Positions 1 through 64,000 of a stretch of 64,000 nucleotides of DNA are shown in pieces. The stretch comes from an uncultured Dehalococcoidia bacterium (GTDB lineage: Bacteria; Chloroflexota; Dehalococcoidia; Lucifugimonadales; G958296245). The DNA is taken from the NCBI GenBank assembly GCA_958296245.1, contig OY282458.1, positions 2,234,197 through 2,298,196 on the forward strand. The letters are read 5' to 3'. The position numbers and the translations under genes are program-made. The notes under the pieces were generated by a model. That model had not been told where the DNA came from. It saw only the letters and a program-made list of their open reading frames with translations, and did no database searches. The number at the start of each line of letters is the position of its first letter. Positions within the stretch are counted from its first letter, which is position 1.

Positions 1-375
1 CCCGAGATGAAGAAGGCCGGAGGAGGCTCGATCGTCAACATCTCGTCCATCATGGGGTTTGTTGGCGGCCCGGATGACCACCTGGCCTACAACGCGTCCA
101 AGGGCGCGGTACGCATCATGACCAAGGCCACGGCGGTAAGATACGGCCCACACGGCATCAGGGCCAATTCCGTCCATCCGGGGTTCATATCGCCCATGCT
201 GTCGGGCGGGGTCGGAGACCCGGGGGCATGGGAGGAACGTCTACGCCGCACCCCTCTCCGGCGCAGGGGCAGGGAGACGGAAGTCGCCTACGGCGTGCTG
301 TTCCTGGCCTCGGACGAGGCCTCGTTCATCACGGGCACCGAGCTGGTAATCGACGGGGGCTTTCTGGCCAGGTAG
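1..375 (+). CDS. short-chain dehydrogenase/reductase (SDR), C-terminal part; the 5' end lies outside the window
   Basis: The reading frame is open to the window edge. It carries the SDR catalytic pattern NISS...YNASKGAV, the downstream VHPGF motif and a C-terminal TGTELVIDGG. Confidence 0.85.
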   Translation, partial: PEMKKAGGGSIVNISSIMGFVGGPDDHLAYNASKGAVRIMTKATAVRYGPHGIRANSVHPGFISPMLSGGVGDPGAWEERLRRTPLRRRGRETEVAYGVLFLASDEASFITGTELVIDGGFLAR

Positions 376-559
376 CGGGATCGACTCAGCCGGCTTTCCC
401 GGACGAGGAGGACCGCCCTTCCGTCTCGTTACGCCTCGGCCATTGCGTACGGCACAGCAAGCGGGCGCGCACCGTCACGAAAGGGCCACCGGCAAGTTTG
501 ACACCTTCCCAACGGGGCTGTTAGTCTGCCGGCCACAGTGGGGAGAGGGGCTGACAGAC

Positions 560-1744
560 ATGAAAATCGTCGACGTCGCGGTGGTTTCGAAGGGCCTTGC
601 CAACAGAGCGCCGGCCCTTGTTCGGATAGATACCGACGAGGGAATCACGGGCGTCGGCGCCACGGCCGCGTCCATTCCGGTAATCTCCTCGATCATCGAG
701 AACGAGCACGACGGGTTCAAGGGCCTCCTGATCGGGGCCGATCCCACTGATCCCAACGTGGCCTGGCGCCTCATGTTCGCCAGTGGCCAGCGAGGCCGCA
801 GCGGCGAGGGGGGCGTGGCGGTAAACGCTATGAGCGCCATAGACATGGCGTTGTGGGACATAGCCGGCAAGGCATCCGGGCTGCCGATTTACAAGATGCG
901 CGGCGGCGCCATCCAGAACAGGGTCATGGCCTACGCCAGCGGTACCGCATTCGACAGGGGCCTGATGGAGCGCACCGGTGAGATGCGCCACAAGCCTACC
1001 GAGGTCCTGGTGGCGGAGGCCAAGGAGAATCAGGCCAGCGGCTTCAAGGCCATGAAATTCGGCTGGGGCAACCGGTTCAGCGAGAAGAGCTACGACGACC
1101 TCTACGCCATCCGGGAGGCCGTAGGCCCCGACATGAAGCTGATGCTTGATTTCGGTTCCCCCGCCTACTTGGACGGTGGGTGGACCGTCAAAGATGCGAT
1201 TCAGGTAGCGGAAAGGCTCCTGGAGTACGACATCTTCTTCTGGGAGGAGGCGCTTCACCCTTACGACGTGGATGGATTCGAGACGCTTACGAGCCAGGCC
1301 CCCATACAGGTCGCGACGGGTGAGAGCCTGACCACCGTGCGCGACTTCCAGCCCTTCATAGAGCGGCGCGCCTTGGACGTCGTCCAGCCGGACGCCCAGC
1401 AGATGGGGTTGAGCCAACTGGCGCGCGTCGCCGAGAGGGCCGAGGAGGCGGGCATCCTATGCATACCGCACGGGCCTTGGTCGGCCTTCCTGATAGCGGC
1501 GCACCTCCAGGTGCTCTGCACGCTGACCAACGGCGCGATGATCGAATACCCCGCCCCGGCGGTGGAGCGCGGCTCCTCCAGCGAGGACCTCATCGCAGCC
1601 ATGCACGAAAGGATCGTTGAGACCCCGGTGGTCTTGAGAGACGGCTACTTGGAGCTGCCTGAGGGCCCGGGGCTGGGACTGGGCAACTTGGTACCCGAAG
1701 TGTTGGAAGAGCTGGCGTCAAGGTCCGGCGAAGGCTCCGGCTGA
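560..1744 (+). CDS. enolase-superfamily enzyme (mandelate racemase / muconate lactonizing family)
   Basis: N-terminal MKIVDV...GITGVG capping domain, AIDMALWDIAGK, and barrel metal-ligand-type strands (LMLDF, WEEA, VQPD). I moved the start to ATG 560, which follows GGGGAGAGGGG; the track start at 443 looks like an upstream extension. Confidence 0.85.
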   Translation: MKIVDVAVVSKGLANRAPALVRIDTDEGITGVGATAASIPVISSIIENEHDGFKGLLIGADPTDPNVAWRLMFASGQRGRSGEGGVAVNAMSAIDMALWDIAGKASGLPIYKMRGGAIQNRVMAYASGTAFDRGLMERTGEMRHKPTEVLVAEAKENQASGFKAMKFGWGNRFSEKSYDDLYAIREAVGPDMKLMLDFGSPAYLDGGWTVKDAIQVAERLLEYDIFFWEEALHPYDVDGFETLTSQAPIQVATGESLTTVRDFQPFIERRALDVVQPDAQQMGLSQLARVAERAEEAGILCIPHGPWSAFLIAAHLQVLCTLTNGAMIEYPAPAVERGSSSEDLIAAMHERIVETPVVLRDGYLELPEGPGLGLGNLVPEVLEELASRSGEGSG

Positions 1745-2727
1745 TGACGTCGAGCATCCTCAAGGTCGTGGTGACCTGGAGCGGCTGGCGCGAGATCATC
1801 CCCGGACGGGCGCGCCGCGAGGGCTTCGAACATCTGAGATTCACCATCTCCGACGACAAGGGCGAGATACTCGCCCATCTGGCTGACGCCGACGCTGCGT
1901 TCATCGCGGCCTGGGACCCCGACATGCACCGGGCCGCCCGCAAGCTGCGGTGGATACATGCCGTCGGCGGCGGCGTGACCCCCTACCTGTTCAGGGAAAT
2001 GGTGGAGAGCGGCGTCCCCTTCACCTGCGGCAAGCCGGCATTTGCCATACCGGGCGCGGAGTTCGCCTTGGGAGCGATGCTCATGTTCTCACGCCGAGGG
2101 CACGTGTCCATCGGCGCCCCCAAACTCACGCAGCGGAGCCCCTCACAGGAAGGCAACCTCGTCCCGGTCGACTTGGCGGGGAAGACCCTGGGCGTTCTAG
2201 GCATGGGCGGGATAGGCCAGGCGCTGGCCCTCAGGGCCAAGGCTATGGGAATGCGCGTCTTCGGTACTTCGCGCAAGCCGCGCGAGGCTCCCGACGGGGT
2301 GGACCGGATGTTTGCAATGGACGATGCCGCCGAGATGGCGGCCTCATCCGATTACCTGGCGGTTGCGGTTCCGGTCACAGCCGACACCGAGGGCATCGTA
2401 TCCGGGGACCTGCTCGCGCGCATGAAGCCCGGCGCCTTCATATTGGACTGCGCCGGCCGGCCGGTGCTGTACGACTATGGCGCACTGGAGCGCGCGGCCG
2501 CCGATGGCCGCCTGGGCGGGATATGCCTGCAGCCAGGCGGGGATGCGCCGGACATGCCGCCCGATGACTCCGACTTCTGGAGGCGGGACAACGTGGTGGT
2601 CACGCCGTGCAGAGGCACGTCATCCGAACAGGAGGACCATTGTCTCGCCCTCTTCTTCGACAATCTGCGCCGCTTCGAGTCCGGCAGGCCCCTGCTGGGC
2701 TTGGTGGACAAGCAAGCCGGTTACTGA
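1744..2727 (+). CDS. D-isomer-specific 2-hydroxyacid dehydrogenase family, NAD-binding
   Basis: Rossmann motif GKTLGVLGMGGIGQALALRAKAMGMRVFG. The start overlaps the upstream stop (TGATG). Confidence 0.8.
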   Translation: MTSSILKVVVTWSGWREIIPGRARREGFEHLRFTISDDKGEILAHLADADAAFIAAWDPDMHRAARKLRWIHAVGGGVTPYLFREMVESGVPFTCGKPAFAIPGAEFALGAMLMFSRRGHVSIGAPKLTQRSPSQEGNLVPVDLAGKTLGVLGMGGIGQALALRAKAMGMRVFGTSRKPREAPDGVDRMFAMDDAAEMAASSDYLAVAVPVTADTEGIVSGDLLARMKPGAFILDCAGRPVLYDYGALERAAADGRLGGICLQPGGDAPDMPPDDSDFWRRDNVVVTPCRGTSSEQEDHCLALFFDNLRRFESGRPLLGLVDKQAGY

Positions 2728-2809
2728 CCTGAGCAGTGCAGCCGGCCGGGAACGGCGCCCCGAGGGCGGGGTGCGCAGGTCGGCGGCATAGGCCGCAGCC
2801 GCGGCGGGC

Positions 2810-3397
2810 TCAGGGTACCCGGATGGCCTCGGCCTGCGCTGCGCCTTCCACCACAGCAGCCCCCCCAGCTGCCGATTCTTTCGGGTGCGCGCGTCTGGAC
2901 CTATCCGGCTCCGCACCGCCGCGGCTTGGGCGCCGCCGACGTCCTGTACGCCCCCTCAATATCTTCTTCATTTCGCTTTCGATGAGCCGAAAGTCCTTCT
3001 GTGGCAGAAGGTGCAGCGCGTCCATGAAGGCCAGCTGCCAGGTCTCCGGCGGCCACCGTTTCACGTAATCGAGCCTTGGCCCCAGTACCAGCCCGTCTAT
3101 GTAGTCTTCCTCGTCGAGGATGAGATACGGCGACAGCTTCACGCGGTACGGGAATCTCTCGCGTCCGTTGTGGGACTTCCAGACCGGGCTTTGGTCCTCG
3201 AAGTAGGGGGACTTGATCGACGCGGCCGCCGCCCACTTTCGCAGTCCGGACACATAGAACAACACCCGATCGTCCGGCTCCATGCGCTGAGCGCGCCGAC
3301 GGTATCGCTGCCCCAGACCGTGTATCTCGAACCCCATCTTCCTGCTTATCTCAAAGTTCTCTCGGGACTGCACTACCATCCAATAGTTCTTTGGCAT
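2810..3397 (-). CDS. EVE/PUA-like domain protein with an Arg-rich C-terminal tail
   Basis: The layout KNYWMVV...DRVLFYVSG...SPVWKS...RFPYRVKL resembles EVE (DUF55-like) domains. The C-terminal 50 aa or so are low-complexity and R/G/A-rich. Confidence 0.6.
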   Translation of the reverse strand: MPKNYWMVVQSRENFEISRKMGFEIHGLGQRYRRRAQRMEPDDRVLFYVSGLRKWAAAASIKSPYFEDQSPVWKSHNGRERFPYRVKLSPYLILDEEDYIDGLVLGPRLDYVKRWPPETWQLAFMDALHLLPQKDFRLIESEMKKILRGRTGRRRRPSRGGAEPDRSRRAHPKESAAGGAAVVEGAAQAEAIRVP

Positions 3398-3485
3398 CTG
3401 TGGTCACTCCGGGGCAGCATCCCCGTATTAGGGCCATTCTACCACCAGACTGTGGGGCGCCGTGAAGCCGTAGCGGCGCCCGGAC

Positions 3486-4334
3486 TTATCGCGCCGCGGC
3501 GCGGTCTGCCAGCTCGGCAAAGAGGTCGGCCCGCCAGTGTGGGACGAAACCCGGCCTCGTATCCTCCAGCAAGCCGCGGTGGAGCTCGACCTCGATCAGC
3601 TCCTCGCCGGACCGCCCAAAGGCGACCTGCTCCCCGGTGGGGTCGAATGCGACGCTCCCGCCGGCCGAGTTCGCGTCCACAGGTATGAAGACGTACATAC
3701 TGTTGTCACATGCGCGGGCAGGCGCGACCTTGCGGAACCCCATCAGGTTGAATGCGGACTTCTCCCTCGCGTGCTGCTCGTCGCGCAGGGGATAGGCGTT
3801 GTCGCCGGACGGGAGGACATACAGGTCGGCGCCCTTCATGGCGTAGAGTTGGGCCAGCTCCGGGAAGTACAGGTCCCAGCAGACCCCTATGCCCATCTTC
3901 CAACCCTCTATCTCGAACAGAGGAGTGTCCGACCCCGGCTCGATCCGGCCGCGCTCGGCCGGCGCAGGCTGATATTTCCTGTACCGGCCCTGGTAGCCGT
4001 CCGGCGTAACGACAAACGCGCTCTTGTATAGCTTGTCGTCATCTCCAAGCTCCACCGTGCCGACGACGATCGACACCCCCAACTCATCGCAGATCGGTTC
4101 GAGTCTGTCGGTCTCCCTGCCCGGCAACCTGGCGGCGCCGCCGCGCGCCGTGAGGCCCGGCGGAGGCCGATTGAGGGAGCCGGTCAGCGCCACTTCCGCG
4201 AAGAGCACCAACTTGATTCCTCTGGCCGCCGCCTCCGAGCACGTGGCTTCGATCTTTGCGATGTTGTACTCGACGTCTCCGGTTACGCAGGTCGTCTGCG
4301 CCATCGCCGCCGAGAGCGTATCTATCGGCTTCAT
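3486..4334 (-). CDS. carbon-nitrogen hydrolase (nitrilase superfamily)
   Basis: Glu-Lys-Cys triad context: LVLFAEVALTG, YRKYQP, GIGVCWDLYFPE. Confidence 0.85.
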   Translation of the reverse strand: MKPIDTLSAAMAQTTCVTGDVEYNIAKIEATCSEAAARGIKLVLFAEVALTGSLNRPPPGLTARGGAARLPGRETDRLEPICDELGVSIVVGTVELGDDDKLYKSAFVVTPDGYQGRYRKYQPAPAERGRIEPGSDTPLFEIEGWKMGIGVCWDLYFPELAQLYAMKGADLYVLPSGDNAYPLRDEQHAREKSAFNLMGFRKVAPARACDNSMYVFIPVDANSAGGSVAFDPTGEQVAFGRSGEELIEVELHRGLLEDTRPGFVPHWRADLFAELADRAAAR

Positions 4335-4396
4335 CTATCCCTCCTCCTTCGCTGGCGGGCTGTGGAGAACCCTTCGACTTCCCTGGACCCCCTACG

Positions 4397-5566
4397 TCAC
4401 GAGACCTCTCTCATGATGTTGTACATGTGCATGTAGAGCTTGAACGCCTCCCGGGCAAAGTCGAGCAGGCCCAGGCCCTCCGCTTCCCCCACGTGGAGTT
4501 GTATCTCCTTCTGGAACAGGGAGAACTCCGTGTGGTAAGTATCTCCACCTTGAGACAGGGCGTCGGCCATGCGCCGGGACTCCTCCGACGGCACCAGCGC
4601 GTCGGCCCTGTCGTGCATGATGAGGGCCCGCGCCAAGAGATTGTCGATGTTGGCGCTCGGCGACACTTTACGGAAGAGCTCTTTCGTCTGTGGGGAGAGC
4701 TGCTCTATCAGACGGTCCGCCTCCTCCAGGGTAGTAGTCCCCTTCAGAAGGCGGTAGGCTGCCATCCCCTCCTCCGTGAGCGCTTCGATCTCCCTCTCGT
4801 CGGCCTCCTCCCCGTCCCTGAAGACACGCACCAGCAGGTCCCTGTCTGCGGCCTCGCTGACGCCGGTTGTCAGATGGCGCCGGAAGACTTCGTACGTTAG
4901 CGGGTCCGGCTCCCACGGCGCCGAGTAGCCGTCGCCGAAGCGCGATCTGGTCCCTATGGCTTTAGCCAAGTCGGAGATGTCGTAATAGCCCGCCAGGAAG
5001 TTGACGAACTTGACTTGCTCCCTGATCCGGGCGTCCTGCGCGGCAACGGTGACAAATGACGCCCCTACGCATATACCCCCCATCCCCACGCGGTCCGGGT
5101 CGACGGAATCCAGCGACCTCAGATATTGGAAGCCGAGAACCAGGCTGTCTATGTCTTCCGGGACCAGCTCTCCGCGAACCTGCGTGTCCAGCCACGGGAT
5201 CATAACGACCATGCCGGACCGAGCCAGCGCCTCCGCCAAGGCAACTACCCGGGGGTCGAACCTCCCCCCCGGTACGACCCCCTGGAAGAAGAGTACCGCA
5301 CTGTATCGCGCGTCTCCCGGGGGGGAGTATACGTCAGCGACGGCTTGGCCGCTCTCCGTCTGGAATCGGACCTCCGACACCACGGGGTCGGGTATGAACC
5401 ACGGCTGCGCCTCGACGGGGATAGATGGGAGCACCTGGGGGATGAAGAGCACGGTCCGCGCGGCTGCCCTGCCCTGAGGCGTGAAGGCCAGCAGCAACAA
5501 GACCAAGGCTAGGGCTGCGCCCACCCCAATAAGTACACCGTCGAGTAACCGTTTGAACATTACCAA
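4397..5566 (-). CDS. membrane-anchored alpha/beta-hydrolase-fold-like protein
   Basis: N-terminal hydrophobic helix (VLIGVGAALALVLLLLAF) and a nucleophile-elbow-like GMGGICVGASF. No more precise family was recognised. Confidence 0.55.
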   Translation of the reverse strand: MVMFKRLLDGVLIGVGAALALVLLLLAFTPQGRAAARTVLFIPQVLPSIPVEAQPWFIPDPVVSEVRFQTESGQAVADVYSPPGDARYSAVLFFQGVVPGGRFDPRVVALAEALARSGMVVMIPWLDTQVRGELVPEDIDSLVLGFQYLRSLDSVDPDRVGMGGICVGASFVTVAAQDARIREQVKFVNFLAGYYDISDLAKAIGTRSRFGDGYSAPWEPDPLTYEVFRRHLTTGVSEAADRDLLVRVFRDGEEADEREIEALTEEGMAAYRLLKGTTTLEEADRLIEQLSPQTKELFRKVSPSANIDNLLARALIMHDRADALVPSEESRRMADALSQGGDTYHTEFSLFQKEIQLHVGEAEGLGLLDFAREAFKLYMHMYNIMREVS

Positions 5567-5618
5567 ATCGAGCCTCGCGTGTATTATAGTGTCGCAAGCC
5601 TTATGGAGGGTGGTCTAG

Positions 5619-6344
5619 TTGGCCTCTCTGTGCACCCAAGGAGGGATGGCGGGCAGGGTCGGCGCCGTGGTCGTGGCCGCCGGGCGCAGTCGGCGTATGG
5701 GAGGCCCGGACAAGACGTTCTTGCCGTTGGCGGGGAGGCCCCTTGCCAGCCATTCGCTTGAAGCCCTGAATAGGTGTGCGCAGGTGGACGCCATAACATT
5801 CGTAGTGCCGGCCCACGCTGTGGAGCGAGGCAAGCGCCTCGTGGAAGAGAACCGCTGGGAAAAGGTCGCCGCAGTGTGCCCGGGAGGCGAACGCCGGCAG
5901 GATTCCGTGAGGCGCGGCCTAGCCGCGCTCCCGGACGTGGACTTGACCATGGTCCACGACGCGGCTAGGCCCTGCGCGGACCAGTCCATCTTCCAACGAG
6001 GCATCGGCGAGGGGATGAAGTACGGCGCCGCGGTGGCCGCCGTACCCGTCAAAGACACCATCAAAGCAGCCGACGGCGACGGCTTCGTGACCAAGACCCT
6101 AGACCGCCGACGGCTCTGGTCCGTGCAGACACCCCAGGTATTCAGAACGAGCCTTCTCAAAATGGCGCATCGCAAGGTCCACGCGGACGTTACGGACGAC
6201 GCGGCCATGGTGGAATGCCTGGGTCACAAGGTCCACGTATTCCAGGGCAGTGAGGAGAACATCAAGGTGACTACGCCCTCGGACGTCGCGGTCGCCGAAG
6301 TCCTGCTAGCTGCCAGAGCCACGGCCAGCGGGGCCGCGCCGTGA
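5619..6344 (+). CDS. ispD: 2-C-methyl-D-erythritol 4-phosphate cytidylyltransferase
   Basis: The signature VVVAAGRSRRMGGPDKTFLPLAGRPL and the overall length match IspD. The start may instead be the ATG at 5646. Confidence 0.9.
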   Translation: MASLCTQGGMAGRVGAVVVAAGRSRRMGGPDKTFLPLAGRPLASHSLEALNRCAQVDAITFVVPAHAVERGKRLVEENRWEKVAAVCPGGERRQDSVRRGLAALPDVDLTMVHDAARPCADQSIFQRGIGEGMKYGAAVAAVPVKDTIKAADGDGFVTKTLDRRRLWSVQTPQVFRTSLLKMAHRKVHADVTDDAAMVECLGHKVHVFQGSEENIKVTTPSDVAVAEVLLAARATASGAAP

Positions 6345-6871
6345 AGCCGCGTACGGGCATAGGATTCGACGCGCACCCGCTGGCCGAAGGCCGGCCCATG
6401 GTCGTCGGAGGCGTCGACGTCCCGTTCGACCGAGGGCCTCTTGGTCACAGCGATGGGGACGTCCTGATACATGCGGTCATCGACGCGCTGCTGGGCGCCG
6501 CGGGCCTCGGAGACATCGGGACCCACTTCCCGCCAGGCGACGAGAGTCTGAGGGGGGCCGCGAGCACCGATCTCCTCCGCGCCGCCGTGAGACTGCTGAA
6601 GGGGCGGGGATGGCAGATTACTTACGTCGACGCTACCGTCATCCTCGAACGTCCCGTCCTCAAGCCGTTCATCGGCCGTATCGCCCAGAGCATCGCCAAC
6701 TGCCTGGATCTGGACCGCGGCTTGGTGAACGTCAAGGCCACGACGACGGACGGACTGGGTTTCACGGGCAGAGGCGAAGGGGTGTCCGCTCTCGCCGCGG
6801 CGACCGTGGAGGCCGCCGAATGCGGTACACGCCCTGAGCGCGCAGCAGCCGCGCCCCTGCGGAGTTCGTGA
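6341..6871 (+). CDS. ispF: 2-C-methyl-D-erythritol 2,4-cyclodiphosphate synthase
   Basis: RTGIGFDAHPL...GHSDGDVLIHAVIDALLGAAGLGDIGTHFP. The GTG start overlaps the ispD stop. Confidence 0.92.
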   Translation: MKPRTGIGFDAHPLAEGRPMVVGGVDVPFDRGPLGHSDGDVLIHAVIDALLGAAGLGDIGTHFPPGDESLRGAASTDLLRAAVRLLKGRGWQITYVDATVILERPVLKPFIGRIAQSIANCLDLDRGLVNVKATTTDGLGFTGRGEGVSALAAATVEAAECGTRPERAAAAPLRSS

Positions 6872-6887
6872 CGACGTTGGAGGCCGC

Positions 6888-8426
6888 ATGAAGCTCTATA
6901 ACACACTCTCCAGGCGTACGGAGCCCTTCATCCCAAAAGGAGACGTCGTCACGATGTACGTCTGCGGGCTTACTCCCTACGCTCCGTCCCACGTGGGCCA
7001 CGCGATGAGGGCCGTTGTGTTCGACGTACTCAGACGCTACCTGGAGTACCGGGGGCGCCGGGTAAAGCACGTCGAGAACTTCACGGACGTCGACGACAAG
7101 TTGATAGACGGAGCGGCCCGCGAGGGCGTATCCACCGAGGAGTTGGCCGAGAGGAACATCAAGACGTACCTCGAGGAGATGGACGCCCTCAGCGTACTGC
7201 GCGCGCACGTCTACCCCAGGGCAACCCGCGAAATCCCCGGGATGATCGAAATGATAGACGGCCTGATCGACAAGGGCTACGCCTACGCGGTCAGCGGGGA
7301 CGTCTATTTCAGCGTTAGGCAGGACGAAGGATACGGCCGGCTGAGCGGCCGCGACCTCGACGCAATGATCTCAGGCGCGAGGGTCGAGGCCGACGAGAAG
7401 AAGATCGACCAGATGGACTTCTCTCTCTGGAAGAGCAGGAAGCCGGGGGAGCCGTCGTGGGACAGTCCCTGGGGCCCGGGCCGCCCGGGATGGCATATCG
7501 AATGCAGCGCGATGGCGTTGCACTACTTGGGCGAGACGGTGGACATACACGGAGGGGGGCAGGACCTCGTCTTTCCCCACCACGAGAACGAGGTCGCGCA
7601 GACCGAGAACTATACCGGCGTCAGGCCGATGGCGCGCTTCTGGATGCACAACGGCTGGATGAGCTTGGGCGGCGACAAGATGAGCAAGTCGACCGGCAAT
7701 TTCGTCACACTCGGCGACGCGCTGGAGCGCTTCTCTCCCTGCGCCCTGCGCCTCTTCTTCCTCGCTTCTCACTATCGCAGACCCCTCACCTACAGCCACG
7801 AGGCCATAACAACCCAGGAGCGCGCGGCGGAACGGCTCCGCAACGCCGCGCATCTGGCGGGGAACGGAGGCGGCCCGCCGTTGGACCCTGGGCCGTACAG
7901 GCAAAGGTTCGAGGCCGCCATGGACGACGACCTGAACACGCCCCGCGCCCTTGGCGTGCTGTTCGACATGGCGCGGGAGATGAACCGCGCCGTGGAGCAG
8001 GGAGCTAGCCTGACGCCCGCCCGGCAGGTATTGAGGGAGCTTGCATCGGTCCTTGGCCTCAGCCTCGAAGAGCGCAGCCTAGCGGGCAAGGAAGACGTAC
8101 TCAGGGTCGTCGAAATGCTGCCCCGCATCCACGCAAGGCTGAAGGATGAATCCCTCGGCGGCTTGGCGGAACAGTTCCGGTCGAATCTGGCCCAACGCGG
8201 GATAGTGCTATCCGGCCATGAAAGCCCGGACATAGCCGACGGCGTGGACCCCGGCGCAGCCGGAGCGGCCGCCCTGGACCTGCTCGTCGACATAAGGCAA
8301 ACCCTGAGGTCGTCACGGCGTTATGACCTAGCCGACTATGTCCGGGACAGGCTCTCCGAAGGAGGCTTTCAACTGGAGGATACGCCGGAGGGCACGGAGT
8401 GGAAAGCTGCCCCGAACGTGTCCTAG
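6888..8426 (+). CDS. cysS: cysteine--tRNA ligase
   Basis: MKLYNTLSR..., class I HIGH-type motif (PSHVGHAM), KMSKS motif (KMSKSTGNF) and WHIECSAM. Confidence 0.95.
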   Translation: MKLYNTLSRRTEPFIPKGDVVTMYVCGLTPYAPSHVGHAMRAVVFDVLRRYLEYRGRRVKHVENFTDVDDKLIDGAAREGVSTEELAERNIKTYLEEMDALSVLRAHVYPRATREIPGMIEMIDGLIDKGYAYAVSGDVYFSVRQDEGYGRLSGRDLDAMISGARVEADEKKIDQMDFSLWKSRKPGEPSWDSPWGPGRPGWHIECSAMALHYLGETVDIHGGGQDLVFPHHENEVAQTENYTGVRPMARFWMHNGWMSLGGDKMSKSTGNFVTLGDALERFSPCALRLFFLASHYRRPLTYSHEAITTQERAAERLRNAAHLAGNGGGPPLDPGPYRQRFEAAMDDDLNTPRALGVLFDMAREMNRAVEQGASLTPARQVLRELASVLGLSLEERSLAGKEDVLRVVEMLPRIHARLKDESLGGLAEQFRSNLAQRGIVLSGHESPDIADGVDPGAAGAAALDLLVDIRQTLRSSRRYDLADYVRDRLSEGGFQLEDTPEGTEWKAAPNVS

Positions 8427-8536
8427 GCGCGTAGAGGGCGGAGACCTATGCCGGAAGTCTGAGAGTGTCCCTCAGATAAAAACCCGTTCCCCTTCCTGGC
8501 CGGAAGGCAGGGCTGCAGGAGAACAGTCTGCTGGGG

Positions 8537-8725
8537 GTAACTGTTCGGTCTCTGTGAGACCCGAATGGGGAAGTCCGGAGACGTCTCCCCTCCGGCAGGG
8601 GGTCTGGTATGCAGGCGAGACGCCTGCGCTCCCGGTTGCCAAGAGGGGCAGGCGGGGATCAAAAGACGTCTGCTCTATCAGGGCTGCGCCAGTCGAAAAG
8701 GACCTCACGAAGTCTGAACAGTTAC
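8537..8725 (+). repeat. MITE-like intergenic element, family A, full-length copy with both terminal inverted repeats
   Basis: Left end GTAACTGTTCGGTCTCTGTGAG. The reverse complement of the right end is GTAACTGTTCAGACTTCGTGAG. The interior is homologous to copies at 26305, 33853 and 39372. Confidence 0.8.
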
Positions 8726-8742
8726 TGCCGGGGGGATGACCG

Positions 8743-9822
8743 ATGGACAAGGTTCGTTTGGCCATAGTGGGGTGCGGCACCATATCGCAGCTCAACGCGC
8801 CCGGGTACCTGCGTCATCAACGCTGCGAAGTCGTAGCCCTTTGCGACCCTGTATGCGAGCGTGCCGAGCGCCGGGCGAGGCAGTGGGGCATCACCCCCCG
8901 CATCTACACCGCTTTGGAAGACGTGCTCGACGACCCCGGCGTCGACGCCGTAGAGCTGCTCACCCCCACGCAGTTGCACGCGGAGCAGTCCATAGCGGTA
9001 TTGGACGCAGGCAAGCACGTCTCCTGCCAAAAGCCGATGGCGACCACCTTGGCGGATGCCGACCGCGTGGCCGCCGCCGCGGAGCGCGCCGGGGCGCAAT
9101 ACAGGGTCACCGAAAACTTCCTCTCATATCCGCCGCTGATAAAGGCCAAGGAGCTAATGGACGCCGGCGCCATCGGCGAGCCGTCGATCGTGCGAATACG
9201 GACCATATGGGGCAGTCCTACTACCCACCCCGGCTTCCCCATAGAGGCTGACGCTTTCGCTTGGCGCCGCGATGCCCGCGCCAACCCCGGCGGGCTCCTC
9301 TACGATGACGGCTGGCACAAGTACGCAACGGCAATGTGGTTGATGGGCGACGTAGCCAAGATCACCAGCATGGTCACGACCACGGACGACTTCATGGTCG
9401 ACGCCCCATCCGCGGCAATATGGAGGTTCAAGAACGGGGGGCTGGGCGTCTTCGAGTACTCTCACGCACCCGACATGAAGATCAGATCCAACTACTACCC
9501 GAACGACGAATTCTTCGAGATACAGGGCAGCGCGGGGTCGATCTGGGTTACACGATGCACGGGCGAGATGCTCGACATGCCGCCCGTCCTGTTGGTAAAA
9601 GGCAGCGAGACCACGGCTTTCCAAGCGCCCATGGACTGGATAGAGGGCTTCAACGGCGCAGCAACGGAGTTCGTCGACGGCATCCTGGAAGGCAGGCAAT
9701 CCAAGATGGACGCCGACTTCTCCAAGAAGGTGCTCCGGGCCGCATTGGCCATCTACGAGTCGTCGGAACTGGAGCGCCCTATCAGCCTCGATCCTCCCCC
9801 CGACCGGCAGCCCTACCGGTAA
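8743..9822 (+). CDS. Gfo/Idh/MocA family oxidoreductase
   Basis: N-terminal Rossmann VRLAIVGCGTISQ and a typical EKP-like CQKPMA motif. Confidence 0.85.
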   Translation: MDKVRLAIVGCGTISQLNAPGYLRHQRCEVVALCDPVCERAERRARQWGITPRIYTALEDVLDDPGVDAVELLTPTQLHAEQSIAVLDAGKHVSCQKPMATTLADADRVAAAAERAGAQYRVTENFLSYPPLIKAKELMDAGAIGEPSIVRIRTIWGSPTTHPGFPIEADAFAWRRDARANPGGLLYDDGWHKYATAMWLMGDVAKITSMVTTTDDFMVDAPSAAIWRFKNGGLGVFEYSHAPDMKIRSNYYPNDEFFEIQGSAGSIWVTRCTGEMLDMPPVLLVKGSETTAFQAPMDWIEGFNGAATEFVDGILEGRQSKMDADFSKKVLRAALAIYESSELERPISLDPPPDRQPYR

Positions 9823-9877
9823 CGGCGCGGTTGGCGTCTTGTTGCTGGCCGTTCGAGGCATATGCTACGCTTCCGGC

Positions 9878-11005
9878 ATGAGTAAGGGGCGTGTGATCGT
9901 TGCCATGAGCGGAGGCGTGGACTCCTCCGTGGCGGCCCTGCTGCTGAAGCGGCAGGGCTACGACGTCGTGGGAGTGACGATGCGCCTGTGGACCGTCGAG
10001 CGCGAAGGGCTGCCAGCCCAGAGCAAGCGGTGCTGCTCGGTGGAGGACGTCGACGACGCCCGGTCGGTCTGCCAGAAGATAGGCGTCCCGCACTACGTCA
10101 TGAACTTCGAGCGCGAGTTCGAGGAGCACGTGGTGGGCTACTTCTGCCGGGAGTACGACAGGGGCCGCACGCCGCACCCTTGCCTTGCCTGCAACGACAA
10201 GATCAAGTTCGACTTCCTGCTGCGGAGGGCCCTGTTCCTAGACGCCGACTACGTGGCGACGGGTCACTACGCCCGCATACGACGCGGCCCGGCGTCGTTC
10301 GAACTCCTCAAGGGGGTTGACCCCCGGAAGGACCAATCCTACGTCCTCTTCACACTGACGCAGCGTGAGTTGGGGCGGCTGCTCCTTCCGGTAGGCGAGC
10401 TCCCCAAGAACCGAGTACGCGAATTGGCCGCCGAAGCCCGCCTGCCCGTAGCCGATAAGCCTGACAGCCAGGAGATATGCTTCATCCCGGACGGCGACTA
10501 CCGCAAATTCGTCAGGGGCCGTGTCAGCCCAAGACCCGGGGACATCGTGGATATGCGCGGGGAGGTGATCGGGGTCCATCCGGGGGTGCAGTTCTTCACC
10601 GTGGGCCAGCGGCGCGGGCTCGGCCTTGGGGGGAATACCGGGGCTCCTCGGTACGTGGTGCGGATCGACCCTGCCCGCAACAGGGTGGTCCTGGGCGCTG
10701 AGGAGGATCTCTACAGGACGTCCACGTGGGCGTCCTCCATCAACTTCACGGAGGGCCGAGCGCCCGAAGGTCCCGTGGAGGTGACGGCCAAGATCAGGTA
10801 TAAGGCCAGCGAGGCTCCGGCCACCCTCACGCCTCATGCGGGCTTCGCCGAGCTTCACTTCCGCGAGCCGCAGCGCGCCGTGACCCCCGGACAGGCGGTG
10901 GTCTTCTACGACGGAGGCCGCCTGCTGGGCGGGGGGATCATCGAACTGGACCCTCCGACCGGCGCCGGAGCGCCGCCGGCGCTGGCCGGGGCCGCGGCGG
11001 GCTAG
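9878..11005 (+). CDS. mnmA: tRNA 2-thiouridine(34) synthase
   Basis: PP-loop VIVAMSGGVDSSVAA plus conserved CCS..D, ACND.IKF, ATGHYAR and DQSY motifs. The start is set at ATG 9878 rather than the track start at 9839. Confidence 0.93.
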   Translation: MSKGRVIVAMSGGVDSSVAALLLKRQGYDVVGVTMRLWTVEREGLPAQSKRCCSVEDVDDARSVCQKIGVPHYVMNFEREFEEHVVGYFCREYDRGRTPHPCLACNDKIKFDFLLRRALFLDADYVATGHYARIRRGPASFELLKGVDPRKDQSYVLFTLTQRELGRLLLPVGELPKNRVRELAAEARLPVADKPDSQEICFIPDGDYRKFVRGRVSPRPGDIVDMRGEVIGVHPGVQFFTVGQRRGLGLGGNTGAPRYVVRIDPARNRVVLGAEEDLYRTSTWASSINFTEGRAPEGPVEVTAKIRYKASEAPATLTPHAGFAELHFREPQRAVTPGQAVVFYDGGRLLGGGIIELDPPTGAGAPPALAGAAAG

Positions 11006-11011
11006 CCCGCC

Positions 11012-11662
11012 GTGGCGTCTCGCCCCAAAGCGCCCCGCCGGACTAGGCCGACTTACCGCGAGGAGCGGCGGCTCCTGAAGGACGGCATCGCGCCTGTGGC
11101 AGGCCTGGATGAGGTCGGCAGGGGATGCCTTGCAGGCCCGGTCGTCGCAGGGGCGGCTGTGCTCCCACGCAATCCAAGGGGGGCCTGGGTCTCAGAGATC
11201 CGAGACAGCAAGCAGATGACGGCGCGGCAGAGGGAGCGGATGATGGCCGAGCTTCAGGATCGGGCCCCGGCCCTGGCGACCGGGTTAGCCAGCGCGGCCG
11301 AGATCGACCGCATAGGCATCGTGCCTGCGACCAGGCTAGCCATGCGCCGCGCCGTCGAGGCGCTCGGCGTCGCGCCCGCGTTCCTCCTGATCGACGCCTT
11401 GGAGCTCCCCGACCTGACCCTGCAACAGAAGTCTATAGTACGCGGCGACTCCCTCTGCCTGTCCGTCGCCGCTGCGTCGATAGTCGCCAAAGTCGCCCGA
11501 GACAGGATGATGGAGTCGGAGGACGCCTCCTACCCCCCCTACGGCTTCGCCAGCAACAAGGGGTACGCCACCCGCCAGCACCTCCGGGCCCTCGAAGAGC
11601 GCGGCCCGTGCCCCATTCACCGGTACTCCTTCGCGCCCGTGCGCCAGCCTCAATTGCTGTGA
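11012..11662 (+). CDS. rnhB: ribonuclease HII
   Basis: GLDEVGRGCLAGPVVAGAAVL and DSKQMT motifs; GTG start. Confidence 0.9.
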   Translation: MASRPKAPRRTRPTYREERRLLKDGIAPVAGLDEVGRGCLAGPVVAGAAVLPRNPRGAWVSEIRDSKQMTARQRERMMAELQDRAPALATGLASAAEIDRIGIVPATRLAMRRAVEALGVAPAFLLIDALELPDLTLQQKSIVRGDSLCLSVAAASIVAKVARDRMMESEDASYPPYGFASNKGYATRQHLRALEERGPCPIHRYSFAPVRQPQLL

Positions 11663-12030
11663 CGAGCACCCCCCGCCAGCGCCTGGGTTCGTTGGGCGAG
11701 ACGCTGGCGCGCCAGCGTCTCGAGGTGTCCGGCTACAGGGTCCTAGAGACCAACTACCGCGCCAAGGCCGGTGAGATCGACCTGGTTGCCGAGCATGGCC
11801 CCACGCTGGTCTTCGTCGAGGTGCGGACTCGCTCGGCCCATACCCTGGGCAGCCCGGAGGAGTCCCTGACACCCCGGAAGCGCTCCCACATGGCCGACGC
11901 CGCCCAGGAGTACCTGCAGGCCAAGGGCGCCGAGTCCCGCGATTGGCGCATCGACCTGGCGGCCGTGGTACTCACGCATCAAGGCCGCCTCCTCCGCTTC
12001 GACGTAATACGGAACGCCGTAGAGACGTGA
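11659..12030 (+). CDS. yraN: YraN-family (UPF0102) endonuclease-like protein
   Basis: G..GE..A...L...GY.VL..NYR...GEIDLVA......VFVEVR pattern. The GTG at 11659 overlaps the rnhB stop. The 301-aa track ORF starting at 11125 is an out-of-frame upstream extension across rnhB. Confidence 0.85.
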   Translation: MTSTPRQRLGSLGETLARQRLEVSGYRVLETNYRAKAGEIDLVAEHGPTLVFVEVRTRSAHTLGSPEESLTPRKRSHMADAAQEYLQAKGAESRDWRIDLAAVVLTHQGRLLRFDVIRNAVET

Positions 12031-12088
12031 GCGGCCCCTGACCGGAGCGGGTACCCCCCAACACGTGGCGGCGGCGCAGTTGGCGCGT

Positions 12089-12120
12089 GAAACCGTTCAG
12101 ACTCCGTGAGACCCGAATGA
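12089..12120 (+). repeat. family A repeat, solo left-end fragment
   Basis: GAAACCGTTCAGACTCCGTGAGACCCGAATGA matches the left terminus of the 8537 copy (..GTGAGACCCGAATGG). Confidence 0.6.
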
Positions 12121-12199
12121 CGCCCCGGGCGCCCGCCATCGCGGGGTGGTAGACTTCATCCTCGGGATAGAGACTCAAACGGACTGGAGGTTACTCCAT

Positions 12200-13933
12200 A
12201 TGGGAACCGGCTCGCGGACCTCTAGGAGGCCGATTACGGCGAATCCGTCCCAAATCATGGTCGAACAGCTTGCTGCGTCCGGGGTGAAATACGTCTTCAA
12301 TAACCCCGGCTCGCGGGAGGCGCGCTTCATGGACGCGCTGCACTCCCACCCCAGCCTTCACGGCATCCTGGCCCTGCATGAAGGCAGCGTGGCGGCCATG
12401 GCTGGGGGATACGCGCAAGCGAAGCTGGAACCGGCGGTCATGGTCGTGCATCTCAGCGCCGGCCTCGCTCAAAGCCTCGGGCAGGTGATCAACCTCTATG
12501 AAGGCAGCCTGCCCGTCGTGATCATCACGTTTGCGGGCGATACCGGCAGCTACTACGACAGGATCGGGATGGAGCTCGACCACAGCTTCGGGCCCACGTC
12601 CATCTCGGCGCCGTTCACCAAGTCCGGTTGGACGGTCGTCGAGCCTGACGGGCTGGCGCAAGCCGTAGACCGCGCTCTTCGAGTCGCTGCGACGCCTCCG
12701 GCGGGGCCCGTGCATCTTGCGGTCTATGACCGGCTACTGGGGGCCGAGGAGGTCGAGACGACCATCATCGAGGGCGCCCGGCATAGCGTCCGGGCCGGCA
12801 GCCCAGACGACGGCGACATTGAGAGCCTGGAGCGCGCCCTGCGCGAGACGGAGCGGCTCCTGATCTACGTCGGCGATGGCGTGTGGAAGAGCGGCGCGCA
12901 GGAACACGTGGCCGCCCTCGCCGAGCACTACGGGGCCGCGGTCTGCGGGGACTTCAGAAGCCTGCCGATCAAGCATCCGCTCCACTGCGGGCCCGTGTAC
13001 GACGCGCTTGCCGAGCCGGTCTTCGACACGATCGTGTGCATCGGCGCCCGGCATATAGGCACGGGCTTCCCCGAACCGTACGCCCCCGCACGATTCGCAC
13101 CCCGAATCATCGCCATCGGTCCCGACGTCCGAAACCTCAAGAACATCCAGGACGTGGACCTGGCGATCCTGGCCGACGAACGGAAGACCCTCGAACAGCT
13201 CGCCCGTCTTACCGCCCTGCGCTGCGAGGGACCGTTCGCCGAGCGCAGGGCATGGGCCCGTGAACACGCTGCCGGGCTGAGGGAGAAGCGGCTGCGGACG
13301 GCCCGCGCCGTCGAGGCGCAGCCGTCCACGGTGAGGCCGTGGGCGCTCCTCGACACCCTGGACGAGGCCCTGGAGGAGCGGGGCGGCGCCGTGGTGATGA
13401 TGGAGCAGTTCGCCTTGCCCATAGCCAGCATGGCGGGCAAGGGGGAGTCCGGGAAGAACACCTACGTCTACGCGGCCGGCGGCTCCGAGGGCTACGGCGT
13501 AGGAGGCGCCATAGGTCTGAAGCTGGCCGCCCCGGAGCGCAGGGTCGTGGGACTCATCGGGGACGGCTCCCTGTACTACTCAGACTCCGGCCTGTGGACC
13601 GCGGCGAATCATGGGGTTCCGGTGCTCTTCGTGGTCCCCAACAACAAATCCTACGGCACCGTCGCCGGCGCGTTCGGCGGCGTGGACGGAAACATGACCC
13701 GTACCGGAGAGTACGCCGGCGTCGTGCTCGACGGCGTTGACCCGTCCAAGATCGCCGAGGGCTTCGGCGTGGAGTCCATGACCGTCAGCGACGAAGCGGC
13801 CGTCGGACGCGCGATCGAGGAGGGGCTCCGCGTGGTCGACGACGAGAAGCGGCCGTTCCTACTCGACGTGCGCCTTCCGCTAGGCCTGCCGAGGGGCGGA
13901 CGCCCCGCCGCTCGCTACCGGCTCCAAAGCTAA
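12200..13933 (+). CDS. thiamine-diphosphate-dependent enzyme (acetolactate synthase / benzoylformate decarboxylase-like)
   Basis: N-terminal Pyr domain (GVKYVFNNPGS, E in HEGSVAAMAGGY) and a C-terminal ThDP motif GDGS..Y.....L.TA....PV..VV.NN. The start is set at ATG 12200 after GGAGG. Confidence 0.85.
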   Translation: MGTGSRTSRRPITANPSQIMVEQLAASGVKYVFNNPGSREARFMDALHSHPSLHGILALHEGSVAAMAGGYAQAKLEPAVMVVHLSAGLAQSLGQVINLYEGSLPVVIITFAGDTGSYYDRIGMELDHSFGPTSISAPFTKSGWTVVEPDGLAQAVDRALRVAATPPAGPVHLAVYDRLLGAEEVETTIIEGARHSVRAGSPDDGDIESLERALRETERLLIYVGDGVWKSGAQEHVAALAEHYGAAVCGDFRSLPIKHPLHCGPVYDALAEPVFDTIVCIGARHIGTGFPEPYAPARFAPRIIAIGPDVRNLKNIQDVDLAILADERKTLEQLARLTALRCEGPFAERRAWAREHAAGLREKRLRTARAVEAQPSTVRPWALLDTLDEALEERGGAVVMMEQFALPIASMAGKGESGKNTYVYAAGGSEGYGVGGAIGLKLAAPERRVVGLIGDGSLYYSDSGLWTAANHGVPVLFVVPNNKSYGTVAGAFGGVDGNMTRTGEYAGVVLDGVDPSKIAEGFGVESMTVSDEAAVGRAIEEGLRVVDDEKRPFLLDVRLPLGLPRGGRPAARYRLQS

Positions 13934-14024
13934 CGTGTACGTCTTGGGATCTGTCCGATTTATTTCCGCAGCCTGCCGGCCCCCCCGCTGACCGGGGTCA
14001 CTCTCAGACTTCATGCGTTGAATC

Positions 14025-14936
14025 GTGAAGGCCTCCCCAACGACGCAGCATACACAATCGCAGCCACTGCCGAGGGCCGTCCTAGGACGGACCGGGCTGG
14101 AGGTGACCCGGCTGGGCTATGGGGCCGCGTTCCGCAAGCGAATCGGCGAGGAACACGCCGACCGCCTGCTGAATCAGGTCATCGGCTCCGGCGTGAACTT
14201 CGTGGACACGGCGGGCGACTACCTGGACAGCGAGGTACGGATCGGCCGCGCCCTTTCGCACAGGTACGGCGAGTTTCACCTGTCCACGAAGTGCGGCTGC
14301 ACGGAGCGGCGGGAGCCGCATCACGTCAACGGCTCGGTTCACGAGTGGACACGCCAGAATCTGTACCGGGGCGTCGAGCAGAGCTTGGAGCGTCTCAACC
14401 GTGGCAGCCTGGAGATGGTGCAGCTCCACAGCCCCACGGTCGAGGAGTGCGAGAGGGGTCAGCTCGTCGAGACGCTGGCGGACATGCGGAGCAGCGGGCT
14501 GATCAGGTGGATGGGCATCTCGACCGCCTTGCCCCATCTCCCGGTCTTCCTGGAATGGGGGGTGTTCGACTTCTTCCAAGCGCCATACTCGGCGGTGCAG
14601 CGGGAGCATGAGGACTTGATCACCAAGATAGCCGAGTCCGGCGCTGGGGTCGTCGTCAGGGGAGGGGTAACACCCGAGGACCCTGAGCGTTGGAGCGCGT
14701 TCGAGCGGGCGCGGCTGGCCGAGTTGATGGGAGAAGGAGAGAGCATTTCGACCTTCATGCTGCGCTTCGCCCTAGCGCACCCCTCCATACATACGGTGAT
14801 CGTAGGCACTACGAGCACCGACCACCTTCGGGAGAACGTCGAGGCCGCGCTCGAAGGTCCCCTGCCCGCCGGCGAATATGCGGAAGCGCTTCACAGGCTG
14901 GACGCCGTAGGCGAAACTCCCGCCGACGTGGAGTAA
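14025..14936 (+). CDS. aldo/keto reductase
   Basis: LGRTGLEVTRLGYGA, NFVDTAGDY and the overall AKR layout; GTG start. Confidence 0.85.
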   Translation: MKASPTTQHTQSQPLPRAVLGRTGLEVTRLGYGAAFRKRIGEEHADRLLNQVIGSGVNFVDTAGDYLDSEVRIGRALSHRYGEFHLSTKCGCTERREPHHVNGSVHEWTRQNLYRGVEQSLERLNRGSLEMVQLHSPTVEECERGQLVETLADMRSSGLIRWMGISTALPHLPVFLEWGVFDFFQAPYSAVQREHEDLITKIAESGAGVVVRGGVTPEDPERWSAFERARLAELMGEGESISTFMLRFALAHPSIHTVIVGTTSTDHLRENVEAALEGPLPAGEYAEALHRLDAVGETPADVE

Positions 14937-14978
14937 CATAAGCGCGTCGAGAGCACAAGTTACTGAAGGAGGCCGTAA

Positions 14979-15392
14979 ATGGACTTCAGCACCGAGTTGG
15001 GAGGGCGTATCCGCAAGCAGCTTGAATCCGAGCACACGATCTGGCTAACCACCGTGGGCAGCGACAACACGCCGCAGCCCAGGCCGGTGTGGTTCGTGTG
15101 GGACGGCGAAACGCTCCTGGTGTACAGCGAGCCAAACACGCACAAGCTCCGGCACGTCGAGCGCAGCCCCAAGGTGTCTGTCAACTTCAACACTGACTTC
15201 GATGGGGAGCACGTCGGCGTCCTGACGGGAGAAGCCCGGGTCGACCCGGACGCGCCGCCGCCGGACGAGAACTCGGACTATCTCGCAAAGTACGGACGCG
15301 GAATAGCCGCCCTCGGCATGACGCCGGCGGAGGTCGCCCGCGATTACAACGTGGCCCTGCGGATAACCCCGCGGAAGATGCGCGGCTTCTAA
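14979..15392 (+). CDS. pyridoxamine 5'-phosphate oxidase-family (possibly F420-dependent) protein
   Basis: A small split-barrel protein: IWLTTVGSDNTPQPRPVWFVWDGETLLVYS. Confidence 0.7.
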   Translation: MDFSTELGGRIRKQLESEHTIWLTTVGSDNTPQPRPVWFVWDGETLLVYSEPNTHKLRHVERSPKVSVNFNTDFDGEHVGVLTGEARVDPDAPPPDENSDYLAKYGRGIAALGMTPAEVARDYNVALRITPRKMRGF

Positions 15393-15423
15393 CCCCGGAG
15401 CCGCACGGCAGAGGAGACAGCCC

Positions 15424-16185
15424 ATGAACGACCACGAGCGCTACCTATTCGACCTCAAGGGCTACGTTGCGGTGCCCGGGGCGCTGAGCGGGGAACAGGT
15501 GGCCAGGCTCAACAGCGTGCTGGACGAGCGTATCGACGCGGAGTGTCCGCCGGACATGCGCACCCACAGGTTCGTGCCGCTGCTCGACTGGGGCAGGGAC
15601 TACCGGGACCTCATAGACAACCCGGCGGCGACGCCTTACGTGGCCGAGCTTCTGGGCGAGCGGTTCCGGCTGGACCACGTCTACCTCGACGTCATCAGGT
15701 CGGGCAAGGGCCCCATAGGCACGCGGCTGCACGGGGGCGCGACCCCGTTCAACCCCACCCACTACTTCCGCTTCGAGGGAGGGCGGATGCATAACGGCCT
15801 GTCGGTGGTCGCCTACAACCTGAAGGACGTGGGGGCCGACGACGGCGGTTTCGGGTGCGTGCCCGGCTCTCACAAGAGCAACTACCCCTTCCCGGAGGAG
15901 TGGAAGGAGATGGACGAGCCGGGGCCCATCGTCGAGCGCGTCACGGGTCCCGCCGGCACAGCCATCATATTCACCGAGGCGCTCACCCACGGCACCCTGC
16001 CATGGACGGGCGCGGACGAGCGGCGGACCATATTCTTCAAGTACAGTCCCCACCCCATCTCGTGGTCGGCCCACTACTTCGACCCCGACGACTACGACGG
16101 CCTCACGGAATCGCAGCGCAGCATCTTGGAGGGGCCGAACGCCCGCTACGCCTATAGGGACCAACCCAAGGGCACCGTGACGTAG
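15424..16185 (+). CDS. phytanoyl-CoA dioxygenase (PhyH) family Fe(II)/2-oxoglutarate oxygenase
   Basis: FDLKGYVAVPGAL N-terminus, with LHGG and CVPGSH...FTEALTHG His/Asp-type ligand contexts. Confidence 0.75.
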   Translation: MNDHERYLFDLKGYVAVPGALSGEQVARLNSVLDERIDAECPPDMRTHRFVPLLDWGRDYRDLIDNPAATPYVAELLGERFRLDHVYLDVIRSGKGPIGTRLHGGATPFNPTHYFRFEGGRMHNGLSVVAYNLKDVGADDGGFGCVPGSHKSNYPFPEEWKEMDEPGPIVERVTGPAGTAIIFTEALTHGTLPWTGADERRTIFFKYSPHPISWSAHYFDPDDYDGLTESQRSILEGPNARYAYRDQPKGTVT

Positions 16186-16214
16186 GCTCCCGGGTAGGGA
16201 GCCTCGCCATCGTT

Positions 16215-16517
16215 ATGTTAGGAGACACCGTCCCCGCACGTGAAGCAACAGTGAGTATCCGTGAGGAGAGCCAGGGCGACGCCTCGGCTGTCCGGGGCGT
16301 CCACGAGCAGGCATTCGGCGGTCCGTATGAGCCTAGATTGGTCGACATGCTCCGCAACGCGAACCGCGTTACACTGTCACTGGTCGCGGTCGCTGCGGGA
16401 CAGGTCGTAGGGCACGTTCTGTTCTCCCCCGTAACTGTCGAACCACCCTCGGGGAACCTGCGATGGGCGGCGCCGGACCCTCGGCTTGCCGTCACCGGCA
16501 GCCCGGCTAGTACATGA
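16215..16517 (+). pseudogene. GNAT N-acetyltransferase remnant, 3'-truncated
   Basis: The N-terminal 75 aa or so match YhbS-like GNATs (..AFGG..E..LVD.LR......LSLVA...G.VVGHVLFSPVT). The acetyl-CoA-binding half is absent. The frame decays and ends in the CTAG shared with the stop of the converging gene at 16507. Confidence 0.6.
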
Positions 16518-16863
16518 TGAGGTGAGTCGGGACCAACCGCTGCTCCACCGGGTCCACCGCCAAGGCCAGACCTTCCAGGGTATAGGCCCCCAGCAGGGCT
16601 GGGGCGTTGTCTTCTCCAAAGACCACGAGGGTAACCACGCTGTCGCCATTGACTGTGGCCCACGCCTGTCCGTAGTCCATATCGATCCGCCGCCCGTCGG
16701 CCAGCAGAAACCTGCGCTTGCCCATCGGCGCAACGCCCAGCTCGCGCAGCACGCGAGCGGACAGTGTGGTATAGGCGGCGCCTGTATCCACGGTCGCTTC
16801 TATGTCCTGGCTCTGCCGGCCGTCCATACTGGAAATCCGCAGCGGACAGGCGAACGTCCCCAT
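16507..16863 (-). CDS. retropepsin-like (clan AA) aspartic protease, stand-alone, paralog 1
   Basis: Catalytic VDTGA motif and a single retropepsin-size domain. It is clearly paralogous to the gene at 61695..62051. The start is taken at MGTFACPL (ATG 16863). Confidence 0.75.
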   Translation of the reverse strand: MGTFACPLRISSMDGRQSQDIEATVDTGAAYTTLSARVLRELGVAPMGKRRFLLADGRRIDMDYGQAWATVNGDSVVTLVVFGEDNAPALLGAYTLEGLALAVDPVEQRLVPTHLIMY

Positions 16864-17001
16864 TGGCAGAGGCCCCTCTCTTCGCACTCGATACCAACCA
16901 TTCTAACCGATGGCCTATCATTGGCCCGAGACCGTGACGGCGGGTTTACAAGGCCAATGTTCTTGGCTTACTCTGACGCGCACGAGACGACGGAGGCATG
17001 G

Positions 17002-17673
17002 ATGCGACTTATCCTGATAGGCTGCGAGTACGTGGGAACTACGACCCTCGCGAACAAGATCGAGCGGTGGGCGCGGGAGAATATGGGGGCCAGGCTCGAC
17101 GACTTCCACTCACACTGGAAGTACCCGCACATAGCCACGGAAGAGGTCTCCGAAGAGGACCAAGCGTTGCTGATGCAGCTCAGCCCCAGCATGAAGGAGC
17201 TCATCCTCCGCACCAACTTGGAGTACCACATGCACCCCCTGTTCTACGACATGGACGACCACTGCATGGTCGGCCACTACATTGAGGAGATGGTCTACGC
17301 GCCGCTCTATTTCGACTACGGCGGACCGGGAGGCATCGGCGACAGGACCCTCACCTCCCGCTCCATGGAGCGCACCATACTGCGGCTCGGGCCCGGCACC
17401 ACCGTGGTGCACCTCAAGGCTACACCCGAGACGATCCGGCGCCGTATGAAGAAGGACCCGCACGCGCGCGGCGTGCTGCGGGACGCGGACGTGGAGTACG
17501 TGCTGCGGCGCTTTCAGGAAGAGTACGACCGGGCCGTCTACTTCAACCGGCTGGAGTTGGACACGACGGACGCCGCGCCCGACGAGACGCTCGCCGAGTG
17601 GGTTCGTAAGATGGACCCATTCTGGACGGAGATCGACCGGCTACGGCTGCTAACACACCGCAAAGAGGGATGA
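17002..17673 (+). CDS. hypothetical protein, P-loop-kinase-like with an atypical Walker A
   Basis: MRLILIGCEYVGTTTLANKI resembles a P-loop (GxxxxG[KT][ST]) but has T where Lys is expected. ATG 17002 follows GGAGG. The track ORF start at 16486 runs antisense through the protease gene. Confidence 0.5.
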   Translation: MRLILIGCEYVGTTTLANKIERWARENMGARLDDFHSHWKYPHIATEEVSEEDQALLMQLSPSMKELILRTNLEYHMHPLFYDMDDHCMVGHYIEEMVYAPLYFDYGGPGGIGDRTLTSRSMERTILRLGPGTTVVHLKATPETIRRRMKKDPHARGVLRDADVEYVLRRFQEEYDRAVYFNRLELDTTDAAPDETLAEWVRKMDPFWTEIDRLRLLTHRKEG

Positions 17674-18626
17674 GCCCAGATATGCGAACGTCACAAGGCA
17701 GCGGAGGCACCCCAACCGTCGACGTCCACGCCCACGTGAGCCGGGCGGAGGTGCAGGACGTCGACGACGAATTCGACAAGTACTTCCAGTACGGCATGTC
17801 GCACAAGGACAACCTGACGCTGATGGACGCCGTGGGCGTGGACAAGCAGGTCATACACTGCGCGCCGCGCCAGGGCACGTCCTTCGAGTACATCCACAAG
17901 TACGTCAGACGAGTGATGGGCGAGTATCCCGACCGCTTTGGGGCCATCACCAAGGTGGACGAGAGGAAGCTTCCGTCCGACGAGGGGTTGGAGCTGATCC
18001 GCAGAGACATCGAGGACTGGGGCTTCAACGGGTGGTGGTTCGCTCCTTGGCCGCCGGAGGAGCTTGTGGCCGCCGGCCTGAACCCAAAGGACTGGGGGGA
18101 ACCCAACCCCTTCTACTACTTCGACCACGAGCGTTACGACCCCGTGTGGGATCTCGTCGAGTCTCTGGGCGTGCCCGCCTGCGTCACCTCGTCGCCGCAG
18201 AACTTCACCGGATTCTCCCCGGCCCTGCTGAACGTCCTTGGCAGGCATCCCGATCTGACCGTCGTGGTGGTCCACGGCATAGACCCGCCAAGCTGCCTGC
18301 AGGGGGACGGCTCCGTTTCGATACCAGAGGCGGCTGTCCGGCTGGTCGATGAGCATGACGTATACATCGAGCTTTTGACCGGCATCGACGTCCAGCGCGG
18401 CCAGCCGAACCGGTACGGCTCCAACGACGAGGTGATCAAGGCCTTCTACGACACCTTCGGCCCCTCCCGGCTGATGTGGGGATCGGAGTTCACCAACATA
18501 GAGCGGCCCACAGTAAAGCAGTACCGCCATCAGTTCGACTACGTGAAAGAGCGCTGCCCCTACGCGACCGCTGAAGACCTCGCCCTGATCCGAGGCGGCA
18601 ACGCCATGAAGGTCTACGGGCTGTAG
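17670..18626 (+). CDS. amidohydrolase-2 family metal-dependent hydrolase (TIM barrel)
   Basis: VDVHAHV N-terminal metal motif, VVVHG, and C-terminal MWGSEF..; the start overlaps the upstream stop. Confidence 0.75.
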   Translation: MSPDMRTSQGSGGTPTVDVHAHVSRAEVQDVDDEFDKYFQYGMSHKDNLTLMDAVGVDKQVIHCAPRQGTSFEYIHKYVRRVMGEYPDRFGAITKVDERKLPSDEGLELIRRDIEDWGFNGWWFAPWPPEELVAAGLNPKDWGEPNPFYYFDHERYDPVWDLVESLGVPACVTSSPQNFTGFSPALLNVLGRHPDLTVVVVHGIDPPSCLQGDGSVSIPEAAVRLVDEHDVYIELLTGIDVQRGQPNRYGSNDEVIKAFYDTFGPSRLMWGSEFTNIERPTVKQYRHQFDYVKERCPYATAEDLALIRGGNAMKVYGL

Positions 18627-18651
18627 CCGAATACGCCGTATCTTGGAACCC

Positions 18652-19902
18652 ATGCCCAACGTGGGCGGTCTGCTGGAGTCCCGGTTGTGCCCCGAAAAGC
18701 TGGGCGTTATCCGGGCCGCGGCGGCAGCGGCGGCCCGGCTCCGACTTCCCCTGTATCTGGTCGGCGGGACCGTGCGGGACATCCTACTCCCCACTCAGGT
18801 ATCGGATCTGGACGTGGCCGTGGTCGGAGACGGCCCGGATGCCGTAAACCGCGTGGCAAAGAGGCTCGGCGGTCGTGTGTTGGCGCGGTCTCAGTTCGGG
18901 ACGATGAAGCTCGACGTCGCCGGGACCGTCATCGACCTGGCGATGGCGCGAACCGAGACCTATCCCCGACCCGGCGCCCTGCCAGAAGTCGCGCCGGGCG
19001 GGATCGAGGACGACCTCGCCCGGCGCGACTTCTCCATCAACGCGATGGCCATGTCGCTGGGCGACCGATTCGGGGAAGTGCTCGACCCGTTCGGGGGGCG
19101 CTCGGATCTGGCGGCGCGCCTGATCCGCGTGCTCCACCCTCGAAGCTTCGCGGACGACGCCACCCGCATACTGAGAGCCGCGCGCTACGCGGCCCGCCAC
19201 GGGTTCCGGCTGGAGGCCGAAACGGCTGAGATGTTTCATCGCGGCCTGTCTTACGTGGACGCCGTCAGCGGCGATCGGGTCCGAAACGAGCTAGAGCGCT
19301 ACTTTGCGGAGCGCGCCGCGGGGCCGGCGCTGCTCGCGGCCCAAGACCTGGGCGCGCTGAGGTCGGTTCATCCCGATCTGGCGCTGCCGGAGCACGCAGT
19401 CCCCACCCTGTCGGCCCCTTCCTTCGATACGTTGTCGCCCCGCCGCCTCGTCCTCCTCGCGCTTCTGGCCTACTCGGCTGCTGACGTGCATGGCGTCTCT
19501 CAGCGCCTCAACCTGTCGGGCAGGCGGGCCGAGGCTGTCTCGAGCGTGCCGCGCGTCAAGGCCGGCTGCCGCCGCCTGGAGGGTGAGTCCATCCCGCCGA
19601 GCCGTATCGTGGACGTCCTTCAACCGCTCGACAACGCCGCAATCGAGGCGTGTACTCTCGCATTGCCCCCCGGCGCGGTCAGAGACCGCACGCAACGTTA
19701 CCTGACTGAGTTGAGGCACGTCAGACCGGCGTTGAACGGCAGCGGCATCATTGCCCTCGGTGTACCCGAAGGGCCGCAGGTGGGGGAGATGCTCGCGAAG
19801 CTGCGTCGGGCGCGCTTGGACGGCTTGCTCTCAACCCCGGAGGACGAAGAGGACTACGTGCGCCGCAGTGCGCGGAGCCTCAGGGCTTGTGAGCCTCGAT
19901 GA
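18652..19902 (+). CDS. tRNA nucleotidyltransferase / poly(A) polymerase family (CCA-adding type)
   Basis: LYLVGGTVRDILL...DLDVAV, and RDF(S/T)INA as ARRDFSINAM. ATG 18652 is preferred over TTG 18643. Confidence 0.85.
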   Translation: MPNVGGLLESRLCPEKLGVIRAAAAAAARLRLPLYLVGGTVRDILLPTQVSDLDVAVVGDGPDAVNRVAKRLGGRVLARSQFGTMKLDVAGTVIDLAMARTETYPRPGALPEVAPGGIEDDLARRDFSINAMAMSLGDRFGEVLDPFGGRSDLAARLIRVLHPRSFADDATRILRAARYAARHGFRLEAETAEMFHRGLSYVDAVSGDRVRNELERYFAERAAGPALLAAQDLGALRSVHPDLALPEHAVPTLSAPSFDTLSPRRLVLLALLAYSAADVHGVSQRLNLSGRRAEAVSSVPRVKAGCRRLEGESIPPSRIVDVLQPLDNAAIEACTLALPPGAVRDRTQRYLTELRHVRPALNGSGIIALGVPEGPQVGEMLAKLRRARLDGLLSTPEDEEDYVRRSARSLRACEPR

Positions 19903-19974
19903 CGTAGCGGGTCTCGGTAAGCACGATGCCGCGTTCACGAGCGGGGCCACCGGCACTGAGGGAGCCCACGACGT

Positions 19975-21396
19975 CTAGCCGAGGGAGACTTTGGGCGCGA
20001 GCCTTGGGTCTGTCATCGTCTCCGGGTCCAGGATCTCATCGAGCTCGGCCCCGGATAGCCCGGTGCGAGCCAGGGCGACTTCCTTGACGGTCTGGCCGGT
20101 GGCCTCCGCCTCCTTGGCGATGGCCGCCGAGGCATCGTAGCCAACGTGAGGGACCAAGGTCGTCACTATGGCAAGCCCTCGGTGGACCATCTCAGGGCCC
20201 TTGGCGGTAGCGGTGAGGCCGTCGATGCACTGGTCCGACAGATTCCGCGAAGACGTAGCCAGTATCTCGATGGACTGGAGCAGGTTGTGAGCCGCCACGG
20301 GCATCATGACGTTGATCTCGAAGTTGCCCGACTGGCCCGCGATGGTTATGGCCGCGTCGTTGCCGATCACCTGGGCCGCTACCTGGCACACCGATTCGGG
20401 GATGACGGGGTTCACCTTGCCCGGCATGATCGAGCTGCCGGGCTGAACGGCGGGCAACTCGATCTCGCCCAGGCCGGCCCTGGGTCCTGAGCCGAGCCAG
20501 CGTATGTCGTTGGCGATCTTCATCAGGCTGACTGCCAGCGTCTTCAGGGCGCCGCTGGTCTCTACGACGGCGTCCAGCGCGCTCTGCGCCTGGAAGTGGT
20601 TGCCGGTCTCGCGGACCGGGACCCCGACGCCGCTGGTCAGACTTTCGCACACCCGGGAGGCAAACTCAGGGTGGGTGTTCACACCCGTGCCCACGGCGGT
20701 GCCTCCCAGAGCTACTTCCGACAGGCGTTCCATGGCGCTCCTCATACGTTCTATTCCGCGCTCCACCTGGCCGGCATGACCTTGAAATTCCTGCCCAAGC
20801 CGGATGGGCGTCGCGTCCTGTAGATGAGTGCGGCCCGTCTTGACGATGGGCATGAACTCCTCTGACTTGCGCTCCAGAGACGCTTGAAGGCGCTCCAGCG
20901 CGGGGACCAATCGCGCCTCGATGCCCTCCAGAGCGGCGACGTGGATGGCCGTGGGGATGACGTCGTTGGATGACTGGCCGATGTTGACGTGGTCGTTGGG
21001 GTGGACCGGGTCCCGGGCCCCCCGTTCGCCGCCCAATATCTCGATGGCGCGGTTGGAGATGACCTCGTTGGCGTTCATGTTAGTCGAGGTGCCGGAGCCG
21101 GTCTGGAAGATGTCCACCACGAACTGGTCGTCGAACCTTCCGTCCGCAACCTCCCGGGCCGCCCGTGATATTGCGTTGGAAAGGTCGTCTTCCAACAGAT
21201 CGAGGTCCCGGTTCACCTCGGCGGCGGCGGCCTTTATCAACCCTATCGCCCTGATGAACGACCTGGGGAATCGAAGGCGGCTGATGGGAAAATTGAGGAG
21301 CGCCCGCATCGTCTGCGCCCCGTAGTACGCCTCGGACGGGACGGCCAATTCCCCCATAGAGTCGCTCTCCATCCGGACCTTTACGTCTTCTGCCAT
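19975..21396 (-). CDS. class II fumarase/aspartase-family lyase (aspartate ammonia-lyase-like)
   Basis: Signature GSSIMPGKVNPVIPE. The NPV(I/V/M)PE form is what I associate with aspartases rather than FumC (NPTQCE). N-terminus RMESDSMGELAVP..AYYGAQT. Confidence 0.85.
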   Translation of the reverse strand: MAEDVKVRMESDSMGELAVPSEAYYGAQTMRALLNFPISRLRFPRSFIRAIGLIKAAAAEVNRDLDLLEDDLSNAISRAAREVADGRFDDQFVVDIFQTGSGTSTNMNANEVISNRAIEILGGERGARDPVHPNDHVNIGQSSNDVIPTAIHVAALEGIEARLVPALERLQASLERKSEEFMPIVKTGRTHLQDATPIRLGQEFQGHAGQVERGIERMRSAMERLSEVALGGTAVGTGVNTHPEFASRVCESLTSGVGVPVRETGNHFQAQSALDAVVETSGALKTLAVSLMKIANDIRWLGSGPRAGLGEIELPAVQPGSSIMPGKVNPVIPESVCQVAAQVIGNDAAITIAGQSGNFEINVMMPVAAHNLLQSIEILATSSRNLSDQCIDGLTATAKGPEMVHRGLAIVTTLVPHVGYDASAAIAKEAEATGQTVKEVALARTGLSGAELDEILDPETMTDPRLAPKVSLG

Positions 21397-21564
21397 TCCT
21401 TGTCTCCTCTGCGTAGCCTATTCTGGGGGCCTGCCGCGCAGTCCTCTCTCCAAGCGTGGGGCAAGCTGCGGCGAATCTTAGGCGAGGACGTGGCATTTGA
21501 CAACCTGGGTTGCTAGAATCCTTTCCTACGCCAAATTGATCCCCGGCCTTGCAGGAGCTGCCAC

Positions 21565-22605
21565 ATGCACGAGATCGACTTCCGCAGCGACACCAAGACT
21601 CTCCCATCGCCCGACATGCGCCGGGCGATGGCCGAGGCGGAGCTTGGAGACGACGTGAGCGGGGAGGACCCGACCGTCAACCGCCTCGAAGCCATGTCCG
21701 CCGAGATGCTGGGCAAGGAGGCGGCGGTGCTGGTGGCCAGCGGCACTATGGGTAACCTCATCGGGGTCCTGGCTCAATGCCAGCGCGGCGAAGAGGTGAT
21801 ACTCGGAGACAAATCCCACATCTACAGGGCGGAGGCCGGCGGCGTCTCGGTGCTGGGCGGGGTGGTCATGCAGATGCTCCCGAACGACGGCGCGGGCCGC
21901 CTGGACCTCGACGAGATCGAATCGGCCATCCACCCCGCGGACTCGCACTACCCGCCGACCAAGTTGATCGCGCTGGAGAACACGGCAAACGCCAGCGGAG
22001 GAGCCCCGTTGACGCCGGAGTACATGGGGGAAGTCGGCAGGCTGGCGAGGGAGCACGGGATCAAGGTCCACGTCGACGGCGCGCGGCTGTTCAACGCGGC
22101 CGTCTGCCTCGAGACGCCGGCCGCCGAGTTGGCGGCGGACGCCGACACGGTGACGTTCTGTCTGTCCAAGGGTCTGGCATGTCCTGTTGGGTCGGTACTG
22201 TGTGGAGACAGCGAGACGATGGAGCGGGCGCGGCGGCTGCGGAAGATGCTGGGGGCCGGGATGAGGCAGGCGGGGATCATAGCCGCGCCGGGCATCGTGG
22301 CCCTCGAATCGATGATCGACCGGCTCGCCGAGGACCATTCCAACGCCCGCAAGCTGGCGTTGGGGTTGAGCGAAATACCGGGAATCGAGATAGACCCCGA
22401 CAGCCTGCCGACGAACCTTCTGTTCTTCGAGATCACGTCAGGCGACCCAATGGAGATAGGGCGGCGCCTCCGAGAGCGCGGCGTCCTGGTGTCGCCCGAG
22501 CGAGACGTGTGGCGCTGGGTGACTCATTACGGGATAACGTCGGAGGACGTCGACTACGCTTTGGGCGTCATGAGGGAGGTCATGCGGGACCACGCGGCAG
22601 CGTAG
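21565..22605 (+). CDS. ltaE: low-specificity L-threonine aldolase
   Basis: IDFRSDT.T.P...M..AM..AE.GDDV.GEDPTVN.LE and the PLP-lysine context FCLSKGL. Confidence 0.88.
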   Translation: MHEIDFRSDTKTLPSPDMRRAMAEAELGDDVSGEDPTVNRLEAMSAEMLGKEAAVLVASGTMGNLIGVLAQCQRGEEVILGDKSHIYRAEAGGVSVLGGVVMQMLPNDGAGRLDLDEIESAIHPADSHYPPTKLIALENTANASGGAPLTPEYMGEVGRLAREHGIKVHVDGARLFNAAVCLETPAAELAADADTVTFCLSKGLACPVGSVLCGDSETMERARRLRKMLGAGMRQAGIIAAPGIVALESMIDRLAEDHSNARKLALGLSEIPGIEIDPDSLPTNLLFFEITSGDPMEIGRRLRERGVLVSPERDVWRWVTHYGITSEDVDYALGVMREVMRDHAAA

Positions 22606-22770
22606 CAACGACGGGAACAGGTCCATCTTCGGGGAGACAGGTCATTGACACGACCTGTCTCTTCCTGTTCATAGGAGACGCTCCGGAGCGTAGGGGCGTA
22701 CGGCTTCCGGGACAAAGCGGGCCGCTGTCAGAGTAGGCCGGCGTGCGACAACGGGAGAGCCAAGGGCGCG

Positions 22771-23991
22771 ATGCTGCTGTTGTTGACGGACGGACGGTTC
22801 AGGCTGCTCTGGTCTGGCGGCGTGCTGGCTATCTTCGGCCACGTTATGTACAGCATGGTCCACGGCTGGCTGACGTTGTCCGTAACCGGCTCGCCGTTCT
22901 GGGTGGGCGCTTCATCCGGCATGGTGGGGATCGGGCTCCTGGCCTTCGGTATCCTGGGGGGGCTGGTGGCAGACCGGTTTCGCCGAAGCCTGGCCGTGGC
23001 CTTCAGCGAGTTGGTGATGGGGCTCCGCTCGGTGATACTGGCCTTCCTGGTACTGTCCGGTCAGGTCGAGCTCTGGCACCTCCTAGCCGGGTCCCTCGTC
23101 ACAGGCCTTTCGGAGGCAGTGCGCATACCGTCGATGTTTGCTCTCAACATCGACGTGGTGGGGAGGCAGAGGCTTCTCAGCGCAACGGCGGCGAATTTCG
23201 CATCCTTTGGCGTAGCGGGCATAGTGGCTCCTCTGGCGGCCGGCGCCCTGGTGGACCGCTGGGACATCGGCTGGGCTTATATGGTCATGGCGGCGTTCCA
23301 CCTCCTCTCGGCGGCGGTCATGCTCAGGCTCAAGGCCCCTCCGCCTGCGGGGCGCACCGAGGCCGACGCGCCCCCGTTGTCACCGTGGCGTTCCATTCGG
23401 GAGGGGATTGTCCATATCCTTAGCACACCGTGGATCCGCACACTGTTGGCGATGCAGCTAGTCGGCGAGGCGTTCGGGTGGTCACACATAACGATGCTGC
23501 CGGTGATGGCCCGGGACGTGTTGGGAGTCGAGGCGCAGGGTCTCGGCTATCTCATGGCAGCCAGCCACGCCGGGTTCCTGATGGGCAACTTGAGCCTGTC
23601 CGCCCTAGGCGATCTGAGACACAAGAGCCGCATGGCCGTTGCGGGCTACGGGGGGTACGGCCTGCTACTGATGCTGTTTGCGGCGTCGCGCTCGTTCCCG
23701 CTCTCATTGGCTCTGCTTGCGGCGGCGTACGCCGTGGTGTCTCTGTACGAGGCCAACTTGCACACTATGGTGCAGGCCGCCGTGCCGGATCGGATGCGGG
23801 GCCGGGTAATCAGCTTCCAGGCTCTGACGTGGGGCGTAACGGGGTTCTCCGGCTTCTATATGGGAGCTGCGGCCCGCCGGTTCGGCGCCCCTGTAGCGAT
23901 AGCCGTAGGCGGCGCGGTCGTTCTCGCTAACGCGGTCCGCCTGACGCCGGCCCTGTCGCGCTCCGGCCCAAGTCAAGACAGTCCCCGTTAG
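22771..23991 (+). CDS. MFS transporter
   Basis: About 12 predicted hydrophobic helices, a GGLVADRFRR loop 2-3 motif and typical length. Confidence 0.8.
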   Translation: MLLLLTDGRFRLLWSGGVLAIFGHVMYSMVHGWLTLSVTGSPFWVGASSGMVGIGLLAFGILGGLVADRFRRSLAVAFSELVMGLRSVILAFLVLSGQVELWHLLAGSLVTGLSEAVRIPSMFALNIDVVGRQRLLSATAANFASFGVAGIVAPLAAGALVDRWDIGWAYMVMAAFHLLSAAVMLRLKAPPPAGRTEADAPPLSPWRSIREGIVHILSTPWIRTLLAMQLVGEAFGWSHITMLPVMARDVLGVEAQGLGYLMAASHAGFLMGNLSLSALGDLRHKSRMAVAGYGGYGLLLMLFAASRSFPLSLALLAAAYAVVSLYEANLHTMVQAAVPDRMRGRVISFQALTWGVTGFSGFYMGAAARRFGAPVAIAVGGAVVLANAVRLTPALSRSGPSQDSPR

Positions 23992-24086
23992 CGCCGGCGG
24001 ATACCCTTCTCTCACGGGCCGGCGTGCGTGTGGATTATGTACCCCTGGGGAGTTGGGCGGGCTTGGTCAAGGTGTGTGCGGGGACT

Positions 24087-24170
24087 TTAGATTCTTCGTC
24101 GCTGCGCTCCTCAGAATGACATAGGGGAGGGCGGAGTCGCTGCGCTCCGTGGCGAGTCCGAATGGTTACG
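24087..24170 (+). repeat. family B GC-rich repeat, about two tandem units
   Basis: TTAGATTCTTCGTCGCTGCGCTCCTCAGAATGACATAGGGG followed by a degenerate second unit (..GTCGCTGCGCTCC..GAATGG). Related units occur at 29936 and, inverted, at 48851. Confidence 0.65.
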
Positions 24171-24225
24171 CGCGTAGGCGTCAGCGGGAAGAGCCTGCGC
24201 CCAAAGAACGGAATGCCGACACTGA

Positions 24226-25359
24226 CTAGACGCTAAAGGCGACTGAGCCGTCGCTCCTCAGGAGCGGTCCACGCGGGGACTCCCCGGACTCGGCAACCGC
24301 CTGCGCCAGCAATTCTTCGTCCAGCTCTACCCCAAGGCCGGGGGCCTCGGGGGCGGGGATATAGCCGCCCTCACGCCTGAGCGCCGTCCTGTAGACTCCG
24401 TTCTCCGGCGCCTCGTCCTGCTTGTTGTATTCTTGGGTGATGAAGTTGGGGATGCTGGTGTCCAGATGCACTGAGGCCGCCGTCAGCACCGGGCCCAGGA
24501 AGTTATGTGTCACCACCGCGCAGTGGAAGGATTCGGCGATGGCGGCGATCTTCTTGCAATGGGTCAGCCCGCCCGCCAGGCCGACGTCCGGCCTGACGTA
24601 CTGCGGCCCGCCGTGCGTCAACAGCTCCCTGAACTCCCAGATCGAGTGCATCCGCTCACCGTTGGCCACCGGTAGGGAGATGCGCTTGGCGATCTCCCCC
24701 TGCGACATGATACTGTCGATTTGGATGGGGTCCTCGTAGAAGAGGGGCCGGAGGTCCACAAGCGCCTCCGCCAGCGCTATGGCGGACATCGGGGTGAGCT
24801 TGCGGTGGACCTCCACTATGATGTCCACGTCGTCGCCGACGGTCTCCCTGGCCGCGGCGACCAGGGAGCGGGCCGCCGATATCTGCTTGGCGTGGGTCAT
24901 GTCCTGGTAGCCGCCTGGAAGCGGGTCGAACTTGATGGCTGTGAACCCCTCCTCGGCGGCCGTGCGCGCGGCCGCGGCGACCGCGTCCGGGGTGTCGGGG
25001 TCGCCCATCAGCAGATGCAGGCGGATACGGTCCCTGCATCTGCCTCCCAGCAGGTCCCATACAGGCGCCCCGTAGTGCTTGCCCTTGATGTCCCAGAGGG
25101 CGACGTCCACTGCGCTGACCGCGCCTGAGAGCGCCGAGCCTCGGAACGGCGCGGCGCGGTAGTTGGCCTGCCAGTGGTGCTCGATGCGGAGGGGGTCTTG
25201 TCCGACCAGATACGCCTCGAACTGCTCGACGATCTTCTTCACCGCTTCCGTGTAGCCCCAGCAAGCCGTCTGTCCCAACCCCGTCAGCCCGGAATCGGTC
25301 CGGATGCGCACCAGGTACGAGGCGCCAATGCGGACTGACTCGACCTGTTCAATTTTCAT
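24226..25359 (-). CDS. enolase-superfamily dehydratase (galactonate/mannonate dehydratase-like)
   Basis: MKIEQVE..., GLTGLGQ, LVGQDP.RIEHHWQ, AVSAVDVALWDIKGK, and later barrel strands. Confidence 0.85.
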   Translation of the reverse strand: MKIEQVESVRIGASYLVRIRTDSGLTGLGQTACWGYTEAVKKIVEQFEAYLVGQDPLRIEHHWQANYRAAPFRGSALSGAVSAVDVALWDIKGKHYGAPVWDLLGGRCRDRIRLHLLMGDPDTPDAVAAAARTAAEEGFTAIKFDPLPGGYQDMTHAKQISAARSLVAAARETVGDDVDIIVEVHRKLTPMSAIALAEALVDLRPLFYEDPIQIDSIMSQGEIAKRISLPVANGERMHSIWEFRELLTHGGPQYVRPDVGLAGGLTHCKKIAAIAESFHCAVVTHNFLGPVLTAASVHLDTSIPNFITQEYNKQDEAPENGVYRTALRREGGYIPAPEAPGLGVELDEELLAQAVAESGESPRGPLLRSDGSVAFSV

Positions 25360-25475
25360 AGCTGCTCCAGCGCTCGCCGCGGGAAGGGAGGGGATCGTAT
25401 CTGAGGGCGTCCCTCAGACTCACGGCAAAGTGGCTGTTCCCTCCCGCATTTCCGCAGCCCGCTATAAGTTCGAGG

Positions 25476-26222
25476 TCACACCTTCAGATGGGTACGCGGC
25501 TCCCAGCCGAGGAGCTGTTTCGCCTTATTCAAATTGGCGTACTCGCCCAGTTCGTCGCCCGCTATCAACACGGCGTCGAAGCGGCTGGACCGGCCTTTCG
25601 CCACTTCGATTGCGGACAGGTACGCCGCAGCGAGGTCTTCTTCGTCCGTGACCCACAGCCTGCCCCGCGTGTCCTTGGGTACTTTGCGCTCCTCCACCCA
25701 CTGCCGCCGGTTTCTTGGGCCGGTGATGCGAAGCGCTACTATGGACATCCCAAACTCACGGCAGAAGTATCTGCATATCCTTTCGCCGAAGCCCTTAGTC
25801 AGCCCATATACGCCGGGGTTGTCCAAGGGCATCTCTTCCTCGGCCGGGTACCACGCGCGGTCGCGCCTGTGGACGGTGAAGGAGCTCGTATGGACCCCGC
25901 ACGTGATGCCCATCGAGTGGGCAGTCTGTAGAAGCAGGTGGAGACCCAGAGCGTTCACGTTGTAGTTGTCGATGGTCTCTTGAATCGACGCCGTATTGTC
26001 CGCCGACGACGTCGGGCTCTTCATGACCATGTTTATGAACGCGTCCACCCCGTCCAGGGACTGCCTCAGCGCGCCGGGATCGGTTATGGAGCCCTCGACG
26101 AACTCGACGCCCTCCACCCTGGGCGGCGCCACGTCGAGGACTCTGAACTCGTGCCGTTCCCTCATATATGGCACGGTCCAAGTCGCGACGTTACCTGACC
26201 CGCCGGTGATCAGAATCTTCAT
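25476..26222 (-). CDS. NAD-dependent epimerase/dehydratase family protein
   Basis: MKILITGGSGNV Rossmann N-terminus, an extended-SDR layout and YGLTK catalytic Tyr-x3-Lys. Confidence 0.8.
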   Translation of the reverse strand: MKILITGGSGNVATWTVPYMRERHEFRVLDVAPPRVEGVEFVEGSITDPGALRQSLDGVDAFINMVMKSPTSSADNTASIQETIDNYNVNALGLHLLLQTAHSMGITCGVHTSSFTVHRRDRAWYPAEEEMPLDNPGVYGLTKGFGERICRYFCREFGMSIVALRITGPRNRRQWVEERKVPKDTRGRLWVTDEEDLAAAYLSAIEVAKGRSSRFDAVLIAGDELGEYANLNKAKQLLGWEPRTHLKV

Positions 26223-26304
26223 CTGTAGGCGCTGCCTCCTCGGCGAAACGGGTCGGGCGTAGTCTACGAGATAGCAGAGGCCGCCACAAGTGCGCGGACG
26301 TAAC

Positions 26305-26425
26305 GTAACTGTTCAGACTTCGTGAGATCATTTTCGACTGGCGCAGCCCCGATAAAGCAGACGTCTTTGATCCCCACCCGCCCCCTGGTAACTGGGGGCA
26401 CAGCCCCCAGACCCCTGCCGGAGGG
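26305..26425 (-). repeat. family A repeat, inverted orientation, one terminus only
   Basis: It starts GTAACTGTTCAGACTTCGTGAG and continues with ..TTTTCGACTGGCGCAGCCCCGATAAAGCAGACGTCTTTGATCCCC.., which is the reverse complement of the 8537 copy's right half. The second TIR is missing. Confidence 0.75.
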
Positions 26426-26443
26426 AAATTACGCGTGGACGCG

Positions 26444-27547
26444 CTACGCGCCGGATGGTTGGTAGAGAGCCGTTGCCGGGTTCCAGTCGTTCCACGCGAA
26501 CCAGAAGCTGAGGTGCGACGCGACCCTCTCCAGAGCGGCGCCCTTCAGCGGGCCGTCGATGGCGAGGCCCGTCAGCGCCATCCAAGTTGAGCCGGTGTTC
26601 TCGTCCATCAGCAGAGGCCGCGCACCGCCGCCCGGGAGCAGTCTGAAGGTCAGGGCGACGCCGTTTACGCCCCGATCGTACACCAAGGCCGTCTCCGTGT
26701 TGGTCTCCAGGAACACCAGAACGTCATGGCCGCCCACCGAGTCGTTGACGACGGGCTCGGACCGTAGCGGGGCCAAGGGATAGGCCTTCGTGTCCCCGTC
26801 CAGGCTGACCCCGACTACGAGGTCCTTCGGCGCCAGTCTGTCGTCCTCGTTGCTCTCCCCCAGCACACCCTTTTCCGCGTCCCGATAGTAGAACCGATAG
26901 GAGTCGCCCCGGTAGCCGCCTTTCTTGTCCAGAACCAGCGTGTCCGGGTGGGTGTCCATCCAGAGCGCCCACGAGGTCTGGGTCACAGGGATTAGGTCGA
27001 GTTTGACGCCTCGCATCGGGCCTTTGACGGCCTGCCCGAGGAACTGGCTCCAGAGGCTGCGCGTCTGGTGGTCGTACATGACGAGGACGTTCATGATCAG
27101 TTTGCCAGAGACGCCGAAGGTGTGCATGGCCCCTTCGATTCTTCGGGCATACACGATGCCCGAAAAGCACAGCGGTCACCACGTAACGGCGACGGGCGTC
27201 CCGCCGACGAAGTCGTTGACTATCTCGTGCCGGCTGAGCATCGAGATGGGGTAGGCATGGCGCTCGCCGCCGATTGACAGGCCCAACACCTGCTCGGAGG
27301 GGTCCATCCAGACCCGCGCCTCGCCGGCGGTGACAAACTCAGGCTCCAAGATGGCCTGGATGCCGTCGAATGGTATCAGCGTGACCATCTCGACGGTGCG
27401 CCCCGGGATGCCCTGGGCATCGTCGGGCAATACAGCTTCCTCGACGTCCATGACGCCCTTGCCGAGTCGTATGAGGAAGGGCAGCAGCAGGACGGCGACG
27501 GCAGCGACCGCAGCTAGGGCGAACATCATCTTCGCGTAAGTTCGCAT
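26444..27547 (-). CDS. DUF3179-family protein interrupted by one in-frame TGA (27176..27178): candidate selenoprotein (UPLC for CPLC) or a pseudogene
   Basis: Track ORFs 27176..27547 and 26444..27154 are in the same frame. Read through, the junction is ..GGTPVAVTW-[TGA]-PLCFSGIVYARRIEG..FGVSGKL, which aligns to the family's ..VT(Y/W)CPLC.. core. There is an N-terminal signal/anchor helix. Confidence 0.6.
27140..27166 (-). promoter_or_regulatory. SECIS-like mRNA hairpin 3' of the in-frame UGA
   Basis: The mRNA reads UGA-CCGCUGUGCUU-[UUCGGGCAU]-CGUGU-[AUGCCCGAA]. The stem is a perfect 9 bp, extendable by U-G and U-A pairs, with a 5-nt loop containing G and U, and it starts 11 nt after the UGA. 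Confidence 0.45.
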
Positions 27548-27564
27548 TTTGGTCGCCGACGCCG

Positions 27565-28188
27565 CTAGCAGAACAGGCCGCCCGCCGGCCGGCCCCAGCG
27601 TTCCCGGTGCCGGCGCTCCAGCTCCCGGAGTCTCTCCGCGAATGGGGACCCCTGAATGGGGTCGGTCGTCATGATGATGGCGTCCTCTCGGTTGTCGGAG
27701 TAGTACGCCCTGCGTCGTCCGCGTTCGGTGAATCCGTACTTCTCATAGAGGTTCCTGGCAACGGCGTTGGACGGGCGCACCTCCAGGGTCATCTCGGCCG
27801 CGCCGCGCGCCAAGGCGTGCTCTATTGCGCCTATCAGGAGCAGCTCGCCCACCCCCTGCCCACGGTGCGAACGCCGCACGCATATCGCGACGACGTGTAC
27901 GCTGCCGACCATGTCCCAAGCGCCCACGAATCCCGCAATGAAGTCCCGTTCCCCTCCGCGCCAGACGTCCCGCGCCCTCCTCAACGCCTCTGCCAGCATT
28001 GGGCGTCTCGTCCTGTGAGACTCCTCGGCCTCGGCAAGAGGCCGGAAGGCGACGTGGTAGCTGGCCAGGCGGTTATCGAGCTCCCGCCTGAAATTCGTCG
28101 GGGGGAAGAGCGTGGGGAAGGAGTCCCGCTCTATCTCCTCGGACTGAGCGCGATCCGATGCCCGCAGCCGGCGAAGCATGAAGGGCAT
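27565..28188 (-). CDS. rimI: GNAT acetyltransferase, RimI-like (ribosomal-protein-alanine N-acetyltransferase family)
   Basis: V....RR.G.G..LL......A...GA..M.LEVR.SN..A..LY.K.GF motif block. The start is taken at MPFMLRRL (ATG 28188). Confidence 0.65.
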   Translation of the reverse strand: MPFMLRRLRASDRAQSEEIERDSFPTLFPPTNFRRELDNRLASYHVAFRPLAEAEESHRTRRPMLAEALRRARDVWRGGERDFIAGFVGAWDMVGSVHVVAICVRRSHRGQGVGELLLIGAIEHALARGAAEMTLEVRPSNAVARNLYEKYGFTERGRRRAYYSDNREDAIIMTTDPIQGSPFAERLRELERRHRERWGRPAGGLFC

Positions 28189-28328
28189 AACCCGATTCTT
28201 GGACCTACGTTCCGCGGCTTTCACCTTGGCATCCGGAGCGTTTTTTCAAACTGCGGGGGTTGAGGCGCTACCCTGAAATGCGAATCGGACGTTGTATGAG
28301 GTATATAATATCATTGAGCGCATTGGCT

Positions 28329-28982
28329 ATGGTCTCCGGTCTGTTGAGGTCCCCTTCCCACAGAGATAGGGCGCATTCCCCTGTGGCCGTGCCCCCTGCC
28401 GACGCCGTGGAGGCTTTGGTGAAGGGTGCACAGGACGGCGACGCGGCGTCTTTAGCCGCGCTGTACGAGCACTTCTACGACAAGATATTCCGGTACGTGT
28501 CGTTCAAGACCGGCAACTCGAACGAGTCGGAAGACATCGTGGAGGACGTCTTCCTCAAGATGCTGGAGTCGATAGGGTCGTTCCGGTGGCAGGGCCACCC
28601 GTTCTCGTCCTGGCTGTTCAGGATAGCCCACAACCTCGTCGTGGACCACTTCAGGAAGAGAAGCCGCCGGAAGCAAGTCCCCTTGGAGGACGTGGCAGAG
28701 CTGGTCGGGTCGACTTCACATGACGTAGACAGCCGACTGGACGTCAAGGCCTCCCTTGCCAGGGTGCAGGACGCGATGTCCGAGTTGACCGCTCTACAGA
28801 GGGAGGTGCTCTCCCTCAGATTCGCAGCCGGGCTTTCGGTGATGGAGACCGCTCAGGCGATGGGGAAGAAGGAGAACGCGGTCAAGGCCCTGCAGCACGT
28901 GGCGATCAAGAGGCTGAGAGTTATCCTGGGCGCGCGGGGCCATGACCCGTCCAAGCAGGCGGTCCCGGGATGGAGCAGGTAG
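28329..28982 (+). CDS. ECF-type RNA polymerase sigma-70 family factor
   Basis: Region 2 (LYEHFYDKIFRYV....EDIVEDVFLK...F..WLFRIAHNLVVDHFRK) and region 4 (LTALQREVLSLRFAAGLSVMETAQAMG..ENAVKALQHVAIKRLR). The start is uncertain; the track start is 28260. Confidence 0.85.
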   Translation: MVSGLLRSPSHRDRAHSPVAVPPADAVEALVKGAQDGDAASLAALYEHFYDKIFRYVSFKTGNSNESEDIVEDVFLKMLESIGSFRWQGHPFSSWLFRIAHNLVVDHFRKRSRRKQVPLEDVAELVGSTSHDVDSRLDVKASLARVQDAMSELTALQREVLSLRFAAGLSVMETAQAMGKKENAVKALQHVAIKRLRVILGARGHDPSKQAVPGWSR

Positions 28983-28983
28983 A

Positions 28984-29868
28984 TTGTCCAAGCACCAAGA
29001 CATAAGCGACGTGCTCGACGAGTGCCTGGACCGAATGGCCAAGGGAGGCAGCATCGAGTCATGCGCCGAGCGGTATCCCGAGCGGCGGGCGGAGCTCATC
29101 CCGTTGCTGCGGGCGGCGTCGGCTGCGATGGGGGCGGCCTCGTCCATTTCGTACGACCCGGCGGCGAAACAGCGCGGGCTCCGCAGGCTGACGGAGGCTG
29201 CGAACAAGAGGCGCCCTTCTCGGACCGGGCCGTTCTCGTGGCTCAGGTGGAGGCCCAATCTGGTCAAGCCCTTGGCGGTCGGCCTGTCGGCGGTGGTGCT
29301 CATGACCGCGACGGCCTGGGGGACGTCCATGGCGTCCTCGGACACCGTGCCCGGAGACACGTTGTACTGGGTCAAGAGGACCCGTGAGAGCATCTCCCTG
29401 ATGATGCCCCAGTCCAACGTGTCGCGGGCGGAGAAGCACTGCGGCATGGCCGTGGAACGGGGCGAGGAGATGGGCAGGCTCATTGTACTCGGGAGATACT
29501 CGGATGCCGACCAGCACGTCGATCAGGTCGCGCACCACATCAGCATGACAGCCGAGACCGTCGGCATAAACGGGCCTGCCAATCCTATGGAGATGCCCGT
29601 CTTCGACACGGACGTCATAGACCGGCGTACGGTTACTCATCTGCAGACGCGGATTGCCCGCGATCGGGAACGGCTCTACGTCGTCCTGATCGAGATCCGG
29701 GAGGAGCTCCCGCCGGATGCGCGTCACCAACTCGACATGCTCAGGCTACAGTCGGAGTTGCAGTTCCGCGCAATGCTCGCCTCCCTGAACGGTCAGGGCT
29801 CGCCCATATGGGGTCCGATCTGGATTGCCGAGCCGACGTGGATCGTAGAGGCTGCCCATGAGCGCTGA
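28984..29868 (+). CDS. putative anti-sigma factor, single-pass membrane protein
   Basis: It lies immediately downstream of the ECF sigma gene; TTG 28984 is one nt after the sigma stop. It has a cytoplasmic N-terminus (DVLDECLDRMAKGGSIESCAERYPE), one TM helix (LAVGLSAVVLMTATAW) and an extracytoplasmic C-terminus. Confidence 0.6.
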   Translation: MSKHQDISDVLDECLDRMAKGGSIESCAERYPERRAELIPLLRAASAAMGAASSISYDPAAKQRGLRRLTEAANKRRPSRTGPFSWLRWRPNLVKPLAVGLSAVVLMTATAWGTSMASSDTVPGDTLYWVKRTRESISLMMPQSNVSRAEKHCGMAVERGEEMGRLIVLGRYSDADQHVDQVAHHISMTAETVGINGPANPMEMPVFDTDVIDRRTVTHLQTRIARDRERLYVVLIEIREELPPDARHQLDMLRLQSELQFRAMLASLNGQGSPIWGPIWIAEPTWIVEAAHER

Positions 29869-29935
29869 CCTGAGCAACGGCAATGGGGGCACACGCGTCG
29901 GGCCGTCTAGGAATGGACCGCCCCAATAGCAGGCC

Positions 29936-29980
29936 TTAGATTCCTCACTCCGCCGGCGCTGCGTTCGGAATGACATGGGG
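29936..29980 (+). repeat. family B repeat unit
   Basis: TTAGATTCCTCACTCCGCCGGCGCTGCGTTCGGAATGACATGGGG, compared with the 24087 unit. Confidence 0.6.
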
Positions 29981-29981
29981 G

Positions 29982-30015
29982 GTCGAAAAGGACCTCACGA
30001 AGTCTGAACAGTTAC
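29982..30015 (+). repeat. family A repeat, solo right terminus
   Basis: GTCGAAAAGGACCTCACGAAGTCTGAACAGTTAC is identical in pattern to 8692..8725. Confidence 0.75.
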
Positions 30016-30096
30016 GACCAAGGGGAGTGTTGCCCCGGTATGCCTCAATACTTATAATGCTCGTAATGCTCGTACTTAGCGACAGGAGGCGGCGCC

Positions 30097-31500
30097 ATGA
30101 CAGCCAGCGACCACGACATCGCGCTCATTGCTCACCTGATGCGCAGGGCCGGCTTCGGCGCCTCGCGGGCCGAGCTAGAGGACTTGGCCGAGAGAGGGTA
30201 CGGCTCTGTAGTAGAAGACCTGCTGAATCCGGAGCAGCAGCCTGATATAGATGAGGACACCCTCTATCGCTATCTCCCGATGATCGAGGTGCCCAACACC
30301 GTAAATCATGCCCAGATGAAGTGGCTCTACTGGATGGCCAACACCCGGAAGCCCCTCCAGGAGAAGGTGGCCCTGTTCTGGCATCACGTCTTCGCAACCG
30401 GAAACGCCAAGGTGGAGTCCCATACCGACATGCTGGTCCAGGTCGGGATGTTCCGGGAGCACGGCATGGGCAACTTCCGCAACCTACTCATGCGCCTCGC
30501 TGAGGACCCGGCCATGATCTACTGGCTGGATAACAACGAGAACCACAAGCGGGCGCCCAATGAGAATTGGGGCAGAGAGCTTCTAGAGCTGTTTGCCTTG
30601 GGGGTCGGAAGCTACACCGAAAAGGACGTGTACGAATGTTCCAGAGCCTTCACCGGTTGGACCATGGCGCCCAAGATACCGGGCGTGCCCTGGGGTCCGT
30701 GGCCGTGGGGCTTCCTGTATAAAGCCGAAGACCACGACTTCACCGACAAGACCTTCCTGGGTCATACCGGCAACTTCAACGGCGAGGACATCATCGACGT
30801 CGTCGTAAGACAGCCGGCGTCGGCGCTCTTCATTTCGAGGCACCTGTACAACTTCTTCGTCGCAGACGAGCACCCGGTGCCGGCGTGGCCGACTACTCCG
30901 CCCAAGGACCCCGAGGCGGTCAAGGCCATAGCAGATTCGCTGATCGAATCCGGATTCGAGATGAAGGCGGCGCTTCGCACGATACTCACGTCGGACTTCT
31001 TCAAGAACGCCGCCTATCAGCGGGTAAAGAACCCCGTCGAGGTGTTCATAAATACCCTCAAGATCACCGGCGACATGCTGGAGCCTGAGCCGAGATGGAT
31101 TGAGGCGTCCGACGAGCCTATCTACATGGGGCAGGAGGTACTCAACCCCCCCACCGTCGAAGGGTGGCACACCGGCAGAGAGTGGGTCAACAGCGGCGCT
31201 CTGATCAGCAGGGTTAACTTCGTTGCAGACCGCGTTAGCAACGTAGACCTGCCCGGCGTCCGCGACATCATACGCCGGGTGTCGGACAATGGATCGGCTA
31301 TCAGCGCTGCGGAGCTCGTCGACAGGTGCCTGGACCTCATCGGCCCTCTGGAGGTTACCGAGGAGACGCGCAAGGAGCTCATAGAGGAGGCGGAGGGCAC
31401 TGTAGCGGCAGGCTCCGGCGGCAGCAACGGCGACCTCCCGCAGAGGGTGGCCGACGTTCTCGCCCTCATAGCAGGCACCAGAGAGTACCAGTTCTGCTAG
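30097..31500 (+). CDS. DUF1800-family protein
   Basis: HLMRRAGFGASRAELE N-terminal signature, WHHVFAT and length. No DUF1501 partner is adjacent. Confidence 0.75.
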   Translation: MTASDHDIALIAHLMRRAGFGASRAELEDLAERGYGSVVEDLLNPEQQPDIDEDTLYRYLPMIEVPNTVNHAQMKWLYWMANTRKPLQEKVALFWHHVFATGNAKVESHTDMLVQVGMFREHGMGNFRNLLMRLAEDPAMIYWLDNNENHKRAPNENWGRELLELFALGVGSYTEKDVYECSRAFTGWTMAPKIPGVPWGPWPWGFLYKAEDHDFTDKTFLGHTGNFNGEDIIDVVVRQPASALFISRHLYNFFVADEHPVPAWPTTPPKDPEAVKAIADSLIESGFEMKAALRTILTSDFFKNAAYQRVKNPVEVFINTLKITGDMLEPEPRWIEASDEPIYMGQEVLNPPTVEGWHTGREWVNSGALISRVNFVADRVSNVDLPGVRDIIRRVSDNGSAISAAELVDRCLDLIGPLEVTEETRKELIEEAEGTVAAGSGGSNGDLPQRVADVLALIAGTREYQFC

Positions 31501-31634
31501 CGCAGCGGTTGACCAGAGCTTTGACGAAGGCTCATCTTCCGGCATGAGCCGATGGCAGCGGGCTTGCCGTCTGCTTGGGCGCAGGCGTGCGCTCCGTTAT
31601 TTCAGCAGCCCCTAACTGAACGCCAGGGGCGGGG

Positions 31635-32432
31635 CTACCTCATCGCAAGGCCGCCTGAGACCACGATAGTTTCGCCTGTTATGTAGGCGGCGTCGGGGCC
31701 GGCCAGAAATGCCACGACGCCGGCGACGTCTTCCGGCACGGAGATACGCCCCAAGGGGACGCCGGACGCGCGCCGGCGCAGGAACTCGCCTTCGGGCAGC
31801 CCCTCTTGCTCGACGCCTATGAGGCGGTCCAGTGTCTGATTGAAGGCTGTGTTGACTATGCCGGGAGCGACGGCGTTCACCCTAACCCCGTGCTCGGCGA
31901 CCCTGAAGGCAGCCGACTTGGTCAGATTGATCACCGCGGCCTTGCTCGCCGCGTACGGCGGCGACAGCGTGATCCCCGGGTCTATTCCGGCTATGGAAGC
32001 CAGGTTGATTATGACGCCGCCGCGCTGCTCGATCATCTGCCTCGCCGCGGCCTGCATGTGGAAGAACAGGCCCTTGAGGTTAAGATTCATGGTGCGGTCC
32101 CACGTCTCCTCGGTGACGTCCGGGAACGGCGCGGCCCAGATAGCGCCGGCGTTGTTGACCATGACGTCGAGCCTCCCGTACGACTCGACGACGCCCGCTA
32201 CCAGCCTGTCCGCATCGGCCAAGTTGGAGGCGTCATAGACGCCCGTAGCCAGCTTGAAGGCGGACCTCCGGCCATCGTCTTCGAGAGCGTTGAGCAGGTC
32301 TGAGCGCAGGTCTGTTCCAAACACCATCGCACCGTCGGCGGCCAGACGCAACGCAATGGCGCGGCCGTTACCCTGGCCGGCTCCGGTTACGATAGCGACC
32401 CTATCCTCCAGGGGTTTGGTTCCTTTCGGCAT
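31635..32432 (-). CDS. SDR-family oxidoreductase
   Basis: VAIVTGAGQGNGRAIA cofactor motif, NNAG, and YAASKAA catalytic motif. Confidence 0.88.
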   Translation of the reverse strand: MPKGTKPLEDRVAIVTGAGQGNGRAIALRLAADGAMVFGTDLRSDLLNALEDDGRRSAFKLATGVYDASNLADADRLVAGVVESYGRLDVMVNNAGAIWAAPFPDVTEETWDRTMNLNLKGLFFHMQAAARQMIEQRGGVIINLASIAGIDPGITLSPPYAASKAAVINLTKSAAFRVAEHGVRVNAVAPGIVNTAFNQTLDRLIGVEQEGLPEGEFLRRRASGVPLGRISVPEDVAGVVAFLAGPDAAYITGETIVVSGGLAMR

Positions 32433-32454
32433 GGATGCCGCCCTCCAACACCCT

Positions 32455-33699
32455 TTAGGAGCCTGCCGCTTTGCCGGCCTCTGTCATGAAGCCCTCCTGC
32501 CGAAGGACGGCGGCCTTGTCTGTCCGTTCCCAGGGCAGGTCGACGTCGACCCGCCCGAAGTGGCCGTAGGCGGCGGTCGGCTTGTAGATGGGGCGCCTCA
32601 AGTCCAGGTCCAAGATGATGGCGCCCGGCCTCAGGTCGAAGTGCTTGTCGATAAGCTCGACTATCTTGGCGTCGGGGACATTGTTGGAGTCGAACGTCTC
32701 CACGGAGACCGAGATAGGCCGCGCTATACCTATGCCGTACGATACTTGTACCTCGACCCGGTCCGCGAGTCCGGCCGCTACGACGTTCTTCGCTACGTAT
32801 CTGGCGGCATACGCCGCCGACCTGTCCACCTTCGTTGGGTCTTTGCCGGAGAATGCCCCTCCGCCGTGTCTGGCGATGCCGCCGTAGGTGTCGACGAGTA
32901 TCTTGCGCCCCGTCAGCCCTGTGTCGCCCACGGGGCCGCCGATCACGAAACGACCGGATGGGTTGACGTGGTAGATCGTGTCCCGGTCGATCATATCCCG
33001 CGGGATCACCTCGTGCGCCACCTGCTCGATCAGATCGCGTTCTATCACCGACCGGCTCACCTCGGGGTTGTGCTGACTGCTCATCAGTACGGTATGCACA
33101 CGCCTGGGCTGACCGAAGGCGTACTCCACCGTCACCTGCGCTTTGCCGTCGGGCCGCAGATACGGGAGCACGCCATCTTTGCGGATCTCCGCCATCCTGT
33201 AGCACAGCCTGTGCGCCAGAGCGATCGGCAGGGGCATGAGTTCGTCGGTCTCGTTGCAGGCAAACCCCACCATCATCCCCTGGTCGCCGGCTCCCACCGA
33301 ATACGGCGGGAGCCCGGAGTCGGTCTGTTCGTCCCTGACCTCGAGAGCCACGTTCACCCCGTGGGCGATGTCGGGGGACTGCTCGTGGACCGACACGGCC
33401 ACGCCGCAGGACTGGTAGTCGAACCCGTAGGAGGAGTCCTGATACCCGGCCTCCTTCAACGTATGGCGCACGACGCTCGGGATGTCGACGTAACCCTTCT
33501 CCAGCGTGATTTCGCCCATGACCACGACGAGGCCGGTGGTGACGCAGACCTCGCAGGCCACCCGCGACATGGGGTCGATTCGCAGGAACGCGTCCAGGAT
33601 GGCGTCGGACATCTGGTCGCACAGCTTGTCCGGGTGCCCTTCCGTGACCGACTCCGACGTAACCAAGTAGGATGGCGATTCTTTGAAGCTCAACGACAT
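32455..33699 (-). CDS. metK: S-adenosylmethionine synthetase
   Basis: [51 protein letters not shown]. Confidence 0.96.
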
Positions 33700-33852
33700 G
33701 ATTATTTAATCCTTCCCTTTCGGCCGCATTTCGTTTTACGCGCTGTGACCACGCGGGAGCGACCCGCGGCCTTGATTCTAGGACACTCTGAACAATTGGG
33801 GATTGACCGTGGTATACATTCTAAATGAAGACGCCCAATGAATGTGAGGGAC

Positions 33853-33976
33853 GTTAACTGTTCAGACTTCGTGAGGCGCTTTTCGACTGGCGCAGCCCCG
33901 GTAAACCAGACGTCTTTGATCCCCACCCGCCCCTTGGTAACTGGGGGCACAGCCCCCCAGACCCCCTTGCCGGAGG
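33853..33976 (-). repeat. family A repeat, inverted orientation, one terminus only
   Basis: GTTAACTGTTCAGACTTCGTGAGGCGCTTTTCGACTGGCGCAGCCCCGGTAAACCAGACGTCTTTGATCCCCACCCGCCCC.. is nearly identical to the 26305 copy. Confidence 0.75.
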
Positions 33977-34017
33977 ATTGAGCGCGGCCTCGGCGGCTGA
34001 CCGAGGAATCCGCCCTC

Positions 34018-35661
34018 TTATCCGGCCCCGCTGCGGCGCTTTTCGATGTCCCGCAACTCGTTGCGGCGTATCTTGCCGCTTATAGTCTTGGGCAGATTGT
34101 CCACGAACTCGATCTCGCGCGGGTACTTATAGGGAGCAGTCACCCGCTTGACGTGGTCCTGAAGCTCCGCGGCTACTTCCGGAGACGCCCGCCGACCCGG
34201 CGCCAGCGTGACGAACGCCTTGACGATCTGGCCGCGCATCGGATCATCCTTTCCCACCACGGCCGTCTCGGCCACCGCCTCGTGCTCCAGCAGAGCCGAC
34301 TCGACCTCGAAAGGGCCGATGCGGTACGCGGCGCTGATTATCACGTCGTCGGCGCGGCCCACGAACCAGTAGTAACCGTCCTCGTCCCGCGTCGCGAGGT
34401 CTCCCGTGTAGTACCACCCGCCCCGGAAGCTCTTGGAGTTGGCGTCCGCGTTCTTCCAATACTCCTTGAATAGGCCGACCGGGCGCTCCGGGCAGGTCCT
34501 GACGGCTATCTCGCCCTCCTCCCCGGCCGGCAACTCGTTGCCGTCATCGTCGACGACGGCCATATCGAAGCCGGGCCCAACCACTCCCATAGAGCCGGGC
34601 CTATACTCCATACCCGGAAAGGTGGCCGCCAACAGGGTGGTCTCGGTCTGACCGTATCCTTCCCATATGTGCAGTCCCATGCTCTCCCGCCACGCGTCTA
34701 TAACCTCGGGGTTCACGGCCTCGCCGGCGCCCACGCAGTGGCGCAGCGCCGCCGGCCGGTATCTGCCCAGGTCGAGTTGCACCATGAGCCTGTAGGCGGT
34801 GGTGGGGCCGAAGAACGTCGTGATCGGATACTTCTCGAACATCCGCAGCGTGCCCTCGGGGTCGAAGCGCCCCCGGGCCTCCCAGACGAACAGCGCCGCC
34901 CCCATATTCCACGGCGCATAGAAGCAGGTCCACGCCGCCTGAGCCCAGCCTGTGTCAACCGGCGTCCAGTGCAGGTCGGTGGGCCGGTTGTCCAACCAGA
35001 ACTTGCCCGTCGCGACGTGCGCGATGGGGTAGGAGGCATGGGTATTGACGACCATCTTGGGATGGCCCGTGGTGCCTGAAGTGAAGTAGATGATGAGCGG
35101 GTCGGACGACAGATTGTTGGGGTTGGGCAGACTGGGGGACGCCCGCTTGACCAACTCTTCGTATCCGAGGTGCGGAGGGCGGGAGCCGCCCACCACCACC
35201 ACGTGCTCGATGCTCGGGCACCCCTGCCGGACGGCCTCTATCTTCCCGACGTTTTCGGGATCGGTGACTACTACGGACGCCTCCGAGGCGTTGATCCGGT
35301 AGGTCAGGTCGTTCTCAGTCAGGAGCGTCGTTACCGGCACGGGGACCAGCCGCGCCCGCATGCAGCCGAGCACGAGTTCCCACCACTCGACCACGCGCGG
35401 CAGCATCGTCAGCACCCGGTCGCCCGGCCTTGCGCCCATCCCCGTCAGGGCGTTGGCGATCCGGCGAGACCGCTCGGACATCTCTCTGAAGGTGATCTCG
35501 CGGGTGCTGCCGTCGTCGCCGGCCCAGACCATCGCCACCTTTCGAGGATCACGCGCCCAACGGTCGAACACCTCGTAGGCCCAATTGTAGCGCTCCGGCG
35601 CCTCCGGCTTGAAGTTCCGGTACGTCTCGCGGTAGTTGCCTATCTGATACTGCTGACCCAT
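34018..35661 (-). CDS. AMP-forming acyl-CoA synthetase/ligase (ANL superfamily)
   Basis: AMP-binding motif IIYFTSGTTGHPKMV, YGQTE, YYTGDLATRDEDGYYWFVGRADD, and the C-terminal GKIRR. Confidence 0.9.
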   Translation of the reverse strand: MGQQYQIGNYRETYRNFKPEAPERYNWAYEVFDRWARDPRKVAMVWAGDDGSTREITFREMSERSRRIANALTGMGARPGDRVLTMLPRVVEWWELVLGCMRARLVPVPVTTLLTENDLTYRINASEASVVVTDPENVGKIEAVRQGCPSIEHVVVVGGSRPPHLGYEELVKRASPSLPNPNNLSSDPLIIYFTSGTTGHPKMVVNTHASYPIAHVATGKFWLDNRPTDLHWTPVDTGWAQAAWTCFYAPWNMGAALFVWEARGRFDPEGTLRMFEKYPITTFFGPTTAYRLMVQLDLGRYRPAALRHCVGAGEAVNPEVIDAWRESMGLHIWEGYGQTETTLLAATFPGMEYRPGSMGVVGPGFDMAVVDDDGNELPAGEEGEIAVRTCPERPVGLFKEYWKNADANSKSFRGGWYYTGDLATRDEDGYYWFVGRADDVIISAAYRIGPFEVESALLEHEAVAETAVVGKDDPMRGQIVKAFVTLAPGRRASPEVAAELQDHVKRVTAPYKYPREIEFVDNLPKTISGKIRRNELRDIEKRRSGAG

Positions 35662-36812
35662 CAGCGGGAAGCCCCTTCCGGCCGGCCCAGAACGCCCCGC
35701 TCCTTCATCCGGCCCACTTGGCCGCCGTCGTATCCCAGCTCAGCCAGCACCGCCGACGAGTGCTCACCGAGCGCCGGCGCGCCTCGGCGGGGCGAAACGT
35801 CGCCCGTTGAGAATAGCGCCGGCAGCCTCAGGAGCTGCGCCGCCCCGGAATCGGCGGCCACCTGTCTCCAACGCATCTGAGGCGAGGCCAAGGCCTCCTC
35901 CAAGCTGACGACTACGGCGAAGGGGACGTCGGCGCCGCCCAGGGCGTCCTCCCACTCGGCGGCGCTGCGGCCGCTGAACGTCCTATGCAGCGCATCCCGG
36001 ATCTGCCCGGCGCAGCGGGTCCGCTGTTCGAACGCGAGGTCCGCCAGGCCGGCGAGGCCGACGGCTTCGCATAGACGCCTCCAGAAGTGATCTTCGTGAA
36101 CTATGCCCAGGCTTACCCACCGACCGTCGGCGGTCGGGAAGAGTCCGTAGTGAGGGATGGAGGTTACGTTAGGGCGCGCCGCGCAGCCGCCGTCCCGCAG
36201 CCGACCGAGCTCAGGGCCCAGCAGCGCCAGGGCGGCCTCAGTCATCGACAGGTCGATGTAGACGCCTCTGCCTGAGGCCGTCCTGCCTGCGAGTCCCGCC
36301 AGGACGGCAATAGCCGCGTATAGACCGGACACCAGGTCCGACACGAGGACGGGCGGGGGCGAAGGCGCCCCGTCCATGGCGGCCTGCACCCCCAGATAGC
36401 CGCTCAGGGCGAGGTAGTTCAGGTCGTGGGCCGGCCGGTCGCGCCAAGGGCCGTCCTGTCCGAATCCCGAAATCGAGCAGTAGACCAGAGCCGGGTTGAT
36501 CCCTTGCAGCCTCTCGCGGCCGGCGCCGAGCCGTTCCGCCACGCCTGGCCGCCACCCTTCCAGTACGACGTCCGCGCGCCCCGCCAACGCGGCCAAGACG
36601 TCCCGGCCCTCAGGAGACTTCAAATCCAGCACCACGCTCTCCTTGCCGCGGTTCAGGCCGGCCCACATGCCGGGGCTGTGACGCAGGGGGTCGCCCCCGG
36701 GAGGCTCTACACCGACCACTCTCGCCCCCAAGTCTCCCAATATCGACGAGCAGAAAGGCCCGGGCACGTTCACGCACAGATCGAGCACCGCCAAGCCGTT
36801 CAGCGGCTTCAT
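35661..36812 (-). CDS. family III CoA-transferase (CaiB/BaiF type)
   Basis: LNGLAVLDLCVNVPGPFCSSILGDLGARVVGVEPPGGDP. ATG 36812 overlaps the upstream stop (ATGA); the track start at 36878 is an extension. Confidence 0.88.
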   Translation of the reverse strand: MKPLNGLAVLDLCVNVPGPFCSSILGDLGARVVGVEPPGGDPLRHSPGMWAGLNRGKESVVLDLKSPEGRDVLAALAGRADVVLEGWRPGVAERLGAGRERLQGINPALVYCSISGFGQDGPWRDRPAHDLNYLALSGYLGVQAAMDGAPSPPPVLVSDLVSGLYAAIAVLAGLAGRTASGRGVYIDLSMTEAALALLGPELGRLRDGGCAARPNVTSIPHYGLFPTADGRWVSLGIVHEDHFWRRLCEAVGLAGLADLAFEQRTRCAGQIRDALHRTFSGRSAAEWEDALGGADVPFAVVVSLEEALASPQMRWRQVAADSGAAQLLRLPALFSTGDVSPRRGAPALGEHSSAVLAELGYDGGQVGRMKERGVLGRPEGASR

Positions 36813-37696
36813 CACCCCAGGCCGATGTCCTTGAAGTACTGGCGGGTGCGTTTCGCAACGGGCAGCGGGACGTCCCACGATACGCCGAACATGTCCTGTT
36901 CGACCACGGCCCAGCCGTCGTAATCGATCTCTTCCATCAGACGGCGCAGCGCGGCAAAGTCCACGACGCCCCGGGAGGGTTCGCAGAAGACGCCGAGGCT
37001 CGTGGCCTTGGCCATCGGGAGGCGCTCCGCGTTGACCCTTCGCAGCTTCTCGGCGTCGACGCTCTTGAGATGCACGTAGGGGATGCGCTCGTGATGTCTT
37101 CGCATGAAGGCCACCGGCTCGCCGCCTTTGTAGGCGTGATGGCCCGTGTCGAGGCAGAGAGAGACCAACGCCGGGTCGGTCTTCTCCAAGTACGTCTCGA
37201 TCTGGTCCTCGTACTCGACGTGGGCCGACGCGTGAGGGTGGTAGGTGAGCCGAACGCCGTTCTTCCGGGAGACCTCGGCCATGCGGTGGGAGATTTCCAC
37301 CGTCCGCGCCCAGCCGTCGTCATCCAGGGTCTTCTCCGAGATTTGCTCCCCGGTGAACGGGTCCGTGTGCCCTTCGCCGATGAGCACGACGTACTCCCCG
37401 CCCAGCTCTCTCAGGAGAGCCGACCGCCTCTCGACGATCTGCTCCAACTCCGGCCAGTCCTCCGGATCGTGGAGCTTCCCCACGGCGTTCGCGCCTATGA
37501 CCTTCAGCCCCCTGCCGCCAAGCTCGCGGCGCAGGACCTCCGGATTGGTAGGCAGGTAACCTTCCGGCCCCAGCTCGACGGCCTCGTAGCCGGCCGCCGC
37601 CGACTCGTCCAAGAACCGGCTCCACGGAGGCTGCCGGGGGTCGTCGGCGCGCCATACGCCCCAGGAGTCGGGAGACGATGCGATTCTCACCCTCAT
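36812..37696 (-). CDS. sugar phosphate isomerase/epimerase (xylose isomerase-like TIM barrel)
   Basis: AP-endonuclease-2/xylose-isomerase-like barrel pattern (YEAVELG., ..HPH.., LDTGH) and length. Confidence 0.75.
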   Translation of the reverse strand: MRVRIASSPDSWGVWRADDPRQPPWSRFLDESAAAGYEAVELGPEGYLPTNPEVLRRELGGRGLKVIGANAVGKLHDPEDWPELEQIVERRSALLRELGGEYVVLIGEGHTDPFTGEQISEKTLDDDGWARTVEISHRMAEVSRKNGVRLTYHPHASAHVEYEDQIETYLEKTDPALVSLCLDTGHHAYKGGEPVAFMRRHHERIPYVHLKSVDAEKLRRVNAERLPMAKATSLGVFCEPSRGVVDFAALRRLMEEIDYDGWAVVEQDMFGVSWDVPLPVAKRTRQYFKDIGLG

Positions 37697-37717
37697 GGCA
37701 GACCTCCTCCCTGCTCT

Positions 37718-39301
37718 TTATCGTTGCCGTTCCAGGGCTGCCTCCATACGGCCGTCCATCACTGCCGCGAGGCGGTCTAAGGAATCCCTGCGGTCGAGGT
37801 CGCTGAGGGAGATTAAAGTAAGGCTTGCGACGACTCGGCCCTGCACCCAAAGGATAAGGTCTAGGTAGACCGTTTCGGATGCGGGATCCGTCGCGACGGC
37901 GCGGCCCGCCGCGGCGCCGTCGCCGACACTAGGGATGGCTGCTCCCTCGAAGGACTCCAGCACCACGCCCCCGTCCAAGGATTGGCCCACCATCCTCTGG
38001 TAGTCGGCGATTTCGCGCCGGACGGCCTCGGAGGCTTGGGCCTCGGTCTCGTAGAGCTCCACTGAGCAGGAAACGGCCGCGGGCCTTCCGGTGACCTGCC
38101 GGGCGAACGCCTGTTGGTCCACGAAGAAGCAGAGGTGGCCGTCGACGCGGCCCCATGCCGCCAGATCTTCCGCCGTGTCTTCGGTGTTTACGGTGTTGGC
38201 GGCCGCGCGGCCGGGGGTCAGTCTTCCGCCACTGCCGGAGTCGACCATGTCGGGGAACTCGGCTGCGGTCTCCGGCTGAGTGAGCAACATGCCGCCGAGG
38301 TCAAAGCCGTGTTCGGGAGGAGGAGGCGCCTGGATCTGCAGTTCCGGCTCAGGCAGGCCCTCCTCGAACTGGGCGGGCAACGCGATGGCTACCTCGCCCC
38401 CCACGTCCGAGGTTTCAATCGTGACTGTGACGAACTGGTTTCCTCCCAAGAACTGAGAGACGAACCTCCTCGGCACGCCTTCATCGTCGATCCAGACCTC
38501 GACGCCGGCTATTCGCGCCTCTTCCAGCACCTCGAGGGGGGCGCCTGTCAGCCCTGCGGATGCGAGGAGCCGTTCGTTCTCACTCTCGCTCAACCGGCTG
38601 AGCAGAGCCTGGAAGTCGACGGTAACGCCGAGGTGGTGCGCCTCCACGCCGTCCACCTCCTCCCGTCCAAGGTACTCCACCTCGTAGATGTCCCAGGGCG
38701 TATCCTCAGCGGGTATCAGATCAGCGAAGAAGTCGGCCTCGTACTGTTCTAGGTCTAGGCCGGTTATTTCCGCCAGGGCCTGCACTGTAGTGCGCCGCCA
38801 CTCCTCGCCGGGGACTTTAACGTATGCGTATGCGTTCACCCGGTCGAAGATCAACTCGGTGCTCTGCGGGCCCTGGGGGGTCTGCAGCGTGGTGAGCAGC
38901 CTCAGCGACCCTTCCACGTCGCGGCTCACAGCGGTCCTGACGTTCAGGGCCTGCCCGATTGTGCGGATCTCCGTGCCGATGACGGTCTGGAAAGAGGAGG
39001 CCTGCATCATATGCGCGTACGAACCCTTGAGTATCTCAAGGGCGTCCGGGCTCTCCCCGAGGTCGGAGGAGGGCGGCGCAGCGGGGGTTGCCGTGGGTTC
39101 CTGAGTTGGCGAAGCGGGGGACGGCTCAGGCTCGCCGTTGGAGCCCGAGCAGGCGGCGGCAGCCAGGGTTATCGAAGCTATCAGGACGGCGGCCACGTAA
39201 CGGGCCGCGTTGGTCGCTCTGAGTGAGGTCAAGTGCCCCTCCTCTGGGCCCGGAACTGCGCGGCGCCGGCGAGTGTAGCAGCGAGACTCGGCGGTAGTCA
39301 A
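37718..39301 (-). CDS. putative secreted lipoprotein, unknown function
   Basis: A hydrophobic signal followed by the lipobox-like LAAAACSG and a Pro/Thr/Ser-rich linker. No family was recognised and the start is uncertain. Confidence 0.55.
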   Translation of the reverse strand: MTTAESRCYTRRRRAVPGPEEGHLTSLRATNAARYVAAVLIASITLAAAACSGSNGEPEPSPASPTQEPTATPAAPPSSDLGESPDALEILKGSYAHMMQASSFQTVIGTEIRTIGQALNVRTAVSRDVEGSLRLLTTLQTPQGPQSTELIFDRVNAYAYVKVPGEEWRRTTVQALAEITGLDLEQYEADFFADLIPAEDTPWDIYEVEYLGREEVDGVEAHHLGVTVDFQALLSRLSESENERLLASAGLTGAPLEVLEEARIAGVEVWIDDEGVPRRFVSQFLGGNQFVTVTIETSDVGGEVAIALPAQFEEGLPEPELQIQAPPPPEHGFDLGGMLLTQPETAAEFPDMVDSGSGGRLTPGRAAANTVNTEDTAEDLAAWGRVDGHLCFFVDQQAFARQVTGRPAAVSCSVELYETEAQASEAVRREIADYQRMVGQSLDGGVVLESFEGAAIPSVGDGAAAGRAVATDPASETVYLDLILWVQGRVVASLTLISLSDLDRRDSLDRLAAVMDGRMEAALERQR

Positions 39302-39339
39302 CGCGGATTGCGGACGCTGTAGATGTTCAATGATAATGT

Positions 39340-39526
39340 CAGGGTGTAACCTGTCCCAGACTCGTCAGGGTGTAACTGTTCAGACTCTGTGAGACGAAGG
39401 TGGTCCTCCCCCTCTGGCCGGGGGCCTGGGGGCCGCGCCCTCAGTTACCAAGGGGCGGGTAGGGATCAAAGGCGTATGCTTTATCAGGGTTACGTCGAAA
39501 GGGACCTCACGAAGTCTGAACAGTTA
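39340..39526 (+). repeat. family A MITE-like element, full copy (39372..39526) preceded by a duplicated terminus (39340..39371)
   Basis: CAGGGTGTAACCTGTCCCAGACTCGT and CAGGGTGTAACTGTTCAGACTCTGT are tandem left ends. The right end is GTCGAAAGGGACCTCACGAAGTCTGAACAGTTAG. Confidence 0.8.
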
Positions 39527-39590
39527 GTGTTGGGTGACAGATTTCACAAGATTCTGTAGAATCGGGGTTACTTCACTGGAGGCTCACCGA

Positions 39591-40058
39591 ATGGGTTCGC
39601 CTGAAGACAAGCTAGCAGAGTTGGGGATCACGCTGCCCAACGCCAGTTCACCCGTAGCGAATTACGTAGGGGCGGTTCGGACCGGCAACCTGCTGTTCCT
39701 GGCCGGCTGCGGCCCGGCCAAGGACGCGGACGGCAAGGCCCCCAGGGGCCAGTTGGGCACAGACCTGACCGTCGAGCAGGGGTACGAGGCCGCGAGGCTC
39801 GTCGGCGTAAACCTCCTGGCCCGTCTCAAGGAAGAGCTGGGAGAGCTGAGCAGGGTGAAGCGCGTGGTGAAGCTGCTTTCCATGGTCAACGCGGCATCCG
39901 GCTTCACGGAGACGCCGGCAGTGGCTAACGGATGCTCGGACCTGCTGGTCGAGGTCTTAGGCGAGAGAGGCCGCCACGCGAGGTCCGCCGTGGGCATGAG
40001 CGCGCTTCCCATGAACATCCCGGTCGAGATCGAGATGATCGCCGAAGTAACCGACTAG
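39591..40058 (+). CDS. RidA/YjgF/TdcF-family protein, paralog 1
   Basis: Characteristic ..ANYV.AV..GNLLF.AG..., VKLL..VN...F, ARSAVG...LP..I.VEIE. ATG 39591 follows GGAGG; the track start at 39534 lies inside the repeat. Confidence 0.85.
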   Translation: MGSPEDKLAELGITLPNASSPVANYVGAVRTGNLLFLAGCGPAKDADGKAPRGQLGTDLTVEQGYEAARLVGVNLLARLKEELGELSRVKRVVKLLSMVNAASGFTETPAVANGCSDLLVEVLGERGRHARSAVGMSALPMNIPVEIEMIAEVTD

Positions 40059-40205
40059 CGGCCCTGTTGGAATATGTGGATATGCACGAGAGGCCTGAGG
40101 GTGTCTCCATCAGATATGAACAACCCTCTCCTTTCCTGGTCCGTGAAAGGGAGGCAGGAGGATTGGCGGAAGTTTTTTCCCGCAGTCCGTTTTTAGGGGG
40201 CGCGC

Positions 40206-40673
40206 ATGGGTAGAGTGGAAGAAAGGCTAGAGCGGCTGGGATACGCGCTGTCCGGCCAAGCGGCGCCGGTCGCCAACTATGTGCCTGCGGTGTTGGTCGA
40301 GGACGCCGGGTTGCTCTTCACCTCCGGACACGTTCCCCGCAACCCGGACGGCAGTTTCATCACAGGCCGCCTTGGGGACGGCATGAGCGTTGAGGAAGCT
40401 TACGGGGCGGCCAAGGCCACCGCTCTGTCCCTGTTGGGCACCGTCAAGGCGGAGATCGGCGACTTGGACCGGGTGAAACGTATCGTGAAGGTGTTGTGCT
40501 TGGTCAATAGCGCCCCCGGCTTCGCGGAGCAGCCATCCGTTGCCAACGGGGCGTCGGACTTGCTGGTTGAGGTCTTCGGCGAGGCGGGCCGCCATGCTCG
40601 GTCCGCGGTCGGGGTGTCGGCGCTCCCCGGCGACGTGTGCGTCGAGGTCGAGATGGTGGTAGAGGTCTCCTAA
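40206..40673 (+). CDS. RidA/YjgF/TdcF-family protein, paralog 2
   Basis: Collinear with the gene at 39591 (ANYVPAVLV...LFTSGH, VKVLCLVNSAPGF, ARSAVGVSALPGDVCVEVEMV). Confidence 0.85.
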   Translation: MGRVEERLERLGYALSGQAAPVANYVPAVLVEDAGLLFTSGHVPRNPDGSFITGRLGDGMSVEEAYGAAKATALSLLGTVKAEIGDLDRVKRIVKVLCLVNSAPGFAEQPSVANGASDLLVEVFGEAGRHARSAVGVSALPGDVCVEVEMVVEVS

Positions 40674-40714
40674 AGGAAGTCCCATTTCGGGGACTGTGGA
40701 GAGAGGAGCGGAAG

Positions 40715-41638
40715 GTGGCTTCGAGCAGCAGCCCAACGGCAGGCGGGCAGGACTCCATAGAGGACGCCCTAGCAGTCGAAGCGTCAATACGGCGTTCCCG
40801 TGATACTCGATGGCGAAAATTCGCCCGGCACCGGATGGCGCTCTTGGGGATGGGGGTGCTGGTCCTGTTCGCGTTCATGGCCATTTTCGCCCCGCTCGTC
40901 GCTTGGCAAGACCATCTCGAAATCGACCTGCTCCGCGTCCACGACCCCCCCAGCTTGGACCACATCCTTGGGACGGACGCAGGGGGGCGGGACGTATTCG
41001 CCCGCATACTGTTCGCGGCGAGGGTGTCGCTGACCGTCGGAACGATCGCGGCCCTGATATCTTCGGTGATCGGGCTTCTGATCGGGATGGTGTCGGGCTA
41101 TCTCGGCGGGCGTTGGGACGACGTCCTCATGCGCTTCACGGAAATCGTGATGACCTTCCCTACGTTCTTCGCCGTCATACTCTTGGTCTCCGTCCTTGGG
41201 CCCAATCTCTACAACATTATACTGGTCATAGGGCTCCTGGGCTGGGAAGGAAAGGCGCGCCTGGTCAGGGGAATCGTGCTGTCGATAAAGCAGATGGACT
41301 TCGTCACCGCGGCCCGGGCGATCGGGGCGTCGGACGCCAGGCTCATCTTCGTCCACATCATGCCGAGCATCTTGGGCTACACGATGGTTGCGGCAACCAT
41401 CACGGTGGCGGGCGCGATCATCACGGAGTCGACCTTGAGCTTCCTGGGCCTAGGCGTGCAGATCCCGACCCCGACGTGGGGCAACATGATGACCGCGGCT
41501 CAGAGCCTCTTTACCCTTCAGAACCGGTGGTGGATATGGATTCCGCCCGGCGTCGCCATCTCGGCCACGGTGCTAGCCGTGAACTTCGCGGGGGACGGCC
41601 TGCGGGATGCCCTAGACCCACGTACCGTGGTGGACTAG
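40715..41638 (+). CDS. ABC transporter permease, DppC/OppC type
   Basis: N-terminal LGTD..GRD...R......R.SL and an EAA-like loop (AARAIGASD.RLIF.HI.P). GTG 40715 follows GAGAGGAGCGGAAG. No cognate dppB, ATPase or binding-protein genes are adjacent. Confidence 0.8.
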   Translation: MASSSSPTAGGQDSIEDALAVEASIRRSRDTRWRKFARHRMALLGMGVLVLFAFMAIFAPLVAWQDHLEIDLLRVHDPPSLDHILGTDAGGRDVFARILFAARVSLTVGTIAALISSVIGLLIGMVSGYLGGRWDDVLMRFTEIVMTFPTFFAVILLVSVLGPNLYNIILVIGLLGWEGKARLVRGIVLSIKQMDFVTAARAIGASDARLIFVHIMPSILGYTMVAATITVAGAIITESTLSFLGLGVQIPTPTWGNMMTAAQSLFTLQNRWWIWIPPGVAISATVLAVNFAGDGLRDALDPRTVVD

Positions 41639-41933
41639 CAGGGCACGGAAGGGGCCTTCCGCAGCTTCCTTCAAGCCTCTTCCCGGTTTGGGGAGGGTAT
41701 GGCATCTGGAGGGACACCCATTCGGCAGGCTCGGGGGCGGGCTCTCAGATGCCAGGCTAAAGGGCTTCGCCCCTCTTCACGTCCGGTAATTCAGCGGCCT
41801 GCCATGCGCCGCTGGGCGCAGTTAGGGATGTTGTCCAAATCAGGATTAGGGGATGGTCAGCGCGTGTTGGAGGGAGTCCCTCAGTCGAGGGCTGGGCTTC
41901 AGTTCCGCCCTGCGGTGTATGAGTCCGAGGTTT

Positions 41934-42614
41934 CTATCCCTTCGCCGTGAGTTGCAGGGCTCTGAAGCCGATGGGGATGGCGCCGGCCTCTAGAAGTGTG
42001 CTCCATACGTGCTCGCCGTACTCGCGCCCAAAGTAGAGATCGAGTCTGGGCACGTTCTCGTCGTTTCTGATCAGCGCCGCGCGCACCCCGGCGACGCTGG
42101 TTTGGGCGCAGGCCATGTCAGCGAACCCCGTCCGGGAGACGTCCAGTTCGGTGACGGTTGCAAGCACCGAGAAGGCTTCGGGGCCGACGATTGCGGCGCC
42201 GGCCAGCCCGGACGTCACGTCCACCACGTGAGCGGCCCCATCGAGGGCCTTGGTCAGGCGCGAGCAGAGCGGCGCGGCGGCCGCGGCAGGGGGCAGCGCC
42301 CAGACCTCGTCCCGCGTCATGCGCGCCAACAGGGCGTCGGCGCTCCACGCGGCGCGGCCCACGCCGATCCCGCCGCTGAGTCCGAAGGTCGTCTCCAGGA
42401 TGGCGTCCGCGTCCTCGGCGTACACGAGGACCTTACCTGTGGAGCTGACGTCACACATTCCAACGGACCGCCGCACGCGCTCGAACTCCTCCTGGGGCGG
42501 TGTGTAATGCGACGGGCGGAGCCAGCCGTCTTGTTCGACCATCGCGGCTCCGGCCGCGGCGTGCATCTCGTGCATGGGGCTCAGCCCGGTCGGCGGCTTC
42601 AAGGCGTCCGTCAC
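41934..42614 (-). CDS. soxG: sarcosine oxidase gamma subunit family (GcvT-like fold)
   Basis: It is the last gene of the sox cluster, overlaps the soxA stop by 4 nt, and has aminomethyltransferase-like N-terminal strands (MCDVSSTGKVLV). Confidence 0.7.
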   Translation of the reverse strand: MTDALKPPTGLSPMHEMHAAAGAAMVEQDGWLRPSHYTPPQEEFERVRRSVGMCDVSSTGKVLVYAEDADAILETTFGLSGGIGVGRAAWSADALLARMTRDEVWALPPAAAAAPLCSRLTKALDGAAHVVDVTSGLAGAAIVGPEAFSVLATVTELDVSRTGFADMACAQTSVAGVRAALIRNDENVPRLDLYFGREYGEHVWSTLLEAGAIPIGFRALQLTAKG

Positions 42615-45499
42615 GCGCGGAGCCTCTCGCCTTTGGGGTCGTACAGAGGCTCCAGCCGCACCGCGGCGGGCAGGTCGCGGCCTTCCACGTGAATGTGAAT
42701 CTCTTGGCCCTCTTGCGCGAGCTCGGCCGGCACACGGGCCAATCCGAACGCCTGCCCGGTCGTCGGGCTAAGCCGGGCGCTGGTCACGCGGCCCACGGGA
42801 AATCCCCCTACGGTCACGGCGTTGCCGTCGGAGGGCACAACGCGTTCCTGCATGACGAAGCCCACCAGCAGTTCTCGCGCTCCTCTCTCGCGGGCCGCCG
42901 CCAAGCCCTCCCTGCCGATGAAGTCCTCCTTGTCGAACCGCACGGTCCACGCTGAGCCGCTGTCCAGGGGATTGCTGACGAGGTCGGTATCCTGCCCCGG
43001 TATGATGTGTTTTTTTTCGAGGCGGAGGATTCGTTGGGCCTCCACTCCGAATTTCGCAATGCCGAACTCCTCCCCGGCCTCCAACAGTGCGTCCCACACG
43101 TGCTCACCGTATTGGGCGGGGACGTGGAGCTCCCAGCCGGTCTCCCCGACGAAGCCGACTCTGAGGAAGAGGCATGGGACTCCGGCCACGTTTCCTTCAG
43201 CAGACCTCATGTACTTGAAGGCTCGCCGCGATATATCGACGTCCGTCAGCTTTGCGAGGGTCTCCCTCGCCCTGGGTCCTGCGACGTTGATGGACGCGTA
43301 GGCCGACGTGACGTTGGTTACGTAGACGCGCCACCGAGCGCCTGCCAGCCACCACCTGAACCAGTCCTCCACTGTGTCCACGTTGGTCGTGGAGGTGGTA
43401 ACGAAATAGCGGTCTTCCCTCAGTCTGGTCACTGTGCCGTCGTCGAGGATGCTGCCGCTGTCGGTGCAGAGGATGCCGTAGCGTGTCCGGCCGGGCCTGA
43501 GGGTGGAAAACTTATGGGTGTACATCCGGTCCAGGAACGCGGGGGCGTCCGCGCCGGCCACGTCCAGCTTGCCCAAGGTGCTCACGTCTATGATTCCGAC
43601 GCGGTTTCTTACGGCGAGGCACTCATCGCGGGGCGAGCCGTAGCTATGCGGTCGCTGCCACGGCCCGACGTCGACCATCCGCGCACCCGCCGCGCGGTGC
43701 CTGCGGTCCATGGGGGTGCGCTTGATCGGGAGGTACGCGGCGCCGGCAAGAGCGCCCAGCGGCACCGGCTGGAGGGGCGGTCTCTGCGTGGTTGCGCCCA
43801 CGGCGTCCGGCGGCTGGCGCATCTCAAGCGCACACAGGGAAACCAAGGCCCTGTGGCACATCTTGCCCTGACATGGGCCCATCGTCACGGTGCTGTATCT
43901 CTTGAGGGTCTGTATATCGGTGAAGCCTTCCCGGATGGCCGTCACGACGTCCTTGGACGTGATGTCCTCGCAAAGACAGACGAAGCCTCTGGAGCCGGGT
44001 GCCTCCGCTAAGGGAGCGGCGTCCACCCTCGCCGGCGCGGTTTCCGGCGGTCTGAAGAAGGAGAGCGCGCCGCCCTCTGCCGCTGCTGCCCCGGCTTCCC
44101 GGCCCTGCCGCAGCGCGTCGTCCAAGCCGGATGCTCCGGTGACGCTTCCGGCAGCGAACACCCCCGGCGGGAGCTTGACGGGCACGCTCTCGCCGAGGGC
44201 CGCGTTAAACCCGAACGCGGCGCCTGCTTGAGCGAGCAGGGCGCCTGCGGGAGTGAAGCCGCCGCTCAGGCAGATCAGGTCGCAGTCGAACTCTCGTTCC
44301 TCTGTGGTGGGGCGGCCTTCGGTTAGCCGCGATACTGCGGCGCCCGCCACCCGCTTGGTCCCTTCGGCGCGGACGACGCCATGCGAGGGGAGTACCAAGA
44401 CGCCCCTCGTTTGCAGCTCCTTTGCGGCGTCGAGGTCGTGCGGGAACCGCGGCCTGGAGTCCACGAGGGCGACAACCTGCACACCGGAGTTGACGAGGTC
44501 CAACGCGGCGTGGTAACCCTCATCGTTGGTTGCCGCAACCAGCGCCGCGCCGCCCGGCCTGAGCCGGTGCAGGTGCATCAGCCGCCGCAGGCCAGAGCTG
44601 AGGAAGGTCCCCGGCAGGTCGTTGCGGTCGTAGAGCAGGGGCTGCTCGTATGCGCCGGTGGCCGCCACGATGCTCTTGGCGCGCAGCTTGACGAACTCTG
44701 AGCCTCGACGTATGCCAAGCAGATTCCCCTCGTACAGGCCGAACGCCGTTGCCCCGGTCAGCACCTCGACGTTGGGGCTGGACTGTACGGCCCCGGCGAG
44801 GTCGTTGGCGGTCTCGTATCCGTGGGCAGCCGGTTGCCCGGCGGCCTCCGGGTAGCTGCGAAGGTCGTAGCGGAGGCTTCCGCCCAAGGCCGGTTCGTCG
44901 TCTATCAGCACGACCCTGACGCCGGCATCCGACGCAGCGAGGGCGGCTGACATTCCGGCGGCGCCTCCGCCCACCACGGCCACCTCTGCGTGCAGGTTCC
45001 GGTGGGTGTAACGGGCGACGGACGGCGCCTCGGCGGCTACGGCTCCTATGCCGGCGACTCGCCTTATTATGGGGCTGGCTATCTTCCAGAGCAGTCTGGG
45101 CCTGTATAGCGACTTGTAGTAGAAGCCGACCGGCATGGCCCAGCCGAACCGGTCCAGCACCGAGAGGAGGTCGCGCTCGAGCGACGGCCAGGCGTTCTGT
45201 CTGCTCACCACGACGCCGTCTGTAGCCGGCGCCGCGCAGACGCGAACGTTGGGCACGCCGTCCACGGTCATCAGGCAATTCGAGCACCGGCCCGCTACGC
45301 AGGTCAGCCCGCGTGGGCGGTGGTACTTGAACGACCTGCTGAATATGCGGACGCCCGCGGCGTACAGGGCCGAGGCTATGGTGTCTCCCTCGAAGGCTTG
45401 TACCGGCTCGCCCTCGAAGCGGAAGGCGATGGGCTTGGAGCGGTCGATCGCCTGCGTCGGATGCGGACCCAGCCTGGCTTCACAGTCGCCGGCGGCCAT
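42611..45499 (-). CDS. soxA: sarcosine oxidase alpha subunit
   Basis: About 960 aa. N-terminus F.FEG..V.AFEGDTIASAL.AAG........FKYHRPRG..C..G.C.NC...VDG.PNVR.C, an FAD/NAD Rossmann (VAVVGGGAAGM) and a C-terminal GcvT-like folate domain. Confidence 0.9.
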   Translation of the reverse strand: MAAGDCEARLGPHPTQAIDRSKPIAFRFEGEPVQAFEGDTIASALYAAGVRIFSRSFKYHRPRGLTCVAGRCSNCLMTVDGVPNVRVCAAPATDGVVVSRQNAWPSLERDLLSVLDRFGWAMPVGFYYKSLYRPRLLWKIASPIIRRVAGIGAVAAEAPSVARYTHRNLHAEVAVVGGGAAGMSAALAASDAGVRVVLIDDEPALGGSLRYDLRSYPEAAGQPAAHGYETANDLAGAVQSSPNVEVLTGATAFGLYEGNLLGIRRGSEFVKLRAKSIVAATGAYEQPLLYDRNDLPGTFLSSGLRRLMHLHRLRPGGAALVAATNDEGYHAALDLVNSGVQVVALVDSRPRFPHDLDAAKELQTRGVLVLPSHGVVRAEGTKRVAGAAVSRLTEGRPTTEEREFDCDLICLSGGFTPAGALLAQAGAAFGFNAALGESVPVKLPPGVFAAGSVTGASGLDDALRQGREAGAAAAEGGALSFFRPPETAPARVDAAPLAEAPGSRGFVCLCEDITSKDVVTAIREGFTDIQTLKRYSTVTMGPCQGKMCHRALVSLCALEMRQPPDAVGATTQRPPLQPVPLGALAGAAYLPIKRTPMDRRHRAAGARMVDVGPWQRPHSYGSPRDECLAVRNRVGIIDVSTLGKLDVAGADAPAFLDRMYTHKFSTLRPGRTRYGILCTDSGSILDDGTVTRLREDRYFVTTSTTNVDTVEDWFRWWLAGARWRVYVTNVTSAYASINVAGPRARETLAKLTDVDISRRAFKYMRSAEGNVAGVPCLFLRVGFVGETGWELHVPAQYGEHVWDALLEAGEEFGIAKFGVEAQRILRLEKKHIIPGQDTDLVSNPLDSGSAWTVRFDKEDFIGREGLAAARERGARELLVGFVMQERVVPSDGNAVTVGGFPVGRVTSARLSPTTGQAFGLARVPAELAQEGQEIHIHVEGRDLPAAVRLEPLYDPKGERLRA

Positions 45500-45763
45500 C
45501 TATGCTTGGGCCTCCCCCGGCCAGTACGTCTCCTTGACCTGGTTGGTTACCGTGTCCCTGACCGCAATGAGCCACCGGCGGCAGCCAAGGGCATGATACC
45601 ACCATTCCCGTTGGTCGCCCGCGGCGTTGCGGCGGAGGTAGAAGTATCTGGTCCAGTCCTGTGCCGGGTCGCCGGGCTGGGGCCGGTCCGTCTCCTCGCC
45701 GCCGGAGCGGTACTCGTAGACGGTGCGCTCCCCGCAATTGGGGCATTTGAGCAAGAAACCCAC
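45500..45763 (-). CDS. soxD: sarcosine oxidase delta subunit
   Basis: A small Zn-ribbon-like protein with L.CP.CGER...E.......R..P and W.H..GCR.W. GTG start after AGGAAGG. Confidence 0.85.
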   Translation of the reverse strand: MGFLLKCPNCGERTVYEYRSGGEETDRPQPGDPAQDWTRYFYLRRNAAGDQREWWYHALGCRRWLIAVRDTVTNQVKETYWPGEAQA

Positions 45764-45975
45764 GTGCTCGCCTTCCTGGCCCTGTCAGGAGGAAGCGCGC
45801 CGCCCGAACGGGGCGGGCTTCCCTTTACCATGAATGAGACCCGTTCAGGGTAAAGCCAATTGCGGCGCTGTCAAGCCTGGCTCGGCAGGCTGCGGGGAAG
45901 CAGTTGTCTGAATCAGGGTTTCAGAATCAGGGGACGTACGGGATTGGGAGGCATGAGGCGCGCCTGGGGGCGCCC

Positions 45976-47214
45976 TCAGACTTCGTGCAAGGGGGCTTCG
46001 CCGGTCTGCACGCCCGGTATGCCGTAACCTGTTAGTTCGTCAGTCTGGAACGCCGCGTGGGGGTACTTGTTCTTCATGAGGCCGGCGTGCTCCCTGCGCA
46101 ACAACGGCGCCCGGCGCTCAGACGGCGTTGGTAGGAGCCGTTCAGGTCTCGCCACTCCAGTGTCCTTCTCTTGGATCAGGATCTTGAACGCCCCTAGGCC
46201 GTCCGGCTTGACCAGTTCCCGCATCGCCATCAGGTTAGCGTCCCGGACCGGCTGGTCCAGTTCCTGTTTACGCACGTCCGCTATCATTCTTCCCATGCCC
46301 ATCGCACCCAGCCAGTCGGCCTGGGTGGAGAGAAGGACAGGCCTCAGACCGGCGAGGTTCCCCTCAGAGATCATCGCCGTGAAGTCCACGTGGGCCGTCA
46401 CGTCCTGCGCGCCGACACGTTGATAGGGACTGCCCCCGCTGGTGTGGCGGTAGAAGGTCTCGAGGGTGCCCTGCATCCGGTCGTGGGGATGGGGGTCTTC
46501 GGCGTCGTACCCGTAGTCGATGGTGAGGACGAAGCCCCTTTGCAGGGCGCGCGCGATTTCCTTCATCCAAGGCCCGACGCGCGGGTTGACCTCACCTCGG
46601 CAGCCTTCGCGCAGCGGCAGGCCCCGTTCTCGTATACGCTCTTCCAACAGGGGCGTGGACGGCTCCGACAGCGTTTCCCGCAGGACGCCGTCCCGCAGTT
46701 CGACGAATACCTCCAGCACGCGGCCATCGCGCACCTCGAACAGGTGCACGGGGAAAGAGTCGACCAGCTCGTTGGAGAGCAGGCACCCCACCACTCCCTT
46801 CAGGGGCACGGCGTCGGAGACCAGCCGTCTGAGGGGCGCGCAAAGGCCGCCGGGCGGGGACCGGTCCACAGCCACGTAGCGCAACGCCTCGGAGAACGGA
46901 CGCAGAGATTCTGCCGCGTAGTCGACCACGCCGCGCGCCAAGATACCGCTGCCCGCGCCCAGCTCGACGGCATAGAACGGGCGTGGATAGTCGAGAAGCT
47001 CCCACATCCTGGCTAGCTGCACGGCCACCAGAGCGCCGAAGGCGGGATGCGCCGCCGGGCTGGTGTAGAAGTCGCGGTGGTTGGATAGGGCGGCGCCGTC
47101 CGAGTAGTAGCCGCCCCGGGGGTGGTACAGTGCGATGCTCATGAACTCGGCAAAGGTTATCGGGCCCTTGTCGAGTATGCGCGCTTTTACCTCTCGTTCA
47201 GCCCCTGTCTCCAC
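45976..47214 (-). CDS. SAM-dependent methyltransferase, MidA/NDUFAF7 (DUF185) family
   Basis: ITFAEFM..ALYHP..GYY....FYTSP..HP.FG..VA.QL..MW.......F..VELGAGSG.LA. Confidence 0.85.
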   Translation of the reverse strand: METGAEREVKARILDKGPITFAEFMSIALYHPRGGYYSDGAALSNHRDFYTSPAAHPAFGALVAVQLARMWELLDYPRPFYAVELGAGSGILARGVVDYAAESLRPFSEALRYVAVDRSPPGGLCAPLRRLVSDAVPLKGVVGCLLSNELVDSFPVHLFEVRDGRVLEVFVELRDGVLRETLSEPSTPLLEERIRERGLPLREGCRGEVNPRVGPWMKEIARALQRGFVLTIDYGYDAEDPHPHDRMQGTLETFYRHTSGGSPYQRVGAQDVTAHVDFTAMISEGNLAGLRPVLLSTQADWLGAMGMGRMIADVRKQELDQPVRDANLMAMRELVKPDGLGAFKILIQEKDTGVARPERLLPTPSERRAPLLRREHAGLMKNKYPHAAFQTDELTGYGIPGVQTGEAPLHEV

Positions 47215-47283
47215 GCCTCAGCTTTCGGATCAAGGAAAAGAAGGGGGGGCGGTCGAGCACTTCCCCAAGCCGCCTCGGTGATG

Positions 47284-47472
47284 CTAGCGGCGGGCCTGCT
47301 TGGCTCGCTGCGCCCTGGAGCCGCTGCGGTCCCAACCTGAGATGGGTATGGAGTTCCTGAACTCCCCTCTCTCGCCGCACTGGGTGCAGACACCCACGCT
47401 GATTGGCCCGTTGGGGCTCTCGATCATCCAAGTATGACGGCATTGCGACTCGGCGTCTTGACTATCTGCCAA
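47284..47472 (-). CDS. small hypothetical protein with a CxxC zinc-ribbon-like element
   Basis: A 62-aa ORF with C..(x)..CTQCG spacing and plausible protein-like composition. It competes with two overlapping ORFs in other frames. Confidence 0.4.
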   Translation of the reverse strand: MADSQDAESQCRHTWMIESPNGPISVGVCTQCGERGEFRNSIPISGWDRSGSRAQRAKQARR

Positions 47473-47526
47473 TGGTCGACCCCTTCCTGTTGCTAGTCGC
47501 GAATGGGAAGCATCAACCGGCCCTGA

Positions 47527-48669
47527 TCAACGCTCTTCTATGGGGACGTATTCGACGTCCAAGGGTCCTGTGTACAGCAGCCTAGGCCTCAGGATGTCCT
47601 TCTTGTCAAACTGTTCGATCACGTGCGCCGTCCACCCCGGCAGCCGCCCCAGCGCGAATAGCGGTACGAACAGGTCTTCGGAGATGCCAAGGAGATAGTA
47701 GACCGCGCCGGACCATAGGTCGACGTTGGGGAGGACGCCAAAGCGCGCGCGCTCCCTCATGGCCTCGGTCTCCGTGAGGGCTTGGATTATCGAGAACCAC
47801 TTGGGTTGGCCCCGCCTCTCCCCCAGCAGTCGGGCGCCCTCCCTGAGATGGACCGACCTGGGGTCTACGGCCCGGTAGACCGGGTGTCCGAAGCCCATGA
47901 TACGCTCGCCCCTCTGCCGGCGGCTTCGGACGTATGCTTCGGCGTTCTCCTCCGAGTCGATCTCTAGGGCCATGGTCATGACGTTTTCCGCAGCCCCGCC
48001 GTGCTTCGGCCCCTTGAGGACGGCGATGGCAGCCGTGATGGCGGCGTAGTAGTCCGCGCCAGTAGCCGCAGCGACTCGGGCGCCGAAGGTGGAGGCGTTG
48101 ACTCCGTGCTCAGCGTGCAGGATGAGATCCTTGTCGATGAGTTTCGCGTCCCCCGGGTCGGGGTCTCGGTCGAACAGCATGTACAGGAAGTTCGCCGCGT
48201 GGCTCAGATCGTCCCTGGGAGTCACAGGGGGCTTGCCTTCTCTGATTCGCCTGTGAGCGGCGACCATCGTGGCCACCTGTGAGGTCAAGAATGTCCCCTT
48301 ATCAATGGTGCTCTCCGCAGAGTAATCGTCGAGGTTTACGGCTTGGGCGCCCGCGGCCGAAACGGCGGTACGCAGCACGTCCATAGGGTGGGACGACTTG
48401 ACGCTCTCGATCACGTTGATCACGGACGGATGGACGGCGCGAGCAGCCTTGAGCCGGGCGTCGAACTGATCGAGCTCTCGTCGGGTCGGGAGCGAGCCGT
48501 AGAGGAGGAGGTAGGAGGTCTCCTCGAACGTGGAGTGGTCGGCGAGGTCGTGTATGTTGTAGCCGCGGTAATGGAGCTTGCCAGCGGGGTCTACCTTCGA
48601 GATGGTCGAGCGGTCGAAGTAAACACCCTTCAGGCCTTTCTTAAGCTCAACCTTCCCTTCGGCCACCAT
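47527..48669 (-). CDS. gltA: citrate synthase (a 2-methylcitrate synthase is not excluded)
   Basis: L.YRGY.I.DL......FEE..YLLL.G.LP, HAEH..NAST and GFGHPVY. ATG 48669 lies 6 nt after GGAGGGG. Confidence 0.88.
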   Translation of the reverse strand: MVAEGKVELKKGLKGVYFDRSTISKVDPAGKLHYRGYNIHDLADHSTFEETSYLLLYGSLPTRRELDQFDARLKAARAVHPSVINVIESVKSSHPMDVLRTAVSAAGAQAVNLDDYSAESTIDKGTFLTSQVATMVAAHRRIREGKPPVTPRDDLSHAANFLYMLFDRDPDPGDAKLIDKDLILHAEHGVNASTFGARVAAATGADYYAAITAAIAVLKGPKHGGAAENVMTMALEIDSEENAEAYVRSRRQRGERIMGFGHPVYRAVDPRSVHLREGARLLGERRGQPKWFSIIQALTETEAMRERARFGVLPNVDLWSGAVYYLLGISEDLFVPLFALGRLPGWTAHVIEQFDKKDILRPRLLYTGPLDVEYVPIEER

Positions 48670-48825
48670 GGTGTCCCCTCCTGGCACCGTCCAAGATATT
48701 TTAGGGGCGGCTATGCGAGTGTAGCGGTATCGTACCCCGATTCTGTGAGTACTGGCAGAAACCCTTTACGGTAGCATCACGGTAGCATCTTGGAGGAGAA
48801 AGTGTCAAGACGCGTGGTCAACGCC

Positions 48826-48936
48826 AGGGCCTTTCCAAGGTTCCGTCACTGTCATGCTGAGCGAAGCCGAAGCATCTGGCGCACCGTGCTCAGACCTATT
48901 ATCTGAGTCCTAACACCCTGACTTTGGAAAGGCCCT
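48826..48936. repeat. palindromic intergenic element: 13-bp perfect inverted arms enclosing a family B unit
   Basis: AGGGCCTTTCCAA (48826..48838) pairs with TTGGAAAGGCCCT (48924..48936). The interior GTCATGCTGAGCGAAGCCGAAGCATCTGG is the inverted form of the family B core. Confidence 0.65.
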
Positions 48937-48950
48937 AGTCAAGGCCGCGG

Positions 48951-48980
48951 TTGACGCTTCAGCCCTGACGTCGATATACT
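48951..48980 (+). promoter_or_regulatory. sigma-70-like promoter for tRNA-Ile
   Basis: TTGACG (48951..48956), an 18-nt spacer, then TATACT (48975..48980), about 35 nt upstream of the mature tRNA 5' end. Confidence 0.5.
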
Positions 48981-49014
48981 CTCGGAGCTAGGCAGATATC
49001 CTCCCCTTCTCTAT

Positions 49015-49091
49015 GGGCCAGTAGCTCAGCCGGTTAGAGCGCAGTCCTGATAAGACTGAGGTCCGTGGTTCGAGTCCACGCTGGCCCACCA
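49015..49091 (+). tRNA. tRNA-Ile (anticodon GAU) with an encoded CCA
   Basis: Hand-folded cloverleaf: acceptor GGGCCAG/CTGGCCC, D arm GCTC..GAGC, anticodon stem CAGTC/GACTG with loop CTGATAA, T arm CGTGG-TTCGAGT-CCACG, and 3' ACCA. Confidence 0.9.
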
Positions 49092-50668
49092 TTCTTGACG
49101 GTAGACAGTACCGGGCCGTGCAGAGCGATCTCCTCGACGTCCCTTCCGGGTATGGGGCTGTCGTCGGGCATGGGGATGGAGTAGTGGACGACGGCGTTGC
49201 CGGGGCTGACGACGACCTCCTTGACGAAGCTCTCAATGAAGGCTCTCGACTCGGTGAGCTCGCTGGTCTTGAGGAAGTCGCTCATGTCCTCTGCGTAGGC
49301 GGTGATGGTCTCCACGTCGTCCAGGACCACCCTGCGCTCCGAGAGGACGACCTTCGCCTCCTCGGCTGTGGCCTCCAGCCGCTCCCGGCGCTCCCTGTGA
49401 TCACGGATGCGAGGGGTTACGTCGGCCATGTCGAGGTCGGTGGTCTCAACCAGGTTGTACAGTCGGTCCAGCCTGCGCCGCACCTCCGCAAGCTCCGACT
49501 CGGCGGTCTGAAGCCTCTGGCGCTGCTCGTGGGCCACGCCGTCCATCTCCTCGTCCACCAGCCGCACCAGACCGCGGATGTTGCCCTCGGTCAGGATGTT
49601 GGAGCGAATCTGGCCGACGACCAACTCCTCGAAGCGCTTGGCGTTGAGCCTGGGGGCGTCGCAGGCCCCGCTGCCCCGCTTCATCAGCGACTGGCAGACG
49701 TAGTAGGAGAACCGGCCGCTCTTGGAGTCCTGGCCGGAGAGCGCCCGGTCGCACGTCCTGCACCTGACCAGTCCGCTGAGCAGGTAGGAGCTTCCGACCC
49801 TGCGGGGGTGAATCCTCCTGGGGGCGCGGGAGCGCAGTTTCCGGTTCACCCGGCGGAACTGGGATTTGGAGACGATGGCGGGGAACGCCCTCTCCACCCG
49901 CACCGGCTCGGCCTTGTCCTTGGCCTGGGCTCCCCAGATCAGCGTGCCCGTGTAGACCTCGTTCTTGAGGATGAAGTGGACGGTGTTCTTGGACCAGAGC
50001 TTGCCTGCGGGGCTGGCGAGACCTTCGTCGTTGAGGGTCTCAGCGATGGGCAGCATCCCCTTTCCGGCCTGCGCCATGTCGAAGATGCGCTCGACTACGG
50101 GCGACGTGTCCGGGTCGAGTTCCAGCGTGGGGCGTTTCTTGGGCCCGTCCTGCACCATGACCCTGTTGTATCCGTAGGGCGTCCTGCTGCCGATCCAGTA
50201 GCCCCGAGAGGCGGCCTCCCGCATCCCCCTCAGAACCTCCTGGGCGAGATTCTCGCTGTAGAACTCGTCCACGCTCTCGATGATTCCCTCAAGCAGCTTG
50301 CCGGTGGGGGTGTCGTCGGCCTGCTCGGTGATGGAGACGACTCGAACGCCCTTGCGCCGGAGCAAGGATTTGAAGGCGACGGCGTGCTCGCGCTTGCGTG
50401 TGAAGCGGGAGAACTTCCAGACCAGAATCTCCCTGAACGGAGCGTTGGTCTTGGTGGCCGCGTCGATCATCTTGCGGAACTCCGGCCTGTCGGCGATGCG
50501 CCCGCTCTCGGCCTCGTCCACGTACTCGCGGGCGACGAGGTACCCGTTCTTGCGTGCATAGTCCCTGAGCGCCCGCATCTGGGCGGCAACGGAAAGGTCC
50601 ACGTCCTGCCGGTCGCTGGATACTCTGGCATAGAGGGCCGCGGGCGTGTAGTCGGTCAGCTGGTTCAT
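49034..50668 (-). CDS. large serine recombinase (resolvase/invertase catalytic domain, recombinase domain and zinc-ribbon/coiled-coil)
   Basis: N-terminus AALYARVSSDRQ (catalytic Ser), ..DEAESG....RPEF..M, Cys cluster CRTCDRAL...YYVCQ...GSGAC, and a long helical region. ATG 50668 lies 8 nt after AAGGAGG. The last codons run antisense through the tRNA. Confidence 0.9.
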   Translation of the reverse strand: MNQLTDYTPAALYARVSSDRQDVDLSVAAQMRALRDYARKNGYLVAREYVDEAESGRIADRPEFRKMIDAATKTNAPFREILVWKFSRFTRKREHAVAFKSLLRRKGVRVVSITEQADDTPTGKLLEGIIESVDEFYSENLAQEVLRGMREAASRGYWIGSRTPYGYNRVMVQDGPKKRPTLELDPDTSPVVERIFDMAQAGKGMLPIAETLNDEGLASPAGKLWSKNTVHFILKNEVYTGTLIWGAQAKDKAEPVRVERAFPAIVSKSQFRRVNRKLRSRAPRRIHPRRVGSSYLLSGLVRCRTCDRALSGQDSKSGRFSYYVCQSLMKRGSGACDAPRLNAKRFEELVVGQIRSNILTEGNIRGLVRLVDEEMDGVAHEQRQRLQTAESELAEVRRRLDRLYNLVETTDLDMADVTPRIRDHRERRERLEATAEEAKVVLSERRVVLDDVETITAYAEDMSDFLKTSELTESRAFIESFVKEVVVSPGNAVVHYSIPMPDDSPIPGRDVEEIALHGPVLSTVKNGGPAWTRTTDLSLIRTAL

Positions 50669-50685
50669 CGGTGTGTCCTCCTTGC

Positions 50686-50883
50686 TCACTCCTGATCGTT
50701 CCGGCGGGCCTCGGCCCGTTGGCGGCGCTCTTGCCGCAGCCACGCCCGCTCCTGCATGTACAGGCGGATGGCCTCGCGGAGGAACTCGCTCATGTTGCGG
50801 CCTTCCTCCTTCAGCACCTGCTGCACCTGCTCGGCCATTTCCGGCGGCATGGAAAAGGTAATGGCCTTTCGGGTCGTGGGCAT
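50686..50883 (-). CDS. ribbon-helix-helix (CopG/Arc-like) DNA-binding protein
   Basis: KAITFSMPPEMAEQVQQVLKEEGRNMSEFLREAIRLYM is a beta-strand plus two helices. ATG 50883 follows GAGGAGG. It lies 17 nt upstream of the recombinase gene. Confidence 0.75.
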   Translation of the reverse strand: MPTTRKAITFSMPPEMAEQVQQVLKEEGRNMSEFLREAIRLYMQERAWLRQERRQRAEARRNDQE

Positions 50884-50904
50884 TCTCTCTTTTTGCCTCC
50901 TCAA

Positions 50905-50921
50905 GTATGACACAGTCATAC
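50905..50921. promoter_or_regulatory. perfect 17-bp palindrome (candidate operator) in the RHH/recombinase leader
   Basis: GTATGAC-ACA-GTCATAC, located between the RHH start codon and a TTGACA hexamer (minus strand, 50955..50950). Confidence 0.4.
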
Positions 50922-51129
50922 CCTTATCATGAACGTTCCTAGCCGCCGTTGTCAAGGGCCGGGCCTCTGTGAGTGGCAATCATATTCGGGTAGAATGGGT
51001 CCATAAACGTTCTGAGGAATGATTGACGGGGAGAGCGTCAACAACATCGTAAACTTCTCTCCCAGCCATTGTTGCAAATAGGACATTCGGTCGGGGTCAC
51101 CTCAAGATCCATAAGTGGGACATCATCCA

Positions 51130-52995
51130 ATGACGCAGAATCAGCGCGAAACACGAACCGTCCAACTTGAGAGTTGGGAAGTAGGTGGCGAGCTACTAGA
51201 TATTCTGTCCCGCGGCCTGTATTCAGATGCTAAAGACGCGCTCAGGGAGTACGTGCAGAATGGCGTCGATGCTGGAGCCAAACACATCTTGATTACGGTG
51301 GACGGAGCTCAGGTAGTTATCAGAGACGACGGAACCGGGATGGATGACGAGGGGATGCGAGCAGCTCGCAGATTCGGAATGTCTAACAAGAGTCCCCAGG
51401 ACATGGTGGGTTATCGTGGCATCGGAATATATTCTGCATTTGGTATATGCGAAGAGATGTCGATCACAAGCCACCAAGAAGGGATGCCAAACTTGGTAGG
51501 CTGGAGATTCCAGTTTGGTGAAATGCGCCGTTTGCTTGAAGCAGACAAGGCCTCTGACACTCGCCAAGGAATCGGACTGCCAGACCTCATGTATCAGTAC
51601 ACCGAATTATTCACTGAACCCTACCGAGGTAATGTTGACGATCACTTCACCGTCGTCGAGATTGACGGCATAGGTGAAGAATATAGAGCCCAACTAAACA
51701 ATGCCGCAGAAGTCAACGATTATCTTCTGAACACGATCCCCGTAGCCTTCTCAACAGAGGAAGGCTACGGTCGAACTGTCAACGATTGGTTAGCAGAACA
51801 TGTAGGACTGAATCCAGTTCGAATCTCCCTTCAGGTCGCCGATGAGAGTGAGTTTGATATCGAGCCATTAGTTGCTCAAGGCGTTTATGATGCCGAATCC
51901 GACTGGATAAAGGCGCCAGATGGCACCGCATTGGCCTTCGTTTGGTACACACTCTCCACTACTGGCAGGCAACTTGCCGTCCAGAACGGTTTATCTATGA
52001 GTGGATTTCTTTTGAAAGTGAAGGGCTTCACTTTGGGAGACCGCCTAGCGTTGAAAGGACTGTGGCCAGCTGTCGGTGGAGGAACATTGTACCACCACTA
52101 CACGGGAGAAGTTCACATTCTAGCGACTGACCAGTTGTACCCCAATGCAGCCCGGAATGACTTGGAATCGAACCCTGCTAGGCAGCTTTTCATAAAACAG
52201 GCGGAAGACTTCTTCTACCCGCTCAGCCGAAAAGCGCGGGTAATGCAGGCGAAGACAAGGGCAGCGCGACTGCTCGAAGGCATAGATGTCGCGATAGACC
52301 GTCTGAATGAACAGAAGAATGCACCAAACGTGAATGCGTACGAAATATACCGAAATAGCGAGAACTATCGAAAAGAACTAGAGAATGTGTTTCAGGAGAT
52401 TGAACGGCATTTGCGAAAGCCCCGTGGCAGGCCTCGCGTGCAACTCGACCAAGTCCAGCAAGACGCGTTGGATGAGGTCATCAAAAGGTTGCGTGGGTCC
52501 ATTAGTGAACTAGGGGGACTGGCAAGAGATGCGCAGCGGCGAACCCAGAAGCCCAAGCGGGAAGCGACGCAGCCTCCTCCGCAAGTAGGTTTCCTAAACA
52601 ATGCCCTCAGTGCTACGTTGCAGATGGCGGAGAAGACATCTGATCCTCGCTTTGCCGAGGCAGCGACGTTATTGAAGCCACTGGTCAATACCAGGTCAGT
52701 TCCACGGGCGATAGGAATTCTTGACGAGCTGAAGGCGTCGGGCATGGAACTAGGTGTTGAGGTAGAGTCCGCAAGAAGGGAGTTGCGGGCTTCAATAGGA
52801 TGGTCTCCTCTTGCACCTGTCTCGCTAGAGGAGGCTCTAGCTCAACGAGGAGTTTCCCTGGAAGGAGAGCGTGAGGAGCGCCTAGTCAGAGCTATTGACC
52901 GCGGCTTGGTAGTAGGTCTAGGTGGAAGAGGAGAGGCGTTTGAGACTGTGCTGCGAGCCGTTGCCGAAGGAGTCGCCGAGGAAATGGGGAACTAG
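51130..52995 (+). CDS. GHKL-superfamily ATPase (HATPase_c_3 / MORC-MutL-Hsp90-like), paralog 1
   Basis: Bergerat-fold motifs in order: N box ALREYVQNGVDA, G1 IRDDGTGMD, G2 GYRGIGIYSAFG. The C-terminal 400 aa or so are helical and uncharacterised. The start may be GTG 51115. Confidence 0.8.
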   Translation: MTQNQRETRTVQLESWEVGGELLDILSRGLYSDAKDALREYVQNGVDAGAKHILITVDGAQVVIRDDGTGMDDEGMRAARRFGMSNKSPQDMVGYRGIGIYSAFGICEEMSITSHQEGMPNLVGWRFQFGEMRRLLEADKASDTRQGIGLPDLMYQYTELFTEPYRGNVDDHFTVVEIDGIGEEYRAQLNNAAEVNDYLLNTIPVAFSTEEGYGRTVNDWLAEHVGLNPVRISLQVADESEFDIEPLVAQGVYDAESDWIKAPDGTALAFVWYTLSTTGRQLAVQNGLSMSGFLLKVKGFTLGDRLALKGLWPAVGGGTLYHHYTGEVHILATDQLYPNAARNDLESNPARQLFIKQAEDFFYPLSRKARVMQAKTRAARLLEGIDVAIDRLNEQKNAPNVNAYEIYRNSENYRKELENVFQEIERHLRKPRGRPRVQLDQVQQDALDEVIKRLRGSISELGGLARDAQRRTQKPKREATQPPPQVGFLNNALSATLQMAEKTSDPRFAEAATLLKPLVNTRSVPRAIGILDELKASGMELGVEVESARRELRASIGWSPLAPVSLEEALAQRGVSLEGEREERLVRAIDRGLVVGLGGRGEAFETVLRAVAEGVAEEMGN

Positions 52996-53004
52996 TGGAA
53001 GGCA

Positions 53005-54003
53005 ATGGCAGGAAGATATGGTCATGGGATGACGCTTTACTACTCGAGTGACGACAAGGATCTTGTGAGGGATAAGTTTGATCTGCCTTTAGTCGAGGCA
53101 GTTGCTCGAAGGAAAGAAGGGAAGTTACGATATTTTGGGTTGCCCGGCGAGGATGCTCTGGACTTGCAGAGCTGGGGTAGCCTTTGCGACTACGTAGCAG
53201 CCGTGGAATTCTCCCGGGAGAGATTCCAGACGGTCAAGCATGTACTAAGAACACAATTTGGTAGCATAAGACATAGAGCTCACCTTGGCGATGTAGACAA
53301 GGTGATTCTGAGAAACAGGAGTGGTATACCACCCACGGAGTTCGTTTCAACTACCAACCGTCCGGGAGCTGGGTACATTTGGGATTTTGATGTTATCTAC
53401 TTGGACTATTTTGGGAAATTTCTGCCATATGAACGCGGTGGCGCTGAAGTTCGGAACAGAGCAAATGCTCTCAGAAGGCTGTTTGCACCCGACCGCCAGG
53501 ATGGATGGCAGCCGTGGCTTCTAATGCTCACAGTCGAGTCACGGCTATTCGGGCCTAATGATAGAGAACAGATGCGGCAGTTTCTTTCTGCGTCAAAGGA
53601 AGAGTCAGACGACGAGACTCAAAAGGCTATTGACTTCCTTCTAGACGAAACAGTCAGTACAAGGGAGCAGGCAGCGAGGCTTGTTCATGGCACGTTGAGC
53701 TACATCCTTGCTGTGGCAGCGTCCAATTCGGACGTACGGGTTTACCCCAAGCCCACCATGCTGTATCGCGGGGCCAACAACACCCCTATGCTTCACTTTG
53801 CATATGAGGTGACGCCAGCCGGATTGTTGTCAGGGTCTCAGCCAGTGTTACCCTTACTGAGGTCACCACTACTCCGAGTAAGGGATGACCATGCTGAGCC
53901 CTGGTTTGAGTTACTATCTTCACAACCGCCCGGTCAGACTAATTCAAGCCTGAGAGCGACATTGGACTTCCTGGATGAAGGACAGATCGAGCAAATCGTA
54001 TAG
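53005..54003 (+). CDS. hypothetical protein, partner of GHKL paralog 1
   Basis: It begins 9 nt after the GHKL stop, behind GGAAGG. No family was recognised. The short motifs RYFGLPGEDALD ... AAVEF ... LGDVD ... FDVIYLDYFG occur in the order of Rossmann methyltransferase motifs I-IV, which is only a weak resemblance. Confidence 0.6.
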   Translation: MAGRYGHGMTLYYSSDDKDLVRDKFDLPLVEAVARRKEGKLRYFGLPGEDALDLQSWGSLCDYVAAVEFSRERFQTVKHVLRTQFGSIRHRAHLGDVDKVILRNRSGIPPTEFVSTTNRPGAGYIWDFDVIYLDYFGKFLPYERGGAEVRNRANALRRLFAPDRQDGWQPWLLMLTVESRLFGPNDREQMRQFLSASKEESDDETQKAIDFLLDETVSTREQAARLVHGTLSYILAVAASNSDVRVYPKPTMLYRGANNTPMLHFAYEVTPAGLLSGSQPVLPLLRSPLLRVRDDHAEPWFELLSSQPPGQTNSSLRATLDFLDEGQIEQIV

Positions 54004-54032
54004 TGCCCTTTGGCAAGCACTGTCAGCGCGAA

Positions 54033-55055
54033 TCATCCTCCGCTCTGCCTTTCGATTCGATCAACTGCTTCTCGGATTTTGCGAAGCTCAAAGAGGCATT
54101 TCTTGCGCTGTTCTGAATCCATGTGTTTCATATCAGGAATCAGGTCCTTGTCCAGAAGTCCTTCTCGGAATCGCTTGAAACGGTTGAGCCACATGTTGTC
54201 GACTCCGCGGTCTCTGGCGCTTTCGAATGCTCGTTCAAAACTCCCTTCCCCGGACATCAGTATCTTGATTGGCTGAGGACCTGCTTTGGTCACGTCAAGG
54301 ACTTTGACCAGTTTATCTCTGACGTCTCTTGCCGTTTCAATCTCGTCGCTCTTGATCTTCTCGACGACGACTTCATCCAAGCCTGGGTTCATCTGTCGAG
54401 CCTTCTTTACGGCGTTTGACTTCAAGTACTCGTCGTAATAGCTCCACCTGTTTACGTCGTTCTCGTCGTGGTCGACCATGAATTGGTATGTGCTAACGAG
54501 GTGATTCACCAGTCGACTTGAAAGACCCATTTCTTCAGACATTGCTTGAATGCTGACGCCATGCATGACATTACGACGATATAAGTAACCTGCTTGCTCG
54601 TATGGGGCCCAGTCCTTCCTTCCGATGATGTGGTACTCGCCGAGCAGCGCAAACACAAGCTTCTCGCTTATGTCGGCAGGCAACAGCCGAACTTTGGCTT
54701 TGCCCCACCTAACGGCATCTAACCTGGCGAGTTCGCGACATGCGGCTAATCTGCTGTTCCCCTCCAGTACTACAAGGTCACCATCCCTTACCAACATCGG
54801 GTCTGTAAGGCCACCGTTTGCCCTTATTGATTGGATGAGTTGCTTGACGTGGTCCATCCTGTTTAGCCGGTGGTGGATCTCTTCTTGAGACGGCACATCA
54901 TGCTGCCTCTGTATGAACGAGTAAATCCTTGGGTTATCGGAATAGAAACTCAGATCAATGACCGGAAGGTAACCGTTCTTGACAGGTACCTCCTCGCCTC
55001 CGAGTGTAAGGGAGTCGTTGACCCACACATCCTCAGCCATCATCTGTGTCTCCAA
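54033..55055 (-). CDS. ParB/Srx-fold N-terminal domain protein, paralog B (last gene of the operon)
   Basis: ..SDNPRIY.. and LVVLEGNSRLAACREL (GxxR-type ParB box). It is collinear with the gene at 56966 (GRKDWAPYEQAGYLY versus GPRQWDPYSKAKYLDY). Confidence 0.7.
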   Translation of the reverse strand: METQMMAEDVWVNDSLTLGGEEVPVKNGYLPVIDLSFYSDNPRIYSFIQRQHDVPSQEEIHHRLNRMDHVKQLIQSIRANGGLTDPMLVRDGDLVVLEGNSRLAACRELARLDAVRWGKAKVRLLPADISEKLVFALLGEYHIIGRKDWAPYEQAGYLYRRNVMHGVSIQAMSEEMGLSSRLVNHLVSTYQFMVDHDENDVNRWSYYDEYLKSNAVKKARQMNPGLDEVVVEKIKSDEIETARDVRDKLVKVLDVTKAGPQPIKILMSGEGSFERAFESARDRGVDNMWLNRFKRFREGLLDKDLIPDMKHMDSEQRKKCLFELRKIREAVDRIERQSGG

Positions 55056-55060
55056 CTGGT

Positions 55061-56530
55061 CTATGCATTCAATATGGCCCTCAGGATGTCTCCGAATTCG
55101 TAGGACATCTCCTTCTGATAGGTCTCCCTGTCGATGTCACCCTGTGCGAGCTGCGCTGCTACCCGCTTCGAGTGAAGCAACGCCTCGACCCATTCGTCAA
55201 TCGAGTCGCGCATAATCAGGTTGTGGACATGGCAGACCCTGTCCTGGGATATTCGGTGGATTCTGTCCTGAGCCTGTAGATAGTCGTCCAAGCTGAACAG
55301 CCGGTCGTAGAAGATAACGTGGTTCGCCACGGTCAGTGTCAGGCCTTCCTTGGCGGAGCCTGGAGTGGCAATGAACACCTTGGCACTTGGCTCATCAAGG
55401 AAAGTCTGGATAGCATCGGTCTGCTCCCTTGTGCTCAGCATCCCGTGGACCTGCTGAGGGTTGTGCCGGCGCAGTACTCTTGATAGCCACTGGACGTTCT
55501 CAACGAACGACGTCCAAACTATGCACTTCTCTCCACTCTTGACTATCGAGGAGACCAACTCAATTAGAGTCTCCAGCTTCCCGGGCTCGACCTGGTAGCT
55601 CGGGTCTATCAGAGTGGGGTTCGACGCGACTTGTACTAGCCTGAGCAGACGCTTCAACACCACGTCCGACTCGTCGGCCACGAGCCGCCCGTCCTGGAAG
55701 ATGATTGCCCGAAGGGACTCCCTTACCTGTCGGTACATCTCTTGCTGCCGAGGTTCCCATTCGGTCACCACGGGGTGAATGACTTTCTCGGGCAAGCTAA
55801 TCTCGGCACTTTCCTTAGTCTCCCTCACGGCAAAGGCCGATATTGAGTGGAATATGCGCTGTAACTGAACCTCCAAGGCCGCTTGCCTGCGGTCTACTCC
55901 GGCCAGGTCGTTGGAAAGGGCCACAGAGCGCTTGAATTCCCCAAAGTCATCGCCAAGCGACGCGCCGTGGTCGAGGAACTTGATCTGCGACCAGATGTCG
56001 TGCGGGCGATTGGAAACCGGGGTTCCTGACATGATCACTCGCTTGGTAAACATAGGCGCGAGACCGAGGAACACCTGGGTGAGAGCAGCATCGGGGTTCT
56101 TGATCTTGGTTGACTCGTCGAGAATCACTCCCACATTCCTGGTCCTTAGAAACAGGTGCATTCGTTCCTCTTCGGCCCTCACGGCCTCGTAGTGAGCGAG
56201 CATGACGCGGGCGGGACTGTTGAAGACGAAGAAGTTGCCCCCGCGGCTAGTGGTCAGGACCCGAGGAATGAGTTGGGAGTGAGAAGCAAGTTCCTTCTGC
56301 CAGTTGTGAAGGAGCCCCTTCTTGACAACAATCAAGGCGGTATCCAAGAGCCGTTGAGACAGCCAGTAGACAAGGAGGTCTATCGCAACCTTCGTCTTGC
56401 CCAATCCCTGCTCATGGAATATGGCAGCATACTCGAGGTCCTTGACGGCATCGACAGCCTCCAACTGGTATGCGAACGCCTCGTGTTTCAGGGTAAGGTC
56501 CGGCTCCCTCTTTAGCGTCAGCTTCTGCAA
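55061..56530 (-). CDS. SNF2-family helicase/translocase (compact, 489 aa)
   Basis: Motif I EQGLGKTKVAI, motif II VILDESTKIKN, SGTPVSN, helicase-C block GLTLTVANHVIFYD and motif VI QAQDRIHRISQ. The TTG start overlaps the upstream gene by 13 nt. Confidence 0.85.
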   Translation of the reverse strand: MQKLTLKREPDLTLKHEAFAYQLEAVDAVKDLEYAAIFHEQGLGKTKVAIDLLVYWLSQRLLDTALIVVKKGLLHNWQKELASHSQLIPRVLTTSRGGNFFVFNSPARVMLAHYEAVRAEEERMHLFLRTRNVGVILDESTKIKNPDAALTQVFLGLAPMFTKRVIMSGTPVSNRPHDIWSQIKFLDHGASLGDDFGEFKRSVALSNDLAGVDRRQAALEVQLQRIFHSISAFAVRETKESAEISLPEKVIHPVVTEWEPRQQEMYRQVRESLRAIIFQDGRLVADESDVVLKRLLRLVQVASNPTLIDPSYQVEPGKLETLIELVSSIVKSGEKCIVWTSFVENVQWLSRVLRRHNPQQVHGMLSTREQTDAIQTFLDEPSAKVFIATPGSAKEGLTLTVANHVIFYDRLFSLDDYLQAQDRIHRISQDRVCHVHNLIMRDSIDEWVEALLHSKRVAAQLAQGDIDRETYQKEMSYEFGDILRAILNA

Positions 56531-56973
56531 TCAGTCGACCCCCCTGATGTGGTTGTAGCACCCCGCCAGTTCATTTCTGACAGTACGACGGTTTCAACTT
56601 CAGTCAATTCCTCTCTAATGCGAAAGTGAGTGAGTAATGACCGGGCGAGTCGCTCAATGGGCCATGGCACCGCCAGGACGAAGGCCGAGCCCTCTGCCAT
56701 TCCGCATCTTCTTAGGAAGGCTGTCACTTGAGCCTCCGTGTGCGAGTTCTCCAGGTCCCCCATGCTCTTGGCTTCCCCAATGACCACTCGTCCCTGTTCG
56801 CCGAGCATGGTATAGGCGTCAGGGACGTACCCGTCAATGGGAGGTGGCCGATTCAGAGACCGACGGCCTACGGAGTCGGTGAGAACACGTTCTCCCCGTC
56901 CCTCACAGAATCTATCGGAGATATAGCTGTGAAGTATGGCAACCAAGTTCGAGTGTTCTTGTGATTCAGGCAT
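56518..56973 (-). CDS. PD-(D/E)xK-fold nuclease-like protein
   Basis: GYVPDAY followed 13 residues later by VIGEAKS, which is the PD...ExK arrangement. It is small (151 aa) and overlaps both neighbours (8 nt and 13 nt). Confidence 0.65.
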   Translation of the reverse strand: MPESQEHSNLVAILHSYISDRFCEGRGERVLTDSVGRRSLNRPPPIDGYVPDAYTMLGEQGRVVIGEAKSMGDLENSHTEAQVTAFLRRCGMAEGSAFVLAVPWPIERLARSLLTHFRIREELTEVETVVLSEMNWRGATTTSGGSTDCRS

Positions 56974-57994
56974 TCGTAGTGGAGGGCGAGGCGATAAGCC
57001 TACAGAGTTCGACCAACCGGTCCCTGGCCTCGGTTAGAGCGTGATTCTTGGGAGTATTGAGATCTTCGCGGAGGCGAAGGAAGTCTGTGTAGCCCATCTT
57101 GGCTATTCTGTTCGATAGCGCGTCGGCCAGTTGGACCAATGTGGCTTCTTCCAGGGCCTCTACCGTAGAAGGGCTGTCCAGGACCTTCTCAGCTTCCCGT
57201 GCTCCGTGCGTCAAGAACACGCCTCGGGCCTGTGAATTGGTGAGGATTGCCGGGAGCTTTCTGACACGGTCGCTTGGATACAGAATCTGGTCTTTCACCC
57301 ACCTGGCGAAGTCTGTCTTCGTGTGGCCGGAGGTTACGAGAGCTTCTTGGACCCTTGGAGCTTGCATTTCAAGAAAGGCGCTGAACCGGGTCGGGTCAAA
57401 CTGGTCGTCACTCGCTAGGAGTGGCCGGTAATGGTCCTCCATGTCGTTGTAGGCGTCGATGAATCGGTGCACCTCGGTCCTCTGACCGCCACAGAAATCG
57501 ATGATCTGATCGGTTGTCAAGTGCTCCGAGTTACTGAGGTAGTCGAGGTACTTGGCTTTGGAGTAAGGGTCCCACTGTCTTGGACCGACCAGGTGGGCTT
57601 GCAGCCGAATGGCATCGATTTCCTTCCTGTCGAGTTGGTCGTAGACGATCGCCGGAATCTCGCCCCACCTACCATCGACATCGTCCCGCTTGAACTGGCG
57701 GTAGATCAATGCACGCGTATTCCCCTCGATGACTACTAGCTTGTTCACGGTTTCTCGGTTGACCAGAATGGGATGGATTAGCCCTCCATGCGTTCTGATG
57801 GATGCCCTTAAGCTCTGGAAGGTGGTCGTGCTCTCCCCCTGCTCGTAGTTGGCGGCGCCAAGAGCCAGACTCATCTGTTCATCAGTTACCTGTCCATCAT
57901 ACATCTCAATGTAGCGCGCCACCCGGGGATTGGACGCGTCGAGCACAAGGGTGTCGACTGGAAGCATCTCGAATTGACCATTTCTTGCAGCCAT
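56966..57994 (-). CDS. ParB/Srx-fold N-terminal domain protein, paralog A
   Basis: LPVDTLVLDASNPRV, IHPILV and LVVIEGNTRALIY. SD GGGAGG lies 7 nt upstream of ATG 57994. Confidence 0.7.
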   Translation of the reverse strand: MAARNGQFEMLPVDTLVLDASNPRVARYIEMYDGQVTDEQMSLALGAANYEQGESTTTFQSLRASIRTHGGLIHPILVNRETVNKLVVIEGNTRALIYRQFKRDDVDGRWGEIPAIVYDQLDRKEIDAIRLQAHLVGPRQWDPYSKAKYLDYLSNSEHLTTDQIIDFCGGQRTEVHRFIDAYNDMEDHYRPLLASDDQFDPTRFSAFLEMQAPRVQEALVTSGHTKTDFARWVKDQILYPSDRVRKLPAILTNSQARGVFLTHGAREAEKVLDSPSTVEALEEATLVQLADALSNRIAKMGYTDFLRLREDLNTPKNHALTEARDRLVELCRLIASPSTTNA

Positions 57995-58034
57995 ACTGTT
58001 GCCTCCCTAGCAAATCTTTAGCCGAACAGTGCGC

Positions 58035-59636
58035 CTAGCTTGGCGTCGGCGCCCCAGTGTCATTCAGTGGATGCTGGTCCTGGGTATCACTCGCGGTCCT
58101 TTGATTAGGGGCTATGGCCGAGCCATATCGTCCCACCTTGGACGCTTCAGCAAACACCATTTCAATCAATTCTCTCGCGTAGCTAGGTGAGGGCGCGAGA
58201 GTCGCCAAGGCCCCGAATACCTTCTGGTAGACCACAGCCTCCGCAGGAGGGATGTCGCCAAACCTCTGCGGCTCGGTCTCGACCGAAAAGTTGCTTAGTT
58301 TGTCCTCGGCACTATCGAGCCTCTCAAGATTGCCGTTATCGAGGTTTCTCCTACCGACGCCTTTGCGAATCTCCTGGACTTCCTGCAACGCCTGCCGAAC
58401 CAAACCGGCCGCGTCTTTCGAAGTGAGATACCCAGACGTTGCTAAGGCATAGAGGTCCTCGATGTTGCTCAGTGCAGAGAGAGTCTTCCTAGCGCGGTTG
58501 CGAGCCGTGGATTCTCGCCTGCACCGTGTGGCGATGCTGCGCAGAATGGGGGTCAGTTGGTTTTCGAGGTTACGCAGATGTGGTCCGGGTTCAAAATAGT
58601 CACGCCTGGCGTTGGGAATGATACGTGCGTCGACGATGTGTATCTCCCCAACGCACCAACGGTTGAACCGCTCCTCTGCAAATAGGTGGTCGAACGCCGC
58701 CTCGCCGCCAACCTGTATATTCCCCACTCTGGCCCTGATGCCACGCACTCGCTGTTCTTTTGGAATCGCGCCCAGGTAAGATGAGTGCGCGACCCAACCA
58801 ACGGCCGCATCCCCAGCCTCGTCGACTCTGGGTATGCGGACTACCTGAAACTCAGTGAATTCGGCATCCCTGTTTGCCGAGAGTTGGACCGACTCCCCGT
58901 ATGGTCTCAAAATCGGGTCCGGGTCGCCTTCTAACAGCACTTCCAACGTCAGTGGCGCCTCATCTGCATGGAACAGCCCTTCGACACTGTCGGCAAAGGG
59001 AAAGTTTGAATCTATGGGAACCGGGCACACTTCGCCAACGTAGTCGTGCACCGCGTCACGATTGAGCAGCACTCCTGTGGAGTGACGCGCTACATCTCCG
59101 ACTTCGACCTCGAAGAAGTGCTCAGGATGGTCCGACCCTGGCAAGGTTTCCACGACGACACAGTCGAGAATAGCTTCTTCGAGCTCAGAGCCCGTGGAGG
59201 TCAACTCGGGAAGCTGGTCACTATGCCACGTGATTCGGGTTACCGCTTGGTCCTTATGGGCACGAGTAGTAAATGAAACTCTCTTCGCGAACGCAAGGCC
59301 GACGAGCCGGCCGACGCCACGGAACCCTCTGTCGGTCCCCAATGTCTTATCACTGCGTCCGATGGGCAAAAGTCGGTCAAGGGCTTCCTCGCGGGACAGG
59401 CCAGGGCCATTGTCTAGAATCCGGATTCGGCGTTCAGTGCGGTCGACATCGATTATTACTCTCGCTCGACCGGGTAGCTCTCTGGTAGCGACGGCGTCGG
59501 CCGCATTCTGTAAGTATTCCCTATACATGGATAGCGGGTCGTGGTACATACCAGTTGTCACAAGTCCTAGAAGGCCCGCACCCGAGAGCGCGGGCGTTTC
59601 CTGAGTGCCGAGGGAATTGGTGGTATGCGTACTCAA
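58035..59636 (-). CDS. GHKL-superfamily ATPase (HATPase_c_3-like), paralog 2
   Basis: N box MYREYLQNAADA, G1 ILDNGPGLS, G2 GFRGVGRLVGLAF. The TTG start overlaps the radical SAM stop (TTGA). Confidence 0.8.
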   Translation of the reverse strand: MSTHTTNSLGTQETPALSGAGLLGLVTTGMYHDPLSMYREYLQNAADAVATRELPGRARVIIDVDRTERRIRILDNGPGLSREEALDRLLPIGRSDKTLGTDRGFRGVGRLVGLAFAKRVSFTTRAHKDQAVTRITWHSDQLPELTSTGSELEEAILDCVVVETLPGSDHPEHFFEVEVGDVARHSTGVLLNRDAVHDYVGEVCPVPIDSNFPFADSVEGLFHADEAPLTLEVLLEGDPDPILRPYGESVQLSANRDAEFTEFQVVRIPRVDEAGDAAVGWVAHSSYLGAIPKEQRVRGIRARVGNIQVGGEAAFDHLFAEERFNRWCVGEIHIVDARIIPNARRDYFEPGPHLRNLENQLTPILRSIATRCRRESTARNRARKTLSALSNIEDLYALATSGYLTSKDAAGLVRQALQEVQEIRKGVGRRNLDNGNLERLDSAEDKLSNFSVETEPQRFGDIPPAEAVVYQKVFGALATLAPSPSYARELIEMVFAEASKVGRYGSAIAPNQRTASDTQDQHPLNDTGAPTPS

Positions 59637-61255
59637 ACCAGTTGCGTGCCTTTGATTGCAAGTGCTTCGTCATGGTCGAACAGGCCGGCATCCTCGACGA
59701 CCTCGTCCTCCTCAAGGTAAGCGCCATGCCCGGCCATTTCCCTGATGAGCTGATGACCGTTCGTCTTCGCGTCGTCCTTGGTATCTAGTCCGTGAAATGT
59801 CATCAACTGTCGGAGTTGTCGGTCGACCGTTTGGTCGTTCGCCAGCTCCTGAAAATGTCTTGGCCCCATTCCATTCCCGTTGGACGGATTGGCCAGAAGA
59901 CGCACGAACTCCTTCTCCTGGAAATCTGAAAGGCGCTGACGAAGCGAGTCGTACTCCTCCCTCTGGGCTCTCCCTTCTCCGTCTTCAAAGTACTCTCGGT
60001 GGAATATGAAGGCGTGCGGCAACCTGAGCAACCTCTCGAATTCTTCTGCATTGTCGCCATAGGCCCTCAGAAAGAAGGATGGGCTTCCGCTGACAACGCC
60101 CTTGGTTGCCTGGAGCATGAGCTGGAACGAACGGAGGTAGTATCGGTTCCAATTCTTGCCCACATGTGACCGGTCCTTCAACGTCACGGGTTGGTACCGC
60201 ATCGGAAAGGACCAGATCCGAATCCCCAACTCCTCATTCAAGTCGATGTTGAGACGCATTCGCTGGTAAAGGTCCGTTGGAGTATCCATGAAGTTGTACA
60301 GCATGTAGTTCGACAGCGAAGTGATCTGATTGTCAGCCGCCATGCGTATCGACCGCTCATAGACCTTCCTGACGCCAATATGGTCGAAGGCGATTCGAAG
60401 GGGACTGATGCAGATGGTGGCCATCTCGCGCAGGAACATTTCTGACTTGGCGAGAATTCGTGCGTCCACCCCTTGATTGAAGTCCACCCGGCGCCTAACC
60501 GGCCTGTTGCCGTCGCGTGTCAGCTTCGCGCCTGGCGTGAAGCCCAGGTCGCGAATCTCGGCAATCACCTCCTTGAATCTAGCCGACGCTGTGATGTTGT
60601 TGTCCATGAGCACGAGGTCCTTCTTCTCCCCGTGCCGTTTGCTGACTTCTTCAACCAGATTGAAAAGGGGTGGCATCTCACGTTGGGCGCCCTCCAATTT
60701 CGGAACCCCGCAGAATGAGCAGCTTCTAATGCATCCACGCGAGGCGTATCCGAAATATGCATCATGTACTGGGTATCTGTAGTCGATGTGATCGAGGATT
60801 CCATAGTCGGGCACCATTTCCTCGATTGGAGTGCCGGTCAAGTCGTCAGCGCCAAAATCGTAGTCGTCGGCCGACAAAGCAAGAGACGCTGCGGGAGGAC
60901 CGTCGAGCAGGCCCCTTACGAAGCGTACGCCAGCCCAGCGGGGTTCATTCAGGAATGCGTCAAGCATGAGCGAAACCGCGATGCCTCCCACAAACACGCG
61001 CTCAGCCTGACCTCCTGCAGCCCGTATGGCGAAGTCTATTGCCGAGGCGGTCCGATTCCACTCGAAGGTGAAGAGGGTGGTCACATAGACTCGGTCCCAA
61101 GCTTGGTTCAACACCTCTTGGTCTTCGCCCTTAATGAACTTGACGTGGTCGCCTCGGCCAAGTGGTCCGTGGTAGGCGGAGAGTTTCATCAAGCCCAATG
61201 GGGGGTACTTGTTTGGGTAGCCGGGTTCAATTAGTAGGACCTGCCTGGAAGGCAT
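59633..61255 (-). CDS. radical SAM enzyme with an N-terminal B12-binding-domain-like region
   Basis: CxxxCxxC cluster motif in YASRGCIRSCSFCGVP. N-terminus VLLIEPGYPNKYPPLGLMKLSAY resembles the flavodoxin/B12-like domain of class B-type radical SAM proteins. The C-terminal 150 aa or so are acidic and unassigned. Confidence 0.8.
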   Translation of the reverse strand: MPSRQVLLIEPGYPNKYPPLGLMKLSAYHGPLGRGDHVKFIKGEDQEVLNQAWDRVYVTTLFTFEWNRTASAIDFAIRAAGGQAERVFVGGIAVSLMLDAFLNEPRWAGVRFVRGLLDGPPAASLALSADDYDFGADDLTGTPIEEMVPDYGILDHIDYRYPVHDAYFGYASRGCIRSCSFCGVPKLEGAQREMPPLFNLVEEVSKRHGEKKDLVLMDNNITASARFKEVIAEIRDLGFTPGAKLTRDGNRPVRRRVDFNQGVDARILAKSEMFLREMATICISPLRIAFDHIGVRKVYERSIRMAADNQITSLSNYMLYNFMDTPTDLYQRMRLNIDLNEELGIRIWSFPMRYQPVTLKDRSHVGKNWNRYYLRSFQLMLQATKGVVSGSPSFFLRAYGDNAEEFERLLRLPHAFIFHREYFEDGEGRAQREEYDSLRQRLSDFQEKEFVRLLANPSNGNGMGPRHFQELANDQTVDRQLRQLMTFHGLDTKDDAKTNGHQLIREMAGHGAYLEEDEVVEDAGLFDHDEALAIKGTQLV

Positions 61256-61318
61256 CAGCAGCCCCCCAGCCTGGCCATTGTAAAGGTCAAGTCAGTTGTA
61301 CGACGTTGTTCTAGCACG

Positions 61319-61537
61319 CTATGCACCCTTACTGAGAGAGATGCTTGGTGTCAAGGTACTCTCTCGGGCTGTTACCGGCTTGACTTGCGCGTCAGGGGCA
61401 CTCTCGTCGAGATGGTCCCGGATTAGCCGAGCTATCAATGTGCTCTTCTTGAAGCCCCTTTCTTGGCAGTAGGCGTCGAATCTGTCGAACTCCTCAGAGT
61501 CCAGAAGAACGCTGATTTTCACACGCTTGCGGTTCAT
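61319..61537 (-). CDS. ribbon-helix-helix (CopG-like) protein, first gene of the operon
   Basis: KRVKISVLLDSEEFDRFDAYCQERGFKKSTLIARLIRDHL. ATG 61537 is preferred over the track start at 61579. Confidence 0.7.
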   Translation of the reverse strand: MNRKRVKISVLLDSEEFDRFDAYCQERGFKKSTLIARLIRDHLDESAPDAQVKPVTARESTLTPSISLSKGA

Positions 61538-61557
61538 ATCTGCACCTTTCGTTGTTA

Positions 61558-61586
61558 TTGGTAGCTCACTTCGCCTCACAAGTCAA
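61558..61586 (-). promoter_or_regulatory. candidate sigma-70-like promoter of the RHH/radical-SAM operon
   Basis: On the minus strand: TTGACT (61586..61581), a 17-nt spacer, then TACCAA (61563..61558), about 20 nt upstream of ATG 61537. The -10 hexamer is weak. Confidence 0.3.
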
Positions 61587-61596
61587 TACCTTTGCG

Positions 61597-61614
61597 CAGT
61601 TGTGCGCACAATTG
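61597..61614. promoter_or_regulatory. palindrome (candidate operator) in the divergent intergenic region
   Basis: CAGTTGTGCGCACAATTG has a perfect 12-bp core TTGTGCGCACAA (61600..61611) and is 16/18 symmetric overall. It sits just upstream of the -35 candidate above. Confidence 0.4.
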
Positions 61615-61694
61615 AAATGGTCGCTTGCGTCTGTGAGAGGGCCTGTACATCGGGTAAAATGAGGGTCACGGACCTTGCTATAGGGGGCTTCCTC

Positions 61695-62051
61695 GTGGGG
61701 ACTTTCAAGTGGCCGGTACGGATATCCAGCATGGACGACCAACAGGCTAAGGATATGGAGGCGACGGTGGACACCGGCGCATCATTCACCACGCTCCGCT
61801 CCCGTCTTCTGGGGGAGTTGGGCATCGAAGCTACGGGCAAGCGGGGGTTCCTGTTGGCGGACGGACGGCGGGTCGAGATGGCCTACGGGGAGGCCCGCGC
61901 AACGACCAACGGCGATAGTGTGACGACGACCGTGGCCTTCGGTGAGAACGAGGCGCCTCCGTTGTTGGGAGCCTACACGCTGGAGGAGTTGGCCCTGGCG
62001 GTGGACCCGCAGGCCCAACGGCTGGTTCCCACCCACATGATCTTGTACTAG
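61695..62051 (+). CDS. retropepsin-like (clan AA) aspartic protease, stand-alone, paralog 2
   Basis: VDTGAS catalytic motif. It is collinear with the gene at 16507..16863 from VRISSMD to LVPTH(L/M)I(M/L)Y. GTG 61695 is chosen by alignment with the paralog's start. Confidence 0.75.
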   Translation: MGTFKWPVRISSMDDQQAKDMEATVDTGASFTTLRSRLLGELGIEATGKRGFLLADGRRVEMAYGEARATTNGDSVTTTVAFGENEAPPLLGAYTLEELALAVDPQAQRLVPTHMILY

Positions 62052-62177
62052 GACCGGCAAAGTTTCGCCGGCCACGTCGCCTCCTGCCGGTTGAAGCAGT
62101 GGCCGAGGCCCAAGACCAGGGACAGTTCCAAATCCGCTTGCCCCGGACCGCGGATGCTCGGAGATGATAGCGAAAGT

Positions 62178-62462
62178 ATGCACGCGAATGACCCGATAGA
62201 CGTCTCTTACCCGGAGCTGTTGCCGAAGGACTTCGGCGAGCGGCTGGCGCGGCTCGTGGAGCTCGCTGGCCTGTCGTGGGAGGAGTTCGCCGAGCGGCTT
62301 GGCGTCGGGTGTGACCGCGTGACTGAGTGGCGAGGAGGCGAGGTCCCCACGGGCGGGGAAGTGTGGCACATCATGCGCTTCGCGTTGTTGGTCCCCGGCG
62401 GAACGGAGCTGATGCTTCCCCAGAAAGCGGGTCCAAACGAGGGCGGAGAGCACCTTCCATGA
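62178..62462 (+). CDS. helix-turn-helix (Xre-like) DNA-binding protein
   Basis: FGERLARLVELAGLSWEEFAERLGVGCDRVTEWRGG is an HTH_3-type pattern. The start is uncertain (track start 62091). Confidence 0.6.
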   Translation: MHANDPIDVSYPELLPKDFGERLARLVELAGLSWEEFAERLGVGCDRVTEWRGGEVPTGGEVWHIMRFALLVPGGTELMLPQKAGPNEGGEHLP

Positions 62463-62759
62463 CTCGAGTCAAGCTTCGGCTGGGGGTACACAAGCGACAG
62501 AATGCGCGTGAGGTCAAGGAGCGCAAGGTCGGCGCGTACTGGCGTTCAGCCTGCTGCCATGCGATTCCGTTGTGGGTCTCCGAGGCGTAGCTAAAGGAGC
62601 ATGAGTGCGGCCGCAGAGACTTAGGGACGTTCCCATTCCAATCGTGTGGACGCCCGATGCCCACTACAGGTAATTGCTCGAGCGACGGGCTCCGAGTGGT
62701 GAACGAGGTTTGGAGAGGCCAAAGGGTGTACTAGTGATAACCGAGGTTTGCCGAAGAGC

Positions 62760-64000
62760 ATGAATATAGCCGTGACTTCGACGGAGGACCTATCCTATCA
62801 ATACTATGTGGCGGAAAGCGTGGTGGAGCAGTTCGCACTGAGCCACACGCCAACCGCGGTCTTACGTGAGTTGGTTCAGAACGAGTACGACGCCGGAGGT
62901 CAAGAGCTCGGCGTCCACTTCGGCAGCGAACGGCTGGTCATCACAGGAAACGGCGACCCCATAGATGCAGCCGGATGGGAGCGGCTCCGAGTGATGCTGG
63001 GTACTGGATGGGTTCCCAACTCGGACACCTACATAGAAGCCAAGAAGAGCAGCATTGGTTCTAAAAACTTCGGACTCAGGTCACTATTCACTGTCGGTGA
63101 CGAGATAAGGGTGTACTCCGGGGGCAAATGGTCTGCCCTCAATTGGCGTCGAGGTTCCATTTACCCACCCAGGGAAACGGACGACTCGCCCCAGCGTGGA
63201 GTTCGCATCGAAGTTTCGTACCGTCCCACTAAAGCTGGAGCACTCGAACCCTTCACTCCCACTAGGCGAAGCGCGTGGGCCCGGGAGATTGGCGATTCGT
63301 TGGCAGAGACGCTGATCAAGCTCGCCCATCCCAGTCGGTCCCAGAGCCTCCGCCGAGTCATCCTTAAGACCGATGGCATGCCGGGCGTCTCATGGACCCA
63401 GCGCGCTAGCGAGGATCGAACATCGGCCAGAGGGATTCGGGTAATTCGTCGGCAGGCCCTCCAGGAAAGCGCCGGTCATCGGAACAGAGTCGTTGAACTG
63501 GAGTACCAAGCACGGGTTCAGATTCCAGAATTGCATCGGCAGAAGGACTATCCCTCGTATTACAGGATCAACCGAAACAGAATGTGGGTCGGAGTCTCTC
63601 TGAGACTCTTCAGAGGACGCCCCGACGCAAGCTCCCCCGGCATGGTGTACTACCCGCTTGGCGCTCCTGTGGCCAGAACCGGAAACTCTGTGAGCCTCAA
63701 CGCTCCGTTTGAGATGGACAACAACCGAGCCAACATTGTGCCCCCCTCGTCCAGCTCATGGAACGAGTGGCTGGTTCAAGAGCTGGTTGAACTCACCACC
63801 AGACTCCTAATCACAGACTGGTACGAGCGCTTCGGTGCGGGCGCTTATCTGGTCCTGGAGGCGGGAGAGCGTGATTCCGGCAACCACCTTGCTGAGGCTT
63901 ACGCTGGCGCAGTAGAGGATTACCTGCGTAACGAGGAGGCCTGGGCAAGCCGCGGTCGAAGTAGAAGAAAGGTCACGTTCGTCACGGCCGATACGCTGGC
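62760..64000 (+). CDS. GHKL-superfamily ATPase, sacsin-like N-terminal ATP-binding domain, paralog 3; the 3' end lies outside the window
   Basis: My own translation from ATG 62760 is open to the window end, and this ORF is absent from the track. It carries an N box LRELVQNEYDAGG, VITGNGDPI and IGSKNFGLRSLF. An in-frame stop lies at 62700. Confidence 0.7.
   Translation, partial: MNIAVTSTEDLSYQYYVAESVVEQFALSHTPTAVLRELVQNEYDAGGQELGVHFGSERLVITGNGDPIDAAGWERLRVMLGTGWVPNSDTYIEAKKSSIGSKNFGLRSLFTVGDEIRVYSGGKWSALNWRRGSIYPPRETDDSPQRGVRIEVSYRPTKAGALEPFTPTRRSAWAREIGDSLAETLIKLAHPSRSQSLRRVILKTDGMPGVSWTQRASEDRTSARGIRVIRRQALQESAGHRNRVVELEYQARVQIPELHRQKDYPSYYRINRNRMWVGVSLRLFRGRPDASSPGMVYYPLGAPVARTGNSVSLNAPFEMDNNRANIVPPSSSSWNEWLVQELVELTTRLLITDWYERFGAGAYLVLEAGERDSGNHLAEAYAGAVEDYLRNEEAWASRGRSRRKVTFVTADTL

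Follow-up and report, generated by a model that had tools for sequence, protein, structure and literature searches.

A DUF3179 gene with a predicted selenocysteine codon and a covarying SECIS-like hairpin in a Dehalococcoidia bacterium

Two neighboring open reading frames on the minus strand of a 64-kb stretch of DNA from an uncultured Dehalococcoidia bacterium (the whole stretch that was analyzed, called the window here) are parted by a single TGA. The question raised by this locus is whether it holds two genes, one broken gene, or one intact gene whose UGA is decoded. A sequence-only reading of the DNA had proposed the last, with selenocysteine (Sec) at the UGA. Our analysis makes it very probable that 27547..26444 on the minus strand forms a single functional gene that encodes a DUF3179 selenoprotein of 367 residues, in which UGA124 is read as Sec by means of a SECIS hairpin.

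An intact reading frame with one internal UGA

Retranslation of the minus strand agrees with the earlier observation that the two ORFs, 27547..27179 and 27175..26444, share one frame, and the TGA at 27178..27176 is the sole break. The frame has 368 codons, and this TGA, at codon 124, is its only internal stop. The translation around it reads ..GGTPVAVTW*PLCFSGIVYARR.. and, in outline, VAVTW*PLCFSG..FGVSGKL.., where the asterisk marks the in-frame TGA, as it does below. With the stop translated as Cys, the product is 367 aa long and aligns to positions 2-292 of the 292 in the Pfam DUF3179 profile (PF11376; E=1e-86), and its score of 291.4 bits compares with a Pfam gathering cut-off of 27. Because the match covers the entire profile, the DUF3179 domain spans the TGA uninterrupted. 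The features of the locus are collected in the table.

Table. Features of the DUF3179 locus, in window coordinates
Feature	Position	Strand	Basis
Complete DUF3179 gene, predicted selenoprotein	26444..27547	-	367 codons plus TAG stop; predicted Sec at codon 124; single frame; PF11376 match across the TGA; orthologue tblastn matches on both sides in one frame
Predicted selenocysteine codon UGA (U124 of U-P-L-C)	27176..27178	-	Aligns with first Cys of CPLC in Cys-type homologues
U-P-L-C motif, residues 124-127; putative selenol/thiol redox or metal-binding site	27167..27178	-	Role suggested by the UxxC pattern
Bacterial SECIS-like hairpin	27140..27166	-	11-bp stem; conserved 7-bp core 27162-27156 / 27150-27144; loop CGUGU 27155-27151; -14.6 kcal/mol; covariation; bSECIS criteria
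N-terminal hydrophobic segment, residues ~7-27; predicted single membrane anchor / signal anchor	27467..27529	-	Kyte-Doolittle 19-residue mean up to 2.78; preceded by R2/K6; N-terminal helix in the AF2 model of a homologue
Internal repeat 1, residues ~81-203; bears UPLC	26939..27307	-	BLASTP of N- vs C-terminal domain, E=2e-19, 33 % identity over 123 residues
Internal repeat 2, residues ~238-359; ETNT where repeat 1 has UPLC	26471..26836	-	BLASTP self-comparison

TGA is otherwise an ordinary stop codon in this DNA, ending about 20 of the 49 called genes (~40 %) in the 64-kb window. An alternative genetic code (4/25) is rejected for that reason.

The relatives of the protein show how the same codon is treated elsewhere. 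Searching 5.8 billion proteins, we retrieved 693 relatives, and the closest of them (60-85 % identity) are nearly all fragments of ~234 aa that begin at a GTG just after ..PLCFSGI. Since these fragments start just past the motif, gene callers must have stopped at the same TGA. The full-length relatives, at ~50 % identity, carry Cys at this position (TYCPLC or TWCPLC). A scan of NCBIfam gave no model matching the DUF3179 family, which fits the persistence of the split gene calls.

We also compared the codon itself across 80 species-representative genome loci (Dehalococcoidia, SAR202, Anaerolineae, Promineifilaceae and Tepidiformaceae, plus three Poribacteria). Here, 78 Chloroflexota copies have TGA at exactly VTW[*]PLC, with tandem paralogues among the TGA copies at four loci (L021, L024, L058 and L066). 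All three Poribacteria loci have TGA, and a Cys codon (TGT or TGC) occurs in only 3 of the 80. Even when metagenomes were scanned with a profile built from Cys-type proteins, the result was 70 TGA vs 4 TGC. The total at this codon is 149 TGA orthologue copies against 7 with TGC/TGT, counted over the best-matching genome and metagenome loci retrieved, which are almost all from Chloroflexota.

Alignment with the Cys-type homologues places U124 at the first Cys of the conserved CPLC motif, as the sequence-only reading had it, and the seven Cys-form DNA loci have TGC or TGT there. Across homologues, the second Cys of the motif is invariant and the first position is always Cys or Sec. The tblastn matches of the orthologues lie in one frame on both sides of the TGA, and the P-L-C-F-S/T-G segment is in frame and conserved in every one of the 149 TGA copies.

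The UGA is thus conserved, and the ORF is intact and constrained on either side of it. Relative to an 80 %-identical orthologue (L164), which retains the TGA and the hairpin described below, dS is ~0.6 in both halves of the gene, and dN/dS is 0.26-0.35 upstream of the TGA and 0.13 downstream. These ratios indicate purifying selection on both gene halves. An independent ENA assembly (L081, ERZ19489000) offers a closer comparison; it is 99.5 % identical over the gene, with three synonymous and two non-synonymous differences, and has the same TGA and an identical hairpin.

A hairpin downstream of the UGA that covaries in TGA forms

In the mRNA, a perfect 9-bp stem, UUCGGGCAU/AUGCCCGAA (27164-27156 / 27150-27142), begins 11 nt after the UGA and encloses the loop CGUGU. 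Once a U-A pair and a U-G pair are added, the stem is 11 bp long (27166-27140) and its free energy is -14.6 kcal/mol. The whole hairpin corresponds to mRNA nt 13-39, counting from the U of UGA. The perfect stem, its distance from the UGA, its loop and the two additional pairs had been read from the DNA beforehand, and all are confirmed. Perfect stems of at least 9 bp with 3-9-nt loops are rare in this DNA; only six distinct ones occur in the whole 64-kb window, and for any one codon ~0.003 such stems would be expected by chance in the 22-nt interval that SECIS spacing permits downstream of it. The main support for the hairpin is comparative, because the 66-nt fold alone is only moderately unusual in energy (z = -2.28; 8 of 200 shuffles fold equally well).

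The published bSECIS model (PMC13188914, Fig. 2) describes an apical loop of 3-9 nt with a G at its first or second position, an upper stem of 4-16 bp, a distance of 16-37 nt between UGA and loop, and an MFE of -7.5 kcal/mol or below. Our hairpin has an 11-bp stem and a 5-nt loop with G in position 2; its spacing is 20 nt, and its energy is that given above. The loop obeys the G[G|U] rule, and its closing N1-N2 (C, U) are unpaired, unlike the commonest described pattern. In common with the E. coli fdhF-type SECIS and the bSECISearch model, it is a coding-region stem-loop directly 3' of the UGA, with a loop of 5 nt in which one of the first two positions is a G followed by U, and a spacing of 20 nt. 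It differs from the fdhF-type element in primary sequence, and its upper stem has no conserved bulged U.

To compare hairpins between genes we used an ungapped alignment of 79 TGA-form sequences, in which core stem columns 17-23 pair with columns 29-35. In this alignment, G25 and U28 of the loop are invariant, and compensatory double changes occur at five core pairs. Pair 20:32 changes from GC to CG in 15 sequences, and pair 18:34 from GC to UA in 5. Pair 21:31 changes from CG to AU in 12 sequences and to UA in 8, with zero unpaired cells. Pairs 19:33 and 22:30 show a few double changes each. The covariation score is 0.249, compared with 0.116 for column shuffles (none of 500 reach the observed value) and at most 0.093 when the 3' partners are slid by 1-3 columns.

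The columns of pair 21:31 differ in what they do to the protein. Column 21 is a third codon position, synonymous inside its Gly or Ala codon family. Column 31, which lies 10 nt downstream, opens the Ala/Ser/Gly codon of Y-x-R, and changes there alter the amino acid. The two columns are perfectly correlated, and the result is a covariation of amino acids, seen as SG..YA, SA..YG, SA..YS, TG..YS and SS..YA. Protein constraint alone does not account for this pattern.

The hairpin both covaries and is specific to the UGA forms. All seven core pairs are formed in 122 of the 149 Sec forms, whereas the Cys forms (n=7) make only 2-5 of the 7, and 139 of the 149 Sec forms pass the published bSECIS criteria for loop length, loop G, UGA-to-loop spacing and MFE. 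The Cys-type DUF3179 proteins (for example P0008, P0016 and P0019, at ~50 % identity) share length, membrane anchor and two-repeat architecture with the protein of the window, along with the motifs HEIVND, CPLC, FGVSGKL, LVMYDxQ and FWFAW. They differ in having TGC/TGT in place of TGA and in lacking the conserved hairpin. In addition, they usually have Asp at the position in Y-x-R where Sec forms have Ala, Ser or Gly, and it is this codon that forms the 3' arm of the stem. Two checks proposed by the sequence-only reading, an alignment of TGA-plus-hairpin against TGC/TGT orthologues and a covariance and bSECIS test of the hairpin, therefore came out in favor of its proposal: the stem is kept in the TGA forms and not in the Cys forms, and the hairpin of the window passes all four published criteria.

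Details of the hairpin vary between lineages. The lower-stem extension (27166-27163 / 27143-27140) is particular to the sequence in the window and is poorly kept in orthologues. One sub-clade, with VTF*PLC[FY]TGLVFDR, has a shifted-register CCGGUC/GACCGG stem and an 8-nt loop. The Poribacteria copies have the hairpin in the same register as the window.

How the UGA may be decoded, and other explanations

On the model of the established bacterial pathway, the UGA at codon 124 would escape reading as a stop during translation. The mRNA hairpin, which lies 9-35 nt downstream and has its apical loop, with an invariant G in position 2, at a distance of 20 nt from the UGA, would act as a bacterial SECIS element and recruit SelB-GTP-Sec-tRNA(Sec), which would then insert selenocysteine. 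The product would be anchored in the membrane near its N terminus and would continue into two homologous domains rich in beta structure, the first of which contains U-P-L-C.

This pathway requires the Sec machinery (selA, selB, selC and selD). In the 64-kb window, Pfam applied to about 40 long ORFs and tblastn with E. coli SelA, SelB and SelD detected no selA, selB or selD, and ARAGORN and Rfam detected no tRNA-Sec (selC), only a tRNA-Ile. Since the window contains none of these genes, we infer the Sec competence of the source organism from its relatives. In a related Chloroflexota locus (L020), a selD of the Sec type is found 1.8 kb away from the DUF3179 gene, which there is in the Sec form; the selD product is 43 % identical to E. 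coli SelD and has the AIRS and AIRS_C domains, and the selD gene itself carries an in-frame TGA, which falls in the active-site motif SCAG*ASKF. A second locus (L023) also has selD. Sec decoding and tRNA-Sec have been documented in Chloroflexi (PMC1794560, PMC5389517). Two scans of the window for a second gene with an in-frame TGA turned up, apart from the DUF3179 gene, nothing but antisense or junk frames.

The TGA could in principle be trivial. Only one base is involved, so that a sequencing or assembly error in the third codon position could hide a true TGC or TGT; but the same TGA stands in the 99.5 %-identical independent assembly and in the 80 %-identical orthologue, it recurs in 149 orthologue copies, and the hairpin that accompanies it is specific to TGA forms. 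An error is next to impossible against this background. Public gene calls divide the locus into two genes, an N-terminal protein of 123 aa that ends at the TGA and another of 236 aa that restarts at GTG 27154, an in-frame GTG 21 nt after the TGA, in which case the hairpin would be a translational-coupling or attenuation signal. This division is scarcely credible, because it drops the strictly conserved P-L-C-F-S/T-G from both products, cuts through a Pfam domain and a structural model (of the Cys homologue P0007) that are continuous over the site, and turns into two proteins what is a single polypeptide in the Cys-type homologues; moreover, the putative restart GTG sits within the hairpin loop. 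A pseudogene would need just a one-base change of the Cys codon, from TGC or TGT to TGA, or a recent loss of Sec decoding that left a dead gene behind, and the window indeed shows no Sec machinery. Neither route sits well with a TGA shared by orthologue copies from different classes and phyla, with a frame free of other stops or frameshifts, with the dN/dS values obtained at a dS of ~0.6, or with a perfectly preserved hairpin, and we regard a pseudogene as highly improbable. The sequence-only reading had preferred a Sec-containing DUF3179 protein over a pseudogene, and this preference is upheld by the 149 TGA copies, the hairpin covariation, the Cys forms without hairpin, the purifying selection and the near-identical assembly.

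If the codon is recoded, the amino acid inserted could still be one other than Sec. SelB-dependent systems that recode to Cys exist in some bacteria, and UGA124 might likewise be read as Cys by a tRNA-Sec-like tRNA with a SelB-type factor, or by near-cognate read-through that the hairpin stimulates. Our data show a conserved recoding signal, which cannot identify the inserted amino acid, and the absence of Sec machinery from the 64-kb window is compatible with such a system. On the other hand, the hairpin matches the SelB-type bSECIS model, a Sec-type selD adjoins the orthologue in L020, and DUF3179 is already classed as a selenoprotein family. Keeping a TGA and a hairpin in more than 140 lineages merely for Cys would also bring no obvious benefit, as TGC would do. 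We therefore consider insertion of another amino acid very unlikely, and the reading of UGA124 as Sec is the one that we carry forward.

The DUF3179 protein and its family

The predicted selenoprotein is internally duplicated, with only the first of its two repeats bearing the U-P-L-C motif. The segment near its N terminus is predicted to be a single membrane anchor; with this topology, most of the protein would probably lie outside the cytoplasm. Sec124 and Cys127 probably form a selenol/thiol redox or metal-binding center, as the UxxC motif suggests, and the description ‘redox protein’ would follow from the same motif. The chemistry at this site could be redox, metal binding or selenium binding.

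For the fold, we made an AlphaFold2 model of the Cys homologue P0007 (pLDDT 91.9), which is continuous across the Sec/Cys site. The best Foldseek matches of this model are Rieske/NirD-like (ISP-fold) domains, such as 3c0d, 2qpz and 3gce, with probabilities of 0.97-1.0, target-normalized TM scores of 0.54-0.57 over ~100 residues, and E values of 0.017-0.07. Low-stringency Pfam scans of the separate domains gave no Rieske match even at E <= 10, and PDB gave no sequence hit and no informative profile match. Compared with Rieske [2Fe-2S] domains, the DUF3179 sequence is without the CxH...CxxH ligand set and does not qualify as a member. We take the modeled likeness to Rieske/NirD-like domains as a weak lead on the fold, and not as evidence of membership.

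The gene neighborhood is poorly conserved, and no strong gene partner was found over 80 loci. A RimI-like GNAT is encoded nearby in 12 of them, and 4 have an ECF sigma factor together with DUF5667. In the window, as in a minority of loci, all three (the RimI-like GNAT, the ECF sigma factor and the DUF5667 protein) lie upstream.

A bolder reading can be built on the adjacency of selD in one sub-clade and on the near-total replacement of Cys by Sec, both of which hint at it. In marine Chloroflexota, the Sec-form DUF3179 protein might be dedicated to handling selenium or metals outside the cytoplasm and be linked in function to selenium metabolism; a duplicated Rieske-derived fold would then have had its former cluster-binding loop turned into a U-P-L-C selenol/thiol center. 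We hold this to be a long shot. If it were true, the protein would be among the ocean's most widespread uncharacterized selenoproteins, systematically hidden by split gene calls.

The more sober reading, a DUF3179 selenoprotein with a probable UxxC center, has precedent. The sequence-only reading had implied that DUF3179 would be new as a selenoprotein family. This claim fails because “DUF3179 domain-containing protein, UxxC/T” is already tabulated among prokaryotic selenoprotein families in PMC9312934 (2022) and PMC13188914 (2026). Both cite Zhang & Gladyshev 2007 (PMC1976440) for it; the name DUF3179 is absent from that paper, whose families include ‘OS_HP’. The gene described here shares with the listed family the PF11376 domain, a Sec that comes first in UxxC (U-P-L-C) and a hairpin just downstream of the UGA, and nothing differs in kind. 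PMC9312934 and PMC13188914, both of them reviews, name a single representative accession and do not analyze lineage, SECIS structure or the Sec:Cys ratio. Our literature search found no further analysis of the family, no experimental selenium incorporation for any DUF3179 protein, and nothing relevant on SAR202 together with selenocysteine.

Taken as a whole, the gene adds a genuine though unremarkable member to a selenoprotein family that was already known, and neither a new family nor a new recoding mechanism is established by it. Its added value is modest and lies in the dominance of the Sec form among the best-matching loci, in a SECIS covariation that is coupled to amino-acid covariation, and in the systematic splitting of the gene in annotation. 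This locus calls for annotation as a single selenoprotein gene rather than as two hypothetical ORFs, and the same holds for its counterparts in hundreds of metagenome contigs and genomes of Chloroflexota and Poribacteria. It is also an unusually clean case of RNA structure driving amino-acid covariation within a coding region. For the family, the ratio of 149 Sec to 7 Cys forms among the best-matching loci, almost all of them from Chloroflexota, implies strong selection for selenium at this site.

selD and DUF3179 paralogues

The distance between selD and the Sec-form DUF3179 gene, the form with TGA at the first Cys position of the CPLC motif, is 1.8-2.3 kb in two related Chloroflexota genomes (loci L020 and L023). 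The ORFs that separate the two genes at these loci gave no Pfam match. In L020 the active-site motif of SelD (SCAG*ASKF) is likewise encoded with an in-frame TGA, which makes this a Sec-type SelD.

The DUF3179 gene is itself duplicated in tandem at four orthologue loci (L021, L024, L058 and L066; second copies at ~4468-4550), where both copies have the TGA and the hairpin. A metagenome copy (L104, 1219 onwards) contains a second in-frame TGA six codons past the hairpin loop (..IVYA*EIEG..); this copy may be decaying, or the extra TGA may be a sequencing error.

The junction downstream of the DUF3179 gene

An independent ENA assembly (ERZ19489000 contig_3, locus L081) is 99.1 % identical to, and collinear with, window 37133-26429. 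Collinearity ends 15 nt past the DUF3179 stop (L081 10699 onwards), beyond which L081 encodes gyrB, whereas the window encodes epimerase and MR_MLE genes. The locus of an 80 %-identical orthologue (L164) has the gene order of the window, with a 4.9-kb insertion (L164 10712-15630) that includes an Eco57I-like gene at this same junction. Because the divergence and the insertion fall at one junction, this site, which lies beside a repeat of ~105 nt, is either a hotspot of rearrangement or a point where the assembly breaks.

The repeat is intergenic, occurs in four copies in the window (none expected by chance), and ends in GAyCTCACGAAGTCTGAACAGTTAC. All copies lie 5' of the next gene and on its strand. 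The minus-strand copy starts ~35 nt past the DUF3179 stop and opens with a GC-rich hairpin (GGGGGCUGUGCCCCC). The element may serve as a promoter or leader sequence, or it may be a small mobile repeat.

Coordinates of selD genes, repeat copies and tRNA-Ile region features
Feature	Sequence	Coordinates	Strand	Remark
selD	L020	5740-6771	-	
selD	L023	6171-6941	-	
Intergenic repeat copy	window	8621-8725	+	105 nt
Intergenic repeat copy	window	26305-26409	-	105 nt
Intergenic repeat copy	window	39423-39527	+	105 nt
Intergenic repeat copy, partial	window	29975-30015	+	
tRNA-Ile	window	49015-49091	+	
Large serine recombinase gene	window	49034-50743	-	

The remainder of the window

The tRNA-Ile gene is overlapped by the 3' end of the large serine recombinase gene, past which GC content drops from ~0.65 to 0.53-0.58. 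This low-GC region encodes two HATPase_c_3 proteins and an SNF2-family helicase, together with several ORFs that had no Pfam match. Window 49015-64000 probably represents a mobile element integrated at the tRNA-Ile gene, or a defence island located there.

Window 1-48000 encodes several MR/MLE enolase-superfamily genes, a family III CoA-transferase, a fusion protein resembling sarcosine oxidase alpha, short-chain dehydrogenases and GFO/IDH/MocA dehydrogenases. This gene content is consistent with a SAR202-like Dehalococcoidia genome, as is the taxonomic placement of the closest orthologue loci.

Follow-up and report, generated by a model that had tools for sequence, protein, structure and literature searches.

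A GHKL ATPase gene and its partner, predicted to have a methyltransferase fold, form the fast-evolving arm of a mobile-island system built on a radical SAM enzyme

A 64,000-nucleotide stretch of DNA from an uncultured Dehalococcoidia bacterium (GCA_958296245.1 OY282458.1:2234197-2298196), hereafter the window, carries a gene for a GHKL ATPase (GHKL1) followed by one for a 332-aa partner. The two form a co-evolving, translationally coupled cassette, which is one arm of a three-module system. The pair is the fast-evolving arm of this larger, undescribed mobile-island system that is built on a radical SAM enzyme. Our literature search found no published description of such a system of radical SAM enzyme, GHKL ATPases and methyltransferase-fold protein. 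As a whole, it probably modifies or polices DNA.

The pair lies in a low-G+C island, with a tRNA-Ile gene and a serine recombinase gene as its neighbours. The features on this side of the island are as follows.

49015..49091, plus strand: tRNA-Ile (GAT) (ARAGORN)
49034..50743, minus strand: large serine recombinase with Resolvase, Recombinase and Zn ribbon domains (Pfam E=2e-33, 3e-23 and 7e-12)
50686..50979, minus strand: ribbon-helix-helix (CopG-type) protein, upstream of the recombinase (Pfam RHH_1 E=6e-8, above cutoff)
51130..52995, plus strand: GHKL1 (listed ORF from GTG 51115; Pfam, NCBIfam, homologue alignment, AlphaFold2 model with Foldseek)
53005..54003, plus strand: partner, 332 aa, predicted class I SAM-methyltransferase fold (NF047698 match, AlphaFold2 with Foldseek, motif conservation)

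The tRNA-Ile (GAT) gene abuts and overlaps the recombinase ORF at its 3′ end and, marking the left edge, is the likely site where the island integrated. The true recombinase start is likely the ATG near 50668. Recombinase homologues adjoin the same system in two other loci (L011 and L017). The system is carried on an integrative island made of the tRNA-Ile gene, the serine recombinase and the cargo. The G+C content is lower, as the sequence-only reading had claimed, being 0.50–0.54 in the pair and 0.51–0.58 in the converging operon vs about 0.65 in the left flank.

Both ORFs of that reading are present at their coordinates and 9 nt apart, with the GHKL1 stop codon TAG at 52993–52995, GGAAGG at 52997–53002 and the partner ATG at 53005. 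The GGAAGG lies 2 nt from the ATG, a short spacing for a Shine-Dalgarno sequence. The GHKL1 start, however, had been put at GTG 51115, and ATG 51130 is likelier because the homologues are 620–621 aa long. Downstream, the partner gene is separated from the stop of the converging operon by 29 nt (54004–54032), as closely as had been described.

GHKL1 consists of a Bergerat fold (residues ~1–200), a transducer domain (~205–345) with an invariant GEVHI...YPNAARxDLE motif, and a helical C-terminal region (349–620). The some 400 residues past the ATP-binding domain had been described as having helical, coiled-coil-like stretches, and they are helical in 349–620 only, since the AlphaFold2 model (pLDDT 83) makes the transducer beta-rich. 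Residues 40–133 match Pfam HATPase_c_3 (E=1.2e-15, 58.2 bits, cutoff 25). The N (ExxxNxxD), G1 (DxGxG) and G2 (GxxGxG) boxes are intact, as first read, and invariant in 24 homologues, and GHKL ATP motifs were found at every locus compared. More than 270 homologues are conserved over the full length.

Foldseek aligns the GHKL1 model with TRAP1/Hsp90 (N and M modules), SMCHD1, MORC2 and MORC4 at about 1e-10 over 410–460 columns. Among named sequence models, Hsp90-like, BbrUII and sacsin come nearest, all at the domain level only and in a model set without MORC/paraMORC profiles, and the PDB profile matches to Hsp90-type structures span only the first ~120 residues. Both GHKL1 and its operon paralogue GHKL2 are thus ATPase modules of the Hsp90/MORC type, and neither has lost an ATP motif.

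Orthology of GHKL1 to sensor histidine kinases, MutL or HtpG, any of which would have undercut the first reading, was checked, and none fits. The Hsp90/HtpG equivalog cutoffs are missed (32.2 bits vs 455 and 22.3 bits vs 371), and so is that of MutL (26.7 bits vs 180), the GHKL1 C-terminus being an unrelated helical region. As to the kinases, GHKL1 has no HisKA match, its HATPase_c score of 23.7 bits is under the 26.4 cutoff, and its fold matches Hsp90, SMCHD1 and MORC, not kinases.

The partner had been guessed to be a degenerate Rossmann methyltransferase. The fold is borne out by the AlphaFold2 model (pLDDT 89.1, pTM 0.90), for which Foldseek returns 422 PDB matches at E<=1e-3, the top ones all class I methyltransferases, and a viral library likewise gives methyltransferases. 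FGLPGE, AAVEF, GDVD and VIYLDYFG, named in that guess, all occur in the translation on conserved or invariant columns. They correspond to motifs I (YFGLPG, 43–48), II (AVE, 66–68), III (GDVD, 95–98) and IV (LDYFG, 133–137), which sit at the canonical methyltransferase positions relative to the modelled strands.

The label 'degenerate' has to be dropped, since the motif residues are conserved: Y43 and G45 of motif I are invariant with P47 and G48 at least 90% conserved, E68 of motif II and G95 of motif III are at least 90% conserved, D98 of motif III is invariant, and D134, Y135 and G137 of motif IV are invariant within the subfamily. Y43, G45 and D134 stay invariant even across the wide family of 62 sequences. 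In motif I, the loop has the form GxxG in place of GxGxG. According to the model, the partner has a class I SAM-methyltransferase fold with conserved cofactor and catalytic motifs, and it is predicted to use SAM. Its C-terminal half is large, helical and beta-rich, with invariant Y254, G256 and H264 of its own.

By sequence, the partner matches no methyltransferase family profile, and sequence and profile searches against the PDB gave no methyltransferase either. Its only family match is PP_RS20740 (NCBIfam NF047698, E=1e-10). At 41.5 bits, this match falls far under the equivalog cutoff of 200 bits and makes the partner no more than a distant subfamily. That family (NF047698 / PF28273) is matched by 53 of the 62 wider relatives, and the partner homologues bear a precomputed PF28273 tag. 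The 74–93 homologues are conserved over the full length, and with such numbers neither this gene nor that of GHKL1 can be a chance ORF. The P. putida gene that gave the family its name is annotated 'hypothetical protein', and a furfural-tolerance mutation is all that is known of it (PMC9630843). A search for a housekeeping homologue found none.

Structurally, the partner comes closest to the tRNA methyltransferase Trm1 (3axs, E=6e-7), and motif IV (LDYFG) resembles the Trm1 D(L/I)DPFG as first noticed. An RNA or small-molecule substrate is thus possible, which counts against a DNA reading. In a quite improbable RNA-directed alternative, tRNA or rRNA would be modified by the radical SAM enzyme and the Trm1-like partner, serving either mobile resistance or toxicity or a shut-off of translation during infection. 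Other RNA methyltransferases also rank high, and the radical SAM enzyme weakly resembles MiaB/RimO-type enzymes. However, the fold matches are generic (TM 0.3–0.4) with DNA methyltransferases such as M.BseCI scoring alike, Pfam TRM gives no match even at E<=10, the accessory genes are DNA-oriented, and the partner family is rare and island-borne, not housekeeping. Relative to Trm1 and the class I amino-methyltransferases in general, the partner shares the overall fold and the motif I–IV order and differs in having no profile match, the GxxG loop, its own C-terminal half and the rare, island-borne occurrence.

The converging operon has seven genes, as had been counted, provided that a 72-aa regulator-like ORF is included.

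54033..55055, minus strand: ParB-like protein a, 340 aa, LEGNSR motif (NCBIfam parB_part E=4.5e-5, PADLOC PDC-M38A E=5.5e-8, phrog_3694 E=2e-13)
55061..56530, minus strand: SNF2-family helicase, 489 aa (Pfam SNF2-rel_dom E=2.6e-25, Helicase_C E=5.7e-15)
56518..56973, minus strand: p151, candidate small PD-(D/E)xK nuclease (invariant YVPDAY ... VVIGEAK(S/T) in a six-locus alignment)
56966..57994, minus strand: ParB-like protein b, 342 aa, IEGNTR motif (Pfam ParB_N E=0.006, below cutoff; PADLOC PDC-M38A E=1.2e-9; PHROG ParB-like families)
58035..59636, minus strand: GHKL2, ATP motifs intact, IPNARRDYFE loop (Pfam, NCBIfam, motif comparison)
59633..61255, minus strand: radical SAM enzyme, 540 aa, B12-binding-like N-terminal domain (sub-threshold Pfam and NCBIfam matches to B12-rSAM and MiaB families; phrog_9298 E=2e-38)
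61319..61537, minus strand: 72-aa ribbon-helix-helix-like putative regulator (MNRKRVKISVLLDSEEFDRFDAYCQERGFKKSTLIARLIRDHL), first gene of the operon (sequence read; PHROG transcriptional repressor E=7e-4)

GHKL2 is a distant paralogue of GHKL1 (22% identity, 395 aa). The radical SAM cluster motif CxxxCxxC reads RGCIRSCSFC at residue 175; it is kept in all 27 associated radical SAM-like proteins listed and missing from 443/451-aa paralogues. The chemistry is possibly cobalamin-dependent, the uncertainty arising because the B12-binding domain is detected weakly: the Pfam match is weak in the homologues of L020 and L027, and the NCBIfam B12-rSAM matches are sub-threshold. ParB-like protein a is kept in the cassette across loci. 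For p151, the Pfam, NCBIfam, PADLOC and PHROG libraries gave no match, and its motif marks it as a candidate PD-(D/E)xK nuclease. The SNF2 helicase, the two ParB-like proteins and the PD-(D/E)xK-like protein support a DNA orientation of the system.

We surveyed the linkage in about 30 non-redundant loci, including one archaeal contig, and scored the radical SAM gene where the flanks allowed. At every evaluable locus, GHKL1 and partner genes were syntenic and the partner homologue was adjacent to a GHKL gene, as the pairing first proposed would have it. The intergenic gaps range from -4 to 17 nt, and the identities of GHKL1 and partner to those of the window correlate strongly (r=0.96, n=21).

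Whether the pair travels with the operon was also asked, and with the radical SAM gene it does wherever the flanks could be checked. A B12-type radical SAM gene whose CxxxCxxC is intact is never more than a few kb from the pair, in five architectures and an archaeon. One short contig has a DUF5131 gene in its place. The association persists down to 24–26% partner identity, and the pair and radical SAM genes are collinear on a single strand in three loci (L005, L014 and L018).

These observations bear on the two options of the sequence-only reading, an independent GHKL-plus-effector pair and an arm of the neighbouring operon. The first, a two-gene defence pair parked by an unrelated operon, would suit the opposite strand and own upstream region of the pair in the window and the plasmids that carry the operon without it. 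It is nonetheless highly implausible, as a radical SAM gene is present at every locus with adequate flanks, in the archaeon and at the lowest partner identities, and on the same strand in the three collinear loci. The second is supported in a refined form: the pair is linked specifically to the radical SAM gene, often with GHKL2, the ParB-nuclease-SNF2-ParB cassette of the operon is optional, and the operon also occurs without the pair.

At the ten loci with the 540-aa radical SAM type, the mean identity to the window is 83% for the radical SAM enzyme, 65% for GHKL2, 56% for GHKL1 and 51% for the partner. Thus, the GHKL1-partner arm diverges faster than the radical SAM-GHKL2 module. This faster divergence fits a role of the pair as a sensor or specificity arm.

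Alphaproteobacterial plasmids carry the radical SAM-GHKL2 genes and the ParB-nuclease-SNF2-ParB set with the GHKL1-partner pair absent. The radical SAM operon is autonomous, and the pair is therefore a replaceable arm, not the core. Its equivalent position is taken by a DGQHR (DndB/DpdB-like) protein, which matches TIGR03187 at 124–217 bits vs a cutoff of 58.85 with DpdB as the next best. The plasmid radical SAM homologues are 55–58% identical to that of the window. Their hosts include cultured bacteria, for example Novosphingobium aromaticivorans (pNL1), Roseomonas mucosa and several rhizobia.

The ParB/PD-(D/E)xK-like/SNF2/ParB cassette is an optional third module. The SNF2 helicase, p151 (PD-(D/E)xK-like by motif only) and the methyltransferase-fold partner occur together in the window and six other loci, and many loci have three genes only, GHKL, partner and radical SAM. 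Lacking a nuclease and helicase, the three-gene loci would be unable to restrict alone under the logic proposed below.

The three-gene loci also fit an abortive defence acting on a small molecule or cofactor, in which the GHKL protein would sense infection and the radical SAM enzyme, together with the SAM-binding partner, would then use up SAM or form a nucleotide-like product that is toxic or terminates chains. Such logic would be viperin-like, with no DNA marking. The effector must then be among the three proteins, two of which are predicted SAM users, and a precedent is OpnA of Ophion, a radical SAM defence enzyme working via nucleotide chemistry (bioRxiv 10.1101/2025.09.30.679545). We consider it unlikely in view of the recurrent DNA-handling associates (ParB-like, DGQHR, SNF2 and PD-(D/E)xK-like) and of the GHKL proteins, which are of the DNA/chromatin-clamp and chaperone type and not known small-molecule sensors. 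Moreover, similarity to viperin families is absent.

The pair loci have neighbours of the mobile-element and defence type, among them integrases/recombinases, IS elements, an Eco57I-type methylase, HEPN-RES, KwaA, HSDR_N and Fic, which favours the DNA-directed reading set out below. Such R-M, HEPN-RES and Kiwa genes speak against DNA repair or maintenance by the mobile element, in which a MutL/MORC-like ATPase, the radical SAM enzyme, helicase and nuclease would keep the element stable or deal with some unusual lesion or structure. The patchy, rare distribution and the rapid divergence of one arm with module shuffling, typical of conflict systems, do so too. The chance of this alternative appears slim, although spore-photoproduct-lyase-family radical SAM genes lie beside the partner-family loci L022 and L027, ParB-like proteins and a recombinase are present, and the plasmid versions are near partition and stability genes.

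Judged from the genes alone, the best reading is a SAM-dependent, ATP-gated, DNA-directed modification or restriction-like system, which we propose tentatively as somewhat short of probable. DNA would be the target, and the radical SAM enzyme and the methyltransferase-fold partner would install a SAM-derived covalent mark on it. The GHKL ATPases would act as dimeric clamps, gated by ATP, through which the enzymes are loaded or positioned on DNA, and the ParB-nuclease-SNF2 cassette, where present, would attack unmarked DNA. The GHKL1-partner cassette may give the target specificity or a second modification step, a role that the DGQHR protein would fill in the plasmid versions.

A bolder and more doubtful proposal is a new type of nucleic-acid modification. 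A B12-type radical SAM enzyme and a methyltransferase-fold protein, served by Hsp90/MORC-like clamps, might make a radical-chemistry DNA mark, for example by methylation or alkylation of unactivated carbon, for self/non-self discrimination, with GHKL1-partner and DGQHR as interchangeable targeting arms.

A conceptual precedent comes from mobile R-M operons, in which GHKL+S5 ATPases accompany SNF2 helicases, RE-fold nucleases and methylases (Iyer, Abhiman & Aravind 2008, PMC2292703). The MORC/paraMORC proteins of that study resemble those here in the N-terminal GHKL domain with ATP motifs followed by a transducer and a family-specific C-terminal extension. Their operons likewise have a SWI2/SNF2 helicase, an RE-fold nuclease (here by motif only) and a methyltransferase-type protein as partners, and are located in mobile hotspots. 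In contrast, the study has no radical SAM or DGQHR partner and ParB only in passing, while the system here has two distant GHKL paralogues, is nearest by sequence to Hsp90-like families rather than MORC, and has a methyltransferase-fold partner outside the recognised DNA methylase families.

The Dnd and Dpd systems also place ParB-superfamily proteins and an SNF2 helicase beside a modification enzyme. DpdB is the second-best match of the plasmid DGQHR proteins, and the helicase matches DpdE at the domain level. They differ in that DndA, DndC, DndD, DpdA (TGT) and preQ0 pathway genes are absent here, equivalog cutoffs are widely missed, and a B12-type radical SAM protein is the candidate for the modifying role.

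The class B radical SAM enzymes (PhpK, HpnJ, BchE and Mmp10-type methylases) share the CxxxCxxC after an N-terminal B12-binding-like domain and give the best NCBIfam matches, though weak and far under the cutoffs. To our knowledge, no member acts on DNA or is paired with a GHKL ATPase.

Among recent defence systems, Ophion (rSAM-PHP-PRTase) shares a radical SAM enzyme, and Ambrosia (MTase-HATPase-REC-HNH), R-M-like, shares a methylase with an HATPase-type protein (bioRxiv 10.1101/2025.09.30.679545). Their gene sets and domain families differ from those here, and neither joins radical SAM with GHKL ATPases, a PP_RS20740-like protein or ParB. The PADLOC systems Mza, Tiamat, Zorya, Dpd, DISARM, PD-Lambda-5 and PDC-M38 match only partially at the domain level, through the ATPase head (MzaB and TmtA), the helicase core (ZorD and DpdE) and the ParB domain. 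PADLOC gave no match for the partner, p151 or the radical SAM enzyme.

If the DNA-directed reading is true, radical SAM chemistry, possibly cobalamin-dependent, would join the bacterial and archaeal enzymes that mark or police DNA, and the uncharacterised PP_RS20740-like family would gain a function. Hsp90/MORC-type GHKL ATPases would be seen working directly with modification enzymes, with a bearing on the way in which ATP-driven clamping by eukaryotic MORC and SMCHD1 is coupled to epigenetic marks. Experiments on the system are feasible, as close relatives of its radical SAM-GHKL2 and ParB-nuclease-SNF2 parts reside on plasmids of cultured bacteria and its minimal version has three genes.

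Two further observations concern the surroundings of the radical SAM operon. In a phage, a relative of the radical SAM enzyme has DNA methyltransferase, PAPS reductase and ASCH genes as neighbours, in keeping with a DNA orientation. For the 72-aa regulator ORF, L010 and L011 show a conserved upstream region.

At least two arms alternate on a radical SAM module, and one of them consists of the GHKL ATPase gene GHKL1 and the gene for its 332-aa partner. Here these two genes lie in a low-GC island together with a converging operon of seven genes, coding for a 72-aa RHH-like regulator, the radical SAM enzyme (rSAM), a second GHKL ATPase (GHKL2), a ParB-like protein, a 151-aa protein (p151), an SNF2 helicase and a second ParB-like protein.

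Features of the island (positions in the window)
49015-49091, tRNA-Ile (GAT), start of the island
after tRNA-Ile, strand opposite to the tRNA, large serine recombinase; its ORF tail overlaps the tRNA
beyond the serine recombinase, CopG-type RHH gene; these first three features span 49015-50979
51130-52995, plus strand, GHKL1
53005-54003, plus strand, partner
54033-57994, minus strand, ParB-p151-SNF2-ParB cassette
58035-59636, minus strand, GHKL2
59633-61255, minus strand, 540-aa rSAM
61527-62051, just past the operon, retropepsin-like aspartyl protease ORF (Pfam Asp_protease_2, E=1.6e-5)

The first three features look like the integration module of the island, and two other loci (L011 and L017) also have the system flanked by a homologue of the recombinase. 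The left flank consists of housekeeping genes for citrate synthase, a Methyltransf_28 protein and a sarcosine-oxidase/GcvT-like protein. The G+C drops from ~0.65 to 0.50–0.58 at 51 kb and is low throughout the pair and the operon, as the sequence-only reading had it. Neither att-site direct repeats nor, within the window, the right border of the island were found. Since the G+C stays at 0.57–0.62 from the operon to the window end (61527-64000), the island may continue beyond 64000.

Both ORFs of the pair stand where the sequence-only reading had placed them. Its GTG start of GHKL1 at 51115 is less good than the ATG at 51130, because the GHKL1 homologues are 620–621 aa long. The SD-like GGAAGG before the partner is present, merely 2 nt from the ATG in an intergenic gap of 9 nt. 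The pair does end close to the converging gene, 29 nt from its stop. The sequence around the pair shows neither a convincing terminator nor a convincing promoter on the plus strand.

We gathered 38 loci, ~30 of them non-redundant, by exact-protein look-ups and scans of reference genomes and metagenomes, and mapped all system proteins onto them. A same-strand GHKL gene directly precedes the partner in every locus with enough flank. It is reduced to a remnant in L019, and the upstream gene of L022 is cut by the contig end, yet carries a GEIHIV motif. An rSAM-like gene with an intact (T/S)RGCxxxCxxC is found a few kb from the partner wherever the contig permits the check, with the single exception of a 4.9-kb contig (L026), where a DUF5131 gene follows the partner. 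The loci show five architectures.

Architectures of the loci
1, three genes: GHKL and partner converge on an rSAM of ~450 aa
2, four genes: GHKL, partner, 540-aa rSAM, GHKL2
3, the four-gene set plus the ParB-p151-SNF2-ParB cassette: collinear in L005 and L014, convergent in the window, L010 and L011, split in L017
4, Latescibacterota form: GHKL of ~660 aa, Cys-less B12-like paralogue, rSAM of ~530 aa
5, minimal form of ~500/285/390 aa: L027 and L020 (an archaeal contig with flanking fibrillarin and Nop5 genes)

Because an rSAM-like gene lies near the partner in all five, the independent GHKL-plus-effector pair that had been proposed is rejected. The paralogue of the fourth architecture (L003, L008, L009 at about 4818-6173, and L022 at 3774-5105) has 443–451 aa and stands between the ~660-aa GHKL and the true rSAM. 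It retains the rSAM's N-terminal 'LL(V/I)xPP...' B12-like domain without CxxxCxxC.

GHKL1 and the partner behave as a unit, since their identities to the window correlate (r=0.96, n=21) and their genes overlap or are at most 17 nt apart in all loci. Among ten loci with the 540-aa rSAM, the mean identity to the window is 83% for rSAM, 65% for GHKL2, 56% for GHKL1 and 51% for the partner. By this measure, the pair is the fast-evolving arm of the system.

Full-length rSAM homologues with 55–58% identity occur on plasmids of cultured Alphaproteobacteria. Roseomonas mucosa p2-AD3 (NZ_CP034905.1) carries rSAM, GHKL2 (33%), both ParB-like proteins (b, 44%; a, 43%), p151 (31%) and SNF2 (49%), with neither GHKL1 nor the partner and with a DGQHR-domain gene immediately upstream of rSAM. 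Novosphingobium aromaticivorans pNL1 (NC_002033.1, 58383-68740) carries DGQHR, rSAM, GHKL and a second DGQHR protein; a PIN-like gene and a third GHKL gene are just upstream. Both plasmids have the rSAM-GHKL2 module with a DGQHR-domain protein where the pair would be, and the neighbouring operon is autonomous because these versions occur without the pair. The plasmid DGQHR proteins pass the TIGR03187 cutoff, with DpdB as the next-best match.

Phages encode stand-alone relatives of rSAM (phrog_9298, E=2e-38). They include Marinitoga camini virus 1 (37383-38465), whose protein is closest to the short rSAM of the three-gene type (E=3e-99), Phocaeicola phage PV4-TP1 gp47 and the unverified scaffold MT836743.1, where a GHKL gene is directly upstream. 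Phage carriage of the pair itself is rejected, as tblastn of the partner against phages and a viral-contig scan found nothing; tblastn against plasmids was likewise empty.

The partner belongs to a real but rare family, with 74–93 homologue clusters among 5.8 billion and, by exhaustive profile search, 367 representative clusters among 1.84 billion. No match came from scans of Pfam, PADLOC and PHROGs, and PDB sequence and profile searches gave chance-level matches only. The sole family match, NCBIfam PP_RS20740_fam, is sub-threshold (41.5 bits vs a cutoff of 200). An AlphaFold2 model from a 29-sequence alignment (pLDDT 89, pTM 0.90) has 422 Foldseek matches in PDB at E≤1e-3; class I SAM-dependent methyltransferases take all the leading places, with Aquifex Trm1 first (E=6e-7). 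In model and alignment, the conserved residues sit at cofactor and catalytic motif positions of this fold.

Motifs of the partner on the methyltransferase fold
YFGLPG, after beta1
AVE, end of beta2
GDVD, after beta3
LDYFG, after beta4

Y43, G45 and D134 are invariant across a 62-sequence family alignment, down to 19–27% identity; this alignment is too diverse for use in locus scanning. Since model, matches and motif positions agree, the weak guess of a Rossmann methyltransferase-like fold turned out right, while its qualifier 'degenerate' does not suit the conserved motif residues. Hence, the partner is modelled as a class I SAM-methyltransferase fold with putative catalysis. Its C-terminal half has invariant Y254, G256 and H264 outside the recognised motifs, and the helical tail of GHKL1 (532–600) has invariant D532, E546, R549, R553, G557, S559, D590 and R600. 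Both sets may be substrate or partner-docking surfaces.

The DUF5131 gene of L026 (1722-2234, Pfam E=5e-62) follows a distant partner-family member in place of a B12-type rSAM, and a ParB-like and an SNF2 gene converge there too. As TcmP ('three-Cys-motif partner protein') usually has a DUF5131 protein as its neighbour, the two genes of L026 may be an analogous pairing. A TcmP relationship of the partner itself is rejected, as NCBIfam TcmP matches 0 of the 62 family members.

GHKL1 has ATP motifs invariant among homologues, and its profile matches are limited to the Bergerat fold of HtpG, TRAP1, MutL and MORC3. In its AlphaFold2 model (pLDDT 83), the GHKL domain is followed by a middle domain rich in beta structure, and the C-terminal third is helical; 410–460 columns align in Foldseek to the N+M modules of TRAP1/Hsp90, SMCHD1, MORC2 and MORC4 at ~1e-10. 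The middle domain holds an invariant GEVHI...YPNAARxDLE motif (IPNARRDYFE in GHKL2), which we take to resemble the Hsp90 catalytic loop (NLSREMLQ), the source of an arginine to the ATP gamma-phosphate. Motifs, model and matches together point to a predicted dimerising, ATP-gated clamp-type ATPase. Profiles, fold matches and equivalog cutoffs, all missed by large margins, show that it is no histidine kinase, MutL or HtpG orthologue.

The PD...(E)xK signature of p151 (56518-56973, minus strand), YVPDAY...VVIGEAK, is invariant in six loci, and the Roseomonas plasmid codes for a counterpart of the protein with 31% identity. p151 has no family match and is a candidate miniature restriction-fold nuclease (PD-(D/E)xK) by this signature. 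A phage rSAM relative is embedded amid DNA methyltransferase, PAPS reductase and ASCH genes, and the DGQHR domain is otherwise linked with Dnd and Dpd, two systems of DNA modification.

While folds, motifs, linkage and mobile context are results, we infer that the system acts on DNA because of the SNF2 helicase with two ParB-like proteins, the p151 signature, the DGQHR proteins and the phage rSAM context. The most economical model is that rSAM and the methyltransferase-fold partner would place a SAM-derived mark, the GHKL ATPases would load or position them on DNA, and the ParB-nuclease-SNF2 cassette would restrict DNA without the mark. Its weak points are that the three-gene loci carry no nuclease, that the fold matches of the modelled partner are generic and that the B12-domain signal is weak. 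A small-molecule or SAM-depleting abortive system is unlikely, and an RNA-directed system or a repair or maintenance role is each a little less likely still; the DNA-oriented companions argue against the first two.

The nearest concept to this proposed DNA-marking system is the MORC/paraMORC class, GHKL+S5 ATPases encoded in mobile R-M operons together with SNF2 helicases, RE-fold nucleases and methylases (PMC2292703). That account mentions no radical SAM and no DGQHR partner, whereas the window system has rSAM and its plasmid versions DGQHR. The system has the ParB/DGQHR and SNF2 themes in common with Dnd and Dpd, but it contains none of their enzymes. Ophion and Ambrosia are different systems, and Mza or Tiamat membership is rejected by PADLOC, whose models match the core genes at the domain level at most. 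No account of this gene set was found in the literature. We regard it as a GHKL-assisted, modification/restriction-like island system, and there is a real chance that its chemistry is categorically new.

The neighbourhoods of the loci include integrases, IS elements, Eco57I-type methylase, HEPN-RES, KwaA, HSDR_N and Fic. One 5.95-Mb contig holds two identical four-gene copies (GHKL, partner, rSAM, GHKL2), each surrounded by IS110, IS21 and DDE transposase genes, with an N6_N4 methyltransferase adjoining. Two distant loci of the partner family have a radical SAM gene of the SPL (spore-photoproduct-lyase) family a few kb away (at 7839-9014 in L022 and 10668-11621 in L027), and the SPL gene of L027 is next to a ParB_N gene.

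Follow-up and report, generated by a model that had tools for sequence, protein, structure and literature searches.

A radical SAM-GHKL ATPase gene pair with interchangeable ParB, nuclease and helicase partners: a candidate anti-invader system on a mobile island of a Dehalococcoidia bacterium

Gene content and genomic setting

We analyzed a 64,000-nucleotide stretch of DNA from an uncultured Dehalococcoidia bacterium (the window). A first-pass annotation had reported seven consecutive minus-strand ORFs as one operon and a candidate DNA-modification or restriction-type conflict system, and all seven were recovered at the positions and with the junctions that it gave. These genes and the features around them are as follows.

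61600-61611, no strand: perfect 12-bp palindrome TTGTGCGCACAA (16/18 over 61597-61614)
61319-61537, minus strand: RHH-like gene, 72 aa from the ATG at 61537 (the longest ORF extends to 61579)
59633-61255, minus strand: radical SAM (rSAM) gene, 540 aa, core component
58035-59636, minus strand: GHKL (Bergerat-fold) ATPase gene, 533 aa, core component
56966-57994, minus strand: ParB-A, ParB/Srx superfamily, 342 aa, partner module A
56518-56973, minus strand: minimal PD-(D/E)xK nuclease-like gene, 151 aa, partner module A
55061-56530, minus strand: SNF2-family helicase/translocase gene, 489 aa, partner module A
54033-55055, minus strand: ParB-B, ParB/Srx superfamily, 340 aa, partner module A
53005-54003, plus strand: 332-aa protein, always paired with GHKL2
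51115-52995, plus strand: GHKL2, second GHKL ATPase, 626 aa (HATPase_c_3, 1.2e-15)
50686-50979, minus strand: CopG-type RHH (RHH_1, 6e-8), island border (49015-50979)
49034-50743, minus strand: large serine recombinase (Resolvase, Recombinase and Zn_ribbon_recom domains), island border
49015-49091, plus strand: tRNA-Ile, island border

The seven genes are tightly packed in an operon-like manner, as first described: three junctions overlap, by 4, 8 and 13 nt, and the other three leave 63, 40 and 5 nt between genes; the rSAM stop and the GHKL start form the 4-nt overlap. TTG is the listed start of the GHKL, SNF2 and ParB-B genes, in an ORF listing that reports the first possible start and so leaves the true starts unfixed.

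Six of the seven original domain calls held. The RHH call had no significant match: the 72-aa protein matched nothing in Pfam, NCBIfam or PADLOC and gave only weak RHH matches in the PDB (Rv0298 antitoxin, E 0.75; ParG, E 1.2), and its RHH identity is plausible from sequence. GAAAGG precedes its ATG. The palindrome noticed earlier on the promoter side of this gene was confirmed; a TTGACT hexamer (61586-61581, minus strand) follows it 13 nt downstream. The palindrome is a candidate operator, and a scan of its surroundings called no promoter. Of the 80 loci described below, only those of the three closest relatives (L001, L002 and L021) contain the RHH-like gene. Its product is probably a local regulator outside the conserved system and, with the palindrome, may provide local transcriptional control in this sub-lineage only. 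The other six genes are referred to here as the cassette.

The cassette sits on a mobile, low-GC island bordered by tRNA-Ile and a serine recombinase, in agreement with the AT-rich recombinase island of the initial description. GC is 0.50-0.575 over 51-62 kb, compared with about 0.60-0.70 elsewhere in the window, and falls from 0.63 to 0.50 at 51 kb; housekeeping genes, such as that for citrate synthase, lie to the left of the island. Identity to L021 is 98.3% over 54045-61314 only, and the flanks differ. Adjoining the cassette, and outside the interval first annotated, is a two-gene pair (51115-54003). Its first gene encodes GHKL2, a paralog of the core GHKL whose N-terminus resembles BbrUII/HgiDII restriction enzymes (2.4e-13) and which has REase_II and TmtA matches in PADLOC. 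The 332-aa protein matched NCBIfam PP_RS20740 under the cut-off (1e-10) and had no match in Pfam or the PDB, profile search included. This pair is probably an additional partner module.

Properties of the encoded proteins

The CX3CX2C core of the rSAM protein is flanked by an N-terminal flavodoxin/B12-domain-like region (its B12-like character being weakly supported) and by a C-terminal helical domain; its acidic tail is conserved. Its Pfam match was under the cut-off (19.6 versus 29.5 bits). Only the three Cys residues of the core motif (C175, C179 and C182) are conserved across the family, and these are invariant; no auxiliary Fe-S cluster, sulfur-transfer feature or DNA-binding domain was detectable. 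An AF2 model (pLDDT 72) matched models of viral two-domain rSAM/MtaB-like proteins (E 2.5e-5 to 3e-4), and a Foldseek search against the PDB gave no significant match.

The closest profile to this protein was phrog_9298, "radical SAM domain protein" (2.3e-38). Phage proteins of this family (about 290-300 aa) have the N-domain and the RGCxRxCxFC and VDFNQGxDAR motifs in common with the cassette rSAM, but lack its insert of ~100 residues and its C-terminal helical domain. They are also solitary, with no neighboring GHKL, ParB or SNF2 genes, whereas the cassette rSAM has such neighbors. These ~290 aa relatives occur in the replication-to-packaging region of temperate-phage contigs, where phages often keep orphan DNA-modification genes.

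The core GHKL ATPase had a HATPase_c_3 match over the Pfam cut-off (1.4e-9) and matched the NCBIfam HSP90-family model (1.5e-10), and the profile of its orthologs matched HtpG (3.5e-10). By sequence it is therefore nearest the HtpG/HSP90 N-domain, and not MutL or MORC. The Bergerat motifs E-x3-N-x2-D, DxGxG and GxxGxG are invariant in 20 orthologs.

Both ParB proteins gave only weak matches, among them PHROG matches to ParB-like families. ParB-A matched ParB_N weakly (0.006), PADLOC PDC-M38A (1.2e-9) and PD-Lambda-5_A (2e-4), its ortholog profile matched ParB 4umk (0.004), and its NPR and GNTR motifs are invariant. ParB-B matched TIGR00180 weakly (4.5e-5), PDC-M38A (5.5e-8) and phrog_3694 (2e-13), and contains invariant NPR and EGNSRLA motifs; its alleles are mosaic, and its sequence beyond the ParB core evolves faster than any other member of the cassette. 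HMM searches with the 151-aa protein gave no match, but a P-D...E-x-K motif is invariant in its 56 homologs, together with D73 and Q82 (the motif residues being P51-D52 and E67-A-K69). Its AF2 model (pLDDT 85, pTM 0.81) has an alpha-beta-beta-beta-alpha-beta topology, and the best Foldseek matches, all non-significant (best E 0.015), were the PD-(D/E)xK folds of CdiA-CT, EcoT38I, PaqCI, Mus81 and Can2. The SNF2 protein consists of a helicase core (PF00176, SNF2-rel_dom, 2.6e-25; Helicase_C, 5.7e-15) and has no fused nuclease. Active-site motifs are whole in rSAM, GHKL, ParB-A, ParB-B and the nuclease-like protein.

A conserved gene pair with interchangeable partner modules

Anchoring on the rSAM gene gave 80 genome loci for comparison, which come from about ten phyla; ParB-SNF2 genes without rSAM are not counted in this set. 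The rSAM and GHKL genes form an invariant core, with GHKL directly following rSAM in 78 of the 80 loci and overlapping it by 4 nt in 26. Exceptions to the pairing also include the relatives L169, which lacks GHKL, and L161, with no GHKL within the contig. The partners of this pair vary. SNF2 and ParB genes were found in 53 loci; in 36 of these they lie upstream of rSAM, and in 17 they follow it, as does the ParB-nuclease-SNF2-ParB block in our window. The SNF2 module was absent from the other 27. In the 36 upstream cases a ParB gene directly precedes rSAM, and in 17 of them the ParB stop and rSAM start share a 4-nt overlap. Alternative partners include a HerA module (PDB 7f6d HerA, 7.8e-34), a DndB/DpdB-like plus HEPN protein, and the GHKL2 pair, which adjoins rSAM-GHKL in 11 loci and which in L008, L015, L028, L031 and L033 is their only partner. 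Only L013 and L077 had no partner. Partners are swapped even among rSAMs that are >82% identical, and at least four modules are interchangeable, the ParB-nuclease-SNF2-ParB block among them. The fixed seven-gene operon of the first-pass annotation thus gives way to a two-gene core with exchangeable modules.

The gene set does recur outside the source genome, as that annotation had anticipated, down to rSAM identities of 24-45%. All six cassette genes were also found in IMG/VR contigs (40-62% rSAM identity) and in L162 (45%), where they lie beside the mobile-element genes DUF932, RadC and ERF. In a search anchored on ParB, rSAM adjoined the module in 7/7 loci (7 viral contigs), and the module association holds at rSAM identities between 99% and 24%. 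Immediate neighbors in other genomes, listed without a matched control, include PDC-S01, GajB, AbiEii, TmtA and DRT reverse transcriptases, as well as a TIR gene, and an rSAM at 44% identity adjoins a DpdJ/BrxH/DruE-like helicase.

Purifying selection acts on all six genes (dN/dS 0.05-0.23). Because their order is kept in dozens of genomes and because of these ratios, the six-gene set is no chance neighborhood. Conservation is highest for rSAM (median identity 70%, compared with 31-50% for the others), whose dN/dS is ~0.06; about ten phyla carry it at 63-99% identity.

Known systems and possible functions

No system of this composition is named in Pfam, NCBIfam, PADLOC or the searchable literature, as the initial reading had proposed. 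Several known systems resemble parts of it. Dpd (dpdA-K, 7-deazaguanine) is likewise a multi-gene island with a DNA-modifying enzyme and an ATPase helper, SNF2-type and other helicases, and nucleases; DpdA is helped by the ParB-like DpdB, and DpdE is the SNF2-type protein. However, the cassette lacks DpdA (TGT), DpdC and the preQ0 pathway, its putative writer is an rSAM with a GHKL partner, and ParB-A and ParB-B do not match DpdB, which is matched by the DndB/DpdB-like partner variant of rSAM-GHKL (1.7e-17; Pfam DndB, 1e-12). In PADLOC, the helicase part of the SNF2 protein matched ZorD best (9.3e-46), DpdE models up to 5e-35, and DrmD more weakly. The DpdE likeness is limited to the helicase core, and all NCBIfam matches were far under the family cut-offs (33 versus 500 bits for DpdE, 85 versus 1500 for ZorD and 25 versus 950 for DrmD). 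Zorya type I (ZorD) and DISARM (DrmD) also combine an SNF2 motor with nuclease function, but ZorA, ZorB, ZorC, DrmA, DrmB, DrmC and a methylase are absent from the cassette, whose nuclease is the separate 151-aa protein and not a fused Mrr-like domain.

An rSAM is the signature component of two defence loci, pVip and Ophion (OpnABC). pVip, which acts on nucleotides, stands alone, and Ophion partners are PHP and PRTase; both are nucleotide-acting, lack a helicase-nuclease module and belong to another rSAM family. PDC-M38 and PD-Lambda-5 contain ParB/DUF262-like proteins, and the PDC-M38A and weak PD-Lambda-5_A matches of both our ParB proteins were repeated by the L162 orthologs; these matches are restricted to the N-terminal ParB-like region of the 715-position model, and other cassette genes match none of the components of these systems. 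Dnd/Ssp share the arrangement of a conserved modification core with interchangeable restriction modules (DndFGH, PbeABCD, SspE and others) and an associated ParB-superfamily protein, DndB (review PMC10853773). They differ in that homologs of DndA, C, D, E and SspA-D are absent from the cassette (PADLOC, NCBIfam) and in the missing auxiliary cluster and sulfur-transfer features of its rSAM. In restriction-modification contexts, prokaryotic GHKL/MORC-type ATPases share operons with nucleases and superfamily-II/SNF2 helicases (Iyer, Abhiman & Aravind 2008, PMC2292703), and that study describes neither radical SAM nor ParB proteins as associated with them; the N-terminus of GHKL2 matches the BbrUII/HgiDII family, whereas the core GHKL is nearer HtpG/HSP90.

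We tentatively favor the view that the cassette is a horizontally mobile, modular anti-invader system, in which an rSAM-GHKL core would mark DNA and swappable nucleases and translocases would act as effectors. In this proposal rSAM appears translationally coupled to the HSP90-like GHKL ATPase, which, by analogy with Dnd/Ssp and Dpd, would load or position it on DNA. The enzyme might then use SAM-derived radical chemistry to write a covalent self-mark on host DNA; put more broadly, the core would mark or sense DNA. The module found here, with its two ParB/DUF262-like NTPases, PD-(D/E)xK nuclease and SNF2 translocase, would track and cut DNA: the ParB-like proteins would scan it, the fast-evolving, allele-swapping ParB-B may provide specificity, and unmarked DNA would be degraded by the SNF2 motor and the nuclease. 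Nothing in the cassette is similar to known readers of modified or unmodified DNA. The first-pass annotation, partly supported overall, had similarly suggested rSAM as a possible writer, ParB and GHKL as possible clamps and SNF2 with the nuclease as a possible effector. We infer the defence role, DNA as the rSAM substrate and this division of labor from the analyses above.

It is less probable that, within a defence role, rSAM-GHKL responds to infection by making an antiviral or signaling nucleotide derivative, as in viperin or CBASS, or uses radical chemistry to damage invader nucleic acid directly, with the partners as sensors or co-effectors. A conserved generator with variable partners is a signaling-system architecture too, and nucleotide-acting rSAM defences exist (pVip; Ophion, bioRxiv 10.1101/2025.09.30.679545). 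Conservation of rSAM far above that of every partner is expected for a fixed small-molecule substrate, which could explain it equally well, and an auxiliary cluster and DNA-binding domain went undetected. On the other hand, this rSAM shows no similarity to viperin or Ophion rSAMs and had no match in PADLOC, no partner module contains a recognizable ligand-sensing domain (SAVED, CARF, STING), ParB/DndB/DpdB-type proteins and helicases typify DNA-modification systems, and the solitary phage homologs are more easily read as protective modification genes.

We regard it as unlikely that two or three independent systems (rSAM-GHKL, the ZorD/DpdE-like ParB-nuclease-SNF2-ParB block, and GHKL2 with the 332-aa protein) merely share islands. 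Islands gather defence genes generally, the SNF2 module is missing from 27/80 loci, and the modules vary in order and orientation (upstream, downstream, or inverted in L016, L043 and L164) and recombine independently: in L164, ParB-A is 57% and SNF2 61% identical, and rSAM 37%. Against such chance sharing stand the stop/start overlaps that link modules in nearly half of the upstream cases, the persistence of the association across about ten phyla and the whole range of rSAM identity, the presence of a partner in 78/80 loci, and the rSAM found beside every ParB-anchored module.

Quite improbable is a function for the mobile element itself, whether hypermodification or anti-restriction of its own DNA or ParB-based maintenance, partition or exclusion: every locus lies on an island or mobile element (tRNA and serine recombinase here, IMG/VR contigs, L162), phages encode short rSAM relatives and plasmid conflicts involve ParB-superfamily proteins (Maindola et al. 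2014, cited in PMC10853773), but defence systems typically ride mobile elements too, so that this context does not discriminate, the nuclease, SNF2 motor and alternative HerA/HEPN effectors suggest attack over maintenance, the loci are chromosomal, on multi-megabase contigs of many MAGs, and no ParA (0/10 proteins scanned with Pfam) or centromere-type arrangement was found. The plasmid-partition or chromosome-maintenance alternative raised at first is unsupported.

If the modular anti-invader reading is true, the cassette would be an anti-virus system not described before, with radical chemistry as its possible means of marking DNA.

A conserved rSAM–GHKL pair with exchangeable partners

With each species represented by a single genome, a scan identified 114 relatives of the radical SAM enzyme (rSAM, 540 aa). 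The 80 best were retained together with flanks of 10 kb, and their partner content was determined by tblastn and ORF clustering. These 80 loci (63–99% rSAM identity) were distributed among Dehalococcoidia/Chloroflexota, Acidimicrobiia, Nitrospirales, Acidobacteriota, Ca. Binatia, Latescibacterota, Spirochaetia, Gemmatimonadota, Thermodesulfobacteriota and Alpha- and Gammaproteobacteria, and several record names (Ca. Spongiihabitans, Ca. Poriferihabitaceae) implied sponge symbionts. The gene for the GHKL ATPase (533 aa) directly followed rSAM on the same strand in 78 of the best 80 of 114 loci, with a 4-nt overlap in 26, and these two genes are the invariant part of the cassette. What varies is the accompanying module, always of nuclease/translocase type and in most cases including ParB-superfamily proteins; only two of the best 80 loci (L013 and L077) had no partner. 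Module A, which consists of ParB-A, a 151-aa nuclease-like protein, SNF2 and ParB-B, was represented by its SNF2 and ParB genes in 53 of these 80 loci. It was located downstream of GHKL in 17 loci of a Dehalococcoidia-type clade that includes the window, and upstream of rSAM in 36 loci from most other lineages. A ParB gene directly preceded rSAM in 36 loci, and in 17 of these the ParB stop and the rSAM start overlapped by 4 nt. The first-pass annotation had described a fixed seven-gene operon; the unit is instead a core pair with swappable modules, and the gene that it called RHH, found only in L001, L002 and L021 among the best 80 of the 114 relatives' loci, is lineage-specific. The linkage itself extends beyond this genome, since rSAM–GHKL and its modules recur among the 80 genome loci and on viral contigs.

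Other partners occupied the module A position where this module was missing from the best 80 loci. One example, present in 13 of them, involved a 361-aa protein followed by HerA (confirmed against PDB 7f6d, 7.8e-34) and an extra GHKL. The ~361-aa protein was always upstream of HerA (L044:5609–6694 and 11 further loci) and contained two DGS motifs; its profile found nothing in PDB, and its position beside HerA together with these motifs, recognized by eye, suggests that it may be NurA-like. Another example, in nine of the 80 loci, was a DndB/DpdB-like protein with a HEPN domain (~770 aa), which matched Pfam DndB (1e-12), PADLOC DpdB (1.7e-17) and HEPN_Swt1 (5e-5). The third was a pair formed by a second GHKL protein (GHKL2) and a ~335-aa protein, which was located beside rSAM–GHKL in 11 of the 80 loci and was the sole partner in five. 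In the window, this pair adjoins the cassette on the plus strand and probably belongs to the system. The N-terminus of GHKL2 resembles BbrUII/HgiDII restriction enzymes, and the profile of the 332-aa protein found nothing in PDB or Pfam.

Features to the left of the cassette (window positions)
49015–49091, plus strand: tRNA-Ile, the left border of the island
Within 49015–50743, minus strand: large serine recombinase with Resolvase, Recombinase and Zn_ribbon_recom domains, its ORF ending inside tRNA-Ile
Next after the serine recombinase: CopG-type RHH, a domain match
51115–54003, plus strand: GHKL2 (626 aa) and the 332-aa protein, converging on the cassette with a 29-nt gap

More distant relatives showed how deep this linkage is. 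The same six genes were detected on IMG/VR contigs at 40–62% rSAM identity. In one locus (L162), an 807-aa rSAM with 45% identity was preceded by genes for proteins of 330 aa (ParB-like), 138 aa, 490 aa (SNF2) and 340 aa (ParB-like) and followed by a 471-aa GHKL, next to DUF932, RadC and ERF genes; beside a 46%-identical relative, GHKL was immediately upstream instead. A search anchored on ParB-A found seven loci in viral collections, and rSAM was beside the module in all seven, including L164, in which ParB-A and SNF2 were 57% and 61% identical to those of the window and rSAM only 37%. Modules therefore recombine, yet the tie between rSAM and module survives. A low-GC contig (L169:6222–16570) encoded a very divergent rSAM (24% identical) and, directly after it, ParB, a nuclease-like protein of 137 aa, SNF2 and a further ParB; GHKL was not detected on it, and a reverse-transcriptase-like ORF upstream and an S24-peptidase-like ORF downstream were recognized by eye. 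On another contig (L161:1–9813), which had no GHKL, a 44%-identical rSAM was located downstream of a >1190-aa helicase resembling DpdJ, BrxH and DruE, together with two unannotated proteins of 1018 and 386 aa, an arrangement that may represent an additional architecture in the family. Solitary rSAMs of ~290 aa (phrog_9298, 24–38% identical) were also observed at L108:9962–10837 and in about 65 other IMG/VR loci (L093–L160), where they lie between RusA/replication genes and terminase on temperate-phage-like contigs.

Genomic setting and selection

ORF calling recovered exactly the seven minus-strand ORFs read from the sequence in the first pass, and their junctions were likewise as described there: overlaps of 4 nt (rSAM/GHKL), 8 nt (ParB-A/151-aa) and 13 nt (151-aa/SNF2), and gaps of 63, 40 and 5 nt. 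The block had also been noted as AT-richer than its flanks and as part of a tRNA/recombinase island. GC content was 0.50–0.575 at 51–62 kb and roughly 0.60–0.70 elsewhere, and tRNA-Ile and the large serine recombinase are located left of the cassette, with housekeeping genes such as citrate synthase left of the tRNA. Within 48.9–64 kb, a repeat scan did not recover a second, direct copy of the tRNA 3' end; the right border of the island is probably past the end of the window, or else such a copy is below detectable length.

The reported 12-bp perfect palindrome near the RHH promoter is present (TTGTGCGCACAA, 61600–61611), with a TTGACT hexamer 13 nt downstream of it and the RHH ATG (61537) ~60 nt downstream. 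The palindrome/TTGACT site was not called by a consensus promoter scan, and the region contained no more predicted promoters or terminators than its shuffles, which makes these scans uninformative. The RHH ORF itself is present, and its identity is unproven: it had no Pfam or NCBIfam match, its PDB matches to Rv0298 (E 0.75) and ParG (E 1.2) were not significant, and a beta-alpha-alpha pattern seen by eye makes the assignment plausible. Divergent from the cassette are a retropepsin-like aspartyl protease ORF (61527–62462, plus strand; Asp_protease_2, 1.6e-5), whose 5' end as called overlaps the opposite-strand RHH gene, and an HTH_31 ORF. L001 has conserved copies of both, and L021 of the protease ORF (84–87%).

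The cassette is real, under selection and horizontally mobile. Comparison of the window with four orthologous cassettes gave dN/dS values of 0.05–0.07 for rSAM, 0.05–0.11 for ParB-A, ParB-B and SNF2, and 0.12–0.23 for GHKL and the nuclease. The slowest-evolving protein was rSAM, with a median identity to the window of 70% among loci from the best 80 of 114; the corresponding medians were 50% for SNF2, 49% for GHKL, 39% for ParB-A, 37% for the nuclease and 31% for ParB-B. L021 shared 98.3% nucleotide identity with the window over 54045–61314 only, with different flanks, whereas L001 and L002 shared a larger block (50.9–61.8 kb) that includes GHKL2 and the 332-aa gene. In L021, the closest relative, an inserted DDE transposase (L021:8771–9772) separates RHH from rSAM and thus the cassette from its presumed promoter. 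Among 88 ORFs directly bordering the system in other genomes, PADLOC matches at E ≤1e-8 were to PDC-S01 (three times), GajB, AbiEii, TmtA, DRT reverse transcriptases and PDC-S04, which fits a defence-island setting, these counts having no matched control.

Proteins of the cassette

The radical SAM identity of the 540-aa protein, first proposed from its cysteine motif, was supported by a match to phrog_9298 ('radical SAM domain protein', 2.3e-38) and by the CX3CX2C motif, C175-x3-C179-x2-C182, which was invariant in 71 close and 42 distant homologs; the score against Pfam PF04055 was 19.6 bits, under the 29.5 cut-off. No conserved Cys beyond this motif was found across 42 representatives, down to ~33% identity, which argues against an auxiliary Fe-S cluster and hence against MiaB-type, SPASM-type and sulfur-inserting chemistry. 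C282 was rejected as a catalytic Cys, being confined to the close clade and kept in 10% of distant representatives. A MiaB/RimO methylthiotransferase was rejected as well: the N-terminal three-Cys set and a TRAM match were absent, and RimO/MiaB matches spanned the cluster loop only (16–19 bits versus cut-offs of 251–357). So were pVip and Ophion OpnA, as PADLOC assigned rSAM to none of its families and no PHP or PRTase genes, the partners of Ophion (bioRxiv 10.1101/2025.09.30.679545), were found nearby.

The AF2 model of rSAM (pLDDT 72, pTM 0.69) combines a flavodoxin-like N-domain with an alpha/beta core and a C-domain made of helices. A Foldseek search of PDB gave no significant match for it; among viral models, it matched four of the two-domain rSAM/MtaB-like kind (E 2.5e-5 to 3e-4, probability 1.0). 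For the suggested B12-domain-like N-terminus the signal was weak: the cobalamin-binding Rossmann domain PF02310 gave a weak match (~1e-4, under cut-off) in two relatives, P0229 and P0273, and none in the window protein. After a variable linker, an acidic tail, (E/D)E-x-VEDAGL(F/Y)D, is located at residues ~515–530 (window 59633–59720); it was kept in all 21 diverse orthologs and absent from distant family members, and looks like a candidate docking peptide. The database contains more than 7000 rSAM relatives, with none of the top 120 falling below 82% identity, and no homolog among the matches listed had a name or a precomputed Pfam domain. The wider family comprises 1648 clusters at 50% identity with E ≤1e-3, and the entire clade at ≥63% identity is one of them. 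Longer members (~620–820 aa) have extra regions without a Pfam domain or likeness to other cassette proteins, and fusion to known cassette proteins was rejected for want of similarity.

HATPase_c_3 matched the GHKL protein above the Pfam cut-off, in agreement with the original assignment, and the Bergerat motifs (N box ExxxNxxD, DxGxG and G-rich lid) were all kept in 20 orthologs, with E40, N44, D47, D75, G77, G79, G104, G107 and G109 invariant. The best match of the ortholog profile was the HtpG/HSP90 N-domain (3.5e-10), an HSP90-family model was the top NCBIfam match, and the match to MutL was weak (0.005). A full HSP90/HtpG chaperone was rejected because the alignment is limited to approximately the first 140 residues, at 40 bits versus an NCBIfam cut-off of 455.

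In module A, the SNF2 helicase was recovered above cut-off with PF00176 (2.6e-25) and PF00271 (Helicase_C, 5.7e-15). The two ParB-like proteins fall within the ParB/Srx superfamily by weak and consistent matches (ParB_N 0.006, TIGR00180 4.5e-5, PHROG ParB-like families, PDB ParB 0.004), no single one of which attains a curated cut-off; they also match PADLOC PDC-M38A and PD-Lambda-5_A, and contain the invariant motifs NPR and GNTR/EGNSR. The 151-aa protein, read earlier as a PD-(D/E)xK nuclease, had no HMM match, and its ortholog profile reached only E 1.4 against Hjc. The call was upheld by D52 and E67-x-K69, which are invariant, and by a fitting AF2 topology (pLDDT 85, alpha-beta-beta-beta-alpha-beta); H7, P51-D52, E67-A-K69, D73 and Q82 were invariant or at least 90% conserved in 56 homologs. 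The top Foldseek matches were PD-(D/E)xK proteins (CdiA-CT toxins, EcoT38I, PaqCI, Mus81 and Can2), the best at a non-significant E of 0.015. ParB-B alleles (window 54033–55055 versus L001–L017) formed two groups, of ~83–91% and ~68–74% identity. This split does not track the other five genes, and the divergence is outside the ParB core (residues 80–160), a mosaic that suggests recombination of a specificity-like region; given such allele swapping, ParB-B may contribute specificity.

Comparison with known systems and possible functions

Scans of the seven proteins and their neighbors against PADLOC, NCBIfam, Pfam and PHROGs assigned them to no named system, as the first-pass annotation had anticipated, and gave generic-domain or helicase-core matches only; rSAM had no PADLOC model. 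No signature gene of Dpd, Dnd/Ssp, DISARM, BREX, Zorya, Mza, Tiamat, pVip or Ophion was present, and likeness to known systems was confined to the SNF2 core and to the N-domains of GHKL and ParB. DpdA (TGT-like), DpdB and DpdC were unmatched in the cassette proteins, although the SNF2 core resembled DpdE below cut-off, and DndACDE and SspABCD were unmatched too. With DISARM, BREX and Zorya the cassette shares only matches to the DrmD, BrxH and ZorD helicase cores, far under NCBIfam cut-offs, and no DrmABC, PglZ, PglX, BrxC or ZorAB was found at 50–64 kb. We found no description of an rSAM-GHKL-ParB-SNF2 system in the full-text literature, a scope that leaves out most subscription journals, and rSAM and ParB do not feature as partners in a 2008 survey of GHKL/MORC operons (PMC2292703). 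Within the literature and databases covered, the rSAM–GHKL core is without named precedent.

In kind, the cassette is probably a multi-gene, modification-linked helicase-nuclease defence. In Dnd/Ssp and Dpd, a conserved core of enzyme plus ATPase is joined by ParB/DndB/DpdB-type proteins and by exchangeable modules that attack DNA (PMC10853773), and the similar architecture of the cassette favors a self-marking role for rSAM–GHKL. By this analogy, rSAM–GHKL could, as our tentative first choice, be the self-marking part and the SNF2/PD-(D/E)xK/ParB module the restriction arm, and the solitary phage rSAMs would fit this as orphan protective writers. A bolder version, which we regard as doubtful, is that rSAM–GHKL writes a new carbon-centred self-mark on DNA, for example by cobalamin-dependent C-methylation or as an adenosyl-type adduct on base or sugar. 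Immunity would then be R-M-like, with swappable effectors (SNF2, PD-(D/E)xK and two ParBs; HerA and the NurA-like protein; DndB-HEPN; GHKL2 and the 332-aa protein). Such a system would have spread horizontally through host-associated bacteria, and the short phage rSAMs would be its matching orphan writers, serving counter-defence.

It is unlikely that the rSAM–GHKL core produces or modifies a nucleotide or a signal. That the blocks are separate systems sharing islands is quite improbable, as this explanation is weakened by the 4-nt overlaps and by the depth of linkage, and we give very little weight to a cassette that serves the mobile element itself. A partition system was rejected because the features of ParABS are missing: none of the ten proteins from 50.7–61.6 kb is a ParA, the ParB-like motif is GN(T/S)R and not GERR, the neighbors are a nuclease and a helicase, and only short, low-copy direct repeats, with no centromere-type array, were found at 48.9–64 kb.

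If the cassette is a defence, radical SAM and GHKL chemistry would join the few defences with complex DNA marking (Dnd/Ssp, Dpd, BREX and DISARM), and a new natural DNA modification could come to light. The rSAM family is large, unannotated and unusually conserved across phyla and is therefore a well-defined biochemical target, and the pairing of a single core with four or more effector modules provides natural experiments on which part senses and which kills. The cassette is common among uncultured MAGs of many phyla, several with sponge-symbiont record names, and may matter for phage–host dynamics there.
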